64,000 bases of DNA from Flavobacteriales bacterium (GTDB taxonomy: Bacteria > Bacteroidota > Bacteroidia > Flavobacteriales_D > Parvicellaceae): contig JAQXDK010000044.1 in assembly GCA_029251405.1 (NCBI GenBank), forward strand, positions 5,118-69,117. Direction: 5' to 3'. A program made the translations under genes and the position numbers. Each line of letters opens with the position of its first letter. Positions within the stretch are counted from its first letter, which is position 1. Positions 1 to 64,000 of this stretch are shown here, piece by piece. Below the pieces are notes generated by a model. That model worked only from the letters and a program-made list of their open reading frames with translations. It had not been told where the DNA came from and searched no databases.

Positions 1-1
1 T

Positions 2-1654
2 GAAGTAATTGAAAGAGGAGAAGCTTTCAGTTTTGATATTTATTTTTCTAAGAATGATCAACTGATTGAAAAGTACAATTACCAAATGGGATTAAAGTCT
101 GAGAGGAATATGGAAAATGAATCTTTTTCCTCTAAAGATGTAATTTACTTAATAACCCCTGACAGATTTTCCAATGGAGACAAGAACAATGATATTGTAA
201 AATCTTTAAAAGAACAAAAAATGAATCGTGAAGACCCCAGTGCTAGACACGGAGGAGATATTCAGGGAATTATTAACCATTTAGATTATATAGCCGAGAT
301 GGGTTTTACAGCAATTTGGTCTACACCATTACTAGAAAACAACATGAAAGAGCTTTCTTACCACGGTTATGCAATAACAGATCTATACAAGATTGACCCA
401 AGAATGGGAAGTAATGACTTGTACAAAGAATTAGCTCTTAAAGCGAAATCAAAGGGAATAAAACTTATCAAAGATGTTGTTTTAAACCATATTGGCTCAA
501 ATCATTGGTGGATGAATGACTTACCAGCAGAAAATTGGATAAATAACACTGCTAATTATGTAAATACTTCTCACACCAGAGAAGCTCTTCACGATCCATA
601 CTCTGTAGAAAAAGATGTTGTTGGATTTACAGACGGATGGTTTGTTAAACAAATGCCAGACCTCAACCAGAGGAATCCTTTTTTAGCTACTTATATCATT
701 CAAAATTCTTTGTGGTGGATTGAATATGCTCAATTATCAGGTTTCAGAGTAGACACATATTCTTACTCTGACAGAGTTTTTTTAAATTCTTGGAATAAAG
801 CGATTGATAACGAGTATCCTGGATTCAATATTGTTGGTGAGGAATGGACTACTGATAAATCCATTATTGGCCTTTGGCAAAAGCCAAATTTAATACAAAA
901 TGAGGCTGTATCAATAATTCAAAAACACTCATCTTTTATCCCTTCCTTAATGGATTTTCCACTTAACGAAGCTCTTGTAGAAGCTCTACAGCCTAAAGAC
1001 CAAAAATGGGATCATAAACTCTCTATTTTATACAGAAATATGGCGCAAGATTATCTATACCCTAAAGCTGATAATATGGTTGTTTTTTTAGACAATCACG
1101 ACATGAGTAGGGCATATTACCAATTAAAACACGATTTTAGTTATTGGAAAATGGCTCAAGCTTTTTTAATGACAACCAGAGGCATACCGCAAGTGTATTA
1201 CGGAACGGAAGTTTTACTTTCCGATAGTGTTAAACCTGGAGATCATGGCGTGCTTAGAGAAGATTTTCCCGGAGGTTGGGATACGGATGTAAAAAATGCA
1301 TTTTCTGGAAAAATGTCTGTGTTGCAAAATGATGCGCAAGTATTCTTAAAACAACTTTTAAACTGGCGTAAGAATTGTACTGCCATTCATAATGGGGCAT
1401 TGAGACACTTTGCTCCAACTTATGATAACGAAGTATATACAGTGGTTAGATATGATGAAAATAGTCTGGTGTTATTAGTTCTAAATAACGAAAAGGATAA
1501 CATCGAAATTATCCCCAACAATTACATTAATGAAATTGATTTTAAAAAGACAGCTACTAAAGCTAAAGTTATAATGACAAATAATTTTATAGATCTTAAT
1601 ACTAAAGTTTCTATAAATCCAAAAAACTTTTTACTACTAGAAATTGAGCTTTAA
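2..1654 (+). CDS. GH13 alpha-amylase / cyclomaltodextrinase-like glycoside hydrolase, 5' end probably cut by the window edge
   Basis: The frame is open from nt 2 (EVIERGEAFSFDIYF... precedes the listed Met at 86), so the true start likely lies upstream. The four GH13 conserved regions are visible: DVVLNHIG, GFRVDTYSY, VGEEW, FLDNHDMSR. Confidence 0.85.
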   Translation, partial: EVIERGEAFSFDIYFSKNDQLIEKYNYQMGLKSERNMENESFSSKDVIYLITPDRFSNGDKNNDIVKSLKEQKMNREDPSARHGGDIQGIINHLDYIAEMGFTAIWSTPLLENNMKELSYHGYAITDLYKIDPRMGSNDLYKELALKAKSKGIKLIKDVVLNHIGSNHWWMNDLPAENWINNTANYVNTSHTREALHDPYSVEKDVVGFTDGWFVKQMPDLNQRNPFLATYIIQNSLWWIEYAQLSGFRVDTYSYSDRVFLNSWNKAIDNEYPGFNIVGEEWTTDKSIIGLWQKPNLIQNEAVSIIQKHSSFIPSLMDFPLNEALVEALQPKDQKWDHKLSILYRNMAQDYLYPKADNMVVFLDNHDMSRAYYQLKHDFSYWKMAQAFLMTTRGIPQVYYGTEVLLSDSVKPGDHGVLREDFPGGWDTDVKNAFSGKMSVLQNDAQVFLKQLLNWRKNCTAIHNGALRHFAPTYDNEVYTVVRYDENSLVLLVLNNEKDNIEIIPNNYINEIDFKKTATKAKVIMTNNFIDLNTKVSINPKNFLLLEIEL

Positions 1655-4404
1655 ATTTTAATGAATTCTTTAGTTACTATTTGATTATTTTGTCTAATAA
1701 TTAAAAAATAATTTCCTTTTTTGAGGTTTTCTATATTTATATGATTTTCGTTTACTAATGGCTTTTCTGACAATACTATTTCTCCTTTTGTATTTACAAT
1801 AGCATAGCTTAAAGATTTATTACTTTTTGAATTGTGGCTTACTTTTATAAAATGGCTGCTTGGGTTAGGATATATATTTACTTCCCATTCTGCCATTTTA
1901 AATTCCTCAATATCTACGGTGTTTTGAATTACAGGTTGGTCTAATTTTACATCGGTATATATTCGATATTCACCTGGATTTAAAGTAATATTAGTGTTAC
2001 CTGTTATTTCAAGACTATCTCCAGTAAAGTATTCATACCACCAACCGTTATTTTGGAAGTAAAGAATTTTATCTTGACTATTTACATCAATATTTACAGC
2101 TACTAGTGCATTCATATTAGGGTTATTAAGTGTTAGTGTTTTTACAGCTCCATTCAAGCTGTAAGTAAAATCGTCTCCAGTAAACACCGGATGAGATTTC
2201 CTTAGATTGATGGTTGCTTTATAGACGTCGTAAAGTCTTTTCCTGCTATTTTCAGATAAATAGTTCCATAGTATGGGTTTGTTACAGATTCTACATGGGT
2301 AGTCAATCGAAATGTCATAACCCATTTCACCAAATTGCCAAATCATCTTTGGCCCCGGAGTAGTTAGCATTAAAACTGCTAATCCCTCTGTTCGCTCTAA
2401 TGCCTTAATAGGGTTTTTCGCATTTTGCGAACCATTGGTGTTTCCATAAGTTATGTTTTTGTACATGATTCTTTCTTCATCGTGACTCTCCATATAAGAT
2501 ATTAAGTGAGGATCGTTCCATAGTCTGTATTTGTAAACACCTCCAACGAGATTTGAATTTGCAGGGAACCCCATCGCTGATTCTTGATAGCCATGGGTAA
2601 CATTTCCCCAAAGCATCATTCCATAATTAGCTAATATTTTTTCTTCGTTATTTGCTGCCCAATGCTCTAATATCACATATGAATTTGGATGGACAGACCA
2701 AATAGTATCCGCCATTCTTTTTAATAAATCAATTCTATCGTCATCGTAGTTGTTAGAATTGTTACTAAAACCTTTAGTGAAATCGAACCTAAATCCATCT
2801 ATATGATATTCGTCCAGCCAAAAATGATTCACTCTATCGATAAAATTTCGTGTGGCTTGTGAAGAATGATCAAAATCGTATCCCCAACAATAAGGAGGGT
2901 GAGGACAAACTTCGTTAAACCACGGATTGTTTGCAGCAGGTCTGCTATTAATACCGTCCCAATAAAGGTTCACCATGGGACTTTGTCCAAATGCTTGATT
3001 AAAAACAATATCGTTAATTACTGCAATTCCTCTTCCGTGACACGAATCAACAAAAGTTTTAAAATGTTCAGGTGTTCCGTAATATTTATCTAACGCCATG
3101 TGAAAACTAGGATTATATCCCCAGCTTTCATTATTTTCAAATTCACTCGGTGGCATTAATTCTATAGCATTAATTCCTAGATTACTTAAATAATCCAAGG
3201 TATCTATTAGTGTTTTGTAACTGTGAGAAGCAACAAAATCTCTTACAAGAAGTTCATATATAATTAAATCTTTTTTTGCTGGTGGTGAAAAGTTTGTGTT
3301 TACCCAATTATAAGGTGTTTTCCCCGGCTCCATTACAGTAACAAAACCATTAGTTTTAGAACTTGGGTAGGGAATAGGATTTGGATAATTTAGGCTTCCA
3401 ATGTTTCCATCGTTATTAGGATCTAAAATTAATGGACTTAAGGGATCGGCAATTTTAATGATTCCATCAACTAAATACTGATAGGTGTATTTTTGACCTG
3501 GAATTAGATTCGAAATAGTTTTCCACCAATACAAGCTGTCAGTAGAAAGATTCATGAAAGAGTTGGAATTAACCATCCAATCATTATGATCTCCAATTAG
3601 ATTAACTGTGTTTTTTTCTGGAGCAAAGAATTTTAAAGTTACTGTAGAATCGTCAATATAATTAATTCCATCTACCAAATTAGAAGGTGGGTTGCTGAGG
3701 TTTAAAGAAGGGATAACTACATAATTAATAGTATCGTAAATAGTGGTATTACCGTCATTAGCTACAAATATTAACTCGTGGTCTCCAGGGTTATTAATAG
3801 AGATACTTTTATCTAAAGAATTACTGTTTACAGTATCTGCTATAAGAATACCGTTATCGTATAGCTCGAGCGTTGCTAATGAGTTAGCCTGACCATTGAA
3901 AGTAATAGTATCATATAAATTTACCAGTTGGTCGGAATAGGGTTTTATTATGGCCGCCTGAAAACCTCCATTTACAGGGTATATTGGGTAGAAGATGTCT
4001 CCCATTGTTGCAGTTTTACCTTCTAGTGAACCGTTGAAATTTCTAAAAACAAAAGCTAATTTAGCGACATTAGTTCCAGTAGGAAAACCGTAATATTGAT
4101 CTATGTCAATAATCAATTCATGAATATTATTTCCTAAATCAGTCATTAGGACATTAGTATCCGCTTGCCCCCAACTCCCCTGAGTATATGACCAAGAACT
4201 AGGTAAACCACTTTGGGTAACTACTCCGGTATGCGTATAAACAGGACTAACACCAACTAAACCTCCATTTCCTTGAGTTGCATCATATTGAACAGTTATT
4301 ACATCATTCACCGTTGGAAATGCTGGTGTAATTTGAATAATTTGAGAAAATCCAATATTACCTAAAAAAATAAAAGTGAATAAATAAATAAAATTAAGTT
4401 TCAT
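1651..4404 (-). CDS. Secreted GH13 alpha-glucan hydrolase (amylase/pullulanase-like) with N-terminal binding-like module, CBM48/E-set-like domain and T9SS C-terminal sorting domain
   Basis: Signal peptide MKLNFIYLFTFIFLGNIGFSQ. E-set-like stretch VTLKFFAPEKNTVNLIGDHNDW...YQYLVDG. GH13 motifs GINAIELMP, DIVFNQA, GFRFDFTKG, ILEHW, MESHDEER. C-terminus NIYPNPSSHFIKV...NYFLIIRQNNQIVTKEFIKI is typical of a type-A T9SS CTD. Confidence 0.85.
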   Translation of the reverse strand: MKLNFIYLFTFIFLGNIGFSQIIQITPAFPTVNDVITVQYDATQGNGGLVGVSPVYTHTGVVTQSGLPSSWSYTQGSWGQADTNVLMTDLGNNIHELIIDIDQYYGFPTGTNVAKLAFVFRNFNGSLEGKTATMGDIFYPIYPVNGGFQAAIIKPYSDQLVNLYDTITFNGQANSLATLELYDNGILIADTVNSNSLDKSISINNPGDHELIFVANDGNTTIYDTINYVVIPSLNLSNPPSNLVDGINYIDDSTVTLKFFAPEKNTVNLIGDHNDWMVNSNSFMNLSTDSLYWWKTISNLIPGQKYTYQYLVDGIIKIADPLSPLILDPNNDGNIGSLNYPNPIPYPSSKTNGFVTVMEPGKTPYNWVNTNFSPPAKKDLIIYELLVRDFVASHSYKTLIDTLDYLSNLGINAIELMPPSEFENNESWGYNPSFHMALDKYYGTPEHFKTFVDSCHGRGIAVINDIVFNQAFGQSPMVNLYWDGINSRPAANNPWFNEVCPHPPYCWGYDFDHSSQATRNFIDRVNHFWLDEYHIDGFRFDFTKGFSNNSNNYDDDRIDLLKRMADTIWSVHPNSYVILEHWAANNEEKILANYGMMLWGNVTHGYQESAMGFPANSNLVGGVYKYRLWNDPHLISYMESHDEERIMYKNITYGNTNGSQNAKNPIKALERTEGLAVLMLTTPGPKMIWQFGEMGYDISIDYPCRICNKPILWNYLSENSRKRLYDVYKATINLRKSHPVFTGDDFTYSLNGAVKTLTLNNPNMNALVAVNIDVNSQDKILYFQNNGWWYEYFTGDSLEITGNTNITLNPGEYRIYTDVKLDQPVIQNTVDIEEFKMAEWEVNIYPNPSSHFIKVSHNSKSNKSLSYAIVNTKGEIVLSEKPLVNENHINIENLKKGNYFLIIRQNNQIVTKEFIKI

Positions 4405-4415
4405 AAGTGAAATTT

Positions 4416-4442
4416 ATAAAAAAAGCCCCCGAAGGAGCTTTT
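4416..4442 (-). terminator. Rho-independent terminator candidate after the 240-aa gene
   Basis: Minus-strand RNA reads AAGCUCC-UUCG-GGGGCUU followed by a U-run (UUUUUAUAAA). The C-A mismatch seen on the plus strand becomes a G-U wobble on the minus strand, which favours minus-strand function. Confidence 0.5.
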
Positions 4443-4463
4443 GTTATATTATTGATTAAATAA

Positions 4464-5186
4464 TTATTTTACAATTAATTTACCAGCGTTTACTTCATCT
4501 CCTGAAGCAACTTGAAATATATAAATTCCAGAATTTAAAGTAGATGTATTGTAGGAAATAGAATGAACTCCTTTAGTCATGTAACTATTGCTTACATTAT
4601 CTATTAACTTACCAGTTAAATCAAATAGATTAATTCTAACTTCTTTACTATTTCTTAAAATAATATTAAAGTTGGTATTTTCATTTGCAGGATTAGGAGC
4701 AACAGTCACGATGTCGTTTAATACAACTTCATTTACATTAGTAGCGCAAGGAGATAATGCAGCAATATCCACCATGAAGTCAGCACAGCCACCCGCACCA
4801 TCATCATCTTTTCCTTCACTAGCCCAAGCTCCAGCAGGATCAGTTGGTCCCATATTGTAAACAAAGTGTACAGTAGAAGCAGCTACACCATAATAGGCAG
4901 AAGGATCAAAAGTAACTGTGTAAACGTCAGCTCCGTCATTACTAGCTTGTAAAGCTGTTGGAGCATCCCAATCAATTACTGTAGACCAAGAGTCAGCTCC
5001 AGAATGAAAGCCAATAGTAGCCATTCCTGATAAACTTCCTGGTGCAGCAGCACAATTATAGGAGTTGTCAAAGGAAATGCTTAAGTCACTACCATTTAAA
5101 CAGGCACTAATTGCAGCATTATTCTGAGCATTAATCCCTAAGGAGATGCAGCAAAAAGAGAAAAGTGTTACGTATATTTTTTTCAT
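4464..5186 (-). CDS. Secreted non-catalytic T9SS cargo protein, candidate glycan-binding surface protein
   Basis: Signal peptide MKKIYVTLFSFCCISLGINAQ. About 130 aa resemble the N-terminal module of the neighbouring 917-aa GH13 (SWS..W...YYG...FV[YF]N...EGK). C-terminal VAPNPANENTNFNI...GIYIFQV...GKLIVK is a type-A T9SS CTD. No hydrolase motifs. Confidence 0.7.
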   Translation of the reverse strand: MKKIYVTLFSFCCISLGINAQNNAAISACLNGSDLSISFDNSYNCAAAPGSLSGMATIGFHSGADSWSTVIDWDAPTALQASNDGADVYTVTFDPSAYYGVAASTVHFVYNMGPTDPAGAWASEGKDDDGAGGCADFMVDIAALSPCATNVNEVVLNDIVTVAPNPANENTNFNIILRNSKEVRINLFDLTGKLIDNVSNSYMTKGVHSISYNTSTLNSGIYIFQVASGDEVNAGKLIVK

Positions 5187-5228
5187 AATTTATAATTTAA
5201 TTTTACACTAATTTAAAAAAAAAATAAC

Positions 5229-5250
5229 TTAACGTTAAAATGACGTTAAA
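5229..5250. promoter_or_regulatory. Candidate operator in the divergent PUL promoter region
   Basis: Perfect 10-bp palindrome TTAACGTTAA (5229-5238). ACGTTAAA recurs 11 bp later (5243-5250, within TGACGTTAAA). These are the only CG-containing motifs in an otherwise A/T-only intergenic region. Confidence 0.3.
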
Positions 5251-5257
5251 AAAATTT

Positions 5258-5265
5258 TAAATTTG
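5258..5265 (+). promoter_or_regulatory. Bacteroidota -7 promoter box for susC
   Basis: TAAATTTG matches the TAnnTTTG consensus, 28 nt upstream of the ATG at 5293. It overlaps the alternative TTG start at 5263, which argues against that start. Confidence 0.45.
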
Positions 5266-5292
5266 GTTTGTTGTTATTTAATCCCAATTGAT

Positions 5293-8262
5293 ATGAATTT
5301 TAATTTATTTAAAAATATTTTTTTTATTACTTGTTTTTTATTCTCTTCTTTTACTTACAGTCAATTTTCTATTTCAGGAAAAATAGTAGATCAAGATGGT
5401 GAAGCTCTTGTAGGCGCAACGGTGTATGTTATGGAACTTAGTACAGGTTCTTCAACTGATATTGGGGGTAATTATCTGATTGCAAACATTGAAAAAGGAA
5501 ATTATTCAATTGTTTTTTCTGCGGTTGGCTACAAAAAAATAAAAGAAACTATTGCTATTAATTCAAACGTCATCAAAAATTTTACTTTATCAGAAGATGC
5601 TCTTTTATTAGATGAGGCAGTAGTAATTGGTTATGGAACAGCAAGGACTAAAGATTTAACTGGATCTGCTGCAATTATAAGAAGTGAAGACTTTAACAAA
5701 GGTTCTGTTACCACACCAGAACAATTAGTAATGGGGAAAGTTCCAGGAGTAAAAATTAATTCTAACAACGGAGCTCCAGGTTCAGGTAGTACTATAAGAA
5801 TTAGAGGAGGTACTTCAATAAATGCAAGTAATGATCCATTAATTGTGATCGATGGGGTTCCATTGGATAACGGAGGAATAGCAGGTTCTGCCAATCCATT
5901 AAACCTAATCAATCCAAATGATATTGAAACATTTGTTGTTTTAAAAGATGCTTCAGCAACTGCAATATATGGATCTAGAGGTGCAAATGGAGTAATTTTG
6001 ATAACTACTAAAAGGGGAAAAGGTGATGATATTAATGTCAGTTTTACAACAAATAACTCATTATCTTCAGTTGTCAAGTATACTGATGTATTAAGTGCTG
6101 CTGATTACAGTGATGTTGTTAATGAATTTGGTTCCCAAACTCAAATAGATAAACTGGGAGATTCCAGTACTAATTGGCAAGAAAAAATATATAGAATGGC
6201 TTACATTAATGAGAATAATGTTTCTGTTTCAGGAGGATTGAAAGGAGTTCCATTTAGATTTTCAGCAGGAAATAAACATGAAGAAGGTCTTCTTAAAAGG
6301 CACAAATTAGACAGGTATTCTACTTCTTTAAATTTGTCACCTAAATTTTTTAAAAATCAAATTGCTTTGGATGTGAATTCAAGATATGTAAGAACTGATA
6401 ATTTTTTTACTGATCAAAGTGCCATTTGGGCTGCTACTCAATTTGATCCAACTATGCCGGTCTACAGTGGCGATACTGCATATGGTGGATATTATGAAAC
6501 ACTTTTTACTGCAGGTGGGAACTCTGGAAAACCTGTTCCATTAGCTATTAGGAATCCACTAGGAATTGTAAATCAAAAAGAGGATGTTAGTGAGGTCAAT
6601 AGATTTATTGGTAATGCTAAAGTAACATATAGTCCAAATTCAATTCCTGAACTTAAAGCAGTTTTAAATGTTGGTACAGATATTGTTAACTCTAACGGAT
6701 CTGTTTCTATACCTGAATATGCAGCATCTAATTTTCAAAATGGGGGTTTTAAAACTCAATATGAAATGGAGAAATCCAATCAATTAATTGAAGGGTTTTT
6801 AAATTATTCTAACTCAGAAAAAGCCTTGAAACATAGATTGGATGTGACTGGTGGATATTCATTTCAAGAATGGTCTACTAAAAGTCCTTCTTATCCAGGG
6901 CTTAATATAGCAGGAGACACATTAAATGCACCAGGAATTCCTACAGAGACAAAAAATGCATTACTTTCCTTTTATTCAAGAGGTATTTATTCTTATGCTG
7001 ATAAATATATTGTTACAGCAACCATGAGAAGAGACGGTTCTTCAAGGTTTAGTCCTGAAAATAGATGGGGCTGGTTTCCATCTGTTTCTGCTGCTTGGAT
7101 TATTAGCGAAGAATCTTTTTTGAAAGATGCAGATTTCCTTACCTATTTTAAGGCAAGAGTAGGGTATGGTATCACGGGGCAACAAGATATTTTTTACGAT
7201 TACCCTTATATTGCTAACTACCAAGAAGGTTCTATAACTGCTCAATATCAGTTTGGTAATCAATTTGTAAGTACATTAAGACCTGATGGTTACGATTACA
7301 ATATAAAGTGGGAAACAACATCAAGCACGAATATTGGAATTGATTTCGGAATGTTGAATGATAAAATAAGTGGGTCTTTTGACTATTATTTAAAAGAAAC
7401 ATCAGATTTATTAGCAACTGTGCCAGTAGTTGCTGGAACCAACTTCACCAACTTCATTTTAACTAATGTTGGTAGCATGAAAAATGAGGGTATGGAAATA
7501 AATCTAAATTTAGGATTATTAAAAAATGCAACTACAAGTATAGATTTAGGTTTAAATGCAACCTACAATAAAAATACTGTGACTGGATTGTCATTAGTCC
7601 CCGACACCAGTTCTATAGGAATTCAAGTTGGCGGTATTTCTGGAGGAATTGGAAACACAGCGCAAATACACACAGTTGGGCACCCTACCTTTACATATTT
7701 TTTCTATGAATCAACTTATAACGCTGATGGTAGTCCAATAGAAGATCAATTTATTGATCAAAATAACGATAGTATTATCAATATTGATGATAGAGTAAGA
7801 TCAGGTAATCCAAATCCAAATTGGTTTTTAGGAGCTAATTTAAACGCATCTTATAAAAATTGGTTTCTAGGTACTTCTATGAGAGCTGAACTCGGTGCTT
7901 ATGTTTATAATAATTTAGCTTCAAATTATGGTAATTTACAAGCTGGAAATTCAACGTTTAACTCTTCAAATATTCATGCTAGTTTTTTAGAAACCAATTT
8001 TCAAGGAAATTCTAACGAGCAATTATTAAGTAATTACTTCCTTGAAAAAGCAAATTTTTTGAGAATGGATTATTTTACTTTTGGTTATAATTTTAAAAAT
8101 ATGTTGTCTGATAAGTTTAGTTTAAATGCGGCTTTTACAATAAATAATGTTTTTGTTTTAACTAAATATTCTGGAATGGATCCAGAGGTTGTTGGAGGTA
8201 TCGATAATAATATTTATCCAAGACCTAGAATTTATTCCTTAAACCTAACCTTTGACTTTTAA
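5293..8262 (+). CDS. susC: SusC/RagA-family TonB-dependent outer-membrane transporter
   Basis: Start moved to ATG 5293 (MNFNLFKNIFFITCFLFSSFTYSQ signal). N-terminal carboxypeptidase-regulatory-like domain (ISGKIVDQDGEALVGATVYV), plug motifs (VVIGYGT, DPLIVIDGVP, ATAIYGSRGANGVILITTKRG). About 990 aa, followed directly by a SusD-like gene. Confidence 0.9.
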   Translation: MNFNLFKNIFFITCFLFSSFTYSQFSISGKIVDQDGEALVGATVYVMELSTGSSTDIGGNYLIANIEKGNYSIVFSAVGYKKIKETIAINSNVIKNFTLSEDALLLDEAVVIGYGTARTKDLTGSAAIIRSEDFNKGSVTTPEQLVMGKVPGVKINSNNGAPGSGSTIRIRGGTSINASNDPLIVIDGVPLDNGGIAGSANPLNLINPNDIETFVVLKDASATAIYGSRGANGVILITTKRGKGDDINVSFTTNNSLSSVVKYTDVLSAADYSDVVNEFGSQTQIDKLGDSSTNWQEKIYRMAYINENNVSVSGGLKGVPFRFSAGNKHEEGLLKRHKLDRYSTSLNLSPKFFKNQIALDVNSRYVRTDNFFTDQSAIWAATQFDPTMPVYSGDTAYGGYYETLFTAGGNSGKPVPLAIRNPLGIVNQKEDVSEVNRFIGNAKVTYSPNSIPELKAVLNVGTDIVNSNGSVSIPEYAASNFQNGGFKTQYEMEKSNQLIEGFLNYSNSEKALKHRLDVTGGYSFQEWSTKSPSYPGLNIAGDTLNAPGIPTETKNALLSFYSRGIYSYADKYIVTATMRRDGSSRFSPENRWGWFPSVSAAWIISEESFLKDADFLTYFKARVGYGITGQQDIFYDYPYIANYQEGSITAQYQFGNQFVSTLRPDGYDYNIKWETTSSTNIGIDFGMLNDKISGSFDYYLKETSDLLATVPVVAGTNFTNFILTNVGSMKNEGMEINLNLGLLKNATTSIDLGLNATYNKNTVTGLSLVPDTSSIGIQVGGISGGIGNTAQIHTVGHPTFTYFFYESTYNADGSPIEDQFIDQNNDSIINIDDRVRSGNPNPNWFLGANLNASYKNWFLGTSMRAELGAYVYNNLASNYGNLQAGNSTFNSSNIHASFLETNFQGNSNEQLLSNYFLEKANFLRMDYFTFGYNFKNMLSDKFSLNAAFTINNVFVLTKYSGMDPEVVGGIDNNIYPRPRIYSLNLTFDF

Positions 8263-8272
8263 TTTAAATATT

Positions 8273-9892
8273 ATGAATTATTTTAAAAAAATAAACTACC
8301 TATTTTTAATTACTTCAACAGTAATGGTTTTTTCATGTTCTAAAAGACTTGATTTAGAACCGCCTATAGGACTTTCATCTGTAGATGTTTATAAAGATGC
8401 CAATAATTATGAAAAAGTGATTGCAAAATTATATGCTGGTATGTCTTTGTCTGGACTTCATGGCCCTTCAGGGAATCCTGATATTGCTGGAATTGATGAA
8501 GGTTTTTCACAGTACATAAGAGTTTTATGGAATTTACAAGAGCTTCCAACAGACCATGCAATTTGTAGATGGAACGATGTTGGAATTCCTGAAATGTGTA
8601 AAATGGAATGGAGTGCGGATAACTCTTTTGTAAAAGCCATGTATTCTAGAATATATTTTCAAATCCCTATTGCCAATGTTTTTATTAAAGAATCTACCGA
8701 TGAGAGTATGGATGAGAAAGGATTTAGTGAGGAACAACAATCAACAATAAGAATTTATAGAGCAGAAGCTAGATTTTTAAGAGCCTTGAGTTATTATCAT
8801 GCCATGGATTTATTTGGAAATGTTCCATTTGTTGATGAAACTACTCCAATTGGGGTTTTTTATCCTGAGCAAAAGATGAGACCAGAACTGTTCAATTGGA
8901 TAGAGTCTGAGCTGAAGGCAATAGAAAATAGTTTATTAGATGCCAACCAAATCCCTTATGGTAGAGCTAGTAAATCAGCTGCTCAGTCATTACTTGCAAA
9001 AATGTATTTGAACGCAGAAGTATATACTTCCAATTCAAAATGGTCTGAATGTATTGACTATTGCAATAAAGTTATAAACGATGGTGGATTTTCTTTAGAC
9101 GACAATTATTCAGAATTATTTATGGCAGATAACCATACTTCACCAGAAATTATTTTCCCAATTTGTTTTGACGGTCAATACACACAAACGTGGGGAGGAA
9201 CAACATTTTTAATATGTGCTGCACTAGGAAGTACTATGGATGCTAGTGATTACGGTATGAATAATGGTTGGAATGGTTTAAGAGCTACACCAACATTTGT
9301 CAATATTTTCACTGATTCAACTCTTGATACAAGATGGAAATTTCATACTTCTGGTGAAAAGGTAATTCTGGGAGATACTACTACTGTTTATCAAGATGTG
9401 AATATAGGTGAAGTGTTAACCAACTGCCCCGATACAAGTGGATACTTAGTAGGTAAGTTTAGTAATATTGATCAAATGGGAAACCCTGGGTCACATGTTT
9501 CTTTAACTCATTCCGATACCGATTTCCCCATGTTTAGATTAGCTGATATATATTTAATGTTAGCTGAGGCATCACTTAATAATGGTGATCAAGGAACTGC
9601 TTTAACTTACATGAATTTTTTAAGAGAAAGAGCATATGGGAATTCAAATTTTAATTTTTCCACTGTTAATTTAGAGGATGTATTAAATGAGAGAAGTAAA
9701 GAATTGTATTGGGAGTGCACGAGAAGAACAGACTTAATTAGACATAATAAGTACACAACTTCAGATTTATTATGGTCGTTTAAAGGGGGTGAAATTAATG
9801 GCATGGGTGTAGACGAGTACAGAAATATATATCCTCTTCCGACTTATGACATTGTAAACAATCCGAATTTAGAACAGAATCTTGGCTATTAA
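8273..9892 (+). CDS. susD: SusD/RagB-family nutrient-binding outer-membrane lipoprotein
   Basis: Start at ATG 8273 (MNYFKKINYLFLITSTVMVFSC lipobox). The position right after susC, its length, and TPR-like SusD signatures (RAEARFLRALSYYHAMDLFGNVPF, RLADIYLMLAEA, ERSKELYWECTRRTDLIR) support the call. Confidence 0.85.
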   Translation: MNYFKKINYLFLITSTVMVFSCSKRLDLEPPIGLSSVDVYKDANNYEKVIAKLYAGMSLSGLHGPSGNPDIAGIDEGFSQYIRVLWNLQELPTDHAICRWNDVGIPEMCKMEWSADNSFVKAMYSRIYFQIPIANVFIKESTDESMDEKGFSEEQQSTIRIYRAEARFLRALSYYHAMDLFGNVPFVDETTPIGVFYPEQKMRPELFNWIESELKAIENSLLDANQIPYGRASKSAAQSLLAKMYLNAEVYTSNSKWSECIDYCNKVINDGGFSLDDNYSELFMADNHTSPEIIFPICFDGQYTQTWGGTTFLICAALGSTMDASDYGMNNGWNGLRATPTFVNIFTDSTLDTRWKFHTSGEKVILGDTTTVYQDVNIGEVLTNCPDTSGYLVGKFSNIDQMGNPGSHVSLTHSDTDFPMFRLADIYLMLAEASLNNGDQGTALTYMNFLRERAYGNSNFNFSTVNLEDVLNERSKELYWECTRRTDLIRHNKYTTSDLLWSFKGGEINGMGVDEYRNIYPLPTYDIVNNPNLEQNLGY

Positions 9893-12191
9893 TCGAATAA
9901 TTTTATCTGTAAGTTTTTCTTTTTTAATTGTTTTTTCATTTTCACAAAATCTTAGTACTTCAAAACAAGTTACATTACAAGGATTTTGGTGGGATTATTT
10001 TAATTCCAATTACAGTTACAGACACGCAGACTACTTGGCAGATCTAGCTCCAAGATTGCGAGCAATTGGGATAGATGCTGTTTGGATTCCTCCATCTATT
10101 AAAAATAAACAGATTGTTGATATGGGTTATGCTCCCTTCGATCATTATGATTTAGGAGATAAATATCAAAAAGGATTTTTAAAAACCAAGTTAGGAGACA
10201 AAGACCAGCTTTTGAGGATGGTTGCTGTGATGAAAGCTAATGGTATAGATGTTATTCAGGATATTGTTTTAAACCATATAACTGGTGCAGGCAGTCAAAA
10301 TGGTTCTGGAGGTCAAGATCCACAAGCAATTGACGATGGTTCGAGTAATAAGTATAAAAACTTTAGGTATTCATGTTTTGAAACACCATCGACATTGGAA
10401 ACCTCTTCTAATTATTTGTCGCGCAAAGGAAGGTTTAGTAAGAACTGGCAAAATTTCTATCCTAATAATAATTATATATGTTGTTCCAACGAAATAAATT
10501 CTCCATACTGGGGTCCTGATATTTCTTACGAAGCGAACTCATATGGTCTAAGTTCAAATGCTATTCATAATCCCAATCAAAGCTCTGGGTATATGAGAAG
10601 TGAAATGAGAAATTGGTTGCTGTGGTACAAAAAACAAGTTGGCTTTTCAGGAGTTAGAATTGACGCCATAAAACATTTTCCAACGTATGTTGTAGAGGAT
10701 TTTTTGTGGAACTTACAAAATGGAAATGGTTGGGCAAACACATCAGACGATATGTTTGCAGTAGGAGAGTGGGTGGGGAATTCCACTGAACTCGACCAAT
10801 GGTGCAGCGACGTCCAAAACAGGGCAGGAACTTTTGATTTTTCATTAAGAAATGCGTTTACAGGTATAGTTCAAGGACTTGGGACTTTTGATTTAGGGAG
10901 TGTTCCTAATTATCAACAAGGTAACAGGCTTAGAACAGTTCCATTTGTAAATAATCACGATACTTTTAGACCAATTTTAGATGCTGACGGAAATTACATT
11001 AATTGGAATACTTCTCAGCAGCTTGGAGCTCAAATTGAACCAAACGATCCAAGATTAAGTTTGGTATATGCAATTTCTTTTGCTTTAGACGGGGCACCAA
11101 TGGTTTATTTTGAAGATCTATTTAATATAGGTTATAATGGTAATAGATACAATCATAACCCTAAAGATTCATTAGACTTACCAATGAGGTCGGATATCGT
11201 AAATATTATATGGTGTCATCAAAATTTAAACTTTAAAGATGGTTCATATTTAGTTAGATGGCAAGAGAATGACGCTCTTGTTGTTGAAAGAGATGCGAAA
11301 GCAATAATTGCTGTTAATGATAGTTGGGACAACTGGAAAACTTTAACAGGAGTTCAGACTAATTGGTTAGATGGCACTGTTCTAAAAGATTATTCGGGAG
11401 CCCATTTAAGTACAATTACAGTTTATGGAGGAGGAAAAATTGATTTTACAATTCCTCCATGTGATGGAACCGCACCAAATGGTAGAAAAGGTTATGCAAT
11501 TTGGGCACCTGACGGGATAACTTCAAATTATTCAAATCCATCGGAGACAATTACTCAAGAATGGGAAATGGCTGATGATTTAGGAGACAGTCATTTAGCG
11601 TCATTACAACAAGGAGGTAAATTACCAACTAATAGTTTAGAGTGTAGAGTGGTTGGAAAAGTACATACAAAGTCACAAAGCACCTTAAGTGTAGAGCTTT
11701 ATCCTTTGTTTAGCAACCTCTCCGTTGACATATTATTATTAGACAGGAATTGTGACATAATAGACTCTGTTTCAGGTATTGGAACCTTAAATCACGACTT
11801 TCTAATTTCTAATGAAGATATTTACACACTGAAAATAAGAAACACCACAGACTCTCAACTTGGTCAAAAATGTTGGGTGAAAGTCACTTATCAAGCGCCT
11901 GTAGTTCCTGATTTAACCATTCAAAAGAATATTTGTGGATGTTCTTCCATTAGTAACTTGGAGTCTGAAAACTTTGAAAACTACTTTGTTTATCCCAATC
12001 CAGTTTCAAATTTCATTTACTTAAAAAACCAAGAAAAGTTTATTAGTGAAAAATACATAATCTTTAATAATCAAGGTTTGGTTATTAAAAATGGAAATTT
12101 AAAAAATGGCTCTATTTATATAGGTGATTTGGATAACGGAGTCTATGTTCTTCAATATGAAAATGAAACTAAAAAATTTATTAAAAATTAA
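9882..12191 (+). CDS. Secreted GH13 alpha-amylase with T9SS C-terminal sorting domain
   Basis: GH13 regions DIVLNHITG, GVRIDAIKHF, VGEWVG, FVNNHDT. C-terminus VYPNPVSNFIYLKN...GVYVLQYENETKKFIKN is a T9SS CTD. The only start that keeps the signal peptide is TTG 9882, overlapping the susD stop by 11 nt. Confidence 0.85.
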   Translation: MAINRIILSVSFSFLIVFSFSQNLSTSKQVTLQGFWWDYFNSNYSYRHADYLADLAPRLRAIGIDAVWIPPSIKNKQIVDMGYAPFDHYDLGDKYQKGFLKTKLGDKDQLLRMVAVMKANGIDVIQDIVLNHITGAGSQNGSGGQDPQAIDDGSSNKYKNFRYSCFETPSTLETSSNYLSRKGRFSKNWQNFYPNNNYICCSNEINSPYWGPDISYEANSYGLSSNAIHNPNQSSGYMRSEMRNWLLWYKKQVGFSGVRIDAIKHFPTYVVEDFLWNLQNGNGWANTSDDMFAVGEWVGNSTELDQWCSDVQNRAGTFDFSLRNAFTGIVQGLGTFDLGSVPNYQQGNRLRTVPFVNNHDTFRPILDADGNYINWNTSQQLGAQIEPNDPRLSLVYAISFALDGAPMVYFEDLFNIGYNGNRYNHNPKDSLDLPMRSDIVNIIWCHQNLNFKDGSYLVRWQENDALVVERDAKAIIAVNDSWDNWKTLTGVQTNWLDGTVLKDYSGAHLSTITVYGGGKIDFTIPPCDGTAPNGRKGYAIWAPDGITSNYSNPSETITQEWEMADDLGDSHLASLQQGGKLPTNSLECRVVGKVHTKSQSTLSVELYPLFSNLSVDILLLDRNCDIIDSVSGIGTLNHDFLISNEDIYTLKIRNTTDSQLGQKCWVKVTYQAPVVPDLTIQKNICGCSSISNLESENFENYFVYPNPVSNFIYLKNQEKFISEKYIIFNNQGLVIKNGNLKNGSIYIGDLDNGVYVLQYENETKKFIKN

Positions 12192-12206
12192 ATTAAAAAA
12201 TACTAC

Positions 12207-14354
12207 ATGAAAAATTTAAATCAATTAATCATTCTAATTACGATTCCAGTAATATTTTTTTCAAGATGTTCTCAAAGTGAGTCTTTAAAACCAAAAGTTA
12301 TTCCATGTGAAAGTGATGTCACTCTTTACTATCCTTTAAACTATAATCAAGATGCACACACTCCATCTTTCGCAATCGTTAATGAACCCCGTAAATCATT
12401 AGATGAAATAGACTCTAATACAATAAAGGTTTCTTTTTCAAATATAGGTGACAGAGAAGTTGCTCAGGTTACAATAGGAGAAAATATCGATTTATATGGC
12501 ACTGGAGAAGTGTTGGGCGATTTGGTTAGAAATGGAACAAACTTAAAGCTATGGAACACAGATAATTACGCTTATGGAAAAGACAATGGGCAAAGATTGT
12601 ATCAATCTCACCCTTGGGTTTTGGGGTTAAGAGAAGATGGGAGCAGCTTTGGTGTTATTGCAGATAATACTTGGAAAATGGAAATTGCACTTGGAGAAAG
12701 AATTACGTTCTCTTCTGAGGGTCCTTCTTTTAGAGTATTAGTAATTGAAAAAGATTCTCCTCAAGAAGTTATGCGAGAATTAGCTAAGTTAACGGGTACA
12801 ATTGCACTTCCTCCATTATGGAGTTTAGGTTTTCACCAATGCAGATATTCCTATTATCCAGATGCAAGAGTTAAGTCTATTGCTGACACCATGCGATTGA
12901 AAAATATTCCATGTGATGTTATTTGGATGGACATAGACTATATGCAAGATTTTAGAATATTCACATTCGATTCCATTAATTTTCCCAATCCAAAAGAAAC
13001 TAATGACTATTTACATAAAAATGGTTTTAAATCTGTTTGGATGATAGATCCAGGAATAAAATCAGAAAGTGGTTATTCTGTATATGATTCAGGAGATTCA
13101 ATAAATGCATGGGTTAAAAATCAAAAAGACTCAGTATTTACAGGCAAAGTTTGGCCTGGTGACTGTGTTTTTCCAGATTTCACTCAAGATAAGGTATGTA
13201 ATTGGTGGGGGTCTTTGTATAAAGATTTTATGAGTGTTGGTATTGACGGTGTTTGGAACGATATGAACGAACCGGCTGTTTTTGAAACTTCAGATTGGAC
13301 AATGCCAAATAGTAATAAGCATAAAGGTGGAAAAACTAAGCCAAATGGCTCTCACCTTAGATATCATAATGTTTATGGAATGATGATGGTAGAAGCTTCG
13401 CGAAAAGGAATTATGCATGCTAATCCTGAAAAAAGACCTTTTGTTCTTACAAGATCAAACTTTCTTGGTGGTCATCGGTTTGCAGCAACATGGACTGGAG
13501 ATAATAACTCGAGTATGAAGCATTTAAAACAATCTATACCAATGAGCTTGAATTTAAGTTTATCAGGGCAACCCTTTAACGGTCCTGATATCGGTGGTTT
13601 TGCTGGAAATGCAACACCCGAACTATATGGACACTGGATTGCTGTTGGTGCATTTTATCCGTTTTCTAGGGCTCACGCAACAAAAGGTTCCATTAATCAA
13701 GAACCTTGGTCTTTTGGTAGTGAAATTGAACAGGTTTCTAGGGAGGCACTGCAAAGAAGGTACAGGTTGTTACCTTATTTCTATACTCTTTTTCAGGAAA
13801 GTTCTAAATCAGGTATGCCTGTGATGAGGCCTTTGTTTTTTCACAATTCTAAAGATTATAATCTAAGAAGAGAGCAGGGGAACTTTTTAATTGGTAGTGA
13901 TTTGCTTGTGATTCCTAAATGGAATGAAGGCGGAAATATGCCAAATGGAAATTGGAAAACTATTTCTATAAATGGAGAAAGTAGTGAAAACCATAAATAT
14001 CATCCCGATTTAAAAATTAGACCTGGCGCTATTCTTCCACTTTGTAATGCTATAGAGAATACCTCTGAATTTTCGTTAGATACCCTCACACTTTTAGTAT
14101 CGTTAGACACGACTTTGAAGGCAAAAGGTGTTTTATACACTGATGCTGGAGACGGATATGCTTATCAAAATGGTGATTTTTCATTGGTTGAATTTAATGC
14201 AGAACAAATAGGAAATAGTATTAATATATCTGTTACTTATAAAGAAGGACATCCTTTATCCGATAAAACATTTTTAAATATTCGAATTATAGATAATAAA
14301 AAGAGTACTACATCAGTATTTAATATTAATGATGATATTGTGATTCCTATTTAA
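12207..14354 (+). CDS. GH31 alpha-glucosidase
   Basis: GH31 signatures DVIWMDIDYM (nucleophile region), GVWNDMNEP, WTGDN. N-terminal signal/lipobox (FFSRCS). Confidence 0.9.
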   Translation: MKNLNQLIILITIPVIFFSRCSQSESLKPKVIPCESDVTLYYPLNYNQDAHTPSFAIVNEPRKSLDEIDSNTIKVSFSNIGDREVAQVTIGENIDLYGTGEVLGDLVRNGTNLKLWNTDNYAYGKDNGQRLYQSHPWVLGLREDGSSFGVIADNTWKMEIALGERITFSSEGPSFRVLVIEKDSPQEVMRELAKLTGTIALPPLWSLGFHQCRYSYYPDARVKSIADTMRLKNIPCDVIWMDIDYMQDFRIFTFDSINFPNPKETNDYLHKNGFKSVWMIDPGIKSESGYSVYDSGDSINAWVKNQKDSVFTGKVWPGDCVFPDFTQDKVCNWWGSLYKDFMSVGIDGVWNDMNEPAVFETSDWTMPNSNKHKGGKTKPNGSHLRYHNVYGMMMVEASRKGIMHANPEKRPFVLTRSNFLGGHRFAATWTGDNNSSMKHLKQSIPMSLNLSLSGQPFNGPDIGGFAGNATPELYGHWIAVGAFYPFSRAHATKGSINQEPWSFGSEIEQVSREALQRRYRLLPYFYTLFQESSKSGMPVMRPLFFHNSKDYNLRREQGNFLIGSDLLVIPKWNEGGNMPNGNWKTISINGESSENHKYHPDLKIRPGAILPLCNAIENTSEFSLDTLTLLVSLDTTLKAKGVLYTDAGDGYAYQNGDFSLVEFNAEQIGNSINISVTYKEGHPLSDKTFLNIRIIDNKKSTTSVFNINDDIVIPI

Positions 14355-14394
14355 CCTTTAAATACTTGTAATACAGCAGTATAGATCTACTATT

Positions 14395-14427
14395 CGTCAT
14401 GTTGACGTTTAATATTTTGTAAATTTG
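14395..14427 (+). promoter_or_regulatory. Promoter region of the ED operon: inverted repeat plus -7 box
   Basis: Inverted repeat CGTCA-TGT-TGACG (14395-14407). TGACGTT (14403-14409) lies exactly 17 nt upstream of the -7 box TAAATTTG (14420-14427), the same arrangement as upstream of susC. Confidence 0.4.
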
Positions 14428-14437
14428 ACCTAAATAG

Positions 14438-14467
14438 TAAGTGTATATTAAACAATAAGTGTATATT
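14438..14467 (+). repeat. Direct repeat TAAGTGTATATT x2 in the zwf leader
   Basis: Identical 12-mers at 14438-14449 and 14456-14467 (18-bp period), between the predicted -7 box and the zwf ATG at 14475. Confidence 0.6.
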
Positions 14468-14474
14468 TGTTTAA

Positions 14475-15941
14475 ATGATAAGTGAAAAAAGTATAGCATC
14501 ATTAAAGAATTTTGATCTAATTATATTCGGTGCGAACGGAGACTTAGCCTACAGAAAAATATTTCCAGCGTTATATCATAGGCTCGAGGAAGGACAAGTT
14601 AAGCCTAAAAGCAGAATAGCTGCAATGCTTCGTAATACAAAAAACAACCAAGAATATTTATCAACACTTACAAAGTCACTCAGAAAACAAATAAAAGGAA
14701 TTGATGAAAAAATACTTGCTACTCTTATTGGTAAAGTTGACGTAATAAGTGCCTTAACTATTAATGGGAAATACGCTGATTTGGAATCTTGGTTGAAAAA
14801 ATCTCCTAATAAAGTTCGTGTTTATTATTTAGCTACACCTTCATCAGTTTTTGGTCAAATTGCCAAGGATTTGCAAGATACTTCATTAATTACAGATGAA
14901 TCTAGAATAGTTTTAGAAAAACCACTTGGAAAAGATGGTGCTTCTTCTGCTTTAATTAATAATTCAATTTTAAAATATTTTGACGAAAAACAGATTTATA
15001 GAATTGATCACTACTTAGGTAAAGAGACTGTACAAAATCTTATGGTCTTAAGATTCGCTAATTATATTTTTGAAAACCTTTGGAATGCCAATCATATTGA
15101 AAATGTTCAAATTACAGCTGCTGAAAAATTAGGTATAGAAAAAAGAGGCGAATATTATGATAACTATGGAGCTCTCCTAGACATGGTTCAAAATCATTTA
15201 TTACAATTACTTTGTCTAATAGCTATGGAGCCACCTTCTGTTTTAACAGCTTCTCAAGTTAGAGTAGAAAAATTAAAAGTTTTAAATGCACTAGAAAAAT
15301 TCAACGAAGATTCAATAACTACCCGCACTTCAAAAGGTCAATATTCAAGAGGTGAAAAAAATGGAAAAATTATGCCTTCTTACTTAGAAGATGTTGGTAC
15401 GTATTCTTCTGAAACAGAAACTTATGTTGCTATAAAAACTTATATCAATAATTGGAGATGGAAAGGGGTTCCGTTTTATATTAGAACTGGTAAAAGGATG
15501 ACTGAGAAATTTTCTGAAATTGTTATTACTTTTAAAGATGTCCCACACAATATTTTCCCAGAAAAAAAGCTTATGGTTCCCAATAAACTAATCATTAGAC
15601 TTCAACCCAAGGAGAAAATTGAGTTTATTCAAATGGTAAAAGTCCCTGGTCCTGGTGGTTATCGATATAAACCTCTTTCAATGAAGATGGATTATTTAGA
15701 ATCATTTACTGGAAAATTCCCTGAAGCCTATGAACGTTTATTAATGGATGTTGTAAGAGGAAATCAGACACTTTTCATGAGCAACAAAGAGTTGAAAGCA
15801 TCTTGGGAATGGATTGCTTCAATTACAGAAAATTGGAAATCCAGTAGTATTAAAAATAATCTTTACAACGCTGGCACTGATGGCCCTGGAGATAGCATAC
15901 TGGAATCTAATCACAACTGGCATAAAACAAGTAATAAATGA
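14475..15941 (+). CDS. zwf: Glucose-6-phosphate 1-dehydrogenase
   Basis: N-terminal Rossmann FGANGDLAYRKIFPAL, the signature RIDHYLGKETVQN, and length about 490 aa. Confidence 0.95.
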   Translation: MISEKSIASLKNFDLIIFGANGDLAYRKIFPALYHRLEEGQVKPKSRIAAMLRNTKNNQEYLSTLTKSLRKQIKGIDEKILATLIGKVDVISALTINGKYADLESWLKKSPNKVRVYYLATPSSVFGQIAKDLQDTSLITDESRIVLEKPLGKDGASSALINNSILKYFDEKQIYRIDHYLGKETVQNLMVLRFANYIFENLWNANHIENVQITAAEKLGIEKRGEYYDNYGALLDMVQNHLLQLLCLIAMEPPSVLTASQVRVEKLKVLNALEKFNEDSITTRTSKGQYSRGEKNGKIMPSYLEDVGTYSSETETYVAIKTYINNWRWKGVPFYIRTGKRMTEKFSEIVITFKDVPHNIFPEKKLMVPNKLIIRLQPKEKIEFIQMVKVPGPGGYRYKPLSMKMDYLESFTGKFPEAYERLLMDVVRGNQTLFMSNKELKASWEWIASITENWKSSSIKNNLYNAGTDGPGDSILESNHNWHKTSNK

Positions 15942-16618
15942 TTTGGAAAGATTTTAAAACTGCTGATTCTTTGGAAAAAGAATTACTTAATTCTATAGAA
16001 ACAAACATTAGAATTTCATTAAAAGAAAATAATGAAGCTTTAATACTTCTTTCTGGGGGTTCAACTCCCTTGTCACTTTACAAAAAGTTTAAAGAAATAA
16101 AAAAAATTGACTGGTCAAAAATTAAGTTTGGATTAGTTGATGAGAGGTGGGTTAATAACAGTTCAAAGGATAGTAATTTTTATAATATTTCAGAAGCTCT
16201 TGGTGGGCAAATCATCGAAAAAAGTACTTTCATTCCTTTGGTTTATGATGAACTGAATGAGAAAAAAAATATTTCTCAAGCTAAAAAAGCAAACATTGAG
16301 TTTTTAGGAAAAAAAACAATTGTCATTTTAGGAATGGGAACAGATGGTCATACAGCATCATTATTTCCTGATAACTCTAAGACTGAAATTGCAATTTCCC
16401 AATTGACTCCTAACATCCTAGACAATATAGCACCTGTATCACCAAAAAATAGAATAACACATAACCTGAAATCAATTTTTAATTCTAAAAAAGTGATTCT
16501 CTATATAAAGGGACAAGAAAAAAAGAATGTTCTTGAAAAATCTAAAATTGATTTACTTCCTATTAGTTATGTTATTAATACACTTTCTACTCAAGTTGAA
16601 ACTTTCTGGACAAAGTAA
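15938..16618 (+). CDS. pgl: 6-phosphogluconolactonase
   Basis: LSGGSTP and GMGTDGHTASLFP motifs of the SOL/DevB family. ATGA overlap with zwf. Confidence 0.85.
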   Translation: MIWKDFKTADSLEKELLNSIETNIRISLKENNEALILLSGGSTPLSLYKKFKEIKKIDWSKIKFGLVDERWVNNSSKDSNFYNISEALGGQIIEKSTFIPLVYDELNEKKNISQAKKANIEFLGKKTIVILGMGTDGHTASLFPDNSKTEIAISQLTPNILDNIAPVSPKNRITHNLKSIFNSKKVILYIKGQEKKNVLEKSKIDLLPISYVINTLSTQVETFWTK

Positions 16619-18421
16619 ATGAATAAATCAATTTTAAATATAACCAACAGAATAATCGAGAAAAGTAAAGCTTCTAGAAATAATTACTTATTTCAAATGA
16701 ACGAGGCTTTGAACGATTCTGTTAATAGATCCTCACTTTCTTGTGGAAACCTTGCACATGCTTTTGCCGGATGTGATTTGCATGATAAAGATTCTTTAAA
16801 AGGAGACGCTAAAGTAAATATAGGAATCGTAAGCTCCTACAACGACATGCTTTCAGCTCATAAAACTTATGAGACTTACCCCGATTTAATTAGAGACCAA
16901 GCTTCCAAAATCGGTGCTGTTGCTCAAGTTGCTGCCTGTGTTCCTGCAATGTGTGATGGAGTAACTCAAGGTCAAAAAGGAATGGAGCTTTCCTTAATTA
17001 GTAGAGATGTTATAGCTATGTCAACTGCCATTGGAATGTCTCATAATATGTTTGATGCTGGATTATGTCTTGGTATTTGTGATAAAATTGTCCCTGGATT
17101 ATTAATTGGAGCTTTGAAATTTGGTCATTTACCTTTTGCTTTTGTTCCTGGAGGACCTATGCCTTCTGGGATTTCTAATGTTGAAAAAAACAGAATAAGA
17201 CAAGAATATGCAAAAGGTAATATTTCTAAAAAAGAACTTTTAGATGGCGAATCGGCTTCTTATCATTCTGCAGGAACTTGCACTTTTTATGGAACAGCAA
17301 ATAGCAATCAGATGTTAATGGAAATCATGGGTCTCCATCTTCCTGGTTCTTCCTTTGTTGCTCCAAATACTTCTTTGAGAGAAGCTTTGACCTTAGAATC
17401 TGTAAGACAAGTTAAAAACAATGCTACAAGTAAGTCAGGATTATTAAAAGACGTAATTAACGAAAAATCTATTGTCAATGGTATTGTAGGTTTATTAGCC
17501 ACTGGTGGATCTACTAATTTAACTTTACATATTATTGCAATTGCTGCTGCAGCAGGAATCAAAATTGATTGGCAAGATTTTTCTGATTTATCGGACACTG
17601 TACCTTTACTTACTAGAGTTTATCCTAACGGAAGCAGCGATGTTAATGATTTCCATAATGCGGGAGGAATGACTGTTTTAATAAACGAATTATTAAATGG
17701 TGGCTTTTTAAATGAAGATGTTGAAACTTTGGTTGGAAAAGGATTAAAAGAATACACTAAATTCCCAACCTTTGAAAATAATCAATTTAAATTCCAAGAT
17801 AAAGAATTAAAGTCTGGAAATGACGACATTATTGCTACTCATAGTAAGCCATTCAGTCATAATGGTGGAATTAAAGTTTTAAAAGGAAATTTAGGTACAT
17901 CAGTAATAAAAACATCAGCAGTTGAAGAAGCTAACTGGTATGTGAAAGCTGAAGCAATCGTCATTCAGGAACAAAATCAATTGACTGAACTTTTCCAATC
18001 AGGAAATCTTAATAAAGATTTTGTTTTGGTAGTCTCCAACCAAGGTCCTAAATCAAATGGGATGCCAGAGCTTCACCAGTTGACTCCCATATTATCAATC
18101 CTCCAACATCAAGGTCATAAAGTAGCACTTGTAACAGATGGAAGAATGTCTGGTGCTTCTGGGAAAATACCTGCTGCAATACACTTGTCTCCAGAAGCTG
18201 TAGATAAAGGTCCAATCTCTAAAATCTTAGATGGTGACATTATAGAATTAGATCCAAAAAATTCAAGTTTAAATATTTTAGTGAACGAGGAAAAACTTCT
18301 AAAAAGAAAATCAATAATAGTATCTAGAAAAAAATTCGGTATGGGAACTGAACTATTTTCTATGGTAAGACCCTTAATGTCTTCTAGTAAAGAAGGAGCA
18401 TCTTTTTTAAATTATGAATAA
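16619..18421 (+). CDS. edd: Phosphogluconate dehydratase (Entner-Doudoroff)
   Basis: Collinear similarity to remembered E. coli Edd over the full length: VTNRIIE.S, LSCGNLAHAFA, PAMCDGVTQGQ.GMELSL, CDKIVPGL, GTCTFYGTANSNQM, ATGGSTN, GPK.NGMPELH, LVTDGR.SGASGK.P.AIH. Confidence 0.95.
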   Translation: MNKSILNITNRIIEKSKASRNNYLFQMNEALNDSVNRSSLSCGNLAHAFAGCDLHDKDSLKGDAKVNIGIVSSYNDMLSAHKTYETYPDLIRDQASKIGAVAQVAACVPAMCDGVTQGQKGMELSLISRDVIAMSTAIGMSHNMFDAGLCLGICDKIVPGLLIGALKFGHLPFAFVPGGPMPSGISNVEKNRIRQEYAKGNISKKELLDGESASYHSAGTCTFYGTANSNQMLMEIMGLHLPGSSFVAPNTSLREALTLESVRQVKNNATSKSGLLKDVINEKSIVNGIVGLLATGGSTNLTLHIIAIAAAAGIKIDWQDFSDLSDTVPLLTRVYPNGSSDVNDFHNAGGMTVLINELLNGGFLNEDVETLVGKGLKEYTKFPTFENNQFKFQDKELKSGNDDIIATHSKPFSHNGGIKVLKGNLGTSVIKTSAVEEANWYVKAEAIVIQEQNQLTELFQSGNLNKDFVLVVSNQGPKSNGMPELHQLTPILSILQHQGHKVALVTDGRMSGASGKIPAAIHLSPEAVDKGPISKILDGDIIELDPKNSSLNILVNEEKLLKRKSIIVSRKKFGMGTELFSMVRPLMSSSKEGASFLNYE

Positions 18422-18986
18422 TCAAAATAACATAAGATCAGTTTTAAATAATCATAAGATTATACCTGTGGTAACTTTCACCAACAAAGAAGATATTCAG
18501 CCGATCGTAGAAAGTTTACTCGATCAACAGATTAAATGTATAGAAGTTACCCTAAGGAATTCCATAAGTAGAGATGCGGTTGAGGTGATAAAGAATATTT
18601 ATGGGGATAAAATTGCAGTTGGAGTAGGAACAGTTCTTAATAAATCTGATGTTTTATTTTCCCAAGAGAATAATGTAGATTTTATGGTAAGTCCTGGTGC
18701 TACCAAAAACCTTATAAACGAATTTGAAAATTCTAAAATTCCATATTTACCAGGTGTATCAACTGTCAATAATGTTATGGAATTATTAGAAATGGATTGT
18801 AATACTTTGAAGTTCTTTCCTGCACTATTAAGTGGTGGAGTAAATATGTTGAAACAATTCAATAATTTATTTAAGGATGTAAAGTTTTGTCCAACAGGAG
18901 GAATTAACGAATTTAACTATAACGAATTTTTATCACTACCTAATGTAGTTAGTGTTGGAGGTTCTTGGGTTATAAAAAATAAATAA
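18414..18986 (+). CDS. eda: KDPG / KHG aldolase
   Basis: IPVV...IEVTLR, VGVGTV, Schiff-base Lys region LKFFPA, FCPTGGI, GGSW. About 20 aa shorter at the C-terminus than E. coli Eda. 8-nt overlap with edd. Confidence 0.85.
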   Translation: MNNQNNIRSVLNNHKIIPVVTFTNKEDIQPIVESLLDQQIKCIEVTLRNSISRDAVEVIKNIYGDKIAVGVGTVLNKSDVLFSQENNVDFMVSPGATKNLINEFENSKIPYLPGVSTVNNVMELLEMDCNTLKFFPALLSGGVNMLKQFNNLFKDVKFCPTGGINEFNYNEFLSLPNVVSVGGSWVIKNK

Positions 18987-18990
18987 AAAT

Positions 18991-19845
18991 ATGATTTTAA
19001 TTGCAGAAAGTGGTTCAACAAAAACTGATTGGGTTCTTGTAAATGATCAGAATAAAATTACAATTTTCAAGACAATGGGATTCAATCCCTTCTTTCATTC
19101 CAGTAAATTTATTGCAGAAAAAATTCAAGAAAATCAAGAGTTTTATCAAGCATCAAAAAATGTAGACAAATTATATTTTTATGGTGCAGGTTGTTCTAGT
19201 TTAGAGATGAATAATATTGTTAAATCAGGTTTGAAATCTATTTTCCCAAATACTGAAATTTCTGTTGATCATGATTTACTTGCTTGTGCTTTATCCACTT
19301 ATCAAGGAGAACCCGCTATATCCTGTATATTAGGAACCGGTTCTAATTCTTGTTATTATGATGGTCAGACTCTAAGAGAAGAGGTTCCTGCAATTGCCTA
19401 TGTACTTGGAGATGAGGGATCAGGCTCTTTTTATGGTAAGAAATTACTTAGAGATTATCTTTACAATCAATTACCAGAAAGCATAAAGGTAGATTTTGAA
19501 GATCAATTTGGTTCCGCTAAATCTGAAATTTTTGAAAGCGTATATATGAAACCACATGCTAATGTATATTTAGCTTCTTTCATGAAGTTTTTAAATAGAC
19601 ATTATCACCACGAATATGTAATAGAAATGATTCAAAATGGAATGAATGAATTCATCAAAATTCATGTTTGTTGTTACCCAGAATATAAATCAGTTAAAAC
19701 TCATTTTATAGGATCTATCAGTAAAATATTTGAAAGAGAATTAATAGATGCTGCAGCTAATCATGGTGTTATTTTAGGTGGTATTATTCAGAAGCCAGTA
19801 GATAATTTAGTAAATTATCATCTAAATTATATTGAGGCTTCTTAA
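18991..19845 (+). CDS. BadF/BadG/BcrA/BcrD-type ATPase, N-acetylglucosamine-kinase-like sugar kinase (candidate glucokinase)
   Basis: N-terminal MILIAESGSTKTDW phosphate-1 motif, then GAGCSS and LGTGSNS motifs of the ASKHA kinase fold. Starts 5 nt after eda on the same strand. Confidence 0.7.
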   Translation: MILIAESGSTKTDWVLVNDQNKITIFKTMGFNPFFHSSKFIAEKIQENQEFYQASKNVDKLYFYGAGCSSLEMNNIVKSGLKSIFPNTEISVDHDLLACALSTYQGEPAISCILGTGSNSCYYDGQTLREEVPAIAYVLGDEGSGSFYGKKLLRDYLYNQLPESIKVDFEDQFGSAKSEIFESVYMKPHANVYLASFMKFLNRHYHHEYVIEMIQNGMNEFIKIHVCCYPEYKSVKTHFIGSISKIFERELIDAAANHGVILGGIIQKPVDNLVNYHLNYIEAS

Positions 19846-19897
19846 AAATGATGTAGAATTCCTCCTTATAATCTATAAAATTGAGGAAAATAGTAAA

Positions 19898-20250
19898 ATG
19901 AATTGGTTTAGCTTTAGTTTAAAAACATCCTCCTTGTTTATTTTACTTACTTGTAGTTCTTAATGATATTAATGGTGGAAATTTAAATCTATCTTGTTTG
20001 ATAATTCTAAAACAATTATAGAAAGAGATGTAAATGGATTATTTTTTCATGTACCTTATAAAAATGGAATTGTTTTAAAAAGACTACATTCTGCTGTCCT
20101 AAAATGAGATTTTAAATTTGTGAAATTTCAAGATAATGGCGAGCTATTTCTTTACAATATAGCTACTGATAAAGAAGAAAAAAGAGAACCTTGAATTTAA
20201 AAATTCAATGAAAATAAATGAGTTGGAGATGATATTAATGAAATATTTAT
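19898..20250 (+). pseudogene. Decayed sulfatase-like gene relic (signal peptide plus C-terminal fragment only)
   Basis: ATG 19898 encodes MNWFSFSLKTSSLFILLTCSS followed by a stop (lipoprotein-type signal). A downstream frame reads ...LHSAVLK*DFKFVKFQDNGELFLYNIATDKEEKREP*. After a 1-nt shift in the A-run it continues RNLEFKNSMKINELEMILMKYL*, resembling the conserved sulfatase C-terminus (..W.F.....ELYN...D..E..NL). Its stop overlaps the next gene's ATG (ATGA at 20247-20250). Confidence 0.5.
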
Positions 20251-22609
20251 GAATTTATCCAAGTTAATTCTATTCTTTATTTATTTTATTGCTATTAATG
20301 GTAGTGCTCAATATAGTGTATCAGGAATAGTTACAGAAAAAGAATCTCAAAAGCCATTAATTGGTGTTTCTATTAAAACAGAAAACAGAAAAGGAACTGT
20401 TACTAATTCCAAGGGGAGATACACTATAATTCTTTCACAAGGCAAAAATAAAATATCGTATTCTTTTGTCGGCTATGAAACTAAAACTTTCAATCTATTT
20501 TTAGATAAAGATTTTGAAAAAAATATCAGTCTTTCAGAAGTCTCAACCGACCTAGATTTAATGGTGGTTTCTGCTTCTAAATTTAAACAAAAAATTGAGG
20601 AAGTAACTGTCTCAATGGATGTTATAGGTTCTAAATTTATTGAAAGTAAGAATTGTATTACACTTTCTGACGTCATTAGAAATGCTCCAAGTATTCAATT
20701 AATCGATGGTCAGTTAAATATTCGTAGTGGTAGTGGATGGAGTTATGGAACCGGTAGTAGAGTTCTAGTTATGGTGGATGAAATGCCTATTCTATCTGCT
20801 GATCAAGGGGAAGTTGATTTTAATTTAATTCCAATAGAAACCATCGAGCAAATAGAAGTAATCAAAGGTGCTGCTTCAGCTTTATATGGTTCTTCAGCTT
20901 TAAACGGAATTATTAATATTAAAACTAAGACTCCTTCATTGAAACCAAACACTACAATTAGTTCTTTTATTGGCTTTTGGGACCGTCCGAGAGACTCTAG
21001 AAACAAATGGTGGGGTGACTCTATAATGTTGAGAAATGGACTTAGTTTATCTCATAGCAAAAGAATAAAAAATTTGGACCTTATACTATCTGCAAATCAT
21101 TTCAATGATAGAGGATATATTAAATATATTAACAATCAACAAACTAGATTTTCAGCAAATTCTAAACTTGTAAAGGACAAAGTAATTTTTGGTTTAAACT
21201 TAAATTTTATGCAACGAAAAAGTAGCCTATTTGTTATGTGGGATAGCGATACTAATTGCTACATTCCTTTGAATGGTACTAATATTCCAAATAATGGTAA
21301 TCGTTTCTACATTGATCCATCTATTACTTTTTTTCATAATTCATTTAAACATATATTGAGATCTAGGATATTAAGTAGAAATCTCTACTACAACGATAAT
21401 CCTGATGATAGAAATAATTCACTAATGTCATTTAATGAATATCAAAACCAATTTCAACAAGAAAATACCACCATCACTTCTGGAATAACCTTAGTCACAT
21501 TAAGTGGTAAAACCAATAGTTTTAATTCTCAATTCAGCCAAAATGGTAAAATAACAGGACTGAATTATTGCGGCTATTTACAATTAGATCAACGAATTAA
21601 TAAATTTAATTTTTCTGTTGGAGGAAGATACGAATTCTATGATTTGAATACTAAGCAGTTTGGTCAACCAGTATTTAGAGGTGGTTTGAATTACGAACTT
21701 GCAAGTGGATGGAATATTCGTTCTTCTTTTGGACAAGGTTTTAGATTTCCAACAATGACAGAATTATATTTTCAAGGAGACATAGGACCCATAAATCTTT
21801 ACAACAATCCAAATTTAGTCCCTGAAACAGGTTGGACTACAGAATTAGGAATAAAAAAAGTAATTAAGATTAATAACTTTAAAGGATACATTGATTTAGT
21901 AGGTTTTTTAATGGAGTACAATAATATGATGGAATTTACTTTAGGAATTTGGGGCCCCTCAGAACCATCTTCATATGGATTAGGTTTTAGTTCTAGAAAT
22001 GTAAATAAAGCAAGAATACCTGGTATAGAATTCACCATAAATGGTAGTGGTATGGTACAAGATGATTGGTCTGTTTCAATGCTCTTAGGAGTTACTTACT
22101 CCAATCCGTATTCTGTTTATCCAGATAGTTCATTTGAAAATTTATTTACTAGAGATATTACCCAAGTTTCTTTATCTCAAATAGCACTTAATGAATCTAA
22201 CCCTACAAAATATTCTTTTTCAAACACCAGCTCTATAGAAGGAAGTTCTACTCTTAAATATAGAAGTAAAACTAATATAAGATTGGATTTAGAGTCTGTG
22301 TACAAGAAAAAAATAATTATTGGAGTTTCTTGGCAGTATAATTCTAAAATGTCCAATATTGACTATGCATTTACCACTGGATTATTTAATGAAAATACTT
22401 TGATTTCTACAGATTTGGGAATTAATAGATCAATGCAAAATTTTAATATTGGTTACAATTTGTTTGATTTTAGAGTCAAATATAATTTGCAAAAAGATTT
22501 TACTCTAGGTATATTATGTGAAAATTTATTAAATAAAGATTACATAATAAGACCTGCTATTATGGGTTCTCCTAGAACTTTTATGCTTCAAATACAAAGA
22601 AAATTTTAA
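20249..22609 (+). CDS. TonB-dependent receptor (no SusD partner)
   Basis: N-terminal carboxypeptidase-regulatory-like domain (VSGIVTEKESQKPLIGVSI), plug (IEVIKGAASALYGSSALNGIINIKTK), beta-barrel with C-terminal aromatic residue (...LQIQRKF). Confidence 0.85.
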   Translation: MNLSKLILFFIYFIAINGSAQYSVSGIVTEKESQKPLIGVSIKTENRKGTVTNSKGRYTIILSQGKNKISYSFVGYETKTFNLFLDKDFEKNISLSEVSTDLDLMVVSASKFKQKIEEVTVSMDVIGSKFIESKNCITLSDVIRNAPSIQLIDGQLNIRSGSGWSYGTGSRVLVMVDEMPILSADQGEVDFNLIPIETIEQIEVIKGAASALYGSSALNGIINIKTKTPSLKPNTTISSFIGFWDRPRDSRNKWWGDSIMLRNGLSLSHSKRIKNLDLILSANHFNDRGYIKYINNQQTRFSANSKLVKDKVIFGLNLNFMQRKSSLFVMWDSDTNCYIPLNGTNIPNNGNRFYIDPSITFFHNSFKHILRSRILSRNLYYNDNPDDRNNSLMSFNEYQNQFQQENTTITSGITLVTLSGKTNSFNSQFSQNGKITGLNYCGYLQLDQRINKFNFSVGGRYEFYDLNTKQFGQPVFRGGLNYELASGWNIRSSFGQGFRFPTMTELYFQGDIGPINLYNNPNLVPETGWTTELGIKKVIKINNFKGYIDLVGFLMEYNNMMEFTLGIWGPSEPSSYGLGFSSRNVNKARIPGIEFTINGSGMVQDDWSVSMLLGVTYSNPYSVYPDSSFENLFTRDITQVSLSQIALNESNPTKYSFSNTSSIEGSSTLKYRSKTNIRLDLESVYKKKIIIGVSWQYNSKMSNIDYAFTTGLFNENTLISTDLGINRSMQNFNIGYNLFDFRVKYNLQKDFTLGILCENLLNKDYIIRPAIMGSPRTFMLQIQRKF

Positions 22610-23286
22610 CTACCAGTTGTTAAGAACACAGCTATTTGCAAACGATTCAGATTTAAAATTCCTGAACGATGTCTTAAGTACCCAAATTGAAAATTCATTT
22701 GTTTATTAACTTGATATCCTAAAGCAGCAAACAATCTATTTTGATCAAAAGGAGTATTAGAAATATCTAGAAATATTTCGTCATATAATGAGATAAATAA
22801 AGGAGACTCTTCATTTTTTGAAATTGGAATTTTCAGAGACAACATATATCTAGCCCTGTTTTTATAGTTAGTAAAAGCTTCGTTTTTAATCCATCTTTGT
22901 TCTAATCTGTAACGATGTCTAATTTTAATTCTACCTACAACATTTTTTAAAATAAATTGTTGCCAAATTCTATTTTCAGTAACAATTTTTTCACCCCAAC
23001 CTTTATCAAATTCATTTTGAGTAGGAATAAAAGCATATCCTGCTGTTACAGATGTATTTTTATCTATGTGATAGTTTAAACCAACCCTTGGTAAAAGCTG
23101 ATTAAAATTTGAAAGTATTTCATAGTTTCTTAATTGTGTTTCGTAATGTAAACTATAATTATCGCTTAATTTATGTGTTCCAAAATGCATCAACCAACTT
23201 CCGAAATTTTCTTCAACATTTTGTCCTTTTATATTATTCGAAAAAAAAATTAAACAGATTACATAGAATATTAGTTTTCTTGTCAT
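22606..23286 (-). CDS. DUF2490-family outer-membrane protein
   Basis: Start taken at ATG 23286 (MTRKLIFYVICLIFFSNNIKGQ signal), which avoids overlap with hutI. Alternating beta-strand pattern with the remembered DUF2490 signature (RHRYRLEQRW, DQNRLF..LGY). Confidence 0.6.
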   Translation of the reverse strand: MTRKLIFYVICLIFFSNNIKGQNVEENFGSWLMHFGTHKLSDNYSLHYETQLRNYEILSNFNQLLPRVGLNYHIDKNTSVTAGYAFIPTQNEFDKGWGEKIVTENRIWQQFILKNVVGRIKIRHRYRLEQRWIKNEAFTNYKNRARYMLSLKIPISKNEESPLFISLYDEIFLDISNTPFDQNRLFAALGYQVNKQMNFQFGYLRHRSGILNLNRLQIAVFLTTGS

Positions 23287-23291
23287 GATTA

Positions 23292-24539
23292 TTAATTGTA
23301 CCATTTTCCTTTTACCATTGTTTTTTCTATGCAGTTTTCACCAAAAGAATATAGTAGGTAAGGGTAGGATTCAGTGGGTTTTGTTAATATTAAATTGGCT
23401 TGTTTCCCTACAGTTATAGAGCCTGTTAACTCAGATATTTCCATAGCATAGGCACCATTAATAGTACTGGCATTTATAGCTGTTTGTGGTAAAACTTTCA
23501 TGTTAATACATGCTATTGAGTTAACTAAATTCATATTCCCATTTGGTGAAGAACCAGGGTTGTAATCACTTGCAAGAGCAAATGCTATGTCATTGTTAAT
23601 CAATTTATTTGCAGGTGCATAAGGAATATTTATAAAGAAGGAACAGGAGGGAAGGAGGGTAGCAATTGTATCAGAATTTTTCAACTCATTAATATCATTT
23701 TCTTTCATAACTTCCAGATGGTCGACGGAAACTGCATTATATTCTATGGCTTTTTTTATTCCTCCAATTGAAGTAAACTGATTTACGTGCACTTTTGGTT
23801 TTAGATTATATTTATTACCTGCTTTAAGAATCAAGTCTAGTTCTTCAACTGAGAAATAATTTGTTTCACAAAACACATCTATGTAATCAGCTAAATTTTC
23901 TTTAGCTATGTTGGGTAACATTTCATTTATTAATAAATCAATGTAACCGTTTCTATTTTTTTTAAATTCTAATGGAATAGCATGAGCACCTAAAAAAGTA
24001 GATTTAATATTAATATTAAAATTTTCCTTTAGTTTCTGAACAGTTCTTAAAATTTTCAGCTCACCTTCCAAACTTAACCCATACCCACTTTTAATTTCAA
24101 TAGCACCAGTACCTAATTTTATTAAATCTGAAAGCTTTTTTTTAGATTGTTCAAAAAGTAAATTTTCATTAATTTCTTCTAAATGCTTTACTGAGTTAAG
24201 TATACCACCACCTCTTTTAGCAATTTCTTGATAGCTTAGGCCATTAATTTTATCAATAAATTCTTTTTCTCTACTTTTTGCAAAAACTAAATGTGTATGG
24301 GAATCGTTCCAAGAAGGTAGCACTAAACCTTGATTAGCATCAAATATATTTTGTGTTTCTGTTAAATTTAAATCTTTCATAGATCCAAAATCTTCAATAA
24401 TCCCCTCATTGATTTTTAAAAAAGCATCATTAATAGTTGAAATTTCATTCATTTGCAAGCCTTTTTTAAGAAGCTGATTCTTAGGTAAAATTCCAACTAA
24501 TTCTTTAATGTTAATTATGGTTTGTGGTGAATTACTCAT
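23292..24539 (-). CDS. hutI: Imidazolonepropionase-like amidohydrolase
   Basis: Amidohydrolase metal motif SHTHLVF, then the HAIP.E, DHLE and ASDYNPGSSP motifs characteristic of HutI. About 415 aa. Confidence 0.75.
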   Translation of the reverse strand: MSNSPQTIINIKELVGILPKNQLLKKGLQMNEISTINDAFLKINEGIIEDFGSMKDLNLTETQNIFDANQGLVLPSWNDSHTHLVFAKSREKEFIDKINGLSYQEIAKRGGGILNSVKHLEEINENLLFEQSKKKLSDLIKLGTGAIEIKSGYGLSLEGELKILRTVQKLKENFNINIKSTFLGAHAIPLEFKKNRNGYIDLLINEMLPNIAKENLADYIDVFCETNYFSVEELDLILKAGNKYNLKPKVHVNQFTSIGGIKKAIEYNAVSVDHLEVMKENDINELKNSDTIATLLPSCSFFINIPYAPANKLINNDIAFALASDYNPGSSPNGNMNLVNSIACINMKVLPQTAINASTINGAYAMEISELTGSITVGKQANLILTKPTESYPYLLYSFGENCIEKTMVKGKWYN

Positions 24540-24825
24540 TATTGATAGATTTTACGCTCCAAGCATAGGGTTTTCCGCTAAAATATAATTTAGTTGTTTC
24601 CCATACTTTTTTAAAAAATAATGAATTCCTATATTTATTAAGCATTATTTCATTGTCCCAGTGGCTGTAAGTAAAGAAAATATTACTGTCATTAATATCT
24701 TGTAAAAGTTCTACATGTTTACAACCTTTGAAATTTTCAATTTCGGACTTTGATTTTTCAAAAAAAGATTTAAAACCGTTTATTTTTTCCTTGTTAATAT
24801 TCAATTTTACAATCCTTGTAATCAT
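24532..24825 (-). CDS. ABM (antibiotic biosynthesis monooxygenase-like) domain protein
   Basis: 97-aa ferredoxin-like fold pattern (ITRIVKLNI..., GCKHVELLQD, FFTYSHWD). Overlaps hutI by 8 nt and the upstream gene by 1 nt. Confidence 0.6.
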   Translation of the reverse strand: MITRIVKLNINKEKINGFKSFFEKSKSEIENFKGCKHVELLQDINDSNIFFTYSHWDNEIMLNKYRNSLFFKKVWETTKLYFSGKPYAWSVKSINNE

Positions 24826-25622
24826 TAATCTTTAAATTCTATGGTTATTATATCATTTATAGAAATACCAAAAAGTTGACTTGCACCTCCACCAGAACCT
24901 TTGACACCCTTATTAATTGCAATTTCTAAAAAATCACCACTTCCAAAAATTGCTATTCTCTCTCCCTCAACTACTTCGTTGTAATTTTGATGAATTTTTT
25001 CTATACTGTACTCAGACTTAGTAAGAAAAATTTTAAACGCTTTTCCTTTACCAACTTCGTTAAATATTTTCTTAGAAATATTAGTAATTAAATTACCATA
25101 TTTATCAATGTAACCAACCATTCCTTTAATAGTATTCATATCAACTATAGGTCTAAAAAGTTGTTTTGATTTTATATCTTGAATTTCATTACCTACAACA
25201 GCTGGAAGACCTCCTCTTGCAAGATGACAAGCTATCGAAACAAAAATATCTTTAGTAGGAAAAGAGTAATTTTCAGATTCAGTATTTCTATTTATATTCC
25301 AAATTCCATCTGGTTTTTTATCAAAAATTAGAGAGAAGATACCGTTGTCAGCTCCAATAAAATATTGGTCATAATTTTTAACAATTAAATGCTTATTGGT
25401 TTGATTTTTTTCGGCATCAACACCTATAATGTGAATCGTGTTTTTAGGAAATTCTTTGAAGGTGTTTTTTAATACAAATGAAGCGTGAACTATATCAAAA
25501 GGTGGTATGTCATGTGAGATGTCAACCACTTTAACATTTGGAAGTTGGTTATAAATAGCACCTTTTATAGCTGCTACGTAATAATCTTCAAGTCCCATGT
25601 CAGAAGTAAGTGTAATTAACAT
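24825..25622 (-). CDS. SAM hydrolase / SAM-dependent halogenase family protein (DUF62, SAM hydroxide adenosyltransferase-like)
   Basis: N-terminal ITLTSDMGLEDYYVAAIKGAI and VDISHDIPPFDI match the remembered DUF62 signature (TDFG..D.YVG.MKG; DI.H.I..). Confidence 0.7.
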   Translation of the reverse strand: MLITLTSDMGLEDYYVAAIKGAIYNQLPNVKVVDISHDIPPFDIVHASFVLKNTFKEFPKNTIHIIGVDAEKNQTNKHLIVKNYDQYFIGADNGIFSLIFDKKPDGIWNINRNTESENYSFPTKDIFVSIACHLARGGLPAVVGNEIQDIKSKQLFRPIVDMNTIKGMVGYIDKYGNLITNISKKIFNEVGKGKAFKIFLTKSEYSIEKIHQNYNEVVEGERIAIFGSGDFLEIAINKGVKGSGGGASQLFGISINDIITIEFKD

Positions 25623-25707
25623 GATTTTTTTTAAATATTTTATGCCTATTGATTACCTTTGTTATTCAAAAGTACAATAATTTATAATCTAAAAAATCTC
25701 GGTTTAA

Positions 25708-26640
25708 TTGCTTCAAAAAAAAATAAATATTTCAAAATCTTTTCATACGGAAATTTTTGGAAAAAATAATGAAAATTTAGAGCTTCTTAAATTAAATTTT
25801 TCAAAACTAAAAATTATTCTTAGAGACGAAGATTTGTCTGTAATAGGGGACACTGACAATGTAGATTCTTTTTTAAAGACATGGGGAGTTATTGAAAATC
25901 ATCATTCTAAATTTAATGTAATTACAAAAGAAATTTTAAAATCTATTATTGATAATATTTACGATATTAAACACCTAGATTTTCAAAAAGACAATATAAT
26001 TTTGTACGGTAATAAAGGTAAAGTTATTAGATCTAGAACCATCAATCAATTCAATATGGTAAAAGCAATTGATGAAAATGATTTACTTTTTGCAATTGGA
26101 CCAGCCGGTTCGGGAAAAACTTATACTGCAGTAGCTTTAGCCGTAAAAGCATTAAAAGAAAAAAGAGTTCAAAAAATAATACTAACTAGACCTGCAGTAG
26201 AAGCAGGAGAAAATCTTGGTTTTTTGCCGGGTGATTTAAAAGAAAAGTTAGACCCTTATTTACAACCTCTTTATGATGCTTTGGAAGATATGATACCGTC
26301 TCAAAAATTAACAGATTATTTAGACGAAAAAGTTATTCAAATTGCTCCCCTAGGTTTTATGAGAGGCAGAACACTTGATAACGCATTTGTAATCTTAGAC
26401 GAAGGTCAAAATACAACGGAGAGTCAACTAAAAATGTTTTTAACTAGAATGGGTAAGTCAGCAAAATTTATAGTTACTGGAGATGTTACTCAAATTGATT
26501 TACCAAAAAATCAAAAAAGTGGATTAAAAAAAGCATTGGACTTATTTGTAAACGTAAAAGGTATTAATGTAGTTCAATTAAATGAGCACGATGTTGTAAG
26601 ACACCACCTAGTTAAAACAATTATTAAAATATTTAAATAG
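25708..26640 (+). CDS. phoH: PhoH-family ATPase
   Basis: Walker [30 protein letters not shown], Walker [11 protein letters not shown] start at 25708. Confidence 0.9.
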
Positions 26641-26648
26641 CAATTAAA

Positions 26649-27596
26649 TTGAAAGCAATTACCAAAACAAATTTTAATTTCCCGAATCAAAAGTCACTTT
26701 ATACAGGTAAAGTAAGAGATGTTTATAATATTGACGATGAATATCTAATTATGATAGCAACTGATAGAATTTCAGCATTTGATGTAGTATTGCCAAAAGG
26801 CATTCCATTCAAGGGACAAGTTCTAAATCAGTTGGCTTGTAAATTTTTAAAAGCTACTGAAGATATAGTTCCTAATTGGATGATAGCTTCACCAGACCCC
26901 AACGTTACTATAGGGCACTTTTTTAAACCTTTTAAAGTAGAAATGGTAATAAGAGGCTACCTTACTGGCCATGCTTGGAGAACCTATCAGTCTGGAAAAA
27001 GAAACCTTTGTGGAGTAACTCTTCCTGAAGGGATGATAGAACATCAGAAATTCCCCAATCCAATTATAACACCTTCTACAAAAGCTGATATTGGACATGA
27101 TGAAGATATTTCAAAAGAGGATATTATTAAAAAAGGTATAGTTTCACAAAGCGATTATCTGCAATTAGAAAAGTACACAAGAGCTATTTTTAAAAGAGGT
27201 ACGGAAATGGCTGCAGAACGTGGTTTAATTTTAGTTGATACAAAATATGAATTTGGTAAGAAAAATGATCAAATATATTTAATTGATGAAATACACACAC
27301 CTGATTCAAGCAGGTACTTTTACAAGGAAGGATATGAAGATAGACAGTTAAATGGTGAGCCACAAAAACAATTAAGTAAAGAATTTGTTAGAGAATGGCT
27401 TATGGAAAATGGATTTCAAGGAAAACATAACCAAAATGTGCCATTTATGAACGATGATTTCGTCGACTTAGTAACCAATCGATACATTGAGCTTTATGAG
27501 AAGGTTAGTGGACTTTTATTTAAAAGGGCCGATTTGGAAAATACCAATGAAAGAATTGAAATGAATATCCTGGATTTTTTATCGAAAAAAGATTAA
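26649..27596 (+). CDS. purC: Phosphoribosylaminoimidazole-succinocarboxamide (SAICAR) synthase
   Basis: [25 protein letters not shown] motifs. Long (about 315 aa) form. TTG start. Confidence 0.9.
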
Positions 27597-27598
27597 GC

Positions 27599-28798
27599 TC
27601 AATTAATTTTTAAATTGTGACCCATTTTTTCTTTTTTAGTCTCCAAATACTTTTTATTGTGAACATTACAGTCTACTTCAATTGCGATATTTTCAGTTAT
27701 TTCTAAACCATAACCAATAAGTCCTGTTCGTTTCTTAGGATTATTACTTAAGAGTTTCATTTTTTTAACACCTATTGCTCTTAGAATTTGTGCGCCAACT
27801 CCATAATCTCTTGCATCTCCTTTAAATCCAAGTTTTAAATTTGCTTCCAGAGTATCGTAACCATTTTCTTGGAGCTTGTATGCTTTTAATTTATTTAAAA
27901 GTCCAATTCCTCTACCTTCTTGATTCATATATAAAACAACACCTTTAGCTTCTTCATTTATCATTTGCATTGCTGATGATAATTGGTCTCCACAATCGCA
28001 CCTTAAAGAACCTAAAATATCTCCAGTAAAGCAGGAAGAATGTACTCTTACTAAAACAGGATCATTTTTATCCCACTTTCCTTTTACTAAAGCTAAGTGT
28101 TCTTCCCCTGTTGTTATTTGTTTAAATGCCTTGAGCTTAAAGTCTCCATATTTCGTAGGTAAATCAATTTCAACAACTTCTTCTATTAAAGTTTCATGTT
28201 TCATCCTATATGCAATAAGGGACTCTATAGTAATAATTTTCAAGTCAAATCTGATAGCAATTTTCTTCAATTCAGGAAGTCTTGCCATAGAACCATCTTC
28301 ATTCATTATTTCTACAATTAAACCAGCTGGTTCGAACCCGGCAAGTCTACTCAAATCAACTGCGGCTTCTGTGTGTCCAGCTCTCCTTAAAACTCCTCCA
28401 GCTTTAGCTCTTAATGGAAAAATATGCCCAGGTTTTCCTAAGTCTTTTGGTTTGGTAGTTGGATTAATTAATGCCTGTACTGTTTTTGCTCTATCGGTAG
28501 CAGATATTCCTGTGGAGCAACCATCACCAATTAAATCAATTGAAACTGTAAACGGGGTGTCAAAATGGGAATTGTTAGAGTCCACCATCATTTCCAAACC
28601 AAGTTCGTCACATCTTTCTTCAACTAATGGTGTACAAATTAATCCTCTTCCGTGAGTAGCCATGAAATTTATTAATTCTGGATTTGCGTTTCGTGCTGCA
28701 GTTACAAAATCACCTTCATTCTCTCTGTCTTCATCATCAACTACGATAACAATTTTACCATTTTTGATGTCTTCTAAAGCTTCTTCAACACTATTCAT
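27599..28798 (-). CDS. ribBA: Bifunctional 3,4-dihydroxy-2-butanone-4-phosphate synthase / GTP cyclohydrolase II
   Basis: RibB half: [22 protein letters not shown]. RibA half: [25 protein letters not shown]. Confidence 0.95.
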
Positions 28799-28846
28799 AA
28801 TTAATTTTTTAGCAAATTTAGTGATATAATTATTCTAATTACTTTG

Positions 28847-30010
28847 TTAATCACCTAAGATTTTAATTAAATCTTCATTTGCAGATTCCCAACTGAAATT
28901 TTCATCAACATATTCTCTTCCTTTTTCACCTATTTTAGTTGCTAGTTTATCGTCATTTAATAGATTAACAATTAATTCAACAAATTCTTCTGTACGGTTT
29001 CCTATGATTATATTTTTCATGTGCTTTGCTCCAAGAGATTGGTTGCAGAGAGGTGATGTTACAGATGGTATTTTCAAGGACATTGCTTCTAAAAGTTTGT
29101 TTTGAAGTCCTGAGCCAATAGTCAGTGGAGCAAAGAAAACTTTACCACTACAATAAGTTTCTCTAATGTCATGAACCCATCCGGATATTTTTATATTATC
29201 GTTAGACAGTTTTAATATTTGTCTTGTAGGATTACTTCCAGCAATTAAAATTTTGATGTTTGGAATTTTTCTTTTAAGTAGCGGAACTATTTCTTTGGAA
29301 ATATATTTTGCCGCTTGAACATTTGGAAGATAGCTTAAGTTCCCTACGAAAATTAAATCATATGTTTTTTTAGTGATAATAGGACTAAAAAAAATAGTGT
29401 CAATACCATTTGGAATTATGTTAATTTTAGAATTCTCAATATGTGAAATATGATTTCTATCACTTTCAGAAATTATTATGTGGTTGTCAAAAAATTCGTA
29501 AGCTAAATTTTCAAATCTTTTCATTCTCTTGCTTTCCATTTTAACAAATGGTTTTTTCCAAATATTTGAAATTTCAATTCTTCTTTCCATTCCTTTAGAT
29601 AATGCATCCATGTAGTCTAAGGTTTTAGGAACTTCGTGGTTATCTTTAATGTATAGAGCTGTTCTGACTAACTGACAAAAAATATGATCGGGTTGGATTT
29701 CGGAAATATTGGTATTGATTTTTTTTTGTATCGAGCTATGGTAAAAATAATTTACTTGAAAAGGCTTGTTGTTTATAAAGGTTTTTGTAAGATTAAAAAT
29801 TTTAGCTAGATACCCAATTTTATGTATTATTATCTGTTTACAATACTTCCTTAATTGTATCAGACTTTCGTTTTTAATGTTGGTCTCTGTTAACGAAATC
29901 AGATATATTTCGTTACTTCTGGAAAGTTCTTTTATCTGATAAAACGATCTTAGTTTATCGCCTTTGTTAATCGGGTAAGGAAATCTAGAAGTTATGTAAA
30001 TTAATTTCAC
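28847..30010 (-). CDS. Glycosyltransferase, GT4-like (GT-B fold)
   Basis: C-terminal GT1/GT4 donor-binding pattern (FFAPLTIGSGLQNKLLEAMS...P.V). 4-nt overlap with the upstream GT. Confidence 0.75.
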   Translation of the reverse strand: MKLIYITSRFPYPINKGDKLRSFYQIKELSRSNEIYLISLTETNIKNESLIQLRKYCKQIIIHKIGYLAKIFNLTKTFINNKPFQVNYFYHSSIQKKINTNISEIQPDHIFCQLVRTALYIKDNHEVPKTLDYMDALSKGMERRIEISNIWKKPFVKMESKRMKRFENLAYEFFDNHIIISESDRNHISHIENSKINIIPNGIDTIFFSPIITKKTYDLIFVGNLSYLPNVQAAKYISKEIVPLLKRKIPNIKILIAGSNPTRQILKLSNDNIKISGWVHDIRETYCSGKVFFAPLTIGSGLQNKLLEAMSLKIPSVTSPLCNQSLGAKHMKNIIIGNRTEEFVELIVNLLNDDKLATKIGEKGREYVDENFSWESANEDLIKILGD

Positions 30011-31203
30011 TGTATTGAATCAAAAAATGATACTAATTTTTTAGATATTTTCTTATAATCATAGCTTTTCACTACGTGTTCTCTTGCATTTTGTCCAATT
30101 TCATTTTTGTTGTATGAATTCTTAAATAGTTTTAGAGCTGCTTCCGAAAATTCTTCAGGGCTATCAGCAATAATTATATTTTTTAAATTTTCATATTTTA
30201 AACCTTCTGCACCAATTGTTGTTGACACAATTGTTTTTCCATAAGCCATTCCTTCAATAATTTTCACTCTTATTCCACCAGCTGATAAAAGTGGAACTAA
30301 CATAATGTCATTATTATTAATAAATTTTGATGCATCTTCAATCTCCTTGTGGTTAAAAACATTTTTAAAATCTTTATTAAAAATCCAATCAGGCATATTT
30401 TTACCAGCTAAATGAAGTTCTGCATTTGGAATCTGTTCTAAAATTTTGGGCCATATATCGTTTAATAACCAGCTAATGGCTTCTAAATTTGGTTTCCAGT
30501 CCATTGCACCAATATGAAAAAACTTTAAATTTTCATCATCTTTTTTTATAGGTTTATATTTTGAGGTATCAATTCCAAAAGGGATGGTTTTTACAGGGAC
30601 TGGACATTTCAGCTCAATATACTTATCCTTATCTTTTTCGCTTATCGTTGCAATACCGTCAATATTTTGTAAAACATCTAACTCATACTTTTTTAATTGG
30701 TTAGACAGTAATTTTAGATATACTTTTTTAGCAGGATTTGCACTTTCTTTGGATAACCTTTTCCAAATTATGTACTCTAGGTTATGTGATCTTAAGATAA
30801 TTTTAGCAGCACTGAAACTTTTTACAGTTTCAATATATGGTGTTGTAAATAAACTTTCTAATAGAACAATATCATAAGTATTGGCTTTTAGAGTTTTAAT
30901 GATTAGGCTATTAAAGTCCGGAGAAAAAAATCTAGATATATTATAAGAATCATAGGTTACTAAATTTGAAAAAGCATCTACAATATTGACTTTTGTGTCG
31001 ATAAAAACAGACTCTATTGAAGATTTATCAATAAAGTCTTTGGTGTAATACTTGACATCAAAAGGGTGCTTAACCGTACTTATAGTTAAGATTTTAACAT
31101 TTTCAACTTCGTTTATGAGACCATTTGAAATGTTGTTTATTGCAATACATCCACCATCAATAGAAGGAAGTGGTGGCTTATGACATATTTGAAGTACTCT
31201 CAT
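30007..31203 (-). CDS. Glycosyltransferase, GT4-like (GT-B fold)
   Basis: N-terminal MRVLQICHK.P.PS.DGG and C-terminal PLLSAGGIRVKIIEGMAYGK..V motifs typical of GT4 enzymes. Confidence 0.75.
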   Translation of the reverse strand: MRVLQICHKPPLPSIDGGCIAINNISNGLINEVENVKILTISTVKHPFDVKYYTKDFIDKSSIESVFIDTKVNIVDAFSNLVTYDSYNISRFFSPDFNSLIIKTLKANTYDIVLLESLFTTPYIETVKSFSAAKIILRSHNLEYIIWKRLSKESANPAKKVYLKLLSNQLKKYELDVLQNIDGIATISEKDKDKYIELKCPVPVKTIPFGIDTSKYKPIKKDDENLKFFHIGAMDWKPNLEAISWLLNDIWPKILEQIPNAELHLAGKNMPDWIFNKDFKNVFNHKEIEDASKFINNNDIMLVPLLSAGGIRVKIIEGMAYGKTIVSTTIGAEGLKYENLKNIIIADSPEEFSEAALKLFKNSYNKNEIGQNAREHVVKSYDYKKISKKLVSFFDSIQ

Positions 31204-32650
31204 TTTTTAAAAATATTTTTCTAAACACCTTACTATACCAATCAAGTTCAAATATTTTAGCGTCTTTATTTGCTTTGTAGAATATAAAGATAGAAATAGG
31301 AGTTATACATATAGAACTCAACCACATTCCCAAATTGGGAGCAATACTTAAACTGGAAGACATTTCTTCTCCCGCTCTTGTGATAATAAAATAAATTAAA
31401 AATATTAGGATGGCAGTGATAACAGGCCACCCTAATCCTCCTTTTTTAACAATAGAACCCAGAGGAGCTCCCAAGAAAAATAACATAAATACAGCATATG
31501 ATAATGTAAATTTTCTATTCCACTCAATTTTAAGATTTACTAAGAAGTTATCTGTAGCTATTTTTTTAGCCTTAGCTATTTTTAAATGATTTCTAATTTG
31601 GTCTATTTTTTTGATAGCTGTTTGATGGTCTTTCTTAGTTCCTAAAATGGATTGGTTTTTAGTTATAAGATTTAGATAATCAAAATTAGCAGGCTCAACA
31701 GTTTGATTGCTATCTTTTAATAGAGAAATTTCGTTAATTAATAAGCTTTCAATTTTATTATGTTGTTTTTTATTGTGTTTTTTTATAGAGTCGTTAAGGT
31801 TGTAAATTTGAGATAGACTTAATAAATATTGATCTCTCTTATAAGAACTTTCGTTAGATCTTTCAAATTCAAACTTGTTAAGTTCAAACTTCAATATAGT
31901 TTTCTGAAAATTATATTTAGTAAAAGGTAATTTAGAATCTTTAAAAGATTCAGTATTCCATTCCTGTACCATATATCCATTAATAAGTTCTAACTCAAGA
32001 GTCCCTTTATTTTCTGGATTAATAAGTCTTCCTTTTTCAGCTCTTATAACTCTTTTAAAATCCCGGGGATCTTTTTTGTAAGACCAAGCTCCAATGGATT
32101 GTTTATTCATATTGGAATGATCATATATTAATACATCATTAAATTTTTTTCCATCAGCACTTTTATCACCAATTCTAATGGAAAACAAGTCTGATTTGAA
32201 AAAAACACCAGGTTGAAGAACTAAAGCAACTTTTGTATTTTGAATATCTCTTAAAAGTACTCTCATTTTAAAATTCGCAACTGGCCATAGACTGTTAGTG
32301 AAGTAAAATGCAAGAAGAGAAATAAATAATATGACAACCATTAGAGGTTTCATTATTTTAATGAGAGAAATTCCAGAAGCCTTTAGAGCTAGTAATTCTT
32401 TCTTTTCACCAAGGCTCCCAAAAGTCATAATGGACGCCAACAGTACAGATAAGGGTAAAGCAAGAGGAACCCAATTAGCAGAAGCATAGGTGAGGAGTTC
32501 TAGAATAATAGTCCATTCCAATCCTTTCCCCATTAAATCGTCAACATACAGCCATAAGAACTGCATGTCAAGGATAATCATCCAAATAATAAAGTTTAGA
32601 AAAAATGGCCCAAGAAAAGAGGCTATAATCATCCAGCTAATTCTCTTCAA
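31178..32650 (-). CDS. LptF/LptG (YjgP/YjgQ) family permease
   Basis: Multi-TM N-terminal block (FLGPFFLNF...), a large central periplasmic insert, and three C-terminal TM helices. GE..ALKASGIS motif. Confidence 0.75.
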   Translation of the reverse strand: MKRISWMIIASFLGPFFLNFIIWMIILDMQFLWLYVDDLMGKGLEWTIILELLTYASANWVPLALPLSVLLASIMTFGSLGEKKELLALKASGISLIKIMKPLMVVILFISLLAFYFTNSLWPVANFKMRVLLRDIQNTKVALVLQPGVFFKSDLFSIRIGDKSADGKKFNDVLIYDHSNMNKQSIGAWSYKKDPRDFKRVIRAEKGRLINPENKGTLELELINGYMVQEWNTESFKDSKLPFTKYNFQKTILKFELNKFEFERSNESSYKRDQYLLSLSQIYNLNDSIKKHNKKQHNKIESLLINEISLLKDSNQTVEPANFDYLNLITKNQSILGTKKDHQTAIKKIDQIRNHLKIAKAKKIATDNFLVNLKIEWNRKFTLSYAVFMLFFLGAPLGSIVKKGGLGWPVITAILIFLIYFIITRAGEEMSSSLSIAPNLGMWLSSICITPISIFIFYKANKDAKIFELDWYSKVFRKIFLKNESTSNMS

Positions 32651-32683
32651 ATTAATTTAAATTAAAAGATTATTAAAAGTAAA

Positions 32684-33067
32684 TTATCCTCCTATGGCTT
32701 GTTTTAGTTTATGAATGTTATTATCCCAAAGAAGTGTTAATTCTTCTTCTTCATCTGCATCCTCATAAAAATCGGTAACAATTAACGCAACTTCTTTAGT
32801 CAAGTCGTCAATTCTGATAGTCATCTCAAAAAAGGTCTCATCATCATCATCCTCTTCCCATTTAAATCTGATTGATTCTCCTTTTCTTACATTTTTAAGA
32901 ACGGCGGTTTCTTCACTGCCATCCCAAAAAAAAGTGAACTTATCATCTTTTAAATTAACATCATCACAAAACCATTCGGATAAACCACTTGCTGTGGTTA
33001 GACAATTAAATAAAATAATTGGGGAAGTGTTTATGAGGTACTCTAATTCTAACTTGGCTTTACTCAT
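32684..33067 (-). CDS. START-like / AHSA1-like small acidic protein
   Basis: 127 aa. SPIILFNCLTTASGLSEWFCDDVN...FTFFWDGSEE resembles the START-like domain proteins common in Flavobacteriia. Assignment is from memory only. Confidence 0.5.
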   Translation of the reverse strand: MSKAKLELEYLINTSPIILFNCLTTASGLSEWFCDDVNLKDDKFTFFWDGSEETAVLKNVRKGESIRFKWEEDDDDETFFEMTIRIDDLTKEVALIVTDFYEDADEEEELTLLWDNNIHKLKQAIGG

Positions 33068-33181
33068 CTAAGAAATATATACTTTTTTAATATGTCAGCA
33101 ATATAGAAAAAATTAAATACAAAGTGTACATAAGATAAAAAATCATTAATTTTTATTTACTAATTGAATGTTAAAAATATA

Positions 33182-33189
33182 TATATTTG
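33182..33189 (+). promoter_or_regulatory. -7 promoter box for the tRNA gene
   Basis: TATATTTG matches TAnnTTTG, 12 nt before the mature tRNA 5' end. Confidence 0.4.
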
Positions 33190-33200
33190 TCGCCTAATTT

Positions 33201-33274
33201 GGCGCGGTAGCTCAGACGGTTAGAGCGCAGGATTCATAACCCTGAGGTCGGGGGTTCGATTCCCCCCCGCGCCA
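33201..33274 (+). tRNA. tRNA with CAT anticodon (elongator Met, or Ile2 if lysidine-modified)
   Basis: Hand-folded cloverleaf: acceptor GGCGCGG/CCGCGCC, D arm GCTC-AGACGGTTA-GAGC, anticodon arm CAGGA-TTCATAA-CCCTG, variable loop AGGTC, T arm GGGGG-TTCGATT-CCCCC, discriminator A. No encoded CCA. The G1-C72 pair argues against an initiator. Confidence 0.9.
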
Positions 33275-33285
33275 CTATACTTTTT

Positions 33286-34173
33286 TCAAGATTCTTTTAT
33301 TGCTTTAGCAACTCTTTCCACACACATTTTTTCTTTTCTTTTATGCCATTTATTACCGATCAAAAAATTCATTGTTTTGTCAAATGGCATTGTTAGTGTC
33401 ATGAATTTAATTCCTTTTAACAACCCCCTTGGAGTTACTGCCAATTTTCTAAATGCAACAGAAATTCCTCCAGTAAGATAAGTGTTGTAGTGCCAATGTC
33501 CGCTAGGCATGAAAACTCCATCTCCAGCTTCTTGAGTTATTTGATACCCTTTAACATGTTTAAGCCCAGGAAAATCTTTGAAATTTACATTTTTTAAATC
33601 CACTAGTGAATGGGTGTTAAAAGGCATCTTGTATAAATACTTGCTGTATTGAGGAGGAAATAGAATTACTTTTTTACTCCCGTAAAATTGTGTCAATAGC
33701 ACATTAGAATAATCAACATCATAATGAAGTCTCACATCAGTATCTTTTCCACCCAAAAACATAAAACCGAATCGTCTCATTGGATTTAACTTTCTTATCA
33801 AAGATGGGCAAGAAAAATCTTTTCTTAAAACTGGGTTTTGTTTATATAGATTGTATCTAAACATTCGTATTGAACTTGGTTCATCTTTAGTAATTAAGTC
33901 TAAGAAATCACCAAACCCCATTTTTTTATCGGGGTTAACTGTAGTAGAGTACACATGTTTTTTTTCGTTGTTATCAAAAACACCAATTTGTAAATCACCC
34001 ATAGTTTTTTTAAACCAATCAATAGTCCATTTTTTACCAGCAGGTTGTAAGTTGGCGAGTCCTTTAATAAGAACCGGCTTACCTGGTAATAAGTATTTTT
34101 TTTTGAAATCATTATACGACAAGTCTTCTGCATGTTCTACAGCTATTTCCAAACTTAAATCTATGTTTTGCAT
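33286..34173 (-). CDS. Cupin-like / JmjC-domain protein
   Basis: Cupin_8-type pattern with the predicted facial triad HYDVD...HWH (RLHYDVDYSNV; PSGHWHYN). Confidence 0.7.
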   Translation of the reverse strand: MQNIDLSLEIAVEHAEDLSYNDFKKKYLLPGKPVLIKGLANLQPAGKKWTIDWFKKTMGDLQIGVFDNNEKKHVYSTTVNPDKKMGFGDFLDLITKDEPSSIRMFRYNLYKQNPVLRKDFSCPSLIRKLNPMRRFGFMFLGGKDTDVRLHYDVDYSNVLLTQFYGSKKVILFPPQYSKYLYKMPFNTHSLVDLKNVNFKDFPGLKHVKGYQITQEAGDGVFMPSGHWHYNTYLTGGISVAFRKLAVTPRGLLKGIKFMTLTMPFDKTMNFLIGNKWHKRKEKMCVERVAKAIKES

Positions 34174-34352
34174 TTATTGAATTAATAGATAATAATTTCA
34201 AAATTAAATAAAATATAGATAGGAAATTTATATAAAACAGCATTATTTTTAAAGTAAAAATTTATGAGGTTTTTAGTTCATTTTATTTGTTATTTTATGA
34301 AGAATCCTTAGACGAAATAGTAGTGTATTTTAATTAATCATAATATTACATT

Positions 34353-35357
34353 ATGAGGGTTTCTCTTCTAGAGTTTAACATAAATGGAATTTATTGTCCT
34401 CAAGCAGATACCTATATAGATGCTTGGAGGCCAGTAGATAGAGTCATTATTTCTCATGGTCATGCAGATCATTCTAAATATGGACATAAAAAATATTTAA
34501 CTCATCACTTCAATGTTCCTATAGTTAAACATAGATTGGGTAAAGTTAATATTGAAGGAAAGAGCTGGGGGGAAAGATTTACGATCAATGGAGTTCACTT
34601 TTCCTTACATCCAGCAGGGCATGTCATTGGTTCATCACAAGTTAAAATTGAATACAAGGGCGAAGTTTGGGTTTACAGTGGTGATTATAAGAGAGAAAAC
34701 GACGGAATTTCTACACCCTTTGAATTAGTTAAGTGTCATACTTTTATTACTGAATGTACTTTTGGCATTCCAGCTTTTAGTTGGAAGAACCAAAATGAGG
34801 TGATGGAGGAAATTAATCAATTTTGGAACGAATGTAAATTACTTAACCAGACCGCAATTGTTTTTGCATACAGCTTAGGTAAAGCACAACGATTAATAGC
34901 TAATTTAAATCTTGATATTGGAAAAATATATACCCACGCAGCTGTTGAAAATTTAAATGAAGTTATAAGAACATACAAAAATCTACCAGAAACATATAAA
35001 ATAACTAGAGAGACTAAGAAGGAAGAATTGCTAGGGAATTTAGTAATTGCACCTCCAAGTACTCATGGATCTTCATGGTTGAAAAAAATGGTTCCCTACG
35101 TAACTTCTTCCGCTAGTGGTTGGATGACTTTCAGAGGTGCTAGAAGAAGAAGAGCTATTGATAGAGGTTTTGTACTTTCTGACCATGTAGACTGGAAAGA
35201 TTTAGTAAAAACAATCAGAGAAACAGAAGCAGAAAACATTGTATGTACACACGGATACAAAGAAATTTTTTCTAAATATTTAAATGAAATCGGATACAAC
35301 GCTTTTATAGAAAATACTCCGTTTGAAGAGAATGAATTATTAGTTGAAAATGATTGA
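34353..35357 (+). CDS. Ligase-associated DNA damage response exonuclease (metallo-beta-lactamase / beta-CASP fold)
   Basis: GIYCPQADTYIDAW.PVD..IISHGHADH (HxHxDH motif). Sits immediately upstream of, and overlaps, the ATP-dependent ligase gene. Confidence 0.85.
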   Translation: MRVSLLEFNINGIYCPQADTYIDAWRPVDRVIISHGHADHSKYGHKKYLTHHFNVPIVKHRLGKVNIEGKSWGERFTINGVHFSLHPAGHVIGSSQVKIEYKGEVWVYSGDYKRENDGISTPFELVKCHTFITECTFGIPAFSWKNQNEVMEEINQFWNECKLLNQTAIVFAYSLGKAQRLIANLNLDIGKIYTHAAVENLNEVIRTYKNLPETYKITRETKKEELLGNLVIAPPSTHGSSWLKKMVPYVTSSASGWMTFRGARRRRAIDRGFVLSDHVDWKDLVKTIRETEAENIVCTHGYKEIFSKYLNEIGYNAFIENTPFEENELLVEND

Positions 35358-36957
35358 TTTTGCTTCATTAATAGAACAGACAGATAAGACAACTAAAACC
35401 AATCAGAAGGTAAAAGCTCTAGACGATTTCTTTAAACATGCTTCTGACAAAGATAAGGTATGGGCAATCGCCCTTTTTTCTTCAAGAAGACCCAAGAGAG
35501 CTATAAAAACTTCTTCTTTAAGGGGTTTTGCTGCGGAACTTGCAAATATTCCATTATGGTTATTTGAAGAAAGTTATCATATAGTGGGAGATTTAGCAGA
35601 AACTATTGCTTTGATAGTTCCAGAAACTCATCATAAAAACCTTTCATTAAAACTTACTTTATCAGACATTATTGAGGAAATTATTGACTTGAAAAATCTA
35701 AGTGAACAAGACCAAAAAAAATACCTCTTCGATCGTTGGTCTAGTTTGAATTATTACTCAAGATTTGTTTTCAATAAATTAATTACTGGTGGTTTTAGAA
35801 TTGGTGTTAGTCAACGATTAATGACCAAGTCATTAGCAAATGTTACTGGAATAGATAAAGATATCATTGCTTATCAAATTATGGGCGATTGGAAACCATC
35901 AGAAATCTCTTTTAAAGACTTGATATTGTCTCCAAAAAAAGAATCACTTATTTACAAACCCTACCCATTTTATTTGGCTCACGCTATAGATGTTAAGTTA
36001 GAAAATCTAGGAGATTGTAGTCATTGGATTTATGAAAATAAATGGGATGGAATTAGAGCTCAATTAATTAAAAGAAGCAATGAAGTAATGCTTTGGTCGA
36101 GAGGAGGTGAGCTTATAAGTTCCCAATTCCCAGAAATAATTGAAATGGGTAATATGATCGAAAATGGAACTGTAATTGATGGTGAAATTTTACCTTTTAA
36201 CAATGGGAATATTGGTTCATTCAACGATTTACAAAAAAGACTGGGTAGAAAAAACGTAACTAAAAAAACAGTTAATAATAATCCCACGATTTTAAAAGCT
36301 TACGATTTATTAGAGCATAACCATTCAGATATTAGAATAAAGTCTTATGCAAATAGAAGAGAAGCACTTAATAAGCTTGTTTTAGATGTTAACCATCCTA
36401 ATTTAGATATCTCTGATTTTCATGAGATTAAAAATTGGGAAGATGTTGTTACTGCCCATTCACTAGCAAGATCTAAAAATAGTGAGGGTTTAATGATAAA
36501 AAATAAAAATGCAGTTTATAAAGTTGGTAGAAAAAAAGGAGATTGGTGGAAATGGAAAGTCGATCCTCTAACAATAGATGCTGTTTTAACTTATGCTATG
36601 AGAGGACACGGGAGAAGAGCTAATTTGTTTACAGATTACACTTTTGGCTTGTGGCGGATCAAAAATGATGAAAAAAAAGAATTGGTGACATTTGCAAAAG
36701 CTTACTCTGGATTAACTGACAAAGAGTTTAAAAAAGTAGATGCTTTTATAAAAAAAAATACTTTAGAAAGATTTGGTCCTGTTAGAAGCGTTCAACCTCA
36801 ACTCGTTTTCGAAATTGCATTTGAGGGAATCGCTCCATCTTCTCGTCATAAGTCTGGTTTTGCTGTTAGGTTTCCAAGAATTTTGAGATGGAGAATTGAT
36901 AAAAGTATAAATGAGGCAAATAGTATTAACGATTTAGAAAATTTACTGCATGTCTGA
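35344..36957 (+). CDS. ATP-dependent DNA ligase
   Basis: Adenylation motif I YENKWDGIRAQ (Lys nucleophile), motif III/IV region DGEIL, motif V GLMIKN, motif VI-like RFPR. 537 aa. Confidence 0.9.
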   Translation: MKMIDFASLIEQTDKTTKTNQKVKALDDFFKHASDKDKVWAIALFSSRRPKRAIKTSSLRGFAAELANIPLWLFEESYHIVGDLAETIALIVPETHHKNLSLKLTLSDIIEEIIDLKNLSEQDQKKYLFDRWSSLNYYSRFVFNKLITGGFRIGVSQRLMTKSLANVTGIDKDIIAYQIMGDWKPSEISFKDLILSPKKESLIYKPYPFYLAHAIDVKLENLGDCSHWIYENKWDGIRAQLIKRSNEVMLWSRGGELISSQFPEIIEMGNMIENGTVIDGEILPFNNGNIGSFNDLQKRLGRKNVTKKTVNNNPTILKAYDLLEHNHSDIRIKSYANRREALNKLVLDVNHPNLDISDFHEIKNWEDVVTAHSLARSKNSEGLMIKNKNAVYKVGRKKGDWWKWKVDPLTIDAVLTYAMRGHGRRANLFTDYTFGLWRIKNDEKKELVTFAKAYSGLTDKEFKKVDAFIKKNTLERFGPVRSVQPQLVFEIAFEGIAPSSRHKSGFAVRFPRILRWRIDKSINEANSINDLENLLHV

Positions 36958-39376
36958 CTTTGAAAGCTGGGTTACAAATTGGATGGGTAAGAAGAACTGG
37001 AAACCTCAAAAATTTCAGTCAGATACTTGGAAAGCAGTTCTTAGTGGATACTCGGGATTAGTAAATGCACCTACAGGAAGTGGTAAAACACTGTCCTTAT
37101 TACCACCAATTTTGTGGCCTAATAAAGATTGTTCTTTAAAAACAAATGTTTTTTGCATTTGGATTACTCCTCTGAGATCATTATCCCAACAGATTAGAAT
37201 ATCTATGGAAGAATTTATTGATGAAAATAACTTGAATTTAACTGTTGGAATAAGAAATGGAGATACCCCTCAAAAAATAAGAAACCTTCAAAGGAAAAAA
37301 TTCCCTCATATTTTAATAACTACTCCCGAAAGTCTTCAATTACTAATTTCATCTAAAGATTGGGTTAAAAAGTTTTCTTCTTTACAAGCAGTTGTTGTAG
37401 ATGAATGGCATGAATTAATTGGTTCAAAAAGAGGAGTTCAAACAGAGCTATGTATAGCTGCTTTACAAAATTTAAACTCAAAAATATCGATATGGGGTAT
37501 TTCAGCTACCATTGGTAATTTGAAAGAAGCAATGTCTGTTTTGTTAGGTGATTTGAATAAAAATGAAAAAAGGGTATTAATTCAATCAAATTTTAAAAAG
37601 AAAATTACGGTTCAATCAATTGCACCAAAAGAAATCAAACAAATGCCTTGGAGAGGACACCTTGGTACAAATCTTATTCGTTATTTAACTCCTGTAATAA
37701 ATAAAAGTCAATCAACATTAATTTTTACAAATACTAGATCACAATGTGAATTATGGTACCAAAAAATTTTAGCTGAAATTCCAGAACTTGCTGGAAATAT
37801 GGCCATGCATCATGGTAGTATTTCAAAGGAAATAAGAATATGGGTAGAGGACTCTTTAAGAAATAATCAATTAAAGGTAGTAGTATGTACTTCAAGTTTA
37901 GATTTAGGTGTTGATTTTCATCCTGTTGAAAGTATCATTCAAATTGGTGGCCCGAAAGGAGTAGCTCGTTTTATTCAAAGAGCGGGGAGAAGCGGTCATC
38001 AACCTAATAAAGAAAGTAAGATTTATTTCCTACCCACACATGCAATTGAGTTAATAGAGTGTTCAGCTTTAAATAAAGCAGTTCAACAAGAATATGTGGA
38101 ACAACGAAAACCTTACATATTATGTTTTGATGTTCTTATTCAGTTTTTAATTTCTTTAGCTGTTTCTGAGGGCTTTTATCCCAATAATGTACTTAATTAT
38201 ATCAAAAAAACACATGCATTTTCACTTATAACTCTTCAAGAATGGGAATGGGTTTTAAAAAACATTACAATTGGTTCTAATAGTTTAAAAGCTTATAACG
38301 AATATAAGAAAGTGGATATACTTGAGTCTGGACTATTTAAAGTTAATAGTAGACTTATCGCTATGCGCCATAGACTACAAATTGGGACTATAGTTAGCGA
38401 TGAGCAGTTACAAATAAAATTAATCAATGGTAAAAGGATTGGTGTAATAGAAGAGTGGTTTATTTCTAAACTTAAAAAAGGAGAAGTTTTTTTATTTGGA
38501 GGTCAATTTTATAAGATATTTCAAATTAAAAATATGGAAGTTCTTGTTAAAAAGTCAAAATCAAAAAAAGGAAAAGTTGTCAGCTGGATGGGTGGAAGAA
38601 TGAGTTTTAGCTCCTACATGAGCGAATTACTTAGAAATGAGCTTTATGAATTAAATAATCCACAATTAAATAAAGACATAAGCCCACTAAATTATTTAGC
38701 AAAAATTCAATTACAAATATCAACCATACCTAAAGAAAATGAGTTTTTAATTGAGTCTTTTGAAACTAAGGAAGGTTTTCATACTATTTTTTATCCTTTT
38801 GAAGGAAGATTTGTTCACGAAGCATTAAGTCACTTAATTGCTTATAGAATATCGTTACTAAAGCCTGTGACTTTCTCACTAGCTTATAATGATTACGGTT
38901 TCGAACTATTAAGTGACGAGTTTTTAAATATTGAAAATATTTTAGACAATAATTTATGGAACGAATCCTATTTATTTGAAGATTTAAATCAAAGCATCAA
39001 TACTTCAGAAATGGCCAGACGTAAATTTAGAGATATAGCTGTAATATCAGGCTTGATATTTACAGGTATGCCTAACAAAAGAAAGAAAAATAAAGATTTA
39101 CAATCAGGGTCACAACTGCTCTTCGATGTTTTTAGAGATTACGAACCAGAAAATTTACTTTTTAAGCAATCATTTTCTGAAACTTTTGAATACCAATTAG
39201 AAGAGGGAAGATTGAGAAAAGCATTAATAAGAATTCAGAAACAAAAGTTAATTTGGAAGAAAATATCGAAACCTTCTCCTTTTTCATTTCCTATTATAAC
39301 AGACAGACTAAGAGAAAGTTTAAGTAGTGAACAATTTGACGATAGAATATCTAAAATGTTAAATAATTATTCTTGA
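36950..39376 (+). CDS. Ligase-associated DEXH-box (Lhr-like) helicase
   Basis: Motif I APTGSGKT, motif II VVVDEWHEL, motif III SATIGN, motif VI IQRAGRSGH, and a long C-terminal domain. 8-nt overlap with the ligase. Confidence 0.9.
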   Translation: MSDFESWVTNWMGKKNWKPQKFQSDTWKAVLSGYSGLVNAPTGSGKTLSLLPPILWPNKDCSLKTNVFCIWITPLRSLSQQIRISMEEFIDENNLNLTVGIRNGDTPQKIRNLQRKKFPHILITTPESLQLLISSKDWVKKFSSLQAVVVDEWHELIGSKRGVQTELCIAALQNLNSKISIWGISATIGNLKEAMSVLLGDLNKNEKRVLIQSNFKKKITVQSIAPKEIKQMPWRGHLGTNLIRYLTPVINKSQSTLIFTNTRSQCELWYQKILAEIPELAGNMAMHHGSISKEIRIWVEDSLRNNQLKVVVCTSSLDLGVDFHPVESIIQIGGPKGVARFIQRAGRSGHQPNKESKIYFLPTHAIELIECSALNKAVQQEYVEQRKPYILCFDVLIQFLISLAVSEGFYPNNVLNYIKKTHAFSLITLQEWEWVLKNITIGSNSLKAYNEYKKVDILESGLFKVNSRLIAMRHRLQIGTIVSDEQLQIKLINGKRIGVIEEWFISKLKKGEVFLFGGQFYKIFQIKNMEVLVKKSKSKKGKVVSWMGGRMSFSSYMSELLRNELYELNNPQLNKDISPLNYLAKIQLQISTIPKENEFLIESFETKEGFHTIFYPFEGRFVHEALSHLIAYRISLLKPVTFSLAYNDYGFELLSDEFLNIENILDNNLWNESYLFEDLNQSINTSEMARRKFRDIAVISGLIFTGMPNKRKKNKDLQSGSQLLFDVFRDYEPENLLFKQSFSETFEYQLEEGRLRKALIRIQKQKLIWKKISKPSPFSFPIITDRLRESLSSEQFDDRISKMLNNYS

Positions 39377-40008
39377 AAACTATCGAACATAATATTGAGA
39401 ATCAAAAAATAATATTCGATTACAGAAAATTTCTTTTTTGGGAAAAGGAGTCTGCCTTGATATTAAGTGATGTTCATGTTGGTAAAATCACACACTTTAT
39501 AAAAAACGGAATCCCATTACCAGAAAATAGTTCATTTAGTAACTTAAAATTATTAAAATCAATAATATCAGAATACCAACCTCAAAAAGTCTTTTTTTTA
39601 GGAGATCTATTTCATTCAAATTATAATTCTGAATGGGATGAATGGTTAAGTTTTTTTAAAAATACTAGTATAAGATTCACTTTAATTAAGGGGAATCATG
39701 ATCAATTAAATCATCGAATCGAACAATTAAATATTTATAAAGAATTTTTTCTGCCTCCATTTCATTTTTCTCACTTTCCAGAGCTTGTTGATGGTAAGTT
39801 CAATATTCATGGACATATTCACCCTGCATATAAATTAACTGGAAAAGGAAAACAAGTATTGAAACTACCGTGTTTCCATATTTGTAAAAACAGCCTTACT
39901 TTACCTTCTTTTGGAGCTTTCACTGGTAATCATTTTGTCCGTTTGGAAAATACAAATGATCAAATTTTTATTTTGTCTAAAAATCAAATATTTAAAATCA
40001 AGTCTTAA
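39373..40008 (+). CDS. pdeM: Ligase-associated metallophosphoesterase
   Basis: Calcineurin-like motifs SDVHVGK, LGDLFH, GNHD, HGHIHP. TTGA start/stop overlap with the helicase. Confidence 0.8.
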   Translation: MKTIEHNIENQKIIFDYRKFLFWEKESALILSDVHVGKITHFIKNGIPLPENSSFSNLKLLKSIISEYQPQKVFFLGDLFHSNYNSEWDEWLSFFKNTSIRFTLIKGNHDQLNHRIEQLNIYKEFFLPPFHFSHFPELVDGKFNIHGHIHPAYKLTGKGKQVLKLPCFHICKNSLTLPSFGAFTGNHFVRLENTNDQIFILSKNQIFKIKS

Positions 40009-40163
40009 AATTCAAAATATTAAATTACATTTTAGCACGCGTTTTAGTAAAAAATGTTAAAAAATGATTGATAGTTAACATACTCTAAGTATTTTTATTT
40101 AAATTAATCTAAAATATATATATCAAAAACAACGATTATACATATAATAATTTCAACATAAAA

Positions 40164-40463
40164 GTGTTATTTCTTTCACTAATGCTACTTTTTTTATCTA
40201 ATTACACCTATAAAATTTACAATTCTTACTTAGATATATTAGGAAACGATAAAGTAGAATTAATTAGTGAAATTGAAAGTGAAAACACCAAAGAAACTGA
40301 GAAAAATGAAAAGGAATCTGAGCTTGAAGACGCAGATGAATATTTTTTTAACTCTCTAGAAATCTCCACATATTTATTCAATAACAGATTTAATGAAAAT
40401 TCTGTTAATTTCAATTTACTTTCATTTTTTTGTGAGGTTGACTCACCACCTCCAATTAGTTAA
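40164..40463 (+). CDS. Hypothetical small membrane-anchored acidic protein
   Basis: A 99-codon ORF is unlikely by chance at this AT content. One N-terminal hydrophobic helix, then an E/D-rich tract (ESENTKETEKNEKESELEDADE), ending ...VDSPPPIS. GTG 40164 or ATG 40182 start. No recognisable family. Confidence 0.4.
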   Translation: MLFLSLMLLFLSNYTYKIYNSYLDILGNDKVELISEIESENTKETEKNEKESELEDADEYFFNSLEISTYLFNNRFNENSVNFNLLSFFCEVDSPPPIS

Positions 40464-40533
40464 TTTTCTTAACTATACTTTCATCTTTACTAAGAATTAA
40501 TTAACTGTTGGACTTACAACGCAAAAAATAAAT

Positions 40534-42156
40534 ATGTTTAAAAAATTTAACTTTTCTACTTTAAAAAACGACTTGCCAGCTGGATTGGTGGTATGGTTAG
40601 TCGCATTACCATTATGTTTAGGAATTGGTCAGGGATCTATACCTGTACCCGAAATGATTGACGGTTCCCTTCAAACAATCAAAGATCTAAAATTTATGAC
40701 TCCATTTTCTGGAATAATTGCAGGTATTATAGGAGGAATTATTGTGACTATTTTTAGTGGTTCAAAGTTCGGTGTAAGCGGGCCAGCTGCAGGTTTAATG
40801 TCGATTGTCTTAATTGCTGTTCCTGAAATTGGCTTTAGAGGTTTTTTATTAGCTGTTGTTTTATCTGGAGTTATACAATTTCTTCTTGGATTATTCAGAT
40901 TGGGTATAGTTGGTTATTTCATACCTACGTCTGTTATACATGGTATGTTAGCATCTATTGGAATAACTTTAATTTTAAAGCAAATTCCTCACGCTTTAGG
41001 GGTAGATAATGAACCTGAAGGTGAATTAGCATTTCAACAAGTAGATGGTGAAAATACTTTTTCAGAAATATTACTAAGTCTTGATAATTTAGCAATTGGT
41101 GCCTTTATAATCTTTTTAATATCAATGATTATTTTACTTGTTTGGGAGTTGCCAATTGTTAAAAAAAATGACAAATTAAAATTATTTCCGGTATCTCTTT
41201 TGGTTGTAGTTATAGGTGCTGTACTAAATCAATTATTTGGCTCAGTCGGAGGCGACTTTAGTGATATGACTTTTTTGGGATCTTCACATTTGGTCAACTT
41301 ACCTGATGCTTTGTCTAATGGTGACTATCAAAATCTAATTGTAACTCCTGATTTTTCTATGGAAGCATTTGCCAATAAGGATATCTATATTTATGCCATT
41401 ACTATTGCAATAGTTGCTAGTATTGAAACATTGCTTTGTTTAGAAGCAACTGATAAATTAGATCCTGATAAAAATATATCTCCTACAAATAAAGAGTTAA
41501 AAGCCCAAGGAATTGGAAATTTTTTATCTGGATTAATTGGCGGTTTGCCAGTTACGATGGTTATTGTGAGAAGTTCTGCTAATATAAATGCATATGCTAA
41601 AACAAAAATGTCTGCCTTTTATCATGGTGTTTTTCTACTCGGTAGTGTCTTTATTTTTCCAACTTTATTAGAGTTAATTCCTCTTTCTTCTTTAGCAGCT
41701 ATTTTAGTTTTAATAGGCTTTAAGCTGGTTAAAATAAAAAATATAATCAAGCTTTTTAAAACAGACTGGGAAAATGGATTAGTTATAGTTATCACAATTA
41801 TAGCAGTCTTAAGTACCGATTTATTGTCTGGTGTTGGGATCGGTTTTATAATTGCAATGTTTTTCTTATTAAGAAAGAATTATGAATTAGCTTTTATTTC
41901 CCATACAGATGAAGAAAAGAATAAAACAGTTATTTCTTTTGCTCAAATTGTTTCTTTCTTAAATAAAGGTGCACTAATGACTACGCTTCAAAACATTCCA
42001 GATGGTGGCTCTGTAAAAATAAGTGCTAAAAAATGTCATACAATGAGTAAAGAGATTCAAGAAGTTATTAAAGATTTTAGAGACATTAATAGTAAAAAGA
42101 AAAATATAAGTTTAGATCTAATAGGATTTGAAAAATTTTTTACTGAGGAAAATTAA
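40534..42156 (+). CDS. SulP-family anion transporter with C-terminal STAS domain
   Basis: Multi-TM core with typical SulP N-terminus (LKNDL.AGLVVWLVALPLCLGI) and a soluble STAS-like C-terminal domain of about 100 aa. Confidence 0.9.
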   Translation: MFKKFNFSTLKNDLPAGLVVWLVALPLCLGIGQGSIPVPEMIDGSLQTIKDLKFMTPFSGIIAGIIGGIIVTIFSGSKFGVSGPAAGLMSIVLIAVPEIGFRGFLLAVVLSGVIQFLLGLFRLGIVGYFIPTSVIHGMLASIGITLILKQIPHALGVDNEPEGELAFQQVDGENTFSEILLSLDNLAIGAFIIFLISMIILLVWELPIVKKNDKLKLFPVSLLVVVIGAVLNQLFGSVGGDFSDMTFLGSSHLVNLPDALSNGDYQNLIVTPDFSMEAFANKDIYIYAITIAIVASIETLLCLEATDKLDPDKNISPTNKELKAQGIGNFLSGLIGGLPVTMVIVRSSANINAYAKTKMSAFYHGVFLLGSVFIFPTLLELIPLSSLAAILVLIGFKLVKIKNIIKLFKTDWENGLVIVITIIAVLSTDLLSGVGIGFIIAMFFLLRKNYELAFISHTDEEKNKTVISFAQIVSFLNKGALMTTLQNIPDGGSVKISAKKCHTMSKEIQEVIKDFRDINSKKKNISLDLIGFEKFFTEEN

Positions 42157-43184
42157 AACACAATTGACTTAGGTATAATTCCAGTTGCTATTTCTTCTTT
42201 TAAATTTCCTGAGCTGTCGATTACGTATAAAATGCCATTTTGTACGTAATCTTTTGCATCCGTAATATATAGATCGTTGTTGTAAGGATTAATTTTTAAA
42301 TTATAAAAATTATTGGAGTTGTTTGACCATATTTTTGTAGCTAGGGTGTCATCTAAATTTCTAATTCTATATATGTGTTTATTTATAAAATAGACCTGGT
42401 TGGTTTGATTGTCAATGTCAATAGAAGTGGCATAGCTTTGGTTGTTCTCTAAATTAAACGATTTAAAGACCACATCATTTTCGGTTTCAATAATAGAAAT
42501 ACTAGAAAACTCATTATTAGAATTATCACCTTGGCACAATACCCAAAGATTTCCTCTTGAATCTTCTTTCATAGAGCTGGGGTTTTTTCCTGTTTGAATA
42601 CTGTCAATAATAATATCAGATACAGAATTAATTACATATACTTGGTTATTGGCAACATTACAAACGTATGCCTTTCCATTTTTAATAATTAAGTCTTCAC
42701 ACCAACCGTTTACACTTATCTTACTTGTAGTTTGGTCATAGTTGTTGTAAACGGAAATTTCATCAGCGTACAAATCTGTGATATAGAATTTTGAGTTATC
42801 TACTTTTGCTATTTTCCTTGGCGATGTAAGATTTTTAATTTCCATTTTCTTTTCAAGATTCTTATCATCTATAACTATGATTTTCCCAGAATTATTCACT
42901 ACCAGATAAAGTAAGTGATCTGAGTGATAAATACTGTGTAAAACATCTCCAATAGGTTCTTGATTGATCGATTGATATATGTTATTCAATACTTGTTTTG
43001 AATTTTCATTGTAAGAAGATAGTGATGCATTTCCGTTTTGAAAGTTACCTTCGTTTCCTATTAATACAAGTCCATTCCCATTTAAAGTAACATTGGTAAT
43101 GATTTCATCTGGATTTAATTTTATACATGAATACGTTGCAATAATTAAAAAACTAATGATTATAGAGTTTAATTTTTTCATCAT
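42153..43184 (-). CDS. Surface lipoprotein, YncE-like beta-propeller (candidate BtuG-like B12-capture protein)
   Basis: Lipobox IIATYSC. Repeated blade-like segments (LYLVVNNSGKIIVID, FYITDLYADEISVY, AYVCNVANNQVYVI, LWVLCQGD, VYFINKHIYRI, LYITDAKDYVQNGILYVID). Last gene of the riboswitch-controlled operon. Confidence 0.6.
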   Translation of the reverse strand: MMKKLNSIIISFLIIATYSCIKLNPDEIITNVTLNGNGLVLIGNEGNFQNGNASLSSYNENSKQVLNNIYQSINQEPIGDVLHSIYHSDHLLYLVVNNSGKIIVIDDKNLEKKMEIKNLTSPRKIAKVDNSKFYITDLYADEISVYNNYDQTTSKISVNGWCEDLIIKNGKAYVCNVANNQVYVINSVSDIIIDSIQTGKNPSSMKEDSRGNLWVLCQGDNSNNEFSSISIIETENDVVFKSFNLENNQSYATSIDIDNQTNQVYFINKHIYRIRNLDDTLATKIWSNNSNNFYNLKINPYNNDLYITDAKDYVQNGILYVIDSSGNLKEEIATGIIPKSIVF

Positions 43185-44173
43185 TTTAAAAATATTTTTT
43201 GTGAAAAATTCTGTGATTTTGAATGGATATTAAATAAATAAATTCCAGCACTTAAAGATTCAATATTTAGTTTGTGTTTTGATTGATGAGCTCCGTTTTC
43301 AATATTTTTGTTATATATAATTTCCCCAGTTAAATCTATGATGGAGATGTTAATTTTATTAATCGAAATATTATTGATTGAAAATTCAATGTAGTTATTA
43401 AAGACGCTTATTTTTTCAATTAATACCTGATTATCTACTTTCAATGGTTGTTCATGAATTACCCCAACCGCATCCAAATCAAAACCTGAAGAGGGGAAGG
43501 GTGTCGGAAAAGGATCGTTAATTAAATTACCTAGATGGTCGATGGTACCATAATTAGGATCAATAGAACCGACAACATCGATTATTTTTATGTGTGTTAT
43601 ATTATCTATATCTAAACCTGGCTCTAAATTCAATTCTTCTAAATCAAAAGGAGTACCATAATTTACTCTGTACTTTCCAGCTAGGTTATTAATTTTTTCA
43701 GCATCAACACTTCCAAATGCATCAATTTGTATGCTGTCTTGAGTCAAAGAAGTTGCCTCAAACCTGTAGTAATCTAATCCGTTACTACTCACTTCTACAA
43801 ATGCTAATTCTAGATAGGTATCGCTGAATGAATTTTCGAAAATTGCAAAATCCCAGCCATTTTCGTTTTTAATTGGTCTTTCAAAAGTAAGTATTGCATG
43901 TCCTCCATCTCCAAGGCTCATAATTCCGTTTCCAGGAGCCCCAGCAGCTAAAGAACTGTCACCAGCACTAGCTGTAATCGATTGGGGGTTAGAAATGTCT
44001 TCTAAACCAATATTAGCTGAGCAGCTTACAGCCCAATTTATAAAAACACTGCTATCCTTATGGATAGCAGTTGAGCCTTGCACTCCAGTAGCAGGTGCAA
44101 ATTGGGATTTTACTGTTAATAAGAATAGTAAATTAAATAATAGAATTAATTTATAATTTAAAAATACTTTCAT
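43181..44173 (-). CDS. Secreted protein of unknown function with T9SS C-terminal sorting domain (B12 operon member)
   Basis: Start set at ATG 44173 (MKVFLNYKLILLFNLLFLLTVKSQ). Conserved-looking core GWDFAIFENSF...LAFVEVSSNG..YYRF. C-terminal ...SAGIYLFNIHSKSQNFSQKIFLK is a T9SS CTD. Confidence 0.6.
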   Translation of the reverse strand: MKVFLNYKLILLFNLLFLLTVKSQFAPATGVQGSTAIHKDSSVFINWAVSCSANIGLEDISNPQSITASAGDSSLAAGAPGNGIMSLGDGGHAILTFERPIKNENGWDFAIFENSFSDTYLELAFVEVSSNGLDYYRFEATSLTQDSIQIDAFGSVDAEKINNLAGKYRVNYGTPFDLEELNLEPGLDIDNITHIKIIDVVGSIDPNYGTIDHLGNLINDPFPTPFPSSGFDLDAVGVIHEQPLKVDNQVLIEKISVFNNYIEFSINNISINKINISIIDLTGEIIYNKNIENGAHQSKHKLNIESLSAGIYLFNIHSKSQNFSQKIFLK

Positions 44174-45128
44174 TAATAATACCATCTTTAGATTCAAATT
44201 TCAAAATATACTGACCGTTAGGAAGATTGGAGATGTTTAATTGTTTGGTGTTCATTTGTTTTTCCAATATTTCTTCTCCTAAAATATTAAATAACGTGAC
44301 GGAATAATTAATTTCATTGTTAGTTTTAATAAAAAGAAATTCCGAAGATGGGTTGGGATAGATCTCTAAATCATATTCAGAAATATGATTATTTGATAGA
44401 GGATAATTCCCCACATTATCTATACAAAAATAGGCAGGGGTATTCATGCCAAATTGACCAACATCGCTTGAAGTTAACTTAAATTGAACACTGTCATAAA
44501 TATTTGGTCCTAATTCTATATATTGCCAGTCAGTCACTATATAATCCAAAGAACTGTCCGCATGAGTGAAATCTGCCAGGTAAAATTCTGTACTGTCGAT
44601 TAAAGTTCCGTTTGAATAACCGTAAATATGTATCTTAAAAAAATCTTGATCAACATTTGTGAACTTTTTAGCAAACGCATCACCATCCCTCATACTATTA
44701 GCAGCATAGGTAGAGTTGGATATGTTTACACTAAAGTTTTCTGGGTTATTGAGAACAACGGTTGAATTATTAGTTCCTACAGCATAATTAGCACCTCCAA
44801 TTCCATGTCCTCCTCCAGCTTTTGAACTGAATAGATTACCTGATCCTGACGTACTACTATCTGTTATATTAGAATAACTCCATCCAGTAGACCAATATCC
44901 GAAAACTGCACCGTAGGTAGTGTCGTAAGTATTAGAGAACTGATAGTCTCCAGCGTTAAAAGTACTATTAAACATTAAGTTATTATGCTGTCCTGATAGA
45001 TCTGATCCGTCCCAGTAAGATTCGGGTGTTAAATTTAGGTTCTCAAAATCAGCTACATTAATTTGAGCATAGAAATTTGTTAAAAATAAAGAAAAGATTA
45101 GAGTTGTAGAGTAGTAAAGTTTTTTCAT
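44151..45128 (-). CDS. DUF4465-like (BtuH-like) protein with T9SS C-terminal sorting domain
   Basis: N-terminus after the signal reads VADFENLNLTPESYWDGSDLSG, matching the remembered DUF4465 opening (FEDL.L...SYWNGSD). C-terminal IYPNPSSEFLFIKT...GQYILKFESKDGIINESIFKL is a T9SS CTD. Confidence 0.6.
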   Translation of the reverse strand: MKKLYYSTTLIFSLFLTNFYAQINVADFENLNLTPESYWDGSDLSGQHNNLMFNSTFNAGDYQFSNTYDTTYGAVFGYWSTGWSYSNITDSSTSGSGNLFSSKAGGGHGIGGANYAVGTNNSTVVLNNPENFSVNISNSTYAANSMRDGDAFAKKFTNVDQDFFKIHIYGYSNGTLIDSTEFYLADFTHADSSLDYIVTDWQYIELGPNIYDSVQFKLTSSDVGQFGMNTPAYFCIDNVGNYPLSNNHISEYDLEIYPNPSSEFLFIKTNNEINYSVTLFNILGEEILEKQMNTKQLNISNLPNGQYILKFESKDGIINESIFKL

Positions 45129-45133
45129 TGTTT

Positions 45134-47026
45134 TTATTTATTTAATTTAAGATTAAAGCCTATTTCGTGGTTAACCATGGGCATAGGCCTGTTAATTATT
45201 AATTGATAATTAATGTTGTATACATTATTAACCTTGTAAAATATTTTAGCAGTATTTTTATTTAATTGAACATTGTAGGTAACATAGATATTCCCCAGAT
45301 GAAAGGCTGGTAAATAATGGTTGTTGTCATTAGAGGTATATCTATATCCTGTGTAGTTGTGTATGTATGTTAAACTAATATTTTTATTAGTGTATTTAAA
45401 TTTGAAAATAAATTTATAATGTGGTGCATAGATAAGCTGTTTGTTTAAGATATCATTGTTGTAATTGTAGAAATCTGTATTGGTACTTATATTGTAAGCT
45501 GTTTTAGCAGTTAACAAAATATTTCCTTTTACTAACTGATGAGATAATTTAACAGAAGTTTCTAGTCCTCGATTCCATACACTTTTAACATTCATTGGAG
45601 ACCAAAAACCATCTCCTGGTTGCCATAATATCCAATTGTTTATCCATCTAGAGTAAACAGTAGGTTCAAAACTTAGTTTAATGTTGTTTTTAGAATATTT
45701 CCAAATGACACCTATGTCAGAGCTCCAGCCACTTTCAGGTTTCAAATTAAGATTTCCACCTGGATTCCAGTAAAGATCATTTATAGTTGGGAATCTATAC
45801 ACTTTCCCAAAATTTAAATACAAGTCTGTTCTTTTAAATATTTTTTTATTAAGTGAATAAGAGAAAGTCAATGGAGATAGATAGTTTTCGTCCAGCAACA
45901 CTCTAGAATTAAATAAATGATTCCAACTAGTATCGGATTTTTTTATTTTATAACTACTAGTTAAAGAGAGTCTGTTAACTTGAATCTTATCTAGATAATT
46001 ATTACCGTTAGTTTTCGCAATTAAATTTGTAAGGTTGATTTTTAAATGGTTAAAATCGTTGTATGTTTTTGAGAAAATAAGTTGATTAAGTAAGGTGTTG
46101 CAAGGGTTTGCGCTGTTGATAAATCGAAGTGAATCATTATAAGTATTAAATTCTCTGTAAAAAGCAGTTTTTAATTGTAAAAAATAATTTTTAAAAGGTT
46201 GCTTGAAGGATACAAAAATCCGATGATTTTCATCGTTCTGGACGGCATTTGACATAGATTCTAAAATAGTTTTAGGCACCTTTCTTTCTAATAATTGTCC
46301 TAAATATGTGATGTCAACTGCAATTTTTGAAAGTTGAATTTTTGAATCAATCATACATGCTATTTGATTTGTTGACGAATTTTCTTGACGTTTAAACTCA
46401 TCGTTGAAATCGAGATATCTAAAATTATTTTCAGCTTTTTGGCTAAAAAACTTTAAAGAAGTGCTTATTTTATTTCCTTTTAAATTAAATTTTATATAAT
46501 TGGTTTTTTGTTGGAATGAACCGTAACTACTGCCTGCTTCTAAAGAAGAAGTGTTGTTGCTATTTCCCTCTAGACATATTGCACCAGATAACCCACCATT
46601 TCCCCAACTAGAGCTTGGTAAACCGTATGTGAGGTTTACAGAATTGAAAAAAACTGAGGGAATCATAGATAAATCAACTAAACCATTTAGAGGATTATTT
46701 AAAAGAAAGTCGTTGTAAACAAGAGAAGTTTGTTGAGAATTACCTCCTCTAATAGAAATGCTACTTAAATTTCCTGGGCTGTAGGATTTTATATAATTTG
46801 TAGTTTCTCCTTCGATAATTGAAGAAATTGATTCACTGGTTCTTTCATCTTCTAAAATTAGATTTTTATCGGACTTTAAAAAATCATCGTTTAATAAGAA
46901 TCTCGACGTTGATTTTTCAAATGTTTTCAATTTTTTAACAGAGTCCATATTCTGTGAGAGATAACAACCATGTGTAAAAAATAGTACCAATACGATAATT
47001 AAGTATTTCATAACTTGCTTTATCAT
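45134..47026 (-). CDS. btuB: TonB-dependent receptor, BtuB-like (cobalamin riboswitch-controlled)
   Basis: 630-aa TBDR (plug SPGNLSSISIRGGNSQQTSLVYNDFLLNNP, beta-barrel) directly downstream of a cobalamin riboswitch on the same strand. Confidence 0.75.
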   Translation of the reverse strand: MIKQVMKYLIIVLVLFFTHGCYLSQNMDSVKKLKTFEKSTSRFLLNDDFLKSDKNLILEDERTSESISSIIEGETTNYIKSYSPGNLSSISIRGGNSQQTSLVYNDFLLNNPLNGLVDLSMIPSVFFNSVNLTYGLPSSSWGNGGLSGAICLEGNSNNTSSLEAGSSYGSFQQKTNYIKFNLKGNKISTSLKFFSQKAENNFRYLDFNDEFKRQENSSTNQIACMIDSKIQLSKIAVDITYLGQLLERKVPKTILESMSNAVQNDENHRIFVSFKQPFKNYFLQLKTAFYREFNTYNDSLRFINSANPCNTLLNQLIFSKTYNDFNHLKINLTNLIAKTNGNNYLDKIQVNRLSLTSSYKIKKSDTSWNHLFNSRVLLDENYLSPLTFSYSLNKKIFKRTDLYLNFGKVYRFPTINDLYWNPGGNLNLKPESGWSSDIGVIWKYSKNNIKLSFEPTVYSRWINNWILWQPGDGFWSPMNVKSVWNRGLETSVKLSHQLVKGNILLTAKTAYNISTNTDFYNYNNDILNKQLIYAPHYKFIFKFKYTNKNISLTYIHNYTGYRYTSNDNNHYLPAFHLGNIYVTYNVQLNKNTAKIFYKVNNVYNINYQLIINRPMPMVNHEIGFNLKLNK

Positions 47027-47090
47027 TTTGTATAACGTGGAAAGAAAAGGGGGTAGGTAAGGAAATGTTTGAAAATTCCTTAAACTACTA

Positions 47091-47275
47091 TCTAAAATTT
47101 AAAAGCTTCAATCCACGAAAGCTAACAGTTACTTATTGTGGCAGGTCTCCTGACTTGTTGAAATCTTATTACCTTCCCGTATTTAAAACAGTGGCATAAA
47201 AATAAGATCTTACTCAACTTACAGTTGCGGGACAGTTAATGATTTACACATTATTCCCTATTAATCTTGCGTATT
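47091..47275 (-). promoter_or_regulatory. Cobalamin (B12) riboswitch with candidate terminator expression platform
   Basis: Minus-strand RNA contains, in the canonical order: AAUAGGGAAUAAUGUGUAAAUCAUUAACUGUCCCGCAACUGUAAG, AUGCCACUG (47189-47195), CGGGAAGG, and the B12 box AGUCAGGAGACCUGCC (47140-47155). These are followed by the hairpin AGCUUU-CGUGGAUU-GAAGCU plus UUUUAAAUUUU. Confidence 0.9.
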
Positions 47276-47313
47276 GCAAAAACCAAAACAAGTGATAGTA
47301 AAATGAACTATTA

Positions 47314-47321
47314 CAAAGTTA
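47314..47321 (-). promoter_or_regulatory. -7 promoter box upstream of the riboswitch
   Basis: Minus strand reads TAACTTTG (TAnnTTTG), about 40 nt upstream of the riboswitch core. Confidence 0.4.
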
Positions 47322-47398
47322 ATATTAAATGAATACAAAGAACAAATTATTATTTTAAACACCCTAGTAAGTGATGATTTTATAATTATTTTTGCCCC

Positions 47399-50272
47399 AT
47401 GGAAATTAAGAAACCAATTCTTTTGAAGTTGTTAGTTGTTATACAATTTTCAATTTTGAATATCCTATCAATAAACGGTCAAAGTTCTTGGTCCACCTTT
47501 ATTGATTCAGTTTCAACTCTTTCTTCTCCAAGATCTACGGATTTAAATAATGATGGTGTTAAAGATATTGTGCTAGGAGCAGGAACAGATTCTACATACA
47601 GTAATTATGGGGTTGTTGCCTTAAATGGTATCTCAGGTCAATTATTATGGAGTTTACCAACACCCGATGAAATTTTCACTAGTGCTGTTTTTAACGATAT
47701 TAATAATGATAGTATACCCGACGTTTTTATAGGTGGTAGAAATGCTCAGCTTTATGCAATTGATGGTGTTAACGGTAATGTTATTTGGGAATTTTTCCCT
47801 CAAAATTTAGGTTTAAATCCATCTGATTCTGGTTGGTATAATTTTTATTCATCTCAAATATGTGATGATTATGATGGGGACAATGTAAATGATATTTTAG
47901 TCACCAACGGTGGAGATCATAAGGCAGCACCCTTTGATCCTAGACCACCAGGTTATTTAATGTTAATTAGTGGAGCTACTGGAAATTTAATTGCTAATGC
48001 TGTTTCACCAGATAGTGCTGAAATATATTCATCACCAGTTATTCTAGATAGAGCTGGAGGCATGTCTCCCAGTATTATCTTTGGCACTGGAGGAGAACAG
48101 CATGGTGGCGGAATGTATGTTACTAATTTTAACGACTTAATTAACGGAGACCTATCCAATGCCATAATCCTTACCAACCATCCTACAAAAGGTTTTATTG
48201 CACCAGCTTCAATTGCAGATGTTTCAGACGATAGTTTCTTAGATATAATTGTTCAGTCCTTTTCAGGAGAATTAACTGCTTTTGACGGTCTCACTTATCA
48301 ACCTTTATGGGTAAATTCATTTTCAGGTTGTGAATCTAGTGCAGCTCCAACAATTGGGAACTTTACGGGAGGAGATTTGATACCAGATGTGTTTACAGTA
48401 GTTTACCGAGGAACAACTCCCACATATTTTGATTACTATCAAGTAATGATTAACGGTTTAACAGGAGAAATTTCTTGGATGGATAGCATTGGTAGTATGC
48501 ATTTTTCGTCTTCTTCGGCCTTTGATGCAAATGGTGACGGAAGAGATGAAGTGCTGTTTAGTGTGAATTATATTTCTAATTACTTTTCTCATCAGTTGAA
48601 GTTGGTAGATTTTCAAAATGATACTGTCTTAGACATTACTCCGCTTTCAGCTGGAGTTAATTTAGGTTGTTCTCCACTCATTGATGATATTGACTCAGAC
48701 GGTTTAATAGAATTTATCTACACCTTCAAGTATGATAGCCTGAATCCAAGTGCTTGGAAAGGCTTTTATTTTAATAGATTGAATACAAACTATTTGGTTC
48801 CATCAAGAGGAATTGCTTGGGGTTGCTATATGGGAACCAACCATACAGGTCATTATAATAGAATGTTAAACTTATGCCCAAATTCAAATTTTGTTTCTAC
48901 TTGGAGCATAAATCATCCCTCATGTAATAATTTTAACGACGGATCTGTTTATCCAGCTATAATTAATACATCTCCAAATACTTTTTTATGGTCTGATGGA
49001 TCAGTCTCAGATACACTGCAAAATGTTGCCGCTGGAATACATACGCTCTTCATAACAGATACCAATAACTGTGTAGAGTACCATCAATTTCAATTAAATG
49101 ATCCTTATTATATATCTTTTGGAAATGTAAATCATAATAACTGTATCGGAGATTCTACAGGAACAGCTACTGTATCCAGTTCTGGATGTGTTTGTCAATT
49201 CAGTACATGCACTTATAATTGGGATAATGGATCTTTGATAAAGCATGCGACAAACCTTCAAGCAGGTATGCAACACGTTGTTATAACCCATGCTGATGGA
49301 TGTGTTGTTGAAGACTCAGTGTACATTAATGATGGACTTCCAGTCATAAATGGTTATTCTTTATCTCATAATTCTTGTTACAATTTAAATGATGCTTCAA
49401 TTAAATTGTATCCAAGTGATTCTACATCTACTTTTTATAATTGGTCTAATAACTCATCATCAGATTTTATCTCTCAGTTAAGTTCCGGCCAATACTCAGT
49501 ATATGTAAATAATAATTATTGTTCAGACTCTTTATTCTTCAATATTCAATCTCCAGACACTGTAAGATTAAGTTATTTATCTAATGATGTTCTTTGTTAT
49601 GGAGATTCAAATGGTGTAATTCAACTAAATCCATTAACTGGAATTTCTCCATTCAATTTTGTTTTTGATGGTTATATTTACAACGATTCTACGTTTGACA
49701 ATTTAATTGTTGGAACCTATCAAGTATATCTTAAGGATTCTTCAAATTGTAATTCAGATACTCTAGCAATTATAATCAATGAACCAGCTCCATTATTTTT
49801 TAATTCAAGTACTATTCCTGAATCTGATTCAGGATTTTTTGATGGAATGGCTACTTTGAATGTCGGTGGAGGCACCAGTCCTTATTCTTATTTTTGGGAC
49901 CATTTACCTGCAATTAATGATTCTGTTGTTATTTACTTATCTAATGGTTTTTACCCTTTTACAATCAATGACTCCAATGGGTGCTTACTTTCTGATTCGG
50001 TATTCATCGGAATTCTTTCCGAAATCAAAGAAATAGATCAAAATAAATTAAGTGTATATCCAATACCATCTAAAGGAAAAGTAATTGTTAAAAATGAGAG
50101 CGATTTAATTTCCATAGGACAATTATTTGATTTTACTGGCAAACGTTTTAAAGACGAATTTTTAATTCAACCACTTGAGAGTTACGAATTTCAACTTCCT
50201 TACGGAAACTATTTATTAAAACTTGTACAAGGAGATTTTACTACAATGCAAAAGCTTCTTATTATTGAATAA
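47399..50272 (+). CDS. Large secreted FG-GAP/PQQ-like beta-propeller plus SprB-repeat protein with T9SS C-terminal sorting domain
   Basis: N-terminal half has repeated DxNxDGxxD-type loops (DLNNDGVKDIVLG, NDINNDSIPDVFIG, DYDGDNVNDILV, DANGDGRDEVLF, DDIDSDGLIEFIY). Then five Cys-bearing SprB-type repeats. C-terminal LSVYPIPSKGKVIVKN...NYLLKLVQG is a T9SS CTD. Confidence 0.8.
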   Translation: MEIKKPILLKLLVVIQFSILNILSINGQSSWSTFIDSVSTLSSPRSTDLNNDGVKDIVLGAGTDSTYSNYGVVALNGISGQLLWSLPTPDEIFTSAVFNDINNDSIPDVFIGGRNAQLYAIDGVNGNVIWEFFPQNLGLNPSDSGWYNFYSSQICDDYDGDNVNDILVTNGGDHKAAPFDPRPPGYLMLISGATGNLIANAVSPDSAEIYSSPVILDRAGGMSPSIIFGTGGEQHGGGMYVTNFNDLINGDLSNAIILTNHPTKGFIAPASIADVSDDSFLDIIVQSFSGELTAFDGLTYQPLWVNSFSGCESSAAPTIGNFTGGDLIPDVFTVVYRGTTPTYFDYYQVMINGLTGEISWMDSIGSMHFSSSSAFDANGDGRDEVLFSVNYISNYFSHQLKLVDFQNDTVLDITPLSAGVNLGCSPLIDDIDSDGLIEFIYTFKYDSLNPSAWKGFYFNRLNTNYLVPSRGIAWGCYMGTNHTGHYNRMLNLCPNSNFVSTWSINHPSCNNFNDGSVYPAIINTSPNTFLWSDGSVSDTLQNVAAGIHTLFITDTNNCVEYHQFQLNDPYYISFGNVNHNNCIGDSTGTATVSSSGCVCQFSTCTYNWDNGSLIKHATNLQAGMQHVVITHADGCVVEDSVYINDGLPVINGYSLSHNSCYNLNDASIKLYPSDSTSTFYNWSNNSSSDFISQLSSGQYSVYVNNNYCSDSLFFNIQSPDTVRLSYLSNDVLCYGDSNGVIQLNPLTGISPFNFVFDGYIYNDSTFDNLIVGTYQVYLKDSSNCNSDTLAIIINEPAPLFFNSSTIPESDSGFFDGMATLNVGGGTSPYSYFWDHLPAINDSVVIYLSNGFYPFTINDSNGCLLSDSVFIGILSEIKEIDQNKLSVYPIPSKGKVIVKNESDLISIGQLFDFTGKRFKDEFLIQPLESYEFQLPYGNYLLKLVQGDFTTMQKLLIIE
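48908..50011 (+). repeat. Five tandem SprB-type coding repeats (about 70-75 aa each)
   Basis: Repeat openings HPSCNNFNDGSV, HNNCIGDSTGTA, HNSCYNLNDASI, NDVLCYGDSNGVI, ESDSGFFDGMAT. Each closes with a ...C.... motif about 50 aa later. Confidence 0.6.
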
Positions 50273-51935
50273 TTTCGTTTTAATATCTTTTTTTATAACA
50301 GCTGGATTTCTGATTAGTTGTAATTCTTCTAGTAAATACACCTATCCTAAATCTATGGTAGTAACCGCACATCCATTGGCTAGTGAAGTGGGAATAGAGG
50401 TGTTAAAAAAAGGAGGTAATGCTGCAGATGCAGCTGTTGCTGTTCAGTTTGCTTTAGCAGTCGTTTATCCCTCTGCTGGAAATATTGGAGGCGGTGGATT
50501 TTTTTTGTTTAGATCTGCTAAAGGGTCCTGTTCAAGTTTAGATTTTAGAGAAAAGGCACCTTCAAAAGCGCATAGAAATATGTATTTAGATTCCAATGAT
50601 CAAGTCATCGAAAATTTAAGTCTCTATTCTCATTTAGCAGTAGGTGTTCCAGGAACAGTTGATGGTATGGTGGAAATCCATAAAAAACATGGTAAACTTC
50701 CTTGGAAAGATCTTTTAGAGCCAGCCATAAAATTGGCAGAACATGGATTCCTACTCACCACTAAAGAATCTAAGAATTTAAATAGATTTAATAAAACAAA
50801 AGCTTCAAATAGCTACAATCCATATTTTAAGAAGAAATATAAACAAGGAGACACTATTTTTCTTCCAGATTTAGCTAAAACGCTTAAAGCTATTAGAGAT
50901 TTTAAAAGAGATGGCTTTTACAAAGGAGTTGTTGCTGAAAACTTGATTGATGAAATGTCTAAAAATAACGGTTTAATAAGTCAAGAAGATTTAAACAATT
51001 ATAAGAGTGTTTGGAGAGATCCGATTTTTGGAACTTACAAAAATTACAAAGTCATAAGTATGGGACCTCCCTCAAGTGGAGGAGTTTTATTGCTGCAGAT
51101 GTTAAAAATGGCGGAATACAGTTCTTTAGACCAATTAAAATTCCACTCTAAAGAAGCTATTCACTTAATTTCCGAAATAGAAAAAAGGTCTTTTTCTGAT
51201 AGAGCAAAATATTTTGGAGATCCAGATTTTTATACTGTTCCAACAACTGATTTACTTGATACTAATTACATAAAAAATAGGTTACAGTCTATAGATAAGA
51301 ATATGGCAACTCCCTCAAAAGAAATATTTGCAGGAGAATGGGATTCTAATGAAAGTGATGAAACTACTCATTATTCTATTGTTGATCAATACGGAAATGC
51401 TACATCTGTTACTACTACACTCAATGGGGCTTTTGGAAGTGGTATTATTGTAAAAAATGCTGGTTTTTTATTAAATAATGAAATGGATGACTTTAGTGTT
51501 AAACCAGGTCACCCTAATTTATATGGTTTAATTGGTGGAGAAGCTAACTCAATTCAACCTAATAAAAGAATGCTGAGCTCAATGACTCCGACTATTTTAG
51601 AAAAAAATGGTGATCTTTTTATGGTTGTTGGTACACCAGGTGGATCCACTATAATTACTGCTGTTTTTCAAACAATTCTAAATGTGATAGAATTTAATAA
51701 ATCAATTTTAACGTCTGTAAACGCACCTAGGTTCCACCATCAATGGATTCCAGACCAAATTAAATTAGAAAAAGAATTTAGTTTAGATACTAACCTTGTA
51801 AATGAATTGAAGTCTTTAAACCATCAACTAAAATTTGTGAATTCTATGAATAGGGTAGATGCAATTTTAATTAAAAACAAAACACTATTTGGAGGTGCGG
51901 ATAAGAGAGGAGATGATTATGTTTCTTATTTTTAG
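50223..51935 (+). CDS. ggt: Gamma-glutamyltransferase (lipoprotein)
   Basis: HPLAS..G..VL..GGNA.DAA, nucleophile region ETTHYSIVD, GSGI and MSSMTPT motifs. There is no in-frame ATG before the lipobox (GFLISC), so a TTG start is needed (50223 or 50265). The start is uncertain. Confidence 0.9.
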   Translation: MYKEILLQCKSFLLLNNFVLISFFITAGFLISCNSSSKYTYPKSMVVTAHPLASEVGIEVLKKGGNAADAAVAVQFALAVVYPSAGNIGGGGFFLFRSAKGSCSSLDFREKAPSKAHRNMYLDSNDQVIENLSLYSHLAVGVPGTVDGMVEIHKKHGKLPWKDLLEPAIKLAEHGFLLTTKESKNLNRFNKTKASNSYNPYFKKKYKQGDTIFLPDLAKTLKAIRDFKRDGFYKGVVAENLIDEMSKNNGLISQEDLNNYKSVWRDPIFGTYKNYKVISMGPPSSGGVLLLQMLKMAEYSSLDQLKFHSKEAIHLISEIEKRSFSDRAKYFGDPDFYTVPTTDLLDTNYIKNRLQSIDKNMATPSKEIFAGEWDSNESDETTHYSIVDQYGNATSVTTTLNGAFGSGIIVKNAGFLLNNEMDDFSVKPGHPNLYGLIGGEANSIQPNKRMLSSMTPTILEKNGDLFMVVGTPGGSTIITAVFQTILNVIEFNKSILTSVNAPRFHHQWIPDQIKLEKEFSLDTNLVNELKSLNHQLKFVNSMNRVDAILIKNKTLFGGADKRGDDYVSYF

Positions 51936-51938
51936 ATT

Positions 51939-53381
51939 ATGAAAATTCATGTTATTGGTGCTGGAATAGGAGGTATGAGCTGTGCTGCAGTTTTAGCTAA
52001 AAATGGTTTTGAAGTGGTTGTTTTGGAGCAAAATGATTATTTCGGTGGAAAAGCCAATAGAATTAGTGAGGAAGGCTTTGAATTTGACACAGGACCTTCA
52101 TTATTAACTTATCCAGATTGGTTTGATGAATTGTTTATTTACTGTGATAAAAATCCCAGAGACTATTATAAATTTCAACGTTTAAATTTGATCACTAGAT
52201 ATTTTGTAAATAATAAAGTTGTGGATGTGATGAGTGACATAGAAAAGACAGCTGATAATTTTGAAAATAAATTTGGATTAAATAAAAAAGTATTTTTAAG
52301 GTATATCAATAAATGGATTAAGATTTATAACATATCAGAAAAAATTTTTCTCCTAAAAGAACTGAAATTCAACCTTCTTTTTTTTAAAAACGCCATCAAA
52401 TGGTTGTTTTCAACAGGTTTTAGTAATATTCTACAATCAATGTCTTCATATAATCGAAGACTAGAGAATAAATATGTAGAACCAATTATGAATAGGTTTG
52501 CTACTTACACGGGATCTTCTCCATACAAAACGCCTGCATTTATGAATCAATTAGCAATTGTAGAAATGATTAATGGGGGATATTACCCGGAAGATGGAAT
52601 ACATTCCATTCCGAAGGCTATTTATAAATTATGTCTCGAAATGGGAGTTCAATTTGTTTTCAATACTAAAATTGACGAAATAAAATATGAAAGACAATCT
52701 TTTAATATTTCGTCAGGTGCTAAAAACTATAAAAGCACAGTTGTAATTTCAAATATTGATTATTACCACACACAATTTTTATTTAATAGAAAAGTAAATA
52801 CTTCCTATTCAAAACTATCTACTTCAGCTTTTGTCTTTTATTGGGGAGTTAGAATTAATTCAGATAAGTTAAAGTTGCATAATATTTTATTTTCAAAAAA
52901 TTATGAAAATGAATTTTCTCAAATTTTTGAAGAAGGGGTTCTCCCAGATGATCCAACTATTTACATCAATATTACTTCAAAAATTAATTCTCAACATGCA
53001 CCGAAAGATTGTGAAAATTGGTTTGTCATGGTCAATACACCAGCAAATTTGGAAATAGATAATCGAGACAATATTGAAAAAATTAAAAAAGTAATAATTA
53101 AGAAAATTGAAGAAAAAATAGGTGTGGACCTATCTAAATTAATTATTTATGAAAACATTTTGACTCCCAAATCCTTGAGTGTCAGCACTGGATCTTACTT
53201 AGGTTCTTTGTATGGAGACAATCAAAATTCATTAAATGCTATCGTCAATCGCAAAAAAAATACTGATTCTACTTACAACAATTTTTATTATGTAGGAGGA
53301 ACTGTTCATCCTGGTGGTGGAATGCCATTAGCCTTAAGGTCAGGAATTAATGTTGCTAAAAAAATTATTAATGAAGCTTAG
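51939..53381 (+). CDS. Phytoene-desaturase-family (CrtI/CrtD-like) FAD oxidoreductase
   Basis: Dinucleotide fold VIGAGIGGMSCAAVLAKNGFEVVVLEQNDYFGGKA. C-terminal YYVGGTVHPGGGMP motif typical of the CrtI family. Confidence 0.8.
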   Translation: MKIHVIGAGIGGMSCAAVLAKNGFEVVVLEQNDYFGGKANRISEEGFEFDTGPSLLTYPDWFDELFIYCDKNPRDYYKFQRLNLITRYFVNNKVVDVMSDIEKTADNFENKFGLNKKVFLRYINKWIKIYNISEKIFLLKELKFNLLFFKNAIKWLFSTGFSNILQSMSSYNRRLENKYVEPIMNRFATYTGSSPYKTPAFMNQLAIVEMINGGYYPEDGIHSIPKAIYKLCLEMGVQFVFNTKIDEIKYERQSFNISSGAKNYKSTVVISNIDYYHTQFLFNRKVNTSYSKLSTSAFVFYWGVRINSDKLKLHNILFSKNYENEFSQIFEEGVLPDDPTIYINITSKINSQHAPKDCENWFVMVNTPANLEIDNRDNIEKIKKVIIKKIEEKIGVDLSKLIIYENILTPKSLSVSTGSYLGSLYGDNQNSLNAIVNRKKNTDSTYNNFYYVGGTVHPGGGMPLALRSGINVAKKIINEA

Positions 53382-53994
53382 AAAGAACTTAGTTTATGAT
53401 ATTTCATTCATTGGAATTATTTATTTAGCTGGGATAATTGGTATTAGAGTCCTTCCAGACCTATTTTTGAAAACTTCATTTATTTCAATAATTATTCCAC
53501 TCGTTATTTACCTTTTTCGTTTCAGCCCTAATAAAATCGATATGTTTTTAATGCTATTGGTTTATTTAATTGCTTTTTTTTCTGAATGGATTGGAGTTTG
53601 TTTTGGATACCTATTTGGTGACTATATATATGGTAATTCTTTGGGGTATAAGTTGGACGGAGTTCCATTAGTTATTGGAGCTAACTGGCTTATACTTTGC
53701 TTAGTTTCAAGAGATGTGGTAAGTAGAGTCTTCTCAAATAAGCTAATTATTATTGTCTTGTCATCTGTCTTGATGGTGTCAATAGATTTTTTGATAGAAC
53801 CTTTATCGAATAGTTTAGATTTTTGGACTTGGAAGAATAATACAATTCCTTTTTCAAATTATGTCGACTGGTTTTTAATTGCACTTTTGAATCAATCACT
53901 TTTTTCTTTTTTAAGTCTTAAAGAAGATATGTTTTCATGGTCCTTATCTTATTTAATTATCCTTGTTTTATTTTTTCTTACTTTTTATTTCTAA
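53350..53994 (+). CDS. Integral-membrane carotenoid biosynthesis protein (DUF422 / CruF-like)
   Basis: About 7 predicted TM helices and about 210 aa. Overlaps the crtD-like gene. Motifs GVPLVIGANW and EP....DFWTW fit my recollection of the Caroten_synth family. Confidence 0.55.
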   Translation: MLLKKLLMKLRKNLVYDISFIGIIYLAGIIGIRVLPDLFLKTSFISIIIPLVIYLFRFSPNKIDMFLMLLVYLIAFFSEWIGVCFGYLFGDYIYGNSLGYKLDGVPLVIGANWLILCLVSRDVVSRVFSNKLIIIVLSSVLMVSIDFLIEPLSNSLDFWTWKNNTIPFSNYVDWFLIALLNQSLFSFLSLKEDMFSWSLSYLIILVLFFLTFYF

Positions 53995-55103
53995 TGAGTT
54001 TTAGTTATTGGGAGAATAAACATTGGTTAACAGGTAATGATTTTACTATAGTAGGAAGTGGAATTGTTGGTTTAACATGCGCTATTTATTTAAAAGAAAG
54101 GTTTCCAAAAGCTAAAATAAACATTCTTGAAAAAGGAGTTCTGCCTCAAGGAGCAAGTACGAAAAATGCTGGATTTGCTTGTTTTGGAAGTGTTTCAGAA
54201 CTTCTAGGAGATTTAAAAAACCATTCTTCTGAAGAAGTGGTTCAGCTGATAAAAGAACGCTACAATGGTTTACAAACTTTAAGAAATTTAGTCGGCGATA
54301 TTGGTCTTGACTACCATCAACATTCAGGATATGAATTATTCACGGATCAAGTCTCTTTTGAGAATTGTAATTCGAGTTTGGAGAAAATCAATAAAATGTT
54401 ATTTCCTTTATTTAAAGACGACGTTTTCCATTTAGTTGATAATAAGTTCAATTTTAAGAATTGTCTATCTAAATACATCACGAATAAATTTGAGGGTCAA
54501 TTAGATCCTGGTAAAATGATGTCTCAGTTATTGAGAATTGCTCAAAAAAATGGAGTTAAAATTTTAAATAATACATTTGTTAAAACCTATTCTGAAGGTA
54601 AAACCCATGTGAAAATTCACAGTAATAATGGTGATTTTACAACGTCCAATCTATTGTTTGCAACTAATGGTTTTTCTAAAAATTTGGTGGATGTTGATGT
54701 GGTTCCAGCTAGAGCACAGGTTTTAATTACGAAGCCTCTGGTTGATTTGTCTGTAAAAGGAGTTTTTCATATGGAAGAAGGATATTATTATTTTAGAAAT
54801 ATAGATAACAGAATATTAATTGGTGGAGGAAGAAATTTGGACTTTAAGACTGAAGAAACTACGACATTTGGCCAAACAGAATTGATTCAATCAAAACTTG
54901 AAAAATTATTAAGAACGGTTATATTACCAGGTAAAGATTTTCAAGTTGATTACAGCTGGAGTGGGGTAATGGGAGTTGGTACTCAAAAAAAGCCAATACT
55001 TAAACAACTTTCTGACAGAACATATTGTGGTGTAAGATTGGGTGGTATGGGTGTTGCTATTGGCTGTTCAGTTGGTAAACAATTAGCTGCATTGGTAGAT
55101 TAA
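53994..55103 (+). CDS. FAD-dependent oxidoreductase (DAO family)
   Basis: Start at ATG 53994 (TAATG overlap with the previous gene). Rossmann motif TIVGSGIVGLTCAIYLKE. C-terminal GGMGVAIG. Confidence 0.75.
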   Translation: MSFSYWENKHWLTGNDFTIVGSGIVGLTCAIYLKERFPKAKINILEKGVLPQGASTKNAGFACFGSVSELLGDLKNHSSEEVVQLIKERYNGLQTLRNLVGDIGLDYHQHSGYELFTDQVSFENCNSSLEKINKMLFPLFKDDVFHLVDNKFNFKNCLSKYITNKFEGQLDPGKMMSQLLRIAQKNGVKILNNTFVKTYSEGKTHVKIHSNNGDFTTSNLLFATNGFSKNLVDVDVVPARAQVLITKPLVDLSVKGVFHMEEGYYYFRNIDNRILIGGGRNLDFKTEETTTFGQTELIQSKLEKLLRTVILPGKDFQVDYSWSGVMGVGTQKKPILKQLSDRTYCGVRLGGMGVAIGCSVGKQLAALVD

Positions 55104-56440
55104 TAGTTTTTAAAATTCTTATAACAAAGAATCCTATCATACATATCTATAGGATCTTGGTAATATACTTTTATAACATATTCATTGTTGGTTTCAAAAT
55201 GTGCTCCTTCAATGGCTCTTGTACTTATTTTTTTTGAATTTTTTGTAACGTATATGTAATTGTAAAAACCTTGTTTTAATAAAATCTTGTTGTGGTATTT
55301 TTTGGTTAAAGAATCATATTTCATTAGAAATTTTTGATCTAAAACCCAATTAGATAGCTGTCCAAATATGAAAATACTGTCTGCTATTTGTTTCCTCATG
55401 TCGAGATTGAAGTTAACCCATCCATATTCCGACTGGTAATCAAAGTCGTCATTGTCATACGTTCGAATAAAAAATCTTCCGTTCATGTCTTTATAGTCTA
55501 AATACTGTTTGTATGATCTTTTGACCTCATTCCTTAAAAGTACTTGGTAGCAAGAGTCTCTAAAAATAGTTTTGTCAACAAACTGACTACCGTTTCTAAA
55601 AGAACTTATGTCAAAAAATCTAAATTCATTAGATCCGTTGAATGTTTGGTCATCATCCTGAAGAAATACTAATTTATTTTCTTTAATAAAGTTGGGGCCA
55701 GAAAGCCACTGTTCGTTAAAATATTGATGATTTTGTTGGATATTTATAAATATATTAGAAAATGGATCAATAGTAGCACCTGAATTGTAAGTGCATTCTA
55801 TTTGGTAAGCTTGTAAATAGTTACTTTGTTCAACATTGCTAGATTCATCAATTTGAAAATTTACATTAGATAGTTGTTCACTAACGTAAAATTTTAAAAA
55901 AGCTAATGGCTGATGGGGTATGCCTTCAACAAATATTTTGATGATGTAGTTACCTGATATCAGGAATTTTGTATTCTGGTTTGGAAGATTGAAATTATAG
56001 TGCACATATTGTTGAATTGGTCCATATGATATCTGCTGGTTTTCAATGTAGTCGGAATCAAACCCTTCCACAGCATCCATGCTGTTTACGTTACTTTTTC
56101 CCCAGTTTTTGTTACAATGAATTAATTGGTATTGTAATGACTCTGGATGACCACTTAGTAAATCAAAATTTATGGATACTGGGTTTTGTGAATTCATGGT
56201 GTAAAATGGATCTCCCAAAATGATACTTCCTTTACTGAAAGTTAAACTTTTGAAATTTTCATCAAAAATCTTTTGAGTATACTTTTTTATATTCAATTCC
56301 TTTTCAATATTTTCTTCTACTACATAATATTCATTTACAGCTTGATTTTTTTGGTTTTGAATTGAACATGTTGTGAAGAATACACATATAGCCAATGCTT
56401 GTAAAATGCCATCTGTAAAGCCGTTGTTATTTATAATCAT
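55100..56440 (-). CDS. DUF5103-like protein (T9SS plug-protein family candidate)
   Basis: The pattern ...PVSINFDLLSGHPESLQYQLIHCNKNW..S......EGF....I.......Y.HYNF.LPN....ISGNYIIKIF matches the remembered DUF5103 first-domain signature. Confidence 0.5.
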   Translation of the reverse strand: MIINNNGFTDGILQALAICVFFTTCSIQNQKNQAVNEYYVVEENIEKELNIKKYTQKIFDENFKSLTFSKGSIILGDPFYTMNSQNPVSINFDLLSGHPESLQYQLIHCNKNWGKSNVNSMDAVEGFDSDYIENQQISYGPIQQYVHYNFNLPNQNTKFLISGNYIIKIFVEGIPHQPLAFLKFYVSEQLSNVNFQIDESSNVEQSNYLQAYQIECTYNSGATIDPFSNIFINIQQNHQYFNEQWLSGPNFIKENKLVFLQDDDQTFNGSNEFRFFDISSFRNGSQFVDKTIFRDSCYQVLLRNEVKRSYKQYLDYKDMNGRFFIRTYDNDDFDYQSEYGWVNFNLDMRKQIADSIFIFGQLSNWVLDQKFLMKYDSLTKKYHNKILLKQGFYNYIYVTKNSKKISTRAIEGAHFETNNEYVIKVYYQDPIDMYDRILCYKNFKNY

Positions 56441-56502
56441 TCTAAATTAGATATTGTTTAGTAATATTATTAATCACTAAATGGTAAAACAATACAAATT
56501 TA

Positions 56503-56510
56503 TAAATTTG
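56503..56510 (+). promoter_or_regulatory. -7 promoter box for the nqr operon
   Basis: TAAATTTG lies 30 nt upstream of the nqrA ATG. Confidence 0.4.
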
Positions 56511-56539
56511 TCGACCATAGAAATTAATTTTCATCATTT

Positions 56540-57889
56540 ATGAAATTAACAGTAAAAAAAGGCCTAGATATTAATATTAAAGGCGCCCCTGAGATGGTGT
56601 TATCAGATGCTTCTACAAAAGAATTTGCATTAAAGCCATCTGACTTTCCCAATTTAGTTCCCAAATTATTAGTTAAAGAAGGTGACACTGTTAAATGTGG
56701 TACATCAGTATTTTGCGATAAGTATAATGATAAAATCAACTTTTCGTCACCTGTAAGTGGCACAATTGATAAAATAGTTAGAGGAGAAAAAAGAAGAATT
56801 TTAGCTGTTACTATAATTTCAGATGATAAATTTACTCAAGAAAATATTGGTACCAAAGATTACACGAAACTTAATAAAGAAGAACTAAAAAGTGACCTTC
56901 TTAAAATGGGTCTTTGGCCATTCTTAAGAATGAGACCTATAGATATTATTGCACAACCTAACGATAATCCTAAATCAATATTTGTTTCTGGTTTTGATTC
57001 AAGTCCTCTGTCTCCGGATTATGATTTTTTAATGAAAGATAAGTCTGCTGAATTCAATGCTGGATTGGAGCTTTTAAATATGCTTACCGATGGAAAAGTA
57101 CATTTGCAAACCAGAAATAAATCCAGTGAAGTTTTTACAAATGCAAAAAACGTCCAGAGAAACATTGTTAAAGGTCCTCACCCAGCAGGAAATGTTGGAA
57201 CACAAATCCATGAAATTGATCCGATTAACAAAGGTGAAGTAGTTTGGTATATCAACCCACAGGATGTTTTAATTATGGGAAGGTTTTCATTAACTGGTGT
57301 TTATGATGCTCGTAAAACAATAGCTTTAGTAGGTGAAGGGACATCAGAAAAAAAATATTTCAATACAGTTTCTGGTTGTTCTATCGACTCTATTTTATCA
57401 AATTCTAAAGTAGAAGATAACAGTAGAATATTATCTGGTAATCCACTTACTGGTGAAAAAGTCGAAAAAAATGGATTTCTTGGTTTTTATCATCATCAAA
57501 TTTCCGTTCTACCCGAAGGAAACCAACATAAATTTTTCCTTACTGAAGGTTGGTTAAGTTTGGGATTCAATAAGTTTTCAGCATCCAAATCTTACCCTAC
57601 TTGGTTACTGCCTAAATCTAAATCCTACAATTTTGATACAAATTTAAATGGAGAGGAGAGAGCATTTGTTGTTTCTGGACAATATGAAAAAGTATTTCCA
57701 TTTGATATTTACCCTGTTCAGTTAATAAAATCAATTGTTACTAACGATATTGAAAAGATGGAAAATTTAGGGATCTATGAAGTTGCACCAGAAGATTTTG
57801 CACTTTGTGAATTTGTTTGCACTTCTAAAATCAATGTTCAAAACATTGTAAGGGAAGGATTAGATTTAGTTTATAAAGAATGTATGTAA
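56540..57889 (+). CDS. nqrA: Na+-translocating NADH:quinone oxidoreductase subunit A
   Basis: MKLTVKKGLDI.I.G.P opening typical of NqrA, about 450 aa, first gene of a six-gene nqr order. Confidence 0.95.
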   Translation: MKLTVKKGLDINIKGAPEMVLSDASTKEFALKPSDFPNLVPKLLVKEGDTVKCGTSVFCDKYNDKINFSSPVSGTIDKIVRGEKRRILAVTIISDDKFTQENIGTKDYTKLNKEELKSDLLKMGLWPFLRMRPIDIIAQPNDNPKSIFVSGFDSSPLSPDYDFLMKDKSAEFNAGLELLNMLTDGKVHLQTRNKSSEVFTNAKNVQRNIVKGPHPAGNVGTQIHEIDPINKGEVVWYINPQDVLIMGRFSLTGVYDARKTIALVGEGTSEKKYFNTVSGCSIDSILSNSKVEDNSRILSGNPLTGEKVEKNGFLGFYHHQISVLPEGNQHKFFLTEGWLSLGFNKFSASKSYPTWLLPKSKSYNFDTNLNGEERAFVVSGQYEKVFPFDIYPVQLIKSIVTNDIEKMENLGIYEVAPEDFALCEFVCTSKINVQNIVREGLDLVYKECM

Positions 57890-57905
57890 TTTAAAATATA
57901 TTAAA

Positions 57906-59144
57906 TTGGAATTTTTAAGAAAAATATTTGATAATGCCCACGAAAAGCTCAACTCTAATGAGAAAACTAAAAAGTTTTTTCCTCTTATAGATGCTTTCGA
58001 TACTTTAATGTTTACACCTAACCATGTTACTAATAAAGGCTCACACATCAGAGACGCAATTGATTTAAAGAGAACAATGATGTTGGTTATAATTGCTTTA
58101 ATACCTTGTTTGTTATTTGGCATATACAACACTGGATACCAGCACTTTAGAGTTTTAGATCAGTTGGGTGATGTTTCTTTTTGGGAAATCATTCTTAAAG
58201 GAGCTCTTGTTGTTTTACCTCTCGTTGTAGTATCTTATGGAGCAGGTCTTTTAGTTGAATTTATATTTGCTATTAGAAATGGACACACTGTTCAAGAAGG
58301 TTTTTTAGTATCTGGTATGTTGATTCCGCTTTGTATGCCTGCAGACGTTCCTTTATGGATGGTTGCTGTAGCTACCATGTTTGCAGTCGTTATTGGTAAA
58401 GAAGTTTTTGGAGGTACAGGCATGAATATATTAAACGTTGCTCTTACTGCAAGGGCTTTCTTATTTTTCGCACATCCAACTAAAATGTCGGGAAACGAAG
58501 TTTGGGTTACTGGTTTTTCAGATCTGAAAGGTGAAAAATATGCATCCTTAATAAATAGTTCAAATCCACAAGGTATTGTAGACGGAAGTTCAGGAGCCAC
58601 TGCCCTTGGTGATTTGGCTTCATTTATGCAAGATTCTCCAGTTTTAGAAAATACTCAAGCATTTCAAGCCAAATACTCATTAATGGATTCTTTTTTAGGA
58701 TTTATCCCAGGTTCAGTCGGTGAAACTTCAGCTTTAATGTGTTTAATTGGCGCTGGTATACTATTATGGACAGGAATCGCAAGTTGGAGAGTTATTTCCT
58801 CATTTTTTATTGGTGGTTTTATAATGGCCAGTATTTTAAATTTTGTTGGTGGTAATGGTTATTTCGAATTACCTGCAATTCATCAATTAATGCTAGGTGG
58901 TTTCATGTTTGGAATGGTATTTATGGCAACTGATCCGGTTACTGCAGCACATACCAACACGGGTAAATTTATTTATGGTTTTCTTGGAGGATTTTTAGGT
59001 ATACTTATAAGAATGGTAAATCCTGCGTACCCTGAAGGAATAATGTTAGCAATATTAATCGCAAATGTTTTTGCTCCTTTAATTGATCACATGGTTATTC
59101 AAAGTAATATTAACAGACGTTTAAAACGTTTAAAAACTGCATAA
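57906..59144 (+). CDS. nqrB: Na+-NQR subunit B
   Basis: Polytopic membrane protein. FPLIDAFDTLMFTP, FMN-attachment region SGATALG, TDPVTA motif. TTG start. Confidence 0.95.
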   Translation: MEFLRKIFDNAHEKLNSNEKTKKFFPLIDAFDTLMFTPNHVTNKGSHIRDAIDLKRTMMLVIIALIPCLLFGIYNTGYQHFRVLDQLGDVSFWEIILKGALVVLPLVVVSYGAGLLVEFIFAIRNGHTVQEGFLVSGMLIPLCMPADVPLWMVAVATMFAVVIGKEVFGGTGMNILNVALTARAFLFFAHPTKMSGNEVWVTGFSDLKGEKYASLINSSNPQGIVDGSSGATALGDLASFMQDSPVLENTQAFQAKYSLMDSFLGFIPGSVGETSALMCLIGAGILLWTGIASWRVISSFFIGGFIMASILNFVGGNGYFELPAIHQLMLGGFMFGMVFMATDPVTAAHTNTGKFIYGFLGGFLGILIRMVNPAYPEGIMLAILIANVFAPLIDHMVIQSNINRRLKRLKTA

Positions 59145-59145
59145 A

Positions 59146-59904
59146 ATGGCTATAAATAAAGACAGTAACACATACACCATCAGTTTTGCAATAGTTTTAG
59201 TAGTAATTGTTGGTGGGCTCTTAGCAATGATTGCTAATGGTTTAAAACCTATTCAGGATGAAAATTTAATGAATGAAAAAAAGCAAAATATATTAAATTG
59301 TCTTCCAGGTAACAAAGCAATATCTAGAGACGAAGCAGGTTCTGTTTTTTCAGACTTTGTAAAACAGAGAGTAATATTGGATTACAACGGTAAAATCAAA
59401 GACAACACACTTTTAGATAACTCAGTAGAGTTAAACAATAAAAATACAAATGATGCATTCAGTGTTGATCTTTTGAAAGAATACAAAACTATAAAAGATC
59501 AAGAGTCTAGAAATTACCCACTTTACATTTGCGATGTTAAAGGACAAACCTATTATGTTGCTCCGGTAATGGGAAAAGGGTTGTGGGCAGCTGTCTGGGG
59601 ATTTATAGCTCTAGATGACTTAGGAAACAAAATTTCAGGAACAGTTTTTGATCACAAGTCTGAAACGCCTGGATTAGGTGCAGAAATTTCTCAAGATTTC
59701 TTTGAAGATCAATTCATTGGTAAGCTTATTTCCAATAATAATGATTTCAAATCTATTGAAGTTAACAAACCAGGAAACCCATTGAATGATTACCAAGTAG
59801 ATGGAATTAGTGGAGGTACATTTACTAGTGTTGGTGTTGAAGAAATGATGAGTAGAACATTAGTTGTTTACCATAAGTATATTAAAAATTTAAATAAATC
59901 TTAA
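59146..59904 (+). CDS. nqrC: Na+-NQR subunit C
   Basis: Single N-terminal TM helix, ETPGLG motif, FMN-attachment motif [10 protein letters not shown]. Confidence 0.95.
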
Positions 59905-59914
59905 TCTTCAAAAT

Positions 59915-60616
59915 ATGTCAGAACAAACAGTAGCAATTGAAGAAAAGAAAAAAGTGGTTAAAGAAAGAGAACCATTATTTTCTAAGAAAAATAAAAAGTT
60001 AATAACTGATCCCTTAGATGAGAATAATCCTATTACCATCCAAGTTTTAGGAATTTGTTCTGCATTAGCTGTAACTGTGCAAATGAAAGCCGCTGTTGTG
60101 ATGTCTGTAGCTGTATTATTTGTCCTTATTCTAGCTAATGTTTCCGTTTCTTTAATTAGAAATTTGATACCAAACAGAATTAGAATTATTGTTCAGTTAG
60201 TAGTTGTTGCTGCACTTGTAATCATTGTTGATCAGGTTTTAAAAGCGTATTTGTTTGATGTTTCTAAGGAACTTTCAGTTTTTGTTGGGTTGATAATTAC
60301 CAATTGTATAATAATGGGTAGACTTGAAGCTTTTGCTTTGGGTAATAAACCGTGGCCTTCTGCACTTGATGCTATTGGAAATTCACTTGGTTATGGAATG
60401 GTTCTCGTAATTGTTTCATTTTTTAAAGAACTTTTTGGATCTGGCAAATTATTCGGTTTCGAAATATTTGGAAACGCTACTGAGCAAACAGGTCTTTACG
60501 CAATGGGATACATGGATAATGGCTTAATGTTACTACCACCTTCATCACTTATTATAGTTGCAGTTTACATATGGATTCAGAAATTGAGAAATCCTAGTTT
60601 AATAGAAACACATTAA
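59915..60616 (+). CDS. nqrD: Na+-NQR subunit D
   Basis: Rnf/Nqr D-E family membrane protein. [10 protein letters not shown] and ITNCIIMGR motifs. Confidence 0.95.
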
Positions 60617-60624
60617 TATTTATT

Positions 60625-61239
60625 ATGGATTTAGTTAATATATTTATTAGAAGCGCATTTGTCGACAATATGATTTTTGCCTTTTTCTTTGGCATGTGCT
60701 CTTACTTAGCTGTGTCTAAAACTGTAAAAACAGCTTTTGGATTGGGAATGGCTGTAATATTTGTTTTGGTAGTAACTATACCAATTAATTATTTAATAGA
60801 AAACTACGTATTAAAAGAAGGAGCATTGAGCTGGTTAGGTTCAGAGTTCTCAGATGTAAATTTGAGTTATTTAACCTTTATTATGTTCATTGCTGTAATT
60901 GCTTCAACCGTGCAATTAGTAGAGATGATCGTAGAAAAAATATCTCCTGCTCTTTATGGAGCATTGGGGATTTTCTTGCCTTTAATAGCTGTGAATTGTG
61001 CAATACTTGGAGGAGCACTATTTATGCAAGAAAAGCAATTTGCAACTATTGGCCAAGCTACCGTTTATGGTTTAGGTTCTGGAGTTGGTTGGTTTATTGC
61101 AGTGGTATTAATTGCTGCAATTAGAGAAAGAATTAGATATGCTAATATACCTGGTCCTTTAAGAGGAGTTGGTATGGCTTTTTTGATTACAGGTTTAATG
61201 GGATTAGCCTTTTTAGGTTTTATGGGTTTTGAAATATAA
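60625..61239 (+). CDS. nqrE: Na+-NQR subunit E
   Basis: FFGMCSYLAVS and IAVNCAILGGA motifs. About 200 aa, six TM helices. Confidence 0.95.
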   Translation: MDLVNIFIRSAFVDNMIFAFFFGMCSYLAVSKTVKTAFGLGMAVIFVLVVTIPINYLIENYVLKEGALSWLGSEFSDVNLSYLTFIMFIAVIASTVQLVEMIVEKISPALYGALGIFLPLIAVNCAILGGALFMQEKQFATIGQATVYGLGSGVGWFIAVVLIAAIRERIRYANIPGPLRGVGMAFLITGLMGLAFLGFMGFEI

Positions 61240-61258
61240 TTTGATTAATAGTTTATAA

Positions 61259-62554
61259 ATGGAAATAATTACACCAATCATTGTTTGTTTAGTTATCGTA
61301 CTAACTCTTACAGGAATTCTGTTATTGGCAAAAACATTTTTAGTCTCCTCTGGGAAAGTTAAAATTACAATTAATGGAGATAAGGTAATTGAGGTTGATG
61401 GAGGTTCAACTTTATTAACAACTTTGGGAAATGAAGGAATTTTTCTTCCATCGGCTTGCGGTGGTGGCGGAACTTGTGTTCAGTGCACTTGCCAAGTGAT
61501 GTCTGGTGGTGGAAGTATTCTTCCTACTGAAGAACCACATTTTTCTAGAAAGCAAATTGCTGATAATTTTAGACTAGGATGCCAGGTGAAGGTTAAAGAA
61601 GACATGGAAATTGAAGTAGAAGAAGAAATAATGGGTATTAAAGAGTGGGAAGCGACAGTTGTCTCTAATTACAACGTTGCAACTTATATCAAAGAATTTA
61701 TTGTGGAGATACCTGAGGATATGGACTACAAAGCAGGAGGATATATTCAAATTAAAATTCCAAAAGGTGAAACAAAATTTTCCGATATGGATGTTAAAGC
61801 ACATCCTCAAGATCATCCTGGTGAACCCGACAAATTTGAAAAAGATTGGAGTGACGGTAAATTTGCACTAAGAGATTTGACGATGAATAATGACGAGGAC
61901 GTTGTTAGAGCTTATTCAATGGCTTCTTACCCAGCAGAAGGTAGAAATATAATGCTAAACGTTAGGGTAGCTGCACCACCTTGGGACAGAGCAAAAGATT
62001 CTTGGATGGATGTCAATCCAGGAATTGCATCTTCTTACATATTCAACCAAAAAGCAGGTGACAAAGTAATTATTTCTGGTCCTTATGGTGAATTCTTTAT
62101 CAACGATTCTGATTCAGAAATGTTATATATTGGTGGAGGTGCCGGTATGGCACCCATGCGATCACATTTATATGAGTTATTCAAGACACTTAAAACTGGT
62201 AGGAAAGTTTCATACTGGTATGGTGGAAGGTCAAGAGCTGAATTATTTTACATTCACTATTTTAGAGATCTTGAAAAAGATTTCCCAAACTTTAAATTTT
62301 ACATGGTTCTTTCAGATGCACTACCTGAAGATAATTGGGTAGAGAAAAAAAATATTGATGATCCAAAAGGTGATGGGTTTAAAGGTTTTGTTCATAATGC
62401 TGTTATAGAACAATATCTTTCTAAGCATGATGCTCCTGAAGATATTGAATATTATTTTTGTGGTCCTCCTTTAATGAATCAGGCTGTTCTGAAAATGTGT
62501 GACGATTGGGGTGTTCCACCGGAACAAGTAAGGTTTGATGACTTTGGTGGGTAA
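61259..62554 (+). CDS. nqrF: Na+-NQR subunit F
   Basis: N-terminal TM helix, 2Fe-2S motif CGGGGTCVQC...C, FAD site RAYSMAS, NADH site GGGAGMAP. Confidence 0.95.
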   Translation: MEIITPIIVCLVIVLTLTGILLLAKTFLVSSGKVKITINGDKVIEVDGGSTLLTTLGNEGIFLPSACGGGGTCVQCTCQVMSGGGSILPTEEPHFSRKQIADNFRLGCQVKVKEDMEIEVEEEIMGIKEWEATVVSNYNVATYIKEFIVEIPEDMDYKAGGYIQIKIPKGETKFSDMDVKAHPQDHPGEPDKFEKDWSDGKFALRDLTMNNDEDVVRAYSMASYPAEGRNIMLNVRVAAPPWDRAKDSWMDVNPGIASSYIFNQKAGDKVIISGPYGEFFINDSDSEMLYIGGGAGMAPMRSHLYELFKTLKTGRKVSYWYGGRSRAELFYIHYFRDLEKDFPNFKFYMVLSDALPEDNWVEKKNIDDPKGDGFKGFVHNAVIEQYLSKHDAPEDIEYYFCGPPLMNQAVLKMCDDWGVPPEQVRFDDFGG

Positions 62555-63566
62555 ATTCTTCTCATTATTCTTACTAACTAGTTTTTTATTATGCAGCTGT
62601 AATCATGAAAAGATTTCAGATAATAATTATTTCACAATAAAAGGCTATGCGCAGGGAACTACTTACAGTATCATTTATCAAGACTCTTTAAAGAGAAACT
62701 TTGCTTCATCAATCGACTCAATACTCAGAAAAATTGATTCAGAACTTTCTACTTATGATACTTCTAGCTTTATAAGTGAACTAAACAATTCCAAAGATAC
62801 TTGCCTTAATTTGAGTGGTAAAGATTTATTTCTTTTCTGTTTTAGATATTCCAAAAAAATACATGACAAGACCAGCGGTTCTTTTAACCCCGCAGTGTAT
62901 CCTCTTGTAAATTACTGGGGATTTTACAACAATTCTAAACCAAAAATAGACACTCTTTTTATCACAGATTCTCTTTTAAATTATACCAATATTCATAAAA
63001 GTTTTGAAATAAATTCAATTAATGATCAACTATTTTTATGTAAGAATAATATCAATTCCAAGCTTGATTTTAATGGAGTAGCTCAAGGTTATTCTGTCGA
63101 TGTTATTACAGATTATTTTGATGTTTCAGGTATAGAAAATTATTTTGTCGAAGTTGGTGGGGAAATCAGTGTAAATGGTTTAAATCCAAATAGCAATCTT
63201 TGGAAAATTGGAATTGATCAACCAATCGAGAATTCTTCTCCAGGAGAAAATGAATTTCAAAAAATTGTTGAGTTGAATAATGAATCTTTAGCAACATCCG
63301 GTAGCTATAGGAAATTTAAGATTATTAACGGACAAAAAGTGTCACATTCAATCAATCCTAAGACTGGTTTTCCAGCAAATAATAATCTATTAAGTGTTAC
63401 TGTGATTTGTGATGAAGCTGCAAATGCTGATGCATTAGCAACATCTTTTATGGTGATGGGTAAAGAAAAAGCTATTGATTATATAATTAAAAATAGAAAG
63501 GATAGTATTATGTGTTATATGGTTTATGACTCTATCAACAAAATCAGAGAATGGAGTAATTTTTAA
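62535..63566 (+). CDS. apbE: FAD:protein FMN transferase (flavin transferase) lipoprotein
   Basis: Lipobox LLCSC. ApbE motifs TMGT-like (GYAQGTTYSI), FNPAV, NGVAQGY, GGEI, LATSGSY.K, HSINP.TG, ADALAT. Overlaps the nqrF stop. Confidence 0.9.
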   Translation: MMTLVGKFFSLFLLTSFLLCSCNHEKISDNNYFTIKGYAQGTTYSIIYQDSLKRNFASSIDSILRKIDSELSTYDTSSFISELNNSKDTCLNLSGKDLFLFCFRYSKKIHDKTSGSFNPAVYPLVNYWGFYNNSKPKIDTLFITDSLLNYTNIHKSFEINSINDQLFLCKNNINSKLDFNGVAQGYSVDVITDYFDVSGIENYFVEVGGEISVNGLNPNSNLWKIGIDQPIENSSPGENEFQKIVELNNESLATSGSYRKFKIINGQKVSHSINPKTGFPANNNLLSVTVICDEAANADALATSFMVMGKEKAIDYIIKNRKDSIMCYMVYDSINKIREWSNF

Positions 63567-63745
63567 GACTCAGTTTTTACAGGTTTAGACAATAATTTAT
63601 CCACTCCAATCCATATTAAAATTACAGGCCAATAAACTCGAATTATTTCTACTATAGATACTTTAATTAGGTTTAAATTATTAAGTAAAAAAAGCACTCC
63701 TATTACTATAAGTACAATACCAATTGTTTTTCCTTTTTTCATCAT
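63563..63745 (-). CDS. Small two-TM membrane protein, unknown function
   Basis: 60 aa with two hydrophobic helices (IGIVLIVIGVLFLL; VYWPVILIWIGV). Sits between the apbE end and the NqrM-like gene. Coding status rests on ORF length and hydrophobic periodicity only. Confidence 0.4.
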   Translation of the reverse strand: MMKKGKTIGIVLIVIGVLFLLNNLNLIKVSIVEIIRVYWPVILIWIGVDKLLSKPVKTES

Positions 63746-63752
63746 AGTTATT

Positions 63753-63959
63753 TTAAGCTAAACTATTTTCTGTTGATTTTTTACATTTCTCATCTGGTGT
63801 TGCTCCACAAAAACTACAAGAGTCACCTTCTTTGTTGAGTAAAGGATTGTTAGATGCACAAGTTCCTGAAAATTCACCATCTTTTTTAACTATTAATTTA
63901 ATGGCTATACCTGCAAAGCATAATGCCAAAAGACCAATAGAAAGTAGAATCGATTTCAT
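63753..63959 (-). CDS. Small Cys-rich single-TM protein, NqrM-like (candidate Na+-NQR maturation factor)
   Basis: 68 aa. One N-terminal TM helix, then KKDGEFSGTCAS...DSCSFCG...EKC with four soluble-domain cysteines. This is the architecture described for NqrM (DUF539). It lies next to nqrF-apbE but is convergent with them. Confidence 0.5.
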   Translation of the reverse strand: MKSILLSIGLLALCFAGIAIKLIVKKDGEFSGTCASNNPLLNKEGDSCSFCGATPDEKCKKSTENSLA

Positions 63960-64000
63960 ATTTGTAAAATTAGTGATTTATTTCTTTATAGTTGTTAGAT

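Follow-up and report, generated by a model that had tools for sequence, protein, structure and literature searches.

The genome of a marine member of the Flavobacteriales (2.23 Mb; G000 hereafter) carries the genes of an Entner-Doudoroff (ED) pathway directly 3' of an alpha-glucan PUL, and a sugar kinase gene follows them. This arrangement raises the question of whether the pathway was recently added to the locus from another lineage or belongs to its inheritance, and of what the kinase contributes. We address it by using a window of 64,000 nucleotides, to which all coordinates refer, and a set of related genomes, with one genome per species and most of them MAGs. Taken as a whole, the explanation that we consider quite probable combines an intact ED cassette and kinase behind the PUL, a route from alpha-glucan to pyruvate and glyceraldehyde-3-P, co-regulation with the PUL, vertical inheritance, and ongoing loss of the cassette among close relatives.

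An Entner-Doudoroff cassette behind an alpha-glucan PUL

Judged from its sequence, the region contains a canonical and intact ED cassette (Zwf-Pgl-Edd-Eda), behind which lies the gene for a sugar kinase of the MurK/BadF family (Table 1). All four ED enzymes exceed their NCBIfam cut-offs, including both models (TIGR00871 and TIGR01198) for the enzymes that supply 6-phosphogluconate. Edd passes the equivalog model TIGR01196, whereas every IlvD model scores far below its own cut-off; edd is present in single copy, and an IlvD paralog was not found in the genome.

Table 1. Features of the alpha-glucan PUL and of the ED block, in window coordinates
Feature	Position	Strand	Basis
Promoter-like box of susC: TGACGTT, 10 nt, then Bacteroidetes-type -7 box TAAATTTG	5241-5265	+	Sequence read
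SusC-type TonB-dependent transporter	5263-8262	+	TIGR04056, 702 bits
SusD-type starch-binding lipoprotein	8252-9892	+	NF033071 SusD, 402 bits (under the model's exception cut-off); Pfam SusD_RagB match
GH13 alpha-amylase with T9SS C-terminal sorting domain	9882-12191	+	Alpha-amylase models, TIGR04183
GH31 alpha-glucosidase, lipoprotein-type signal peptide (…FFSRC)	12207-14354	+	PF01055, 404 bits
Putative ED-block promoter: inverted repeat CGTCA-TGT-TGACG overlapping TGACGTT, 10 nt, TAAATTTG	14395-14427	+	Sequence read; function inferred
5' leader with tandem TAAGTGTATATT motif	14438-14467	+	Conserved upstream of zwf or orphan pgl
zwf, glucose-6-phosphate dehydrogenase	14475-15941	+	TIGR00871, 518 bits (cut-off 401)
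pgl, 6-phosphogluconolactonase	15938-16618	+	TIGR01198, 144 bits (cut-off 124)
edd, 6-phosphogluconate dehydratase	16619-18421	+	TIGR01196, 882 bits (cut-off 708)
eda, KDPG aldolase, short form (190 aa, without C-terminal helix)	18414-18986	+	TIGR01182, 186 bits (cut-off 156)
MurK/BadF-family ASKHA sugar kinase, 284 aa, candidate glucokinase	18991-19845	+	Weak PF01869 match; PDB relatives

The five genes are tightly packed, as the initial annotation of this DNA had noted: zwf and pgl overlap by 4 nt (ATGA), the pgl/edd gap is 0 nt, and edd and eda overlap by 8 nt. However, the gap between eda and the kinase gene is 4 nt, not the 5 nt given there. Two further observations, that the block is co-oriented with the PUL and that it begins 120 nt behind the end of the GH31 gene, are both confirmed.

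Eda retains the catalytic motifs EVTLR and KFFP (general-base Glu and Schiff-base Lys), which align with those of the solved KDPG aldolases 6ovi and 1mxs, but it lacks the C-terminal helix of proteobacterial Eda. This short C-terminus is common to nearly all Bacteroidota ED clusters examined, whose proteins extend 0 to 6 residues past the aligned end. Truncation of Eda by a frameshift, or its fusion to the kinase, was rejected, because nearly all Bacteroidota copies examined have about 190 amino acids, and because eda ends in a clean stop codon ahead of the 4-nt gap.

The PUL, whose genes from susC to GH31 lie upstream on the same strand, is of the alpha-glucan type: an adjacent SusC/SusD pair, the latter matching a starch-type SusD model, is accompanied in the locus by three GH13 genes and a GH31 gene. 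The proposal that a complete ED set adjoins such a PUL is borne out. The locus yielded no sugar transporter of the inner membrane, and no regulator gene is visible there. Sus-like starch PULs of the Bacteroidota have in common with this locus a SusC/SusD pair together with GH13 and GH31 enzymes. However, the enzymes here are T9SS cargo rather than lipoproteins of the SusE/F/G type, and an ED and kinase cassette with a look-alike promoter lies directly downstream.

Another reading of these genes is a sulfo-ED pathway for sulfoquinovose, in which the GH31 enzyme would be a sulfoquinovosidase. The GH31 family includes such enzymes, Edd/IlvD-family dehydratases take part in sulfo-ED pathways, and sulfatase relics lie near the block. 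We rejected this reading on family scores and regard it as extremely improbable. Zwf, Pgl, and Edd pass the equivalog cut-offs of the canonical phosphorylated pathway, the top NCBIfam match of the GH31 protein is the MalA alpha-glucosidase (375 bits, versus just 93 bits for the YihQ-type model), and the locus encodes a starch-type SusD and GH13 amylases.

Proposed route from alpha-glucan to pyruvate

On the basis of family assignments, glucose would be released from alpha-glucan by the GH13 amylases, exported through the T9SS, and by the GH31 alpha-glucosidase, a lipoprotein, and the imported glucose would be converted by the kinase into glucose-6-P. Zwf and Pgl would then produce 6-phosphogluconate, from which Edd and Eda would yield pyruvate and glyceraldehyde-3-P.

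The initial annotation had reported that the window lacks gnd. This gene (PF00393) is also absent from the rest of the genome and from all 12 congeners, that is, from 13 of 13 genomes of the genus (g1 hereafter); as a control, PF00393 matched in 9 of 14 reference genomes. The cluster is not an oxidative pentose-phosphate cluster, and without Gnd, 6-phosphogluconate has no other known fate. A search for pfk elsewhere in the genome, which had been suggested together with that for gnd, found pfkA. Therefore, the ED pathway would be a route parallel to glycolysis, not the sole one. An ED pathway that stands beside glycolysis in a genome without the oxidative pentose-phosphate branch bears on carbon-flux models of bloom-associated bacteria.

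Operons with the same gene order, zwf-pgl-edd, are known from Alphaproteobacteria (Devosia, Rhizobium, Agrobacterium, and Mesorhizobium loci), with Edd proteins 54-61% identical to that of G000. The operon of Zymomonas mobilis is glf-zwf-edd-glk and resembles the present block in that a sugar kinase is in the operon with the ED enzymes. In contrast to these proteobacterial operons, the block of G000 includes eda, its kinase belongs to the MurK/BadF family and not to Glk, and it is attached to a SusC/SusD PUL.

Putative promoters and a conserved leader

The ED cassette would have its own Bacteroidetes-type promoter. The TGACGTT...TAAATTTG box is common to the putative promoters of susC and of the ED block, which suggests co-regulation rather than simple read-through. 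In composite form (TGACGTT-N(9-11)-TAnnTTTG), it has just four occurrences in the 2.23-Mb genome. The susC-type box is also found upstream of susC in the congeners G009, G003, and G006, and a similar inverted repeat (CGTCA-TTA-TGACG) lies upstream of zwf in G024, which belongs to genus g13. The palindromic operator-like motif alone shows no genome-wide enrichment, with three sites versus two to eight in shuffled sequence. Copies of the 5' leader that are 83-90% identical in nucleotide sequence precede zwf in G000, G008, and G024 and an orphan pgl in six congeners.

Distribution of edd and of the block

The initial annotation had described edd as uncommon in the phylum. This holds for a phylum-wide draw, in which 1 of 400 other genomes has the gene, but not for the Flavobacteriales, in which 88 of 401 species (22%) do; the two figures are difficult to square with each other unless Flavobacteriales were scarce in the phylum draw, and we use them only qualitatively. 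In the family of G000, 14 of 61 species and 7 of 14 genera have edd. The classical ED pathway, often deemed proteobacterial, is thus found in roughly one fifth of the sampled Flavobacteriales species.

The order zwf-pgl-edd-eda-kinase recurs in three sister genera, namely g13 (G024, G048, and G049), g5 (G058), and g9 (G020), with identities to G000 of 68-76% for zwf, 65-73% for edd, and 58-68% for the kinase. In G024, the block lies between SusC (82%)-SusD (82%)-GH13 (70%) and a divergent maltose unit (GH13-MFS-beta-PGM-like HAD-GH65), of which the MFS and GH65 genes are missing in G000. The ED cassette and kinase were linked to alpha-glucan genes already in the common ancestor of g1 and g13. 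Among the 13 species sampled in g1, however, G000 is the only holder of the pathway. None of the 12 congeners has zwf or edd, and zwf of G000 is the sole G6PD_C match in the 13 genomes.

Loss by deletion within the genus

A clean empty site was not seen in the congeners. In G008, the sister of G000 in the RpoB tree, a 514-bp spacer between the GH31 and kinase genes retains codons 1-50 of zwf (68% identity; E = 1e-17) and the last 54 codons of eda, 135-188 (72% identity; E = 6e-25). Six other congeners have the arrangement GH31-leader-pgl-kinase, from which zwf and edd-eda are gone. The cassette is being lost by deletion within g1, and the genus therefore offers a clean, datable case in which streamlined marine Flavobacteriales lost a pathway step by step, from a full cassette through pgl and kinase only to a scar. 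All told, the pathway itself is ordinary, and its history of gene loss is clear. Because six congeners keep Pgl under purifying selection without Zwf, Edd, or Gnd, the orphan protein may have acquired a function other than that of a lactonase, next to the kinase.

Given that the pathway is lost in 12 of the 13 species, and that sulfatase genes adjoining the block are already deleted in G000, with a relic of one still present, the block could be a decaying and no longer functional relic in G000 too. We consider this highly improbable: the five ORFs are intact and tightly coupled, the pathway enzymes pass curated cut-offs, Eda retains its catalytic motifs, and in the Pgl tree G000 has a shorter branch than the orphan copies.

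Vertical inheritance versus recent import

In a recent horizontal gain, zwf-(pgl)-edd-eda from another lineage would have been inserted between the GH31 and kinase genes of an ancestral PUL that lacked the ED pathway. The absence of zwf and edd from 12 of 12 congeners would fit such an event. So would the identity of G000 pgl to that of its congeners, which is just 54-58%, compared with 70-88% for flanking genes, and that of G000 Edd to proteins of some Alphaproteobacteria (56-61%), which is as high as to those of many Flavobacteriales.

However, trees made by a quick search argue against recent import. In the Edd tree, all Bacteroidota form one clade (support 98) apart from Pseudomonadota, and G000 falls within (g9,(g1,g5,g13)) with support of 100 and 99. 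The RpoB tree is ((g9,g11),(g5,(g13,g1))), with all nodes starred. RpoB identity to G000 is highest for g13 (92%), followed by g5 (91%) and g9 (87.5%), and Edd identity has the same ranking (73%, 72%, and 65-67%). In the Pgl tree, the g1 sequences are monophyletic (98/96), such that G000 pgl is orthologous to the pgl of its congeners, and its low identity to them reflects fast evolution of the orphan copies. For g1, g13, g5, and g9, the branching of Edd and Pgl is congruent with that of RpoB, with no gene-tree conflict.

Other evidence points in the same direction. The pieces of zwf and eda that G008 retains at the corresponding site make the block older than the split between G000 and G008, genus g13 has a conserved promoter and leader in common with G000, and the GC content of the block (30-32%) is the same as that of the rest of the window. 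We therefore judge recent import to be very unlikely. Transfer from Proteobacteria was rejected on the single Bacteroidota clade and the RpoB-like local topology of Edd, and the idea that a foreign cassette displaced an ancestral pgl was rejected on the pgl tree and the G008 remnants.

The cassette was vertically inherited in the subclade of g9, g5, g13, and g1. The initial annotation's picture of a block appended to the PUL, if taken to mean a novel or horizontally acquired one, finds no support in these comparisons, and the distribution and tree of edd that it had called for largely indicate vertical inheritance in the family. The cluster is better annotated as an ED route that was inherited rather than imported and that an alpha-glucan PUL feeds, which corrects the evolutionary reading. 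At deeper nodes of the Edd tree, g2 and g8 group with f14 and f9, which breaks the monophyly of family f1, and old transfers within the order are therefore possible.

A candidate glucokinase of the MurK/BadF family

The only Pfam match of the kinase is a weak one to the BadF model PF01869 (21.9 bits, under the gathering score of 31.5), not to ROK or Glk. Homology over its full length places it in the MurK/BadF subfamily of ASKHA proteins. Its PDB relatives, with E values of 1e-50 to 1e-57, are MurK (8oqw; 1.4e-51) and K1058 of Tannerella forsythia, as well as the uncharacterised proteins 1zxo of B. thetaiotaomicron (1e-56) and 1zbs of P. gingivalis. The kinase and the MurK group have the catalytic Asp and the NPFF and GDEGSG motifs in common.

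Neither ROK (PF00480) nor Glk (PF02685) has a match above cut-off in any of the 13 g1 genomes. The kinase, which is present in single copy without a paralog, is the sole hexokinase candidate found in searches that covered the ROK and Glk families. Moreover, at least four separate Edd clades of the Flavobacteriales show its association with ED genes, in two arrangements: the kinase gene either precedes zwf or follows eda, directly or, in the Salibacteraceae group, at a distance of a few kilobases. The earlier suggestion of a non-ROK glucokinase is plausible in view of the lack of ROK and Glk genes, and from its sequence and context the kinase is likely to act as a glucokinase. We would give even chances to a broader proposal: in Flavobacteriales without ROK and Glk, the glucokinase (or broad hexokinase) would be a His-Asp variant of MurK/BadF kinases, recruited repeatedly beside ED genes and alpha-glucan PULs. 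Literature searches found nothing on the ED pathway in Crocinitomicaceae or on a BadF-type glucokinase in Bacteroidetes, and wider searches returned incidental mentions only. As a member of this ASKHA subfamily and the only visible hexokinase candidate in these genomes, the kinase is the most useful experimental lead from the locus.

Alternatively, the kinase could phosphorylate amino sugars (GlcNAc or GlcN) or MurNAc and be a mere neighbor of the ED genes, with glucose phosphorylated by another enzyme. Close homologs are named "N-acetylglucosamine kinase-like BadF-type ATPase" or "glucosamine kinase", and the nearest characterised relatives, MurK and K1058, are MurNAc kinases (PMC10465942). 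The hydrophobic N-acetyl pocket of MurK is kept (NPFF, and Tyr at the F137 position), so specificity for GlcNAc or GlcN is possible. An amino-sugar role would also fit the congener G009, in which the kinase gene overlaps by 17 nt, and is translationally coupled to, two genes for N-sulfoglucosamine-sulfohydrolase-like sulfatases; the sulfatase relic of G000 corresponds to one of these.

The active-site residues bear on the MurNAc version of this alternative. Small residues at T94 and S133-P134-L135 of MurK leave space for the lactyl ether, whereas in hexokinases the T94 position has a polar Asn or His, which binds the hydroxyl group of the sugar and collides with the lactyl ether that MurNAc bears (PMC10465942). 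In the kinase and in all its ED- or PUL-linked homologs, the T94 position is His, which is predicted to exclude MurNAc. Ser replaces I69, and residues 133-135 (MurK numbering) are P-A-I, or S-H-G in more distant ED-linked copies, so the kinase departs from the MurNAc-kinase pattern of small residues. AnmK and MurQ are encoded elsewhere in the genome, such that MurQ is already fed and no MurNAc kinase is needed. A MurNAc kinase serving MurQ is therefore unlikely. With regard to amino sugars, no NagA homolog was found by tblastn with E. coli NagA. Together with the recurrent association with zwf-pgl-edd-eda in divergent lineages and the lack of ROK, Glk, and paralogous kinases, these observations lead us to consider an amino-sugar or MurNAc kinase unlikely overall, and we favor a glucokinase.

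The genomic context also differs from that of the characterised relatives: the kinase gene is accompanied by starch and ED genes, and its T. forsythia counterpart by murT and murQ (PMC5790795). In congeners that lack the ED genes, the kinase (81-88% identity) stays at the tail of the PUL, and it is therefore not part of the ED block alone.

Gene content of the Entner-Doudoroff block

Genes were called from a six-frame ORF list and assigned to families by NCBIfam and Pfam scores. This list exactly reproduces the ORF coordinates that the initial annotation gave for zwf, pgl, edd, eda and a downstream sugar kinase, as well as the 120-nt spacer between GH31 and zwf. The junction spacings also agree, except that the gap between eda and the kinase gene is 4 nt, not 5. 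The Entner-Doudoroff (ED) genes and the kinase are real, intact and canonical, and base composition is flat over the block. Upstream of zwf and on the same strand lies the alpha-glucan locus (PUL). Its products are SusC, SusD, a T9SS-tailed GH13 amylase and a GH31 protein whose N-terminus resembles a lipoprotein signal. Farther upstream are genes for a small T9SS protein and for two additional GH13 enzymes. The source genome (G000) is a 2.23-Mb assembly that is 97% complete. Near-identical homologs of its kinase carry source names of marine Crocinitomicaceae. Literature searches found no published account of an ED block arranged with a PUL.

Coordinates of the ED genes and of related features in G000 and its relatives
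Feature	Location	Coordinates	Strand	Evidence
zwf	window	14475-15941	+	TIGR00871, 518 bits
pgl	window	15938-16618	+	TIGR01198, 144 bits
edd	window	16619-18421	+	TIGR01196, 882 bits (cut-off 708)
eda	window	18414-18986	+	TIGR01182, 186 bits
kinase (284 aa)	window	18991-19845	+	PF01869 BadF family, 21.9 bits (gathering score 31.5)
susC-side box	window	5241-5265		
zwf-side box	window	14403-14427		within the 120-nt spacer
zwf leader motif	window	14438-14467		
sulfatase relic	window	19982-20250		75% identity, E 1e-31
MurQ	G000, contig C52	108472-109281		50% identical to E. coli
AnmK	G000, contig C11	21463-22488		30% identical
GH31-kinase spacer	G008, L104	9716-10230		514 bp
orphan pgl	G009, L106	10830-11504		
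two sulfatases	G009, L106	12539-15581		
maltose unit	G024, L111	6822-12414		

Profile matches for each family were surveyed in 13 species of the genus (g1), including G000. The absence of gnd, initially noted for the window, holds for the whole genome and the genus (PF00393, 0 of 13), and the proposed check for pfk found PfkA (PF00365) above cut-off in nine genomes, G000 among them. G000 alone carries zwf (PF02781) and edd, whereas neither ROK (PF00480) nor Glk (PF02685) kinases occur in any of the 13. In G000, the four ED genes and the kinase gene are each single-copy, and tblastn with Edd over the whole genome finds no second gene of the IlvD/Edd family. Because the genus lacks gnd and these genes have neither second copies nor an IlvD paralog, Zwf and Pgl cannot supply the oxidative pentose-phosphate branch; they feed Edd and Eda only, alongside the glycolytic route. 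The same tblastn result suggests that dihydroxy-acid dehydratase is absent from G000, an apparent lack that may point to branched-chain amino-acid auxotrophy.

Distribution and inheritance

The initial annotation regarded edd as uncommon in the phylum. This is borne out by a phylum-wide draw (1 of 400 other genomes), but not within the order Flavobacteriales, where 88 of 401 species and 22 of 101 genera carry it, mostly in one large family. In the family of G000, it occurs in 14 of 61 species and 7 of 14 genera. The make-up of the draws is not given; read qualitatively, edd is rare outside Flavobacteriales and moderately common and patchy within. One genome paper describes Muricauda strains without edd (PMC10301316). 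Three loci on contigs labelled Sphingomonadales or Chitinophaga (L022, L018 and L080) have Edd nested deep in the Flavobacteriales clade, which likely reflects mislabelling of the bins and not transfer.

The order zwf-pgl-edd-eda-kinase recurs in three sister genera (g13, g5 and g9). In G024, a member of g13, the block adjoins SusC (82% identity), SusD (82%) and GH13 (70%), with a divergently oriented GH13-MFS-HAD (beta-PGM-like)-GH65 maltose unit, in which GH65 is a maltose phosphorylase, between PUL and ED block. The linkage of ED and alpha-glucan genes is therefore older than the split of g1 and g13. G000 has no homolog of the GH65 or MFS types of this unit.

In an Edd tree of 79 rows, all Bacteroidota form one clade (support 98) separate from Pseudomonadota, and G000 falls within (g9,(g1,g5,g13)) with support of 100 and 99. 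An RpoB tree from the same genomes has the topology ((g9,g11),(g5,(g13,g1))); inside g1, G000 and its sister species G008 are sister to the remaining congeners. Identity to G000 decreases from g13 to g5 to g9 for both proteins. All g1 pgl genes group together in a Pgl tree (98/96), with long branches on the copies that lack their former partners. The Edd tree deviates from RpoB at deeper levels of the order, where it places g2 and g8 with other families, so edd may have been transferred at older dates. Two sets of duplicates, almost identical ED clusters in G042 (contigs C5 and C9) and near-identical rpoB copies in G008 (C91 and C86), are probably assembly redundancy.

Loss of the pathway within the genus

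In G008, GH31 and the kinase (88% identical) are separated by a spacer, in a region syntenic to window 14355-18990. This spacer still codes for zwf codons 1-50 (68% identity, E 1e-17) and for eda codons 135-188, the last 54 (72%, E 6e-25), which identifies it by sequence as the scar of an internal deletion of ~4.1 kb. The other clade of congeners has the conserved zwf leader joined directly to pgl, and edd-eda is missing. Six congeners have the order SusC-SusD-GH13-GH31-pgl-kinase, with the kinase 81-84% and pgl 53-58% identical. Taken together, synteny, the Edd, RpoB and Pgl trees, and the deletion scars show that the ED block was inherited vertically in this subclade and lost at least twice independently inside g1. 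Horizontal acquisition of the block, for which the initial annotation proposed a test, is unlikely in view of the agreement of the Edd and RpoB trees here and of the scar in G008. Alpha-glucan PUL and ED catabolism are coupled in an arrangement that is both conserved and inherited. The genus is losing the pathway, and G000 represents a species that has kept it late.

In the six congeners (loci L105-L110), whose genomes lack zwf, edd and gnd, a pgl ortholog nonetheless persists intact between GH31 and the kinase. This orphan pgl evolves about twice as fast as neighbouring genes, but purifying selection still acts on it (dN/dS 0.14-0.21 versus 0.05-0.12 for the kinase). At 95 and 76 bits, orphan Pgl proteins fall short of the TIGR01198 cut-off of 124. 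Nearly all examined Eda proteins of Bacteroidota ED clusters (the window and L002-L155) end 0-6 residues past the GGSW motif, at ~190 aa; a C-terminal helix of 21-28 residues, present in most sampled proteobacterial Eda, is missing from nearly all of those examined. Both the orphan Pgl and the short Eda of these clusters merit follow-up.

A candidate glucokinase

Among solved structures, the kinase is closest to 1zxo, 1zbs and two MurNAc kinases of Tannerella forsythia, MurK and K1058 (E 1e-50 to 1e-57). MurNAc specificity in MurK is assigned to small residues, T94 and S133-P134-L135, and to position 94 having no polar side chain, since such a side chain would clash with the lactyl ether; hexokinases have Asn at this position, and the Sulfolobus tokodaii enzyme, whose specificity is broad, has His (PMC10465942). 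Whereas MurK, K1058, 1zxo and 1zbs have T, S, S and G at this site, every ED- or PUL-linked kinase aligned has His-Asp, as well as Ser at the I69 position. Distant ED-linked kinases encoded upstream of zwf (families f6 and f14) have an extra His in the 133-136 region. AnmK and MurQ are encoded elsewhere in G000, and therefore a MurNAc kinase is not required; tblastn with E. coli NagA finds no NagA homolog in this genome.

The kinase has a conserved N-acetyl pocket, and its gene in the congener G009 overlaps by 17 nt the first of two intact sulfatase genes, so the specificity may be for amino sugars or broad. A relic of the second G009 sulfatase (residues 363-451) persists 3' of the kinase in G000. 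The best reading is nonetheless that the kinase phosphorylates glucose, as suggested by the His-Asp motif, the lack of any ROK or Glk kinase, the recurrence of ED linkage in two gene orders, and the fact that the kinase stays at the PUL tail once ED is lost. The earlier proposal of a non-ROK glucokinase is plausible, with glucose as the presumed substrate. This candidate-glucokinase subfamily merits follow-up.

Promoter-like and leader elements

A TGACGTT-N10-TAAATTTG box precedes both zwf and susC, and the composite occurs four times in the whole G000 genome. The susC copy is conserved among congeners; the zwf-side copy overlaps an inverted repeat that also precedes zwf in G024. Scans for sigma-70 promoters and terminators showed no excess over shuffles, nor was the palindrome by itself enriched over shuffled sequence. 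The zwf leader contains a tandem TAAGTGTAT motif conserved across g1 and g13. From these sequence patterns, we infer a regulatory role for the box, inverted repeat and leader. A tandem TAAGTGTATATT motif of the zwf leader, conserved before zwf in G008 and G024 and before the orphan pgl in the six congeners, is likely a regulatory element.

What the first reader, a model, noticed from the sequence alone, without database searches (positions are those of the whole stretch)
42153..47026. Riboswitch-controlled B12-capture operon whose accessory proteins are T9SS cargo rather than lipoproteins
- Four co-directional, overlapping or near-abutting genes follow a textbook cobalamin riboswitch: a BtuB-like TBDR, a DUF4465-like protein, an unknown 330-aa protein, and a beta-propeller lipoprotein.
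- This order mirrors my recollection of the Bacteroides thetaiotaomicron locus btuB-btuH(DUF4465)-X-btuG(beta-propeller), where the accessory proteins are surface lipoproteins.
- Here the two middle proteins have ordinary signal peptides (no lipobox Cys) and end in type-A T9SS sorting domains. Only the propeller keeps a lipobox.
- That implies a B12-scavenging surface complex assembled through two different export and anchoring routes, which to my knowledge has not been studied.
- No btuCDF-type inner-membrane step is present in the operon.
Basis: partly seen in the sequence, partly recalled or inferred. Interest (0 to 1): 0.72.

Follow-up and report, generated by a model that had tools for sequence, protein, structure and literature searches.

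The report
B12-uptake operon with T9SS-exported helpers
A vitamin-B12-sensing RNA switch controls a four-gene B12 uptake operon in a marine Flavobacteriales genome in which the transporter's lid protein is lipid-anchored but the two helper proteins (one a known B12 binder type, one an unnamed family) are exported by the type IX secretion system, and this layout recurs in many environmental Bacteroidota.

Summary
A full-length cobalamin riboswitch (47123-47302, minus strand, 114.5 bits) precedes four tightly packed minus-strand genes.

- **Gene 1:** a Bacteroidota-type BtuB.
- **Gene 2:** a DUF4465 protein with a type-A T9SS C-terminal domain (CTD).
- **Gene 3:** a 330-aa protein with an unnamed N-domain ("P3N") plus a CTD.
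- **Gene 4:** a lipobox-bearing BtuG propeller.

DUF4465 is BtuJ, not BtuH, and the B. thetaiotaomicron gene order differs from what was recalled.

The arrangement is not a curiosity of this window. At least 580 matching stretches in species-representative genomes encode a P3 relative. In the 80 best loci:

- 29 show the same order, BtuB > DUF4465 > P3 > BtuG.
- 61 carry a cobalamin riboswitch.
- BtuG is essentially always a lipoprotein without a CTD.
- DUF4465 and P3 are signal-peptidase-I substrates with CTDs.

P3N has no Pfam family and no solved relative. It is fused in other genomes to DUF4465, DUF4430 and BtuG-like propellers. In Planctomycetota it carries PEP-CTERM tails instead of CTDs.

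No paper I could search links T9SS to B12 capture. My verdict is a new variant of a known system, plus a candidate new B12-linked domain family. Corrinoid binding by P3N and the final location of the cargo remain untested.

The parts
47123..47302 (-). Cobalamin riboswitch aptamer (RF00174)
   Evidence: cmscan gives 114.5 bits against a gathering score of 31.5, E = 6.1e-28, full model 1-189.
47027..47122 (-). Leader / presumed expression platform between the aptamer and the btuB start codon
   Evidence: Sequence read. The fold is no better than shuffled sequence (z = -0.67), and no terminator-like site was found here. The control mechanism is unresolved.
45134..47026 (-). btuB-like TonB-dependent transporter (630 aa)
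   Evidence: Pfam Plug at 31.6 bits and barrel at 72.2 bits. The only PDB sequence relatives are B. theta BtuB2, BtuB3 and BtuB1 (8P97_A 2.7e-39, 8BMX_C, 8BLW_A).
44151..45128 (-). BtuJ-type DUF4465 protein with a T9SS CTD (325 aa). Layout: signal peptide aa 1-21, DUF4465 domain about aa 25-243 (44400-45056), CTD about aa 256-325 (44154-44363).
   Evidence: PF14717 at 137.6 bits, PF18962 at 47.6 bits, TIGR04183 at 43.9 bits. PDB matches: 9HMU 7.1e-16, 4JQR 2e-14, BtuJ2 9I2L 9.7e-10. The NTPAY loop is retained (N229, Y233). The exact protein is NCBI MDG1440813.1, from a Flavobacteriales MAG.
43181..44173 (-). P3: unnamed 'P3N' domain protein with a T9SS CTD (330 aa from the ATG at 44173; the ORF could extend to a TTG at 44197). 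Layout: signal peptide aa 1-23, P3N about aa 24-244 (43442-44104), CTD about aa 250-330 (43184-43426).
   Evidence: PF18962 at 35.0 bits and TIGR04183 at 28.3 bits. No Pfam hit for the N-domain. No PDB relative by sequence or by profile. The AF2 model has pLDDT 80.6: a beta-rich N-domain plus a 7-strand C-terminal sandwich. The family has 2,512 representative clusters.
42153..43184 (-). btuG-like seven-bladed propeller lipoprotein (343 aa). The lipobox Cys20 is encoded at 43125-43127.
   Evidence: phmmer gives 6.8e-40 to 8P97_B over residues 6-340, followed by 11 further BtuG/'YncE family'/surface-layer propeller sequences (rows 2-12). The N-terminus is MMKKLNSIIISFLIIATYS-C-IKLNPDE. No CTD is present.
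44048..44071 (-). Terminator-like hairpin inside the 5' part of P3 (10-bp stem, 4-nt loop, then GTTTTTAT). Its role is uncertain.
   Evidence: Found, with dG = -16.1 kcal/mol. The hairpin is identical in L001 and L003 but decayed in other lineages. It arises because the codons for T-A-I are the reverse complement of those for D-S-S in the conserved TAIHKDSS motif.

Best explanation
This is a cobalamin-riboswitch-controlled outer-membrane B12 capture and import operon of a marine Flavobacteriales bacterium.

**Regulation.** When intracellular cobamide is low the riboswitch lets the four translationally coupled genes be expressed. The presence of the aptamer is shown. The direction and mechanism of control are inferred from characterised cobalamin riboswitches.

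**Core import machine.** BtuB and BtuG form the core, as in Bacteroides. BtuG is a surface lipoprotein whose lipid anchor and linker act as the hinge of a lid on BtuB. This explains why it alone keeps a lipobox (inferred from homology and from PMC10404256).

**Two accessory proteins take a different route.** They cross the inner membrane through Sec and signal peptidase I, and then cross the outer membrane through the type IX secretion system by means of their type-A CTDs. They end up either covalently anchored on the surface or released into the medium (inferred).
- One is a BtuJ-type DUF4465 beta-jellyroll that retains the corrin-contacting NTPAY loop. It very probably binds corrinoids tightly and hands them on to BtuG/BtuB.
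- The other (P3) carries an unnamed domain, P3N. I propose P3N is a further corrinoid-binding or relay module.

**Why the routes differ.** Lineages that have a T9SS attach these peripheral scavenger modules through a CTD. Gut Bacteroides attach them through a lipobox plus a lipoprotein export signal. Planctomycetota attach them through PEP-CTERM.
For: **Identity of the parts.**
- Riboswitch.
- BtuB homology restricted to the Bacteroides BtuB1-3 transporters.
- BtuG homology at 6.8e-40.
- DUF4465 and CTDs above curated thresholds.
- NTPAY loop aligned to BtuJ2 (9I2L), and N229/T230/P231/Y233 invariant in alignment A3. This motif and B12 binding across eight DUF4465 proteins are reported in PMC13398666.

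**Operon integrity.**
- Window gene junctions of +5, -23 and -4 nt.
- Median gaps of 4, -0.5 and -4 nt across related loci.

**Conservation across genomes.**
- At least 580 matching stretches in species-representative genomes encode a P3 relative.
- 29 of the 80 best loci show BtuB > DUF4465 > P3 > BtuG.
- A cobalamin riboswitch was found by Rfam in 11 of 12 sampled loci and by nhmmer in 61 of 80. Of the 62 hits, 59 lie directly upstream of the cluster.

**Export routes.**
- BtuG: 54 of 58 complete ORFs were called lipobox without CTD. The other three CTD-less ones show a Cys, or are an ORF fragment, on inspection.
- DUF4465 and P3: mature ends begin '...A|Q', and nearly all complete ORFs have a CTD. 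The Bacteroidetes Q-rule for signal-peptidase-I substrates is described in PMC5837995.
- The P3 CTD is modelled as a 7-strand sandwich.

**P3N linked to B12.**
- Solo P3 genes sit behind their own riboswitch in L050, L051, L056 and L071.
- Fusions to DUF4465, DUF4430 and a BtuG-like propeller.
- Planctomycetota fusions of P3N and DUF4465 with PEP-CTERM tails.

**T9SS in this organism.** Six CTD-bearing ORFs lie in the 64-kb window.
Against: - No binding, localisation or expression data exist for any of these proteins.
- P3N has no detectable similarity to any solved B12 binder, so corrinoid binding rests on association only.
- B. theta BtuL sits at a comparable operon position and does not bind cobalamin (PMC12751083), so an operon member need not be a binder.
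- The T9SS machinery itself is not in the window.
- The expression platform shows no significant structure.
- A strong hairpin with a T-run inside P3 could partly uncouple P3 and btuG from btuB and btuJ.
- The window BtuG has only a weak lipoprotein export signal (K at +2, D/E at +6 and +7).
Confidence: 0.8

Rival explanations
1. P3 is part of the B12 regulon but does not bind corrinoids. It would be an accessory factor: for example an adaptor that docks the BtuJ-like protein to the cell surface or to BtuBG, a vesicle or surface-organisation factor analogous to B. theta BtuL, or an enzyme that frees corrinoids from other carriers.
For: - BtuL is encoded just upstream of BtuG2 in B. theta operon 2, is riboswitch-co-regulated, and shows no cobalamin binding (PMC12751083; PMC13616437).
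- P3N shows no similarity to BtuG, BtuH, BtuJ or BtuK structures.
- P3N is repeatedly fused next to known binders. This would also fit a role as a common docking module.
Against: - Solo P3 genes sit behind their own cobalamin riboswitch with no neighbouring binder (L050, L051, L056, L071).
- Tandem P3N-P3N proteins exist.
- Many invariant aromatic and acidic or amide residues suggest a ligand pocket.
- P3N is not detectably related to the receptor-L-domain type of fold reported for BtuL. That is a description from the literature; I had no BtuL sequence to test.
Confidence: 0.35
2. The two middle proteins are periplasmic B12 shuttles, as the DUF4465 literature assumes for non-lipoprotein members. 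On this reading the C-terminal 'CTD' matches are non-functional Ig-like domains.
For: - PMC13398666 describes the roughly 30% of DUF4465 proteins that are not lipoproteins as 'bearing periplasmic targeting signals'.
- No BtuF gene is in the operon, so a periplasmic binder would fill a gap.
Against: - Both CTDs exceed the curated cut-offs of PF18962 and TIGR04183 and lie at the extreme C-terminus.
- They match the 75-residue CTD chains of PDB entries 8GLK and 8GLJ.
- CTDs are retained in nearly all of about 120 DUF4465 homologues, about 120 P3 homologues and the 80 loci.
- In Planctomycetota the same modules carry PEP-CTERM surface-sorting tails instead. This argues for an extracellular role.
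Confidence: 0.05
3. The riboswitch controls only btuB and the btuJ-like gene. On this reading P3 and btuG are transcribed or attenuated separately, because of the hairpin with a T-run at 44071-44048 and a possible internal promoter just upstream of P3.
For: - A 10-bp perfect stem followed by GTTTTTAT, dG = -16.1, is identical in L001 and L003 although their P3 proteins are only about 59% identical to the window's.
- A promoter-like site lies at 44204-44176.
- Internal promoters are reported in the B. theta btu operons (PMC12751083).
Against: - The hairpin is inside the coding sequence of a conserved motif whose codons are inherently self-complementary, and it decays in most lineages (median MFE -5.7 over 77 loci).
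- Translating ribosomes would tend to melt it.
- The sigma-70 consensus scan is not appropriate for Bacteroidota promoters, and it found fewer sites than in shuffled sequence (24 against 33.3).
- btuG is the obligate partner of btuB, and in variant loci it follows btuB directly under the same riboswitch.
Confidence: 0.12

Closest known systems
Bacteroides thetaiotaomicron btu loci 1 and 2 (BtuB-BtuG core plus the surface lipoproteins BtuJ, BtuH, BtuK and BtuL). Sources: PMC6143338, PMC10404256, PMC12751083, PMC13616437.
   Same: - Cobalamin riboswitch control.
- A BtuB transporter homologous to BtuB1-3.
- A BtuG propeller lipoprotein.
- A DUF4465/BtuJ-type binder with the NTPAY loop.
- Additional accessory protein(s) of unclear role in the same operon.
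   Different: - Here the BtuJ-type protein and the extra protein are Sec/SPI substrates with type-A T9SS CTDs rather than SPII lipoproteins with export signals.
- The gene order differs.
- No BtuH, BtuK or BtuL homologue is detectable.
- No btuFCD genes are in the operon.
- The extra protein (P3N) belongs to a family not described in those papers.
DUF4465 / IPR027828 B12-binding beta-jellyroll family (BtuJ1 9FCT, BtuJ2 9I2L, D5EK51 9HMU). Source: PMC13398666.
   Same: - The Pfam model matches at 137.6 bits.
- There is direct sequence similarity to 9HMU, 4JQR and 9I2L.
- The conserved NTPAY HI-loop is present.
- The gene is linked to a TBDR and a beta-propeller.
   Different: - The published description divides the family into lipoproteins (more than 70%) and proteins with 'periplasmic targeting signals'.
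- The window protein and all but one of its 120 closest relatives instead carry a T9SS sorting domain.
- Tandem DUF4465 forms and DUF4465-P3N fusions also occur.
T9SS type-A CTD cargo such as P. gingivalis gingipains and HBP35. These are secreted and then attached to A-LPS or released. Sources: PMC12094164; PMC11285876 abstract.
   Same: - An N-terminal Sec signal followed by Gln.
- A C-terminal Ig-like 7-strand sorting domain above the TIGR04183 threshold.
- The functional domain lies in between.
   Different: - Known cargo are mostly proteases, adhesins, glycanases and a hemin-binding protein.
- Riboswitch-regulated vitamin-capture cargo that partners a TonB-dependent transporter was not described in the papers I could search.
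'Choice-of-anchor' surface domains. These are domains found with different C-terminal sorting signals in different lineages. The concept comes from NCBIfam/TIGRFAMs naming and is cited from my own knowledge.
   Same: P3N and DUF4465 occur with a T9SS CTD in Bacteroidota and with PEP-CTERM tails in Planctomycetota. DUF4465 also occurs with lipoboxes in gut Bacteroides.
   Different: No NCBIfam choice-of-anchor model matched P3. This is an analogy of behaviour, not family membership.

Membership tests
Cobalamin riboswitch (RF00174) | Covariance-model score at or above the gathering threshold over the full aptamer | tested here: met
   114.5 bits against 31.5, model positions 1-189 of 189, E = 6.1e-28.
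Cobalamin riboswitch (RF00174) | An expression platform (terminator or start-site sequestering helix) that couples ligand binding to gene expression | tested here: inconclusive
   The leader fold has z = -0.67 against shuffles. No terminator-like site lies in the leader.
Bacteroidota BtuB (TonB-dependent B12 transporter that pairs with BtuG) | Plug plus 22-strand barrel architecture, with homology to BtuB1, BtuB2 and BtuB3 | tested here: met
   Pfam Plug and barrel above cut-offs. The only PDB sequence hits are 8P97_A, 8P98_A, 8BMX_C and 8BLW_A (2.7e-39 to 2.1e-12).
Bacteroidota BtuB (TonB-dependent B12 transporter that pairs with BtuG) | Co-operonic BtuG partner under a cobalamin riboswitch | tested here: met
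   and 57 of 80 related loci.
Proteobacterial BtuB equivalog (TIGR01779) | Score above the curated equivalog cut-off | tested here: not met
   28.2 bits against a cut-off of 599.7. I therefore do not file it as the E. coli-type BtuB equivalog.
BtuG | Full-length homology to the solved BtuG seven-bladed propellers | tested here: met
   6.8e-40 to 8P97_B over residues 6-340, followed by 11 further BtuG-type propeller sequences (rows 2-12).
BtuG | N-terminal lipobox Cys followed by a lipoprotein export signal (surface lipoprotein) | tested here: met
   Cys20 follows the hydrophobic region, then IKLNPDE. 54 of 58 complete homologues in related loci were called lipobox without CTD, typically with C-K/R-K-D. 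Whether the weak window export signal works was not tested.
   No hit at E <= 0.1. The model does hit the CTD-bearing propeller of L057.
BtuG | Conservation of the corrin-contacting residues of BtuG2 | not tested
   The residue list is in supplementary figures that I did not have.
BtuJ / DUF4465 (PF14717) | Pfam model above the gathering score | tested here: met
   137.6 bits against 25.
BtuJ / DUF4465 (PF14717) | Conserved NTPAY HI-loop supplying the corrin-contacting Asn and Tyr | tested here: met
   GMNTPAYFCIDNV aligns to GLNTPAYICIDDI of 9I2L. The residues are invariant in alignment A3. The motif is described in PMC13398666.
BtuJ / DUF4465 (PF14717) | SPII lipoprotein signal plus export signal, as in B. 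theta BtuJ1 and BtuJ2 | tested here: not met
   There is no Cys in the signal peptide, the predicted cleavage is FYA|Q, and the protein carries a T9SS CTD instead. It is a member of the domain family but a different export variant.
BtuJ / DUF4465 (PF14717) | High-affinity corrinoid binding | not testable with these tools
   This needs recombinant protein.
T9SS type-A CTD cargo (TIGR04183 / PF18962) | CTD model above the curated cut-off at the extreme C-terminus | tested here: met
   P2: 43.9 bits against 23 and 47.6 against 27. P3: 28.3 against 23 and 35.0 against 27. Both end within about 9 residues or fewer of the C-terminus.
T9SS type-A CTD cargo (TIGR04183 / PF18962) | N-terminal Sec/SPI signal peptide (Q-rule in Bacteroidota) | tested here: met
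   Read directly. The same '...A|Q' pattern is seen across the loci. The Q-rule is from PMC5837995. No SignalP-type predictor was available.
T9SS type-A CTD cargo (TIGR04183 / PF18962) | Ig-like seven-strand beta-sandwich fold of the CTD | tested here: met
   The AF2 model of P3 has seven strands between residues 252 and 329. P2 was not modelled.
T9SS type-A CTD cargo (TIGR04183 / PF18962) | T9SS machinery present in the genome, and secretion dependent on it | not testable with these tools
   Only cargo is visible: six CTD-bearing ORFs in the window. The machinery genes are not in the 64 kb.
BtuH (considered for P3) | Homology to the globular B12-binding domain of BtuH2 (7BIZ) | tested here: not met
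   No hit to 7BIZ by phmmer or by the A1 profile at E <= 10. 7BIZ is not among the top 50 Foldseek matches. The structural comparison is weak because the two-domain model dominated the matches.
BtuL (considered for P3) | Large repetitive receptor-L-domain lipoprotein | not tested
   No BtuL sequence or structure was available in the tools. P3N is a single domain of about 220 aa and is not repetitive.

The most novel reading that the evidence does not exclude
P3N is a previously unrecognised, structurally distinct corrinoid-binding domain, which would make it a further class alongside BtuG, BtuH, BtuJ and BtuK. Together with CTD-tagged BtuJ it is secreted by the T9SS as a released or loosely attached 'corrinophore', which lets environmental Bacteroidota harvest picomolar B12 away from the cell. 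Planctomycetota would do the same through PEP-CTERM. On this reading T9SS activity becomes a determinant of vitamin B12 competition in seawater, sediments and soil.
Probability: 0.35. Interest if true: 0.78.

Novelty: new variant of a known kind. Interest (0 to 1): 0.58.

Why it matters
- **Ecology.** B12 is scarce and limits growth in the ocean. Many Flavobacteriia are thought to be auxotrophs (background from my own knowledge, not checked here), yet all mechanistic work on Bacteroidota B12 scavenging comes from gut Bacteroides, which display their binders as lipoproteins.
- **A different default arrangement.** The survey indicates that in environmental Bacteroidota (Flavobacteriales, Chitinophagales, Saprospiraceae, Sphingobacteriaceae and non-gut Bacteroidales) only the BtuG lid is lipid-anchored. 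The peripheral scavengers are T9SS cargo.
- **Consequences.**
  - T9SS would be linked to micronutrient acquisition.
  - The published reading that non-lipoprotein DUF4465 proteins are periplasmic would be challenged for the Bacteroidota members examined here, which carry T9SS sorting domains.
  - B12 scavenging in these bacteria would be predicted to fail in T9SS mutants.
- **A new target.** The work also flags a large unnamed family (P3N, at least 2,512 representative clusters, no Pfam model). Its riboswitch linkage and its fusions to three different B12-system modules make it a prime candidate for a new corrinoid-handling protein.

Tried and rejected
1. **P3 as BtuH-like.** phmmer and the 44-sequence profile against all PDB sequences matched only CTDs. 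Rejected at the sequence level.
2. **P3N as a cryptic DUF4465.** hhalign probability was 0.1%. Rejected.
3. **Foldseek of the full-length P3 model against the PDB.** The top hits were generic two-domain 'jellyroll plus Ig' proteins (GH2 glucuronidases, the Bap BSP domain) at TM of about 0.2. Uninformative.
4. **AF2 model of the P3N domain alone.** With 19 trimmed sequences the model reached only pLDDT 49.3.
5. **Pfam and NCBIfam on P3N.** Pfam gave nothing. NCBIfam gave only a weak, sub-threshold but consistent hint to the Leptospira LIC_13355 lipoprotein family (18 of 19 members, best E = 4.8e-5). The one paper on that protein reports host-component binding, which does not help here.
6. **The roughly 425-aa CTD proteins.** These replace DUF4465 in variant loci. 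The profile against PDB and NCBIfam matched only the CTD. They remain unidentified.
7. **Expression platform.** The fold is not better than shuffles.
8. **Sigma-70 promoter scan.** It found fewer sites than in shuffled sequence, and the consensus does not suit Bacteroidota. Disregarded.
9. **My automated lipobox caller.** It produced false 'LIPO' calls for some DUF4465 and P3 proteins, where a Cys sits inside the hydrophobic core ahead of an A|Q cleavage site. I corrected these by inspection.

Full report
**1. What is in the window**

Rfam places a complete cobalamin riboswitch aptamer at 47123-47302 on the minus strand. It scores 114.5 bits against a gathering score of 31.5.

Ninety-six nucleotides downstream, four minus-strand ORFs follow:
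- 45134-47026 (630 aa)
- 44151-45128 (325 aa)
- 43181-44197 (338 aa from a TTG; 330 aa from the ATG at 44173, which matches the MK... start of its homologues)
- 42153-43184 (343 aa)

The junctions are a 5-nt gap, a 23-nt overlap and an ATGA 4-nt overlap. No intergenic terminator can follow the transporter gene.

The flanking genes are unrelated:
- a convergent SulP permease,
- a divergent FG-GAP/SprB-repeat protein,
- a gamma-glutamyltranspeptidase.

No btuFCD-like genes occur in the 64 kb. The window is 31% G+C. The exact 325-aa protein is NCBI MDG1440813.1 from a 'Flavobacteriales bacterium' metagenome-assembled genome.

**2. Identity of the four proteins**

*Protein 1* has Plug and TonB-dependent barrel domains. 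Its only relatives among all PDB sequences are the B. thetaiotaomicron BtuB2, BtuB3 and BtuB1 transporters (2.7e-39 to 2.1e-12). It falls far short of the proteobacterial BtuB equivalog model (28 bits against 599.7). It is therefore a Bacteroidota-type BtuB.

*Protein 4* matches chain B, the propeller partner of BtuB2, in the BtuB2-BtuG2 complex 8P97 at 6.8e-40 over residues 6-340. Eleven further BtuG-type propeller sequences follow it in the table.
- Its N-terminus (MMKKLNSIIISFLIIATYS-C-IKLNPDE) has a lipobox-type Cys20, and it has no CTD.

*Protein 2* matches Pfam DUF4465 at 137.6 bits and the T9SS sorting domain models PF18962 and TIGR04183 at 47.6 and 43.9 bits.
- It aligns to the B12-bound DUF4465 structures 9HMU and 9I2L.
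- It keeps the 'NTPAY' loop (GMNTPAYFCIDNV against GLNTPAYICIDDI) that provides the corrin-contacting Asn and Tyr (motif described in PMC13398666).

*Protein 3* has a CTD above both curated thresholds (35.0 and 28.3 bits). Its roughly 220-aa N-domain, which I call P3N, matches nothing in Pfam and nothing in the PDB by sequence or by profile.

Proteins 2 and 3 both have ordinary signal peptides with predicted cleavage before Gln (FYA|Q and VKS|Q). This is the Bacteroidetes 'Q-rule' signature of signal-peptidase-I substrates (PMC5837995).

**3.

- In the literature DUF4465 is BtuJ (BT1491, BT1957). BtuH is a different globular B12-binding domain (PMC13616437).
- The rest of the description stands.

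**4. How general is it?**

*Homologue searches.*
- A homologue search for protein 2 returned 120 top hits. All but one carry DUF4465 plus PF18962, and they include roughly 545-aa tandem-DUF4465 forms.
- Of the top 120 hits for protein 3, 118 carry PF18962.

The 80 best loci come from:
- Flavobacteriales, Crocinitomicaceae and Parvicellaceae,
- Chitinophagales, Saprospiraceae and Sphingobacteriaceae,
- environmental Bacteroidales.

*Annotation of the 80 loci with my own HMMs.*

| Feature next to P3 | Loci (of 80) |
|---|---|
| BtuG | 57 |
| BtuB-like TBDR | 57 |
| DUF4465 | 45 |
| Exact order BtuB > DUF4465 > P3 > BtuG | 29 |
| Alternative order P3 > BtuB > BtuG | 9 |

- Median intergenic distances are 4, -0.5 and -4 nt.
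- Many of the loci that seem to lack partners are truncated contigs.

*Riboswitches.*
- Rfam found a cobalamin riboswitch in 11 of 12 sampled loci.
- An nhmmer profile found one in 61 of 80 loci, and 59 of its 62 hits lie directly upstream of the cluster.

**5. Export routes are partitioned consistently**

*BtuG.* Of 58 complete BtuG ORFs:
- 54 were called lipobox without CTD, typically ...S-C-K/R-K-D....
- Three further CTD-less ORFs were not called. Two of these visibly have the Cys on inspection, and the third is an ORF fragment.
- One, in L057, is an extra CTD-bearing propeller beside a normal lipidated BtuG.

*DUF4465 and P3.* Their mature ends begin after '...A|Q', and nearly all complete ORFs carry a CTD. 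My script's 'LIPO' calls for these are Cys residues inside the hydrophobic core and are false positives. The single clear exception is L027, where DUF4465 has a lipobox (QS-C-EKDD) and no CTD.

*Why only BtuG keeps the lipobox.* The BtuB2-BtuG2 structure offers a rationale. The lipidated Cys and the linker of BtuG are held by BtuB loops and act as the hinge of the lid (PMC10404256). That N-terminal anchor is therefore part of the machine, whereas peripheral scavengers can be attached by any means.

*Is a T9SS present?* The window holds six CTD-bearing ORFs, so the organism evidently runs a T9SS. From my own knowledge (McBride and Zhu 2013, not checked here), gut Bacteroides such as B. thetaiotaomicron lack a T9SS. 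That would explain why they use lipoprotein export for the same modules.

**6. What is P3?**

*Fold.* The AF2 model has pLDDT 80.6, with 85-95 over most of the N-domain. It shows a beta-rich N-domain followed by a seven-strand CTD sandwich.

*Structure and profile comparisons gave no neighbour.*
- Foldseek with the two-domain model gave only generic jellyroll-plus-Ig matches at low TM.
- A domain-only model failed.
- P3N is not a diverged DUF4465 (hhalign probability 0.1%).
- The one faint lead is a sub-threshold match to the Leptospira LIC_13355 lipoprotein family, seen in 18 of 19 members.

*Family size.* An exhaustive HMMER search found 2,512 representative clusters, 1,006 of them at E <= 1e-30.

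*Architectures among the best 150.*
- 125 have a recognisable CTD. This is a lower bound.
- The forms include P3N-CTD, tandem P3N, DUF4465-P3N-CTD and P3N-DUF4465-CTD.
- Others are DUF4430-P3N-CTD, PKD or fn3 giants, and BtuG-like propeller-P3N-CTD.
- DUF4430 is the transcobalamin-like C-terminal domain family (from my own knowledge).
- The propeller fusion is P0322, WP_308991219.1 from Mariniflexile litorale. It parallels the BtuG-BtuH fusion BT1490 of B. theta (PMC13616437).

*A different anchor outside Bacteroidota.* In Planctomycetota, P3N-DUF4465 fusions end in PEP-CTERM tails such as ...VPEPSTLALLTTASFGAVWLLRRRRA (P0269, MCE5302958.1).

*Own riboswitch.* Solo P3 genes sit directly behind their own cobalamin riboswitch in L050, L051, L056 and L071.

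Taken together, P3N is an extracellular module of the B12 regulon that follows whichever surface-sorting system its host uses. Whether it binds corrinoids itself (my estimate is about 50%) or serves as an adaptor or BtuL-like non-binder is open.

**7. Mechanism proposed**

*Shown:*
- aptamer,
- gene identities,
- sorting signals,
- conservation across genomes.

*Inferred:*
- Low cobamide de-represses the operon.
- BtuB and BtuG assemble as a lidded transporter.
- The BtuJ-type protein and P3 are exported by the T9SS. They are then either anchored after CTD removal, as for P. gingivalis cargo (PMC12094164), or released.
- They capture corrinoids and pass them to BtuG/BtuB.
- Inner-membrane transport is encoded elsewhere.

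*Unresolved:*
- The expression platform is not identified.
- A hairpin with a T-run inside P3 (44071-44048) is identical in L001 and L003. It stems from self-complementary codons of the TAIHKDSS motif and decays elsewhere. I regard it as probably incidental.

**8. Novelty and literature**

- None of the BtuG, BtuH, BtuJ or DUF4465 papers held in the library mentions T9SS or Flavobacteria.
- PMC13398666 classifies non-lipoprotein DUF4465 members as having 'periplasmic targeting signals'.
- Searches combining T9SS with BtuB and cobalamin, with BtuG, or with vitamin B12 and riboswitch found no study of this link.
- However, the DUF4465-plus-CTD architecture is visible in public annotation, and swapping a lipobox for a CTD is a familiar theme in Bacteroidota.

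I therefore rate this a new variant of a known system rather than something categorically new. The P3N family is the component most likely to yield a real discovery.

**9. Scores**

| Item | Value |
|---|---|
| Confidence in the operon-level explanation | 0.80 |
| Interest | 0.58 |
| Probability of the most novel reading (P3N as a new corrinoid-binding class, secreted as a T9SS 'corrinophore') | about 0.35 |
| Interest of that reading if true | about 0.78 |

Noticed in passing
window 44048-44071 (-): A perfect 10-bp hairpin followed by a T-run lies inside the P3 coding sequence (dG = -16.1). It encodes the conserved TAIHKDSS motif. It is identical in L001 and L003 although their proteins are only about 59% identical to the window's, and it has decayed in other lineages.
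   Followed up: partly
window 42153-42156 and 42219-42251: btuG and the convergent SulP permease gene overlap by 4 nt at their stop codons. A 15-bp palindrome with a T-run on the plus strand lies inside the btuG 3' coding region and looks like a terminator for the SulP gene. Comparable structure and the same convergent overlap are seen in L001 and L002.
   Followed up: partly
L010:6623-7891, L011:6745-8001, L033:6696-7976, L036:6637-7920, L044:6551-7849, L047:1901-3181, L059:3915-5201, L060:86-1369, L080:475-1779: In variant loci ordered X > P3 > BtuB > BtuG, DUF4465 is replaced by a roughly 425-aa T9SS-CTD protein. Its roughly 340-aa N-domain has no Pfam, NCBIfam or PDB match, even when searched as a profile (alignment A4). 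This is a third unknown family of cargo linked to B12 loci.
   Followed up: partly
L057:6706-7998 (Aequorivita MAG); P0322 (Mariniflexile litorale WP_308991219.1): BtuG-like (DUF5074) propellers exist that carry a T9SS CTD instead of a lipobox. One sits beside a normal lipidated BtuG. The other is fused to P3N, which recalls the BtuG-BtuH fusion of B. theta.
   Followed up: partly
P0269 (Planctomycetaceae MCE5302958.1), P0317, P0283: P3N and DUF4465 fusion proteins outside Bacteroidota end in PEP-CTERM-type sorting tails (VPEP..., a hydrophobic stretch, then RRRR). The same capture modules therefore use a third anchoring system.
   Followed up: partly
P0250 (474 aa, metagenomic): A DUF4430 domain is fused to P3N and a CTD. 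To my knowledge DUF4430 is the transcobalamin-like C-terminal B12-binding domain family.
   Followed up: no
window 47399-50272 (+); L001:1822-4707, L002:1844-4726, L003:1821-4685: A roughly 957-aa FG-GAP/SprB-repeat protein with a T9SS CTD is divergently transcribed from the riboswitch region. It is conserved at that position in the three closest loci. No link to B12 is evident.
   Followed up: no
window 1651-4404 (-), 4464-5186 (-), 9882-12191 (+): Three further ORFs in the window carry T9SS CTDs, making six in 64 kb.
   Followed up: no
P3N alignment A2 against NCBIfam NF033170: There is a weak but consistent similarity (18 of 19 members, best E = 4.8e-5, far below the cut-off) between part of P3N and the Leptospira LIC_13355 surface lipoprotein family.
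   Followed up: partly
window 56540-62554 (+): A run of six co-directional genes looks like a Na+-translocating NADH:quinone reductase (nqr) operon, judged from ORF sizes and N-termini only. I ran no family search on it.
   Followed up: no
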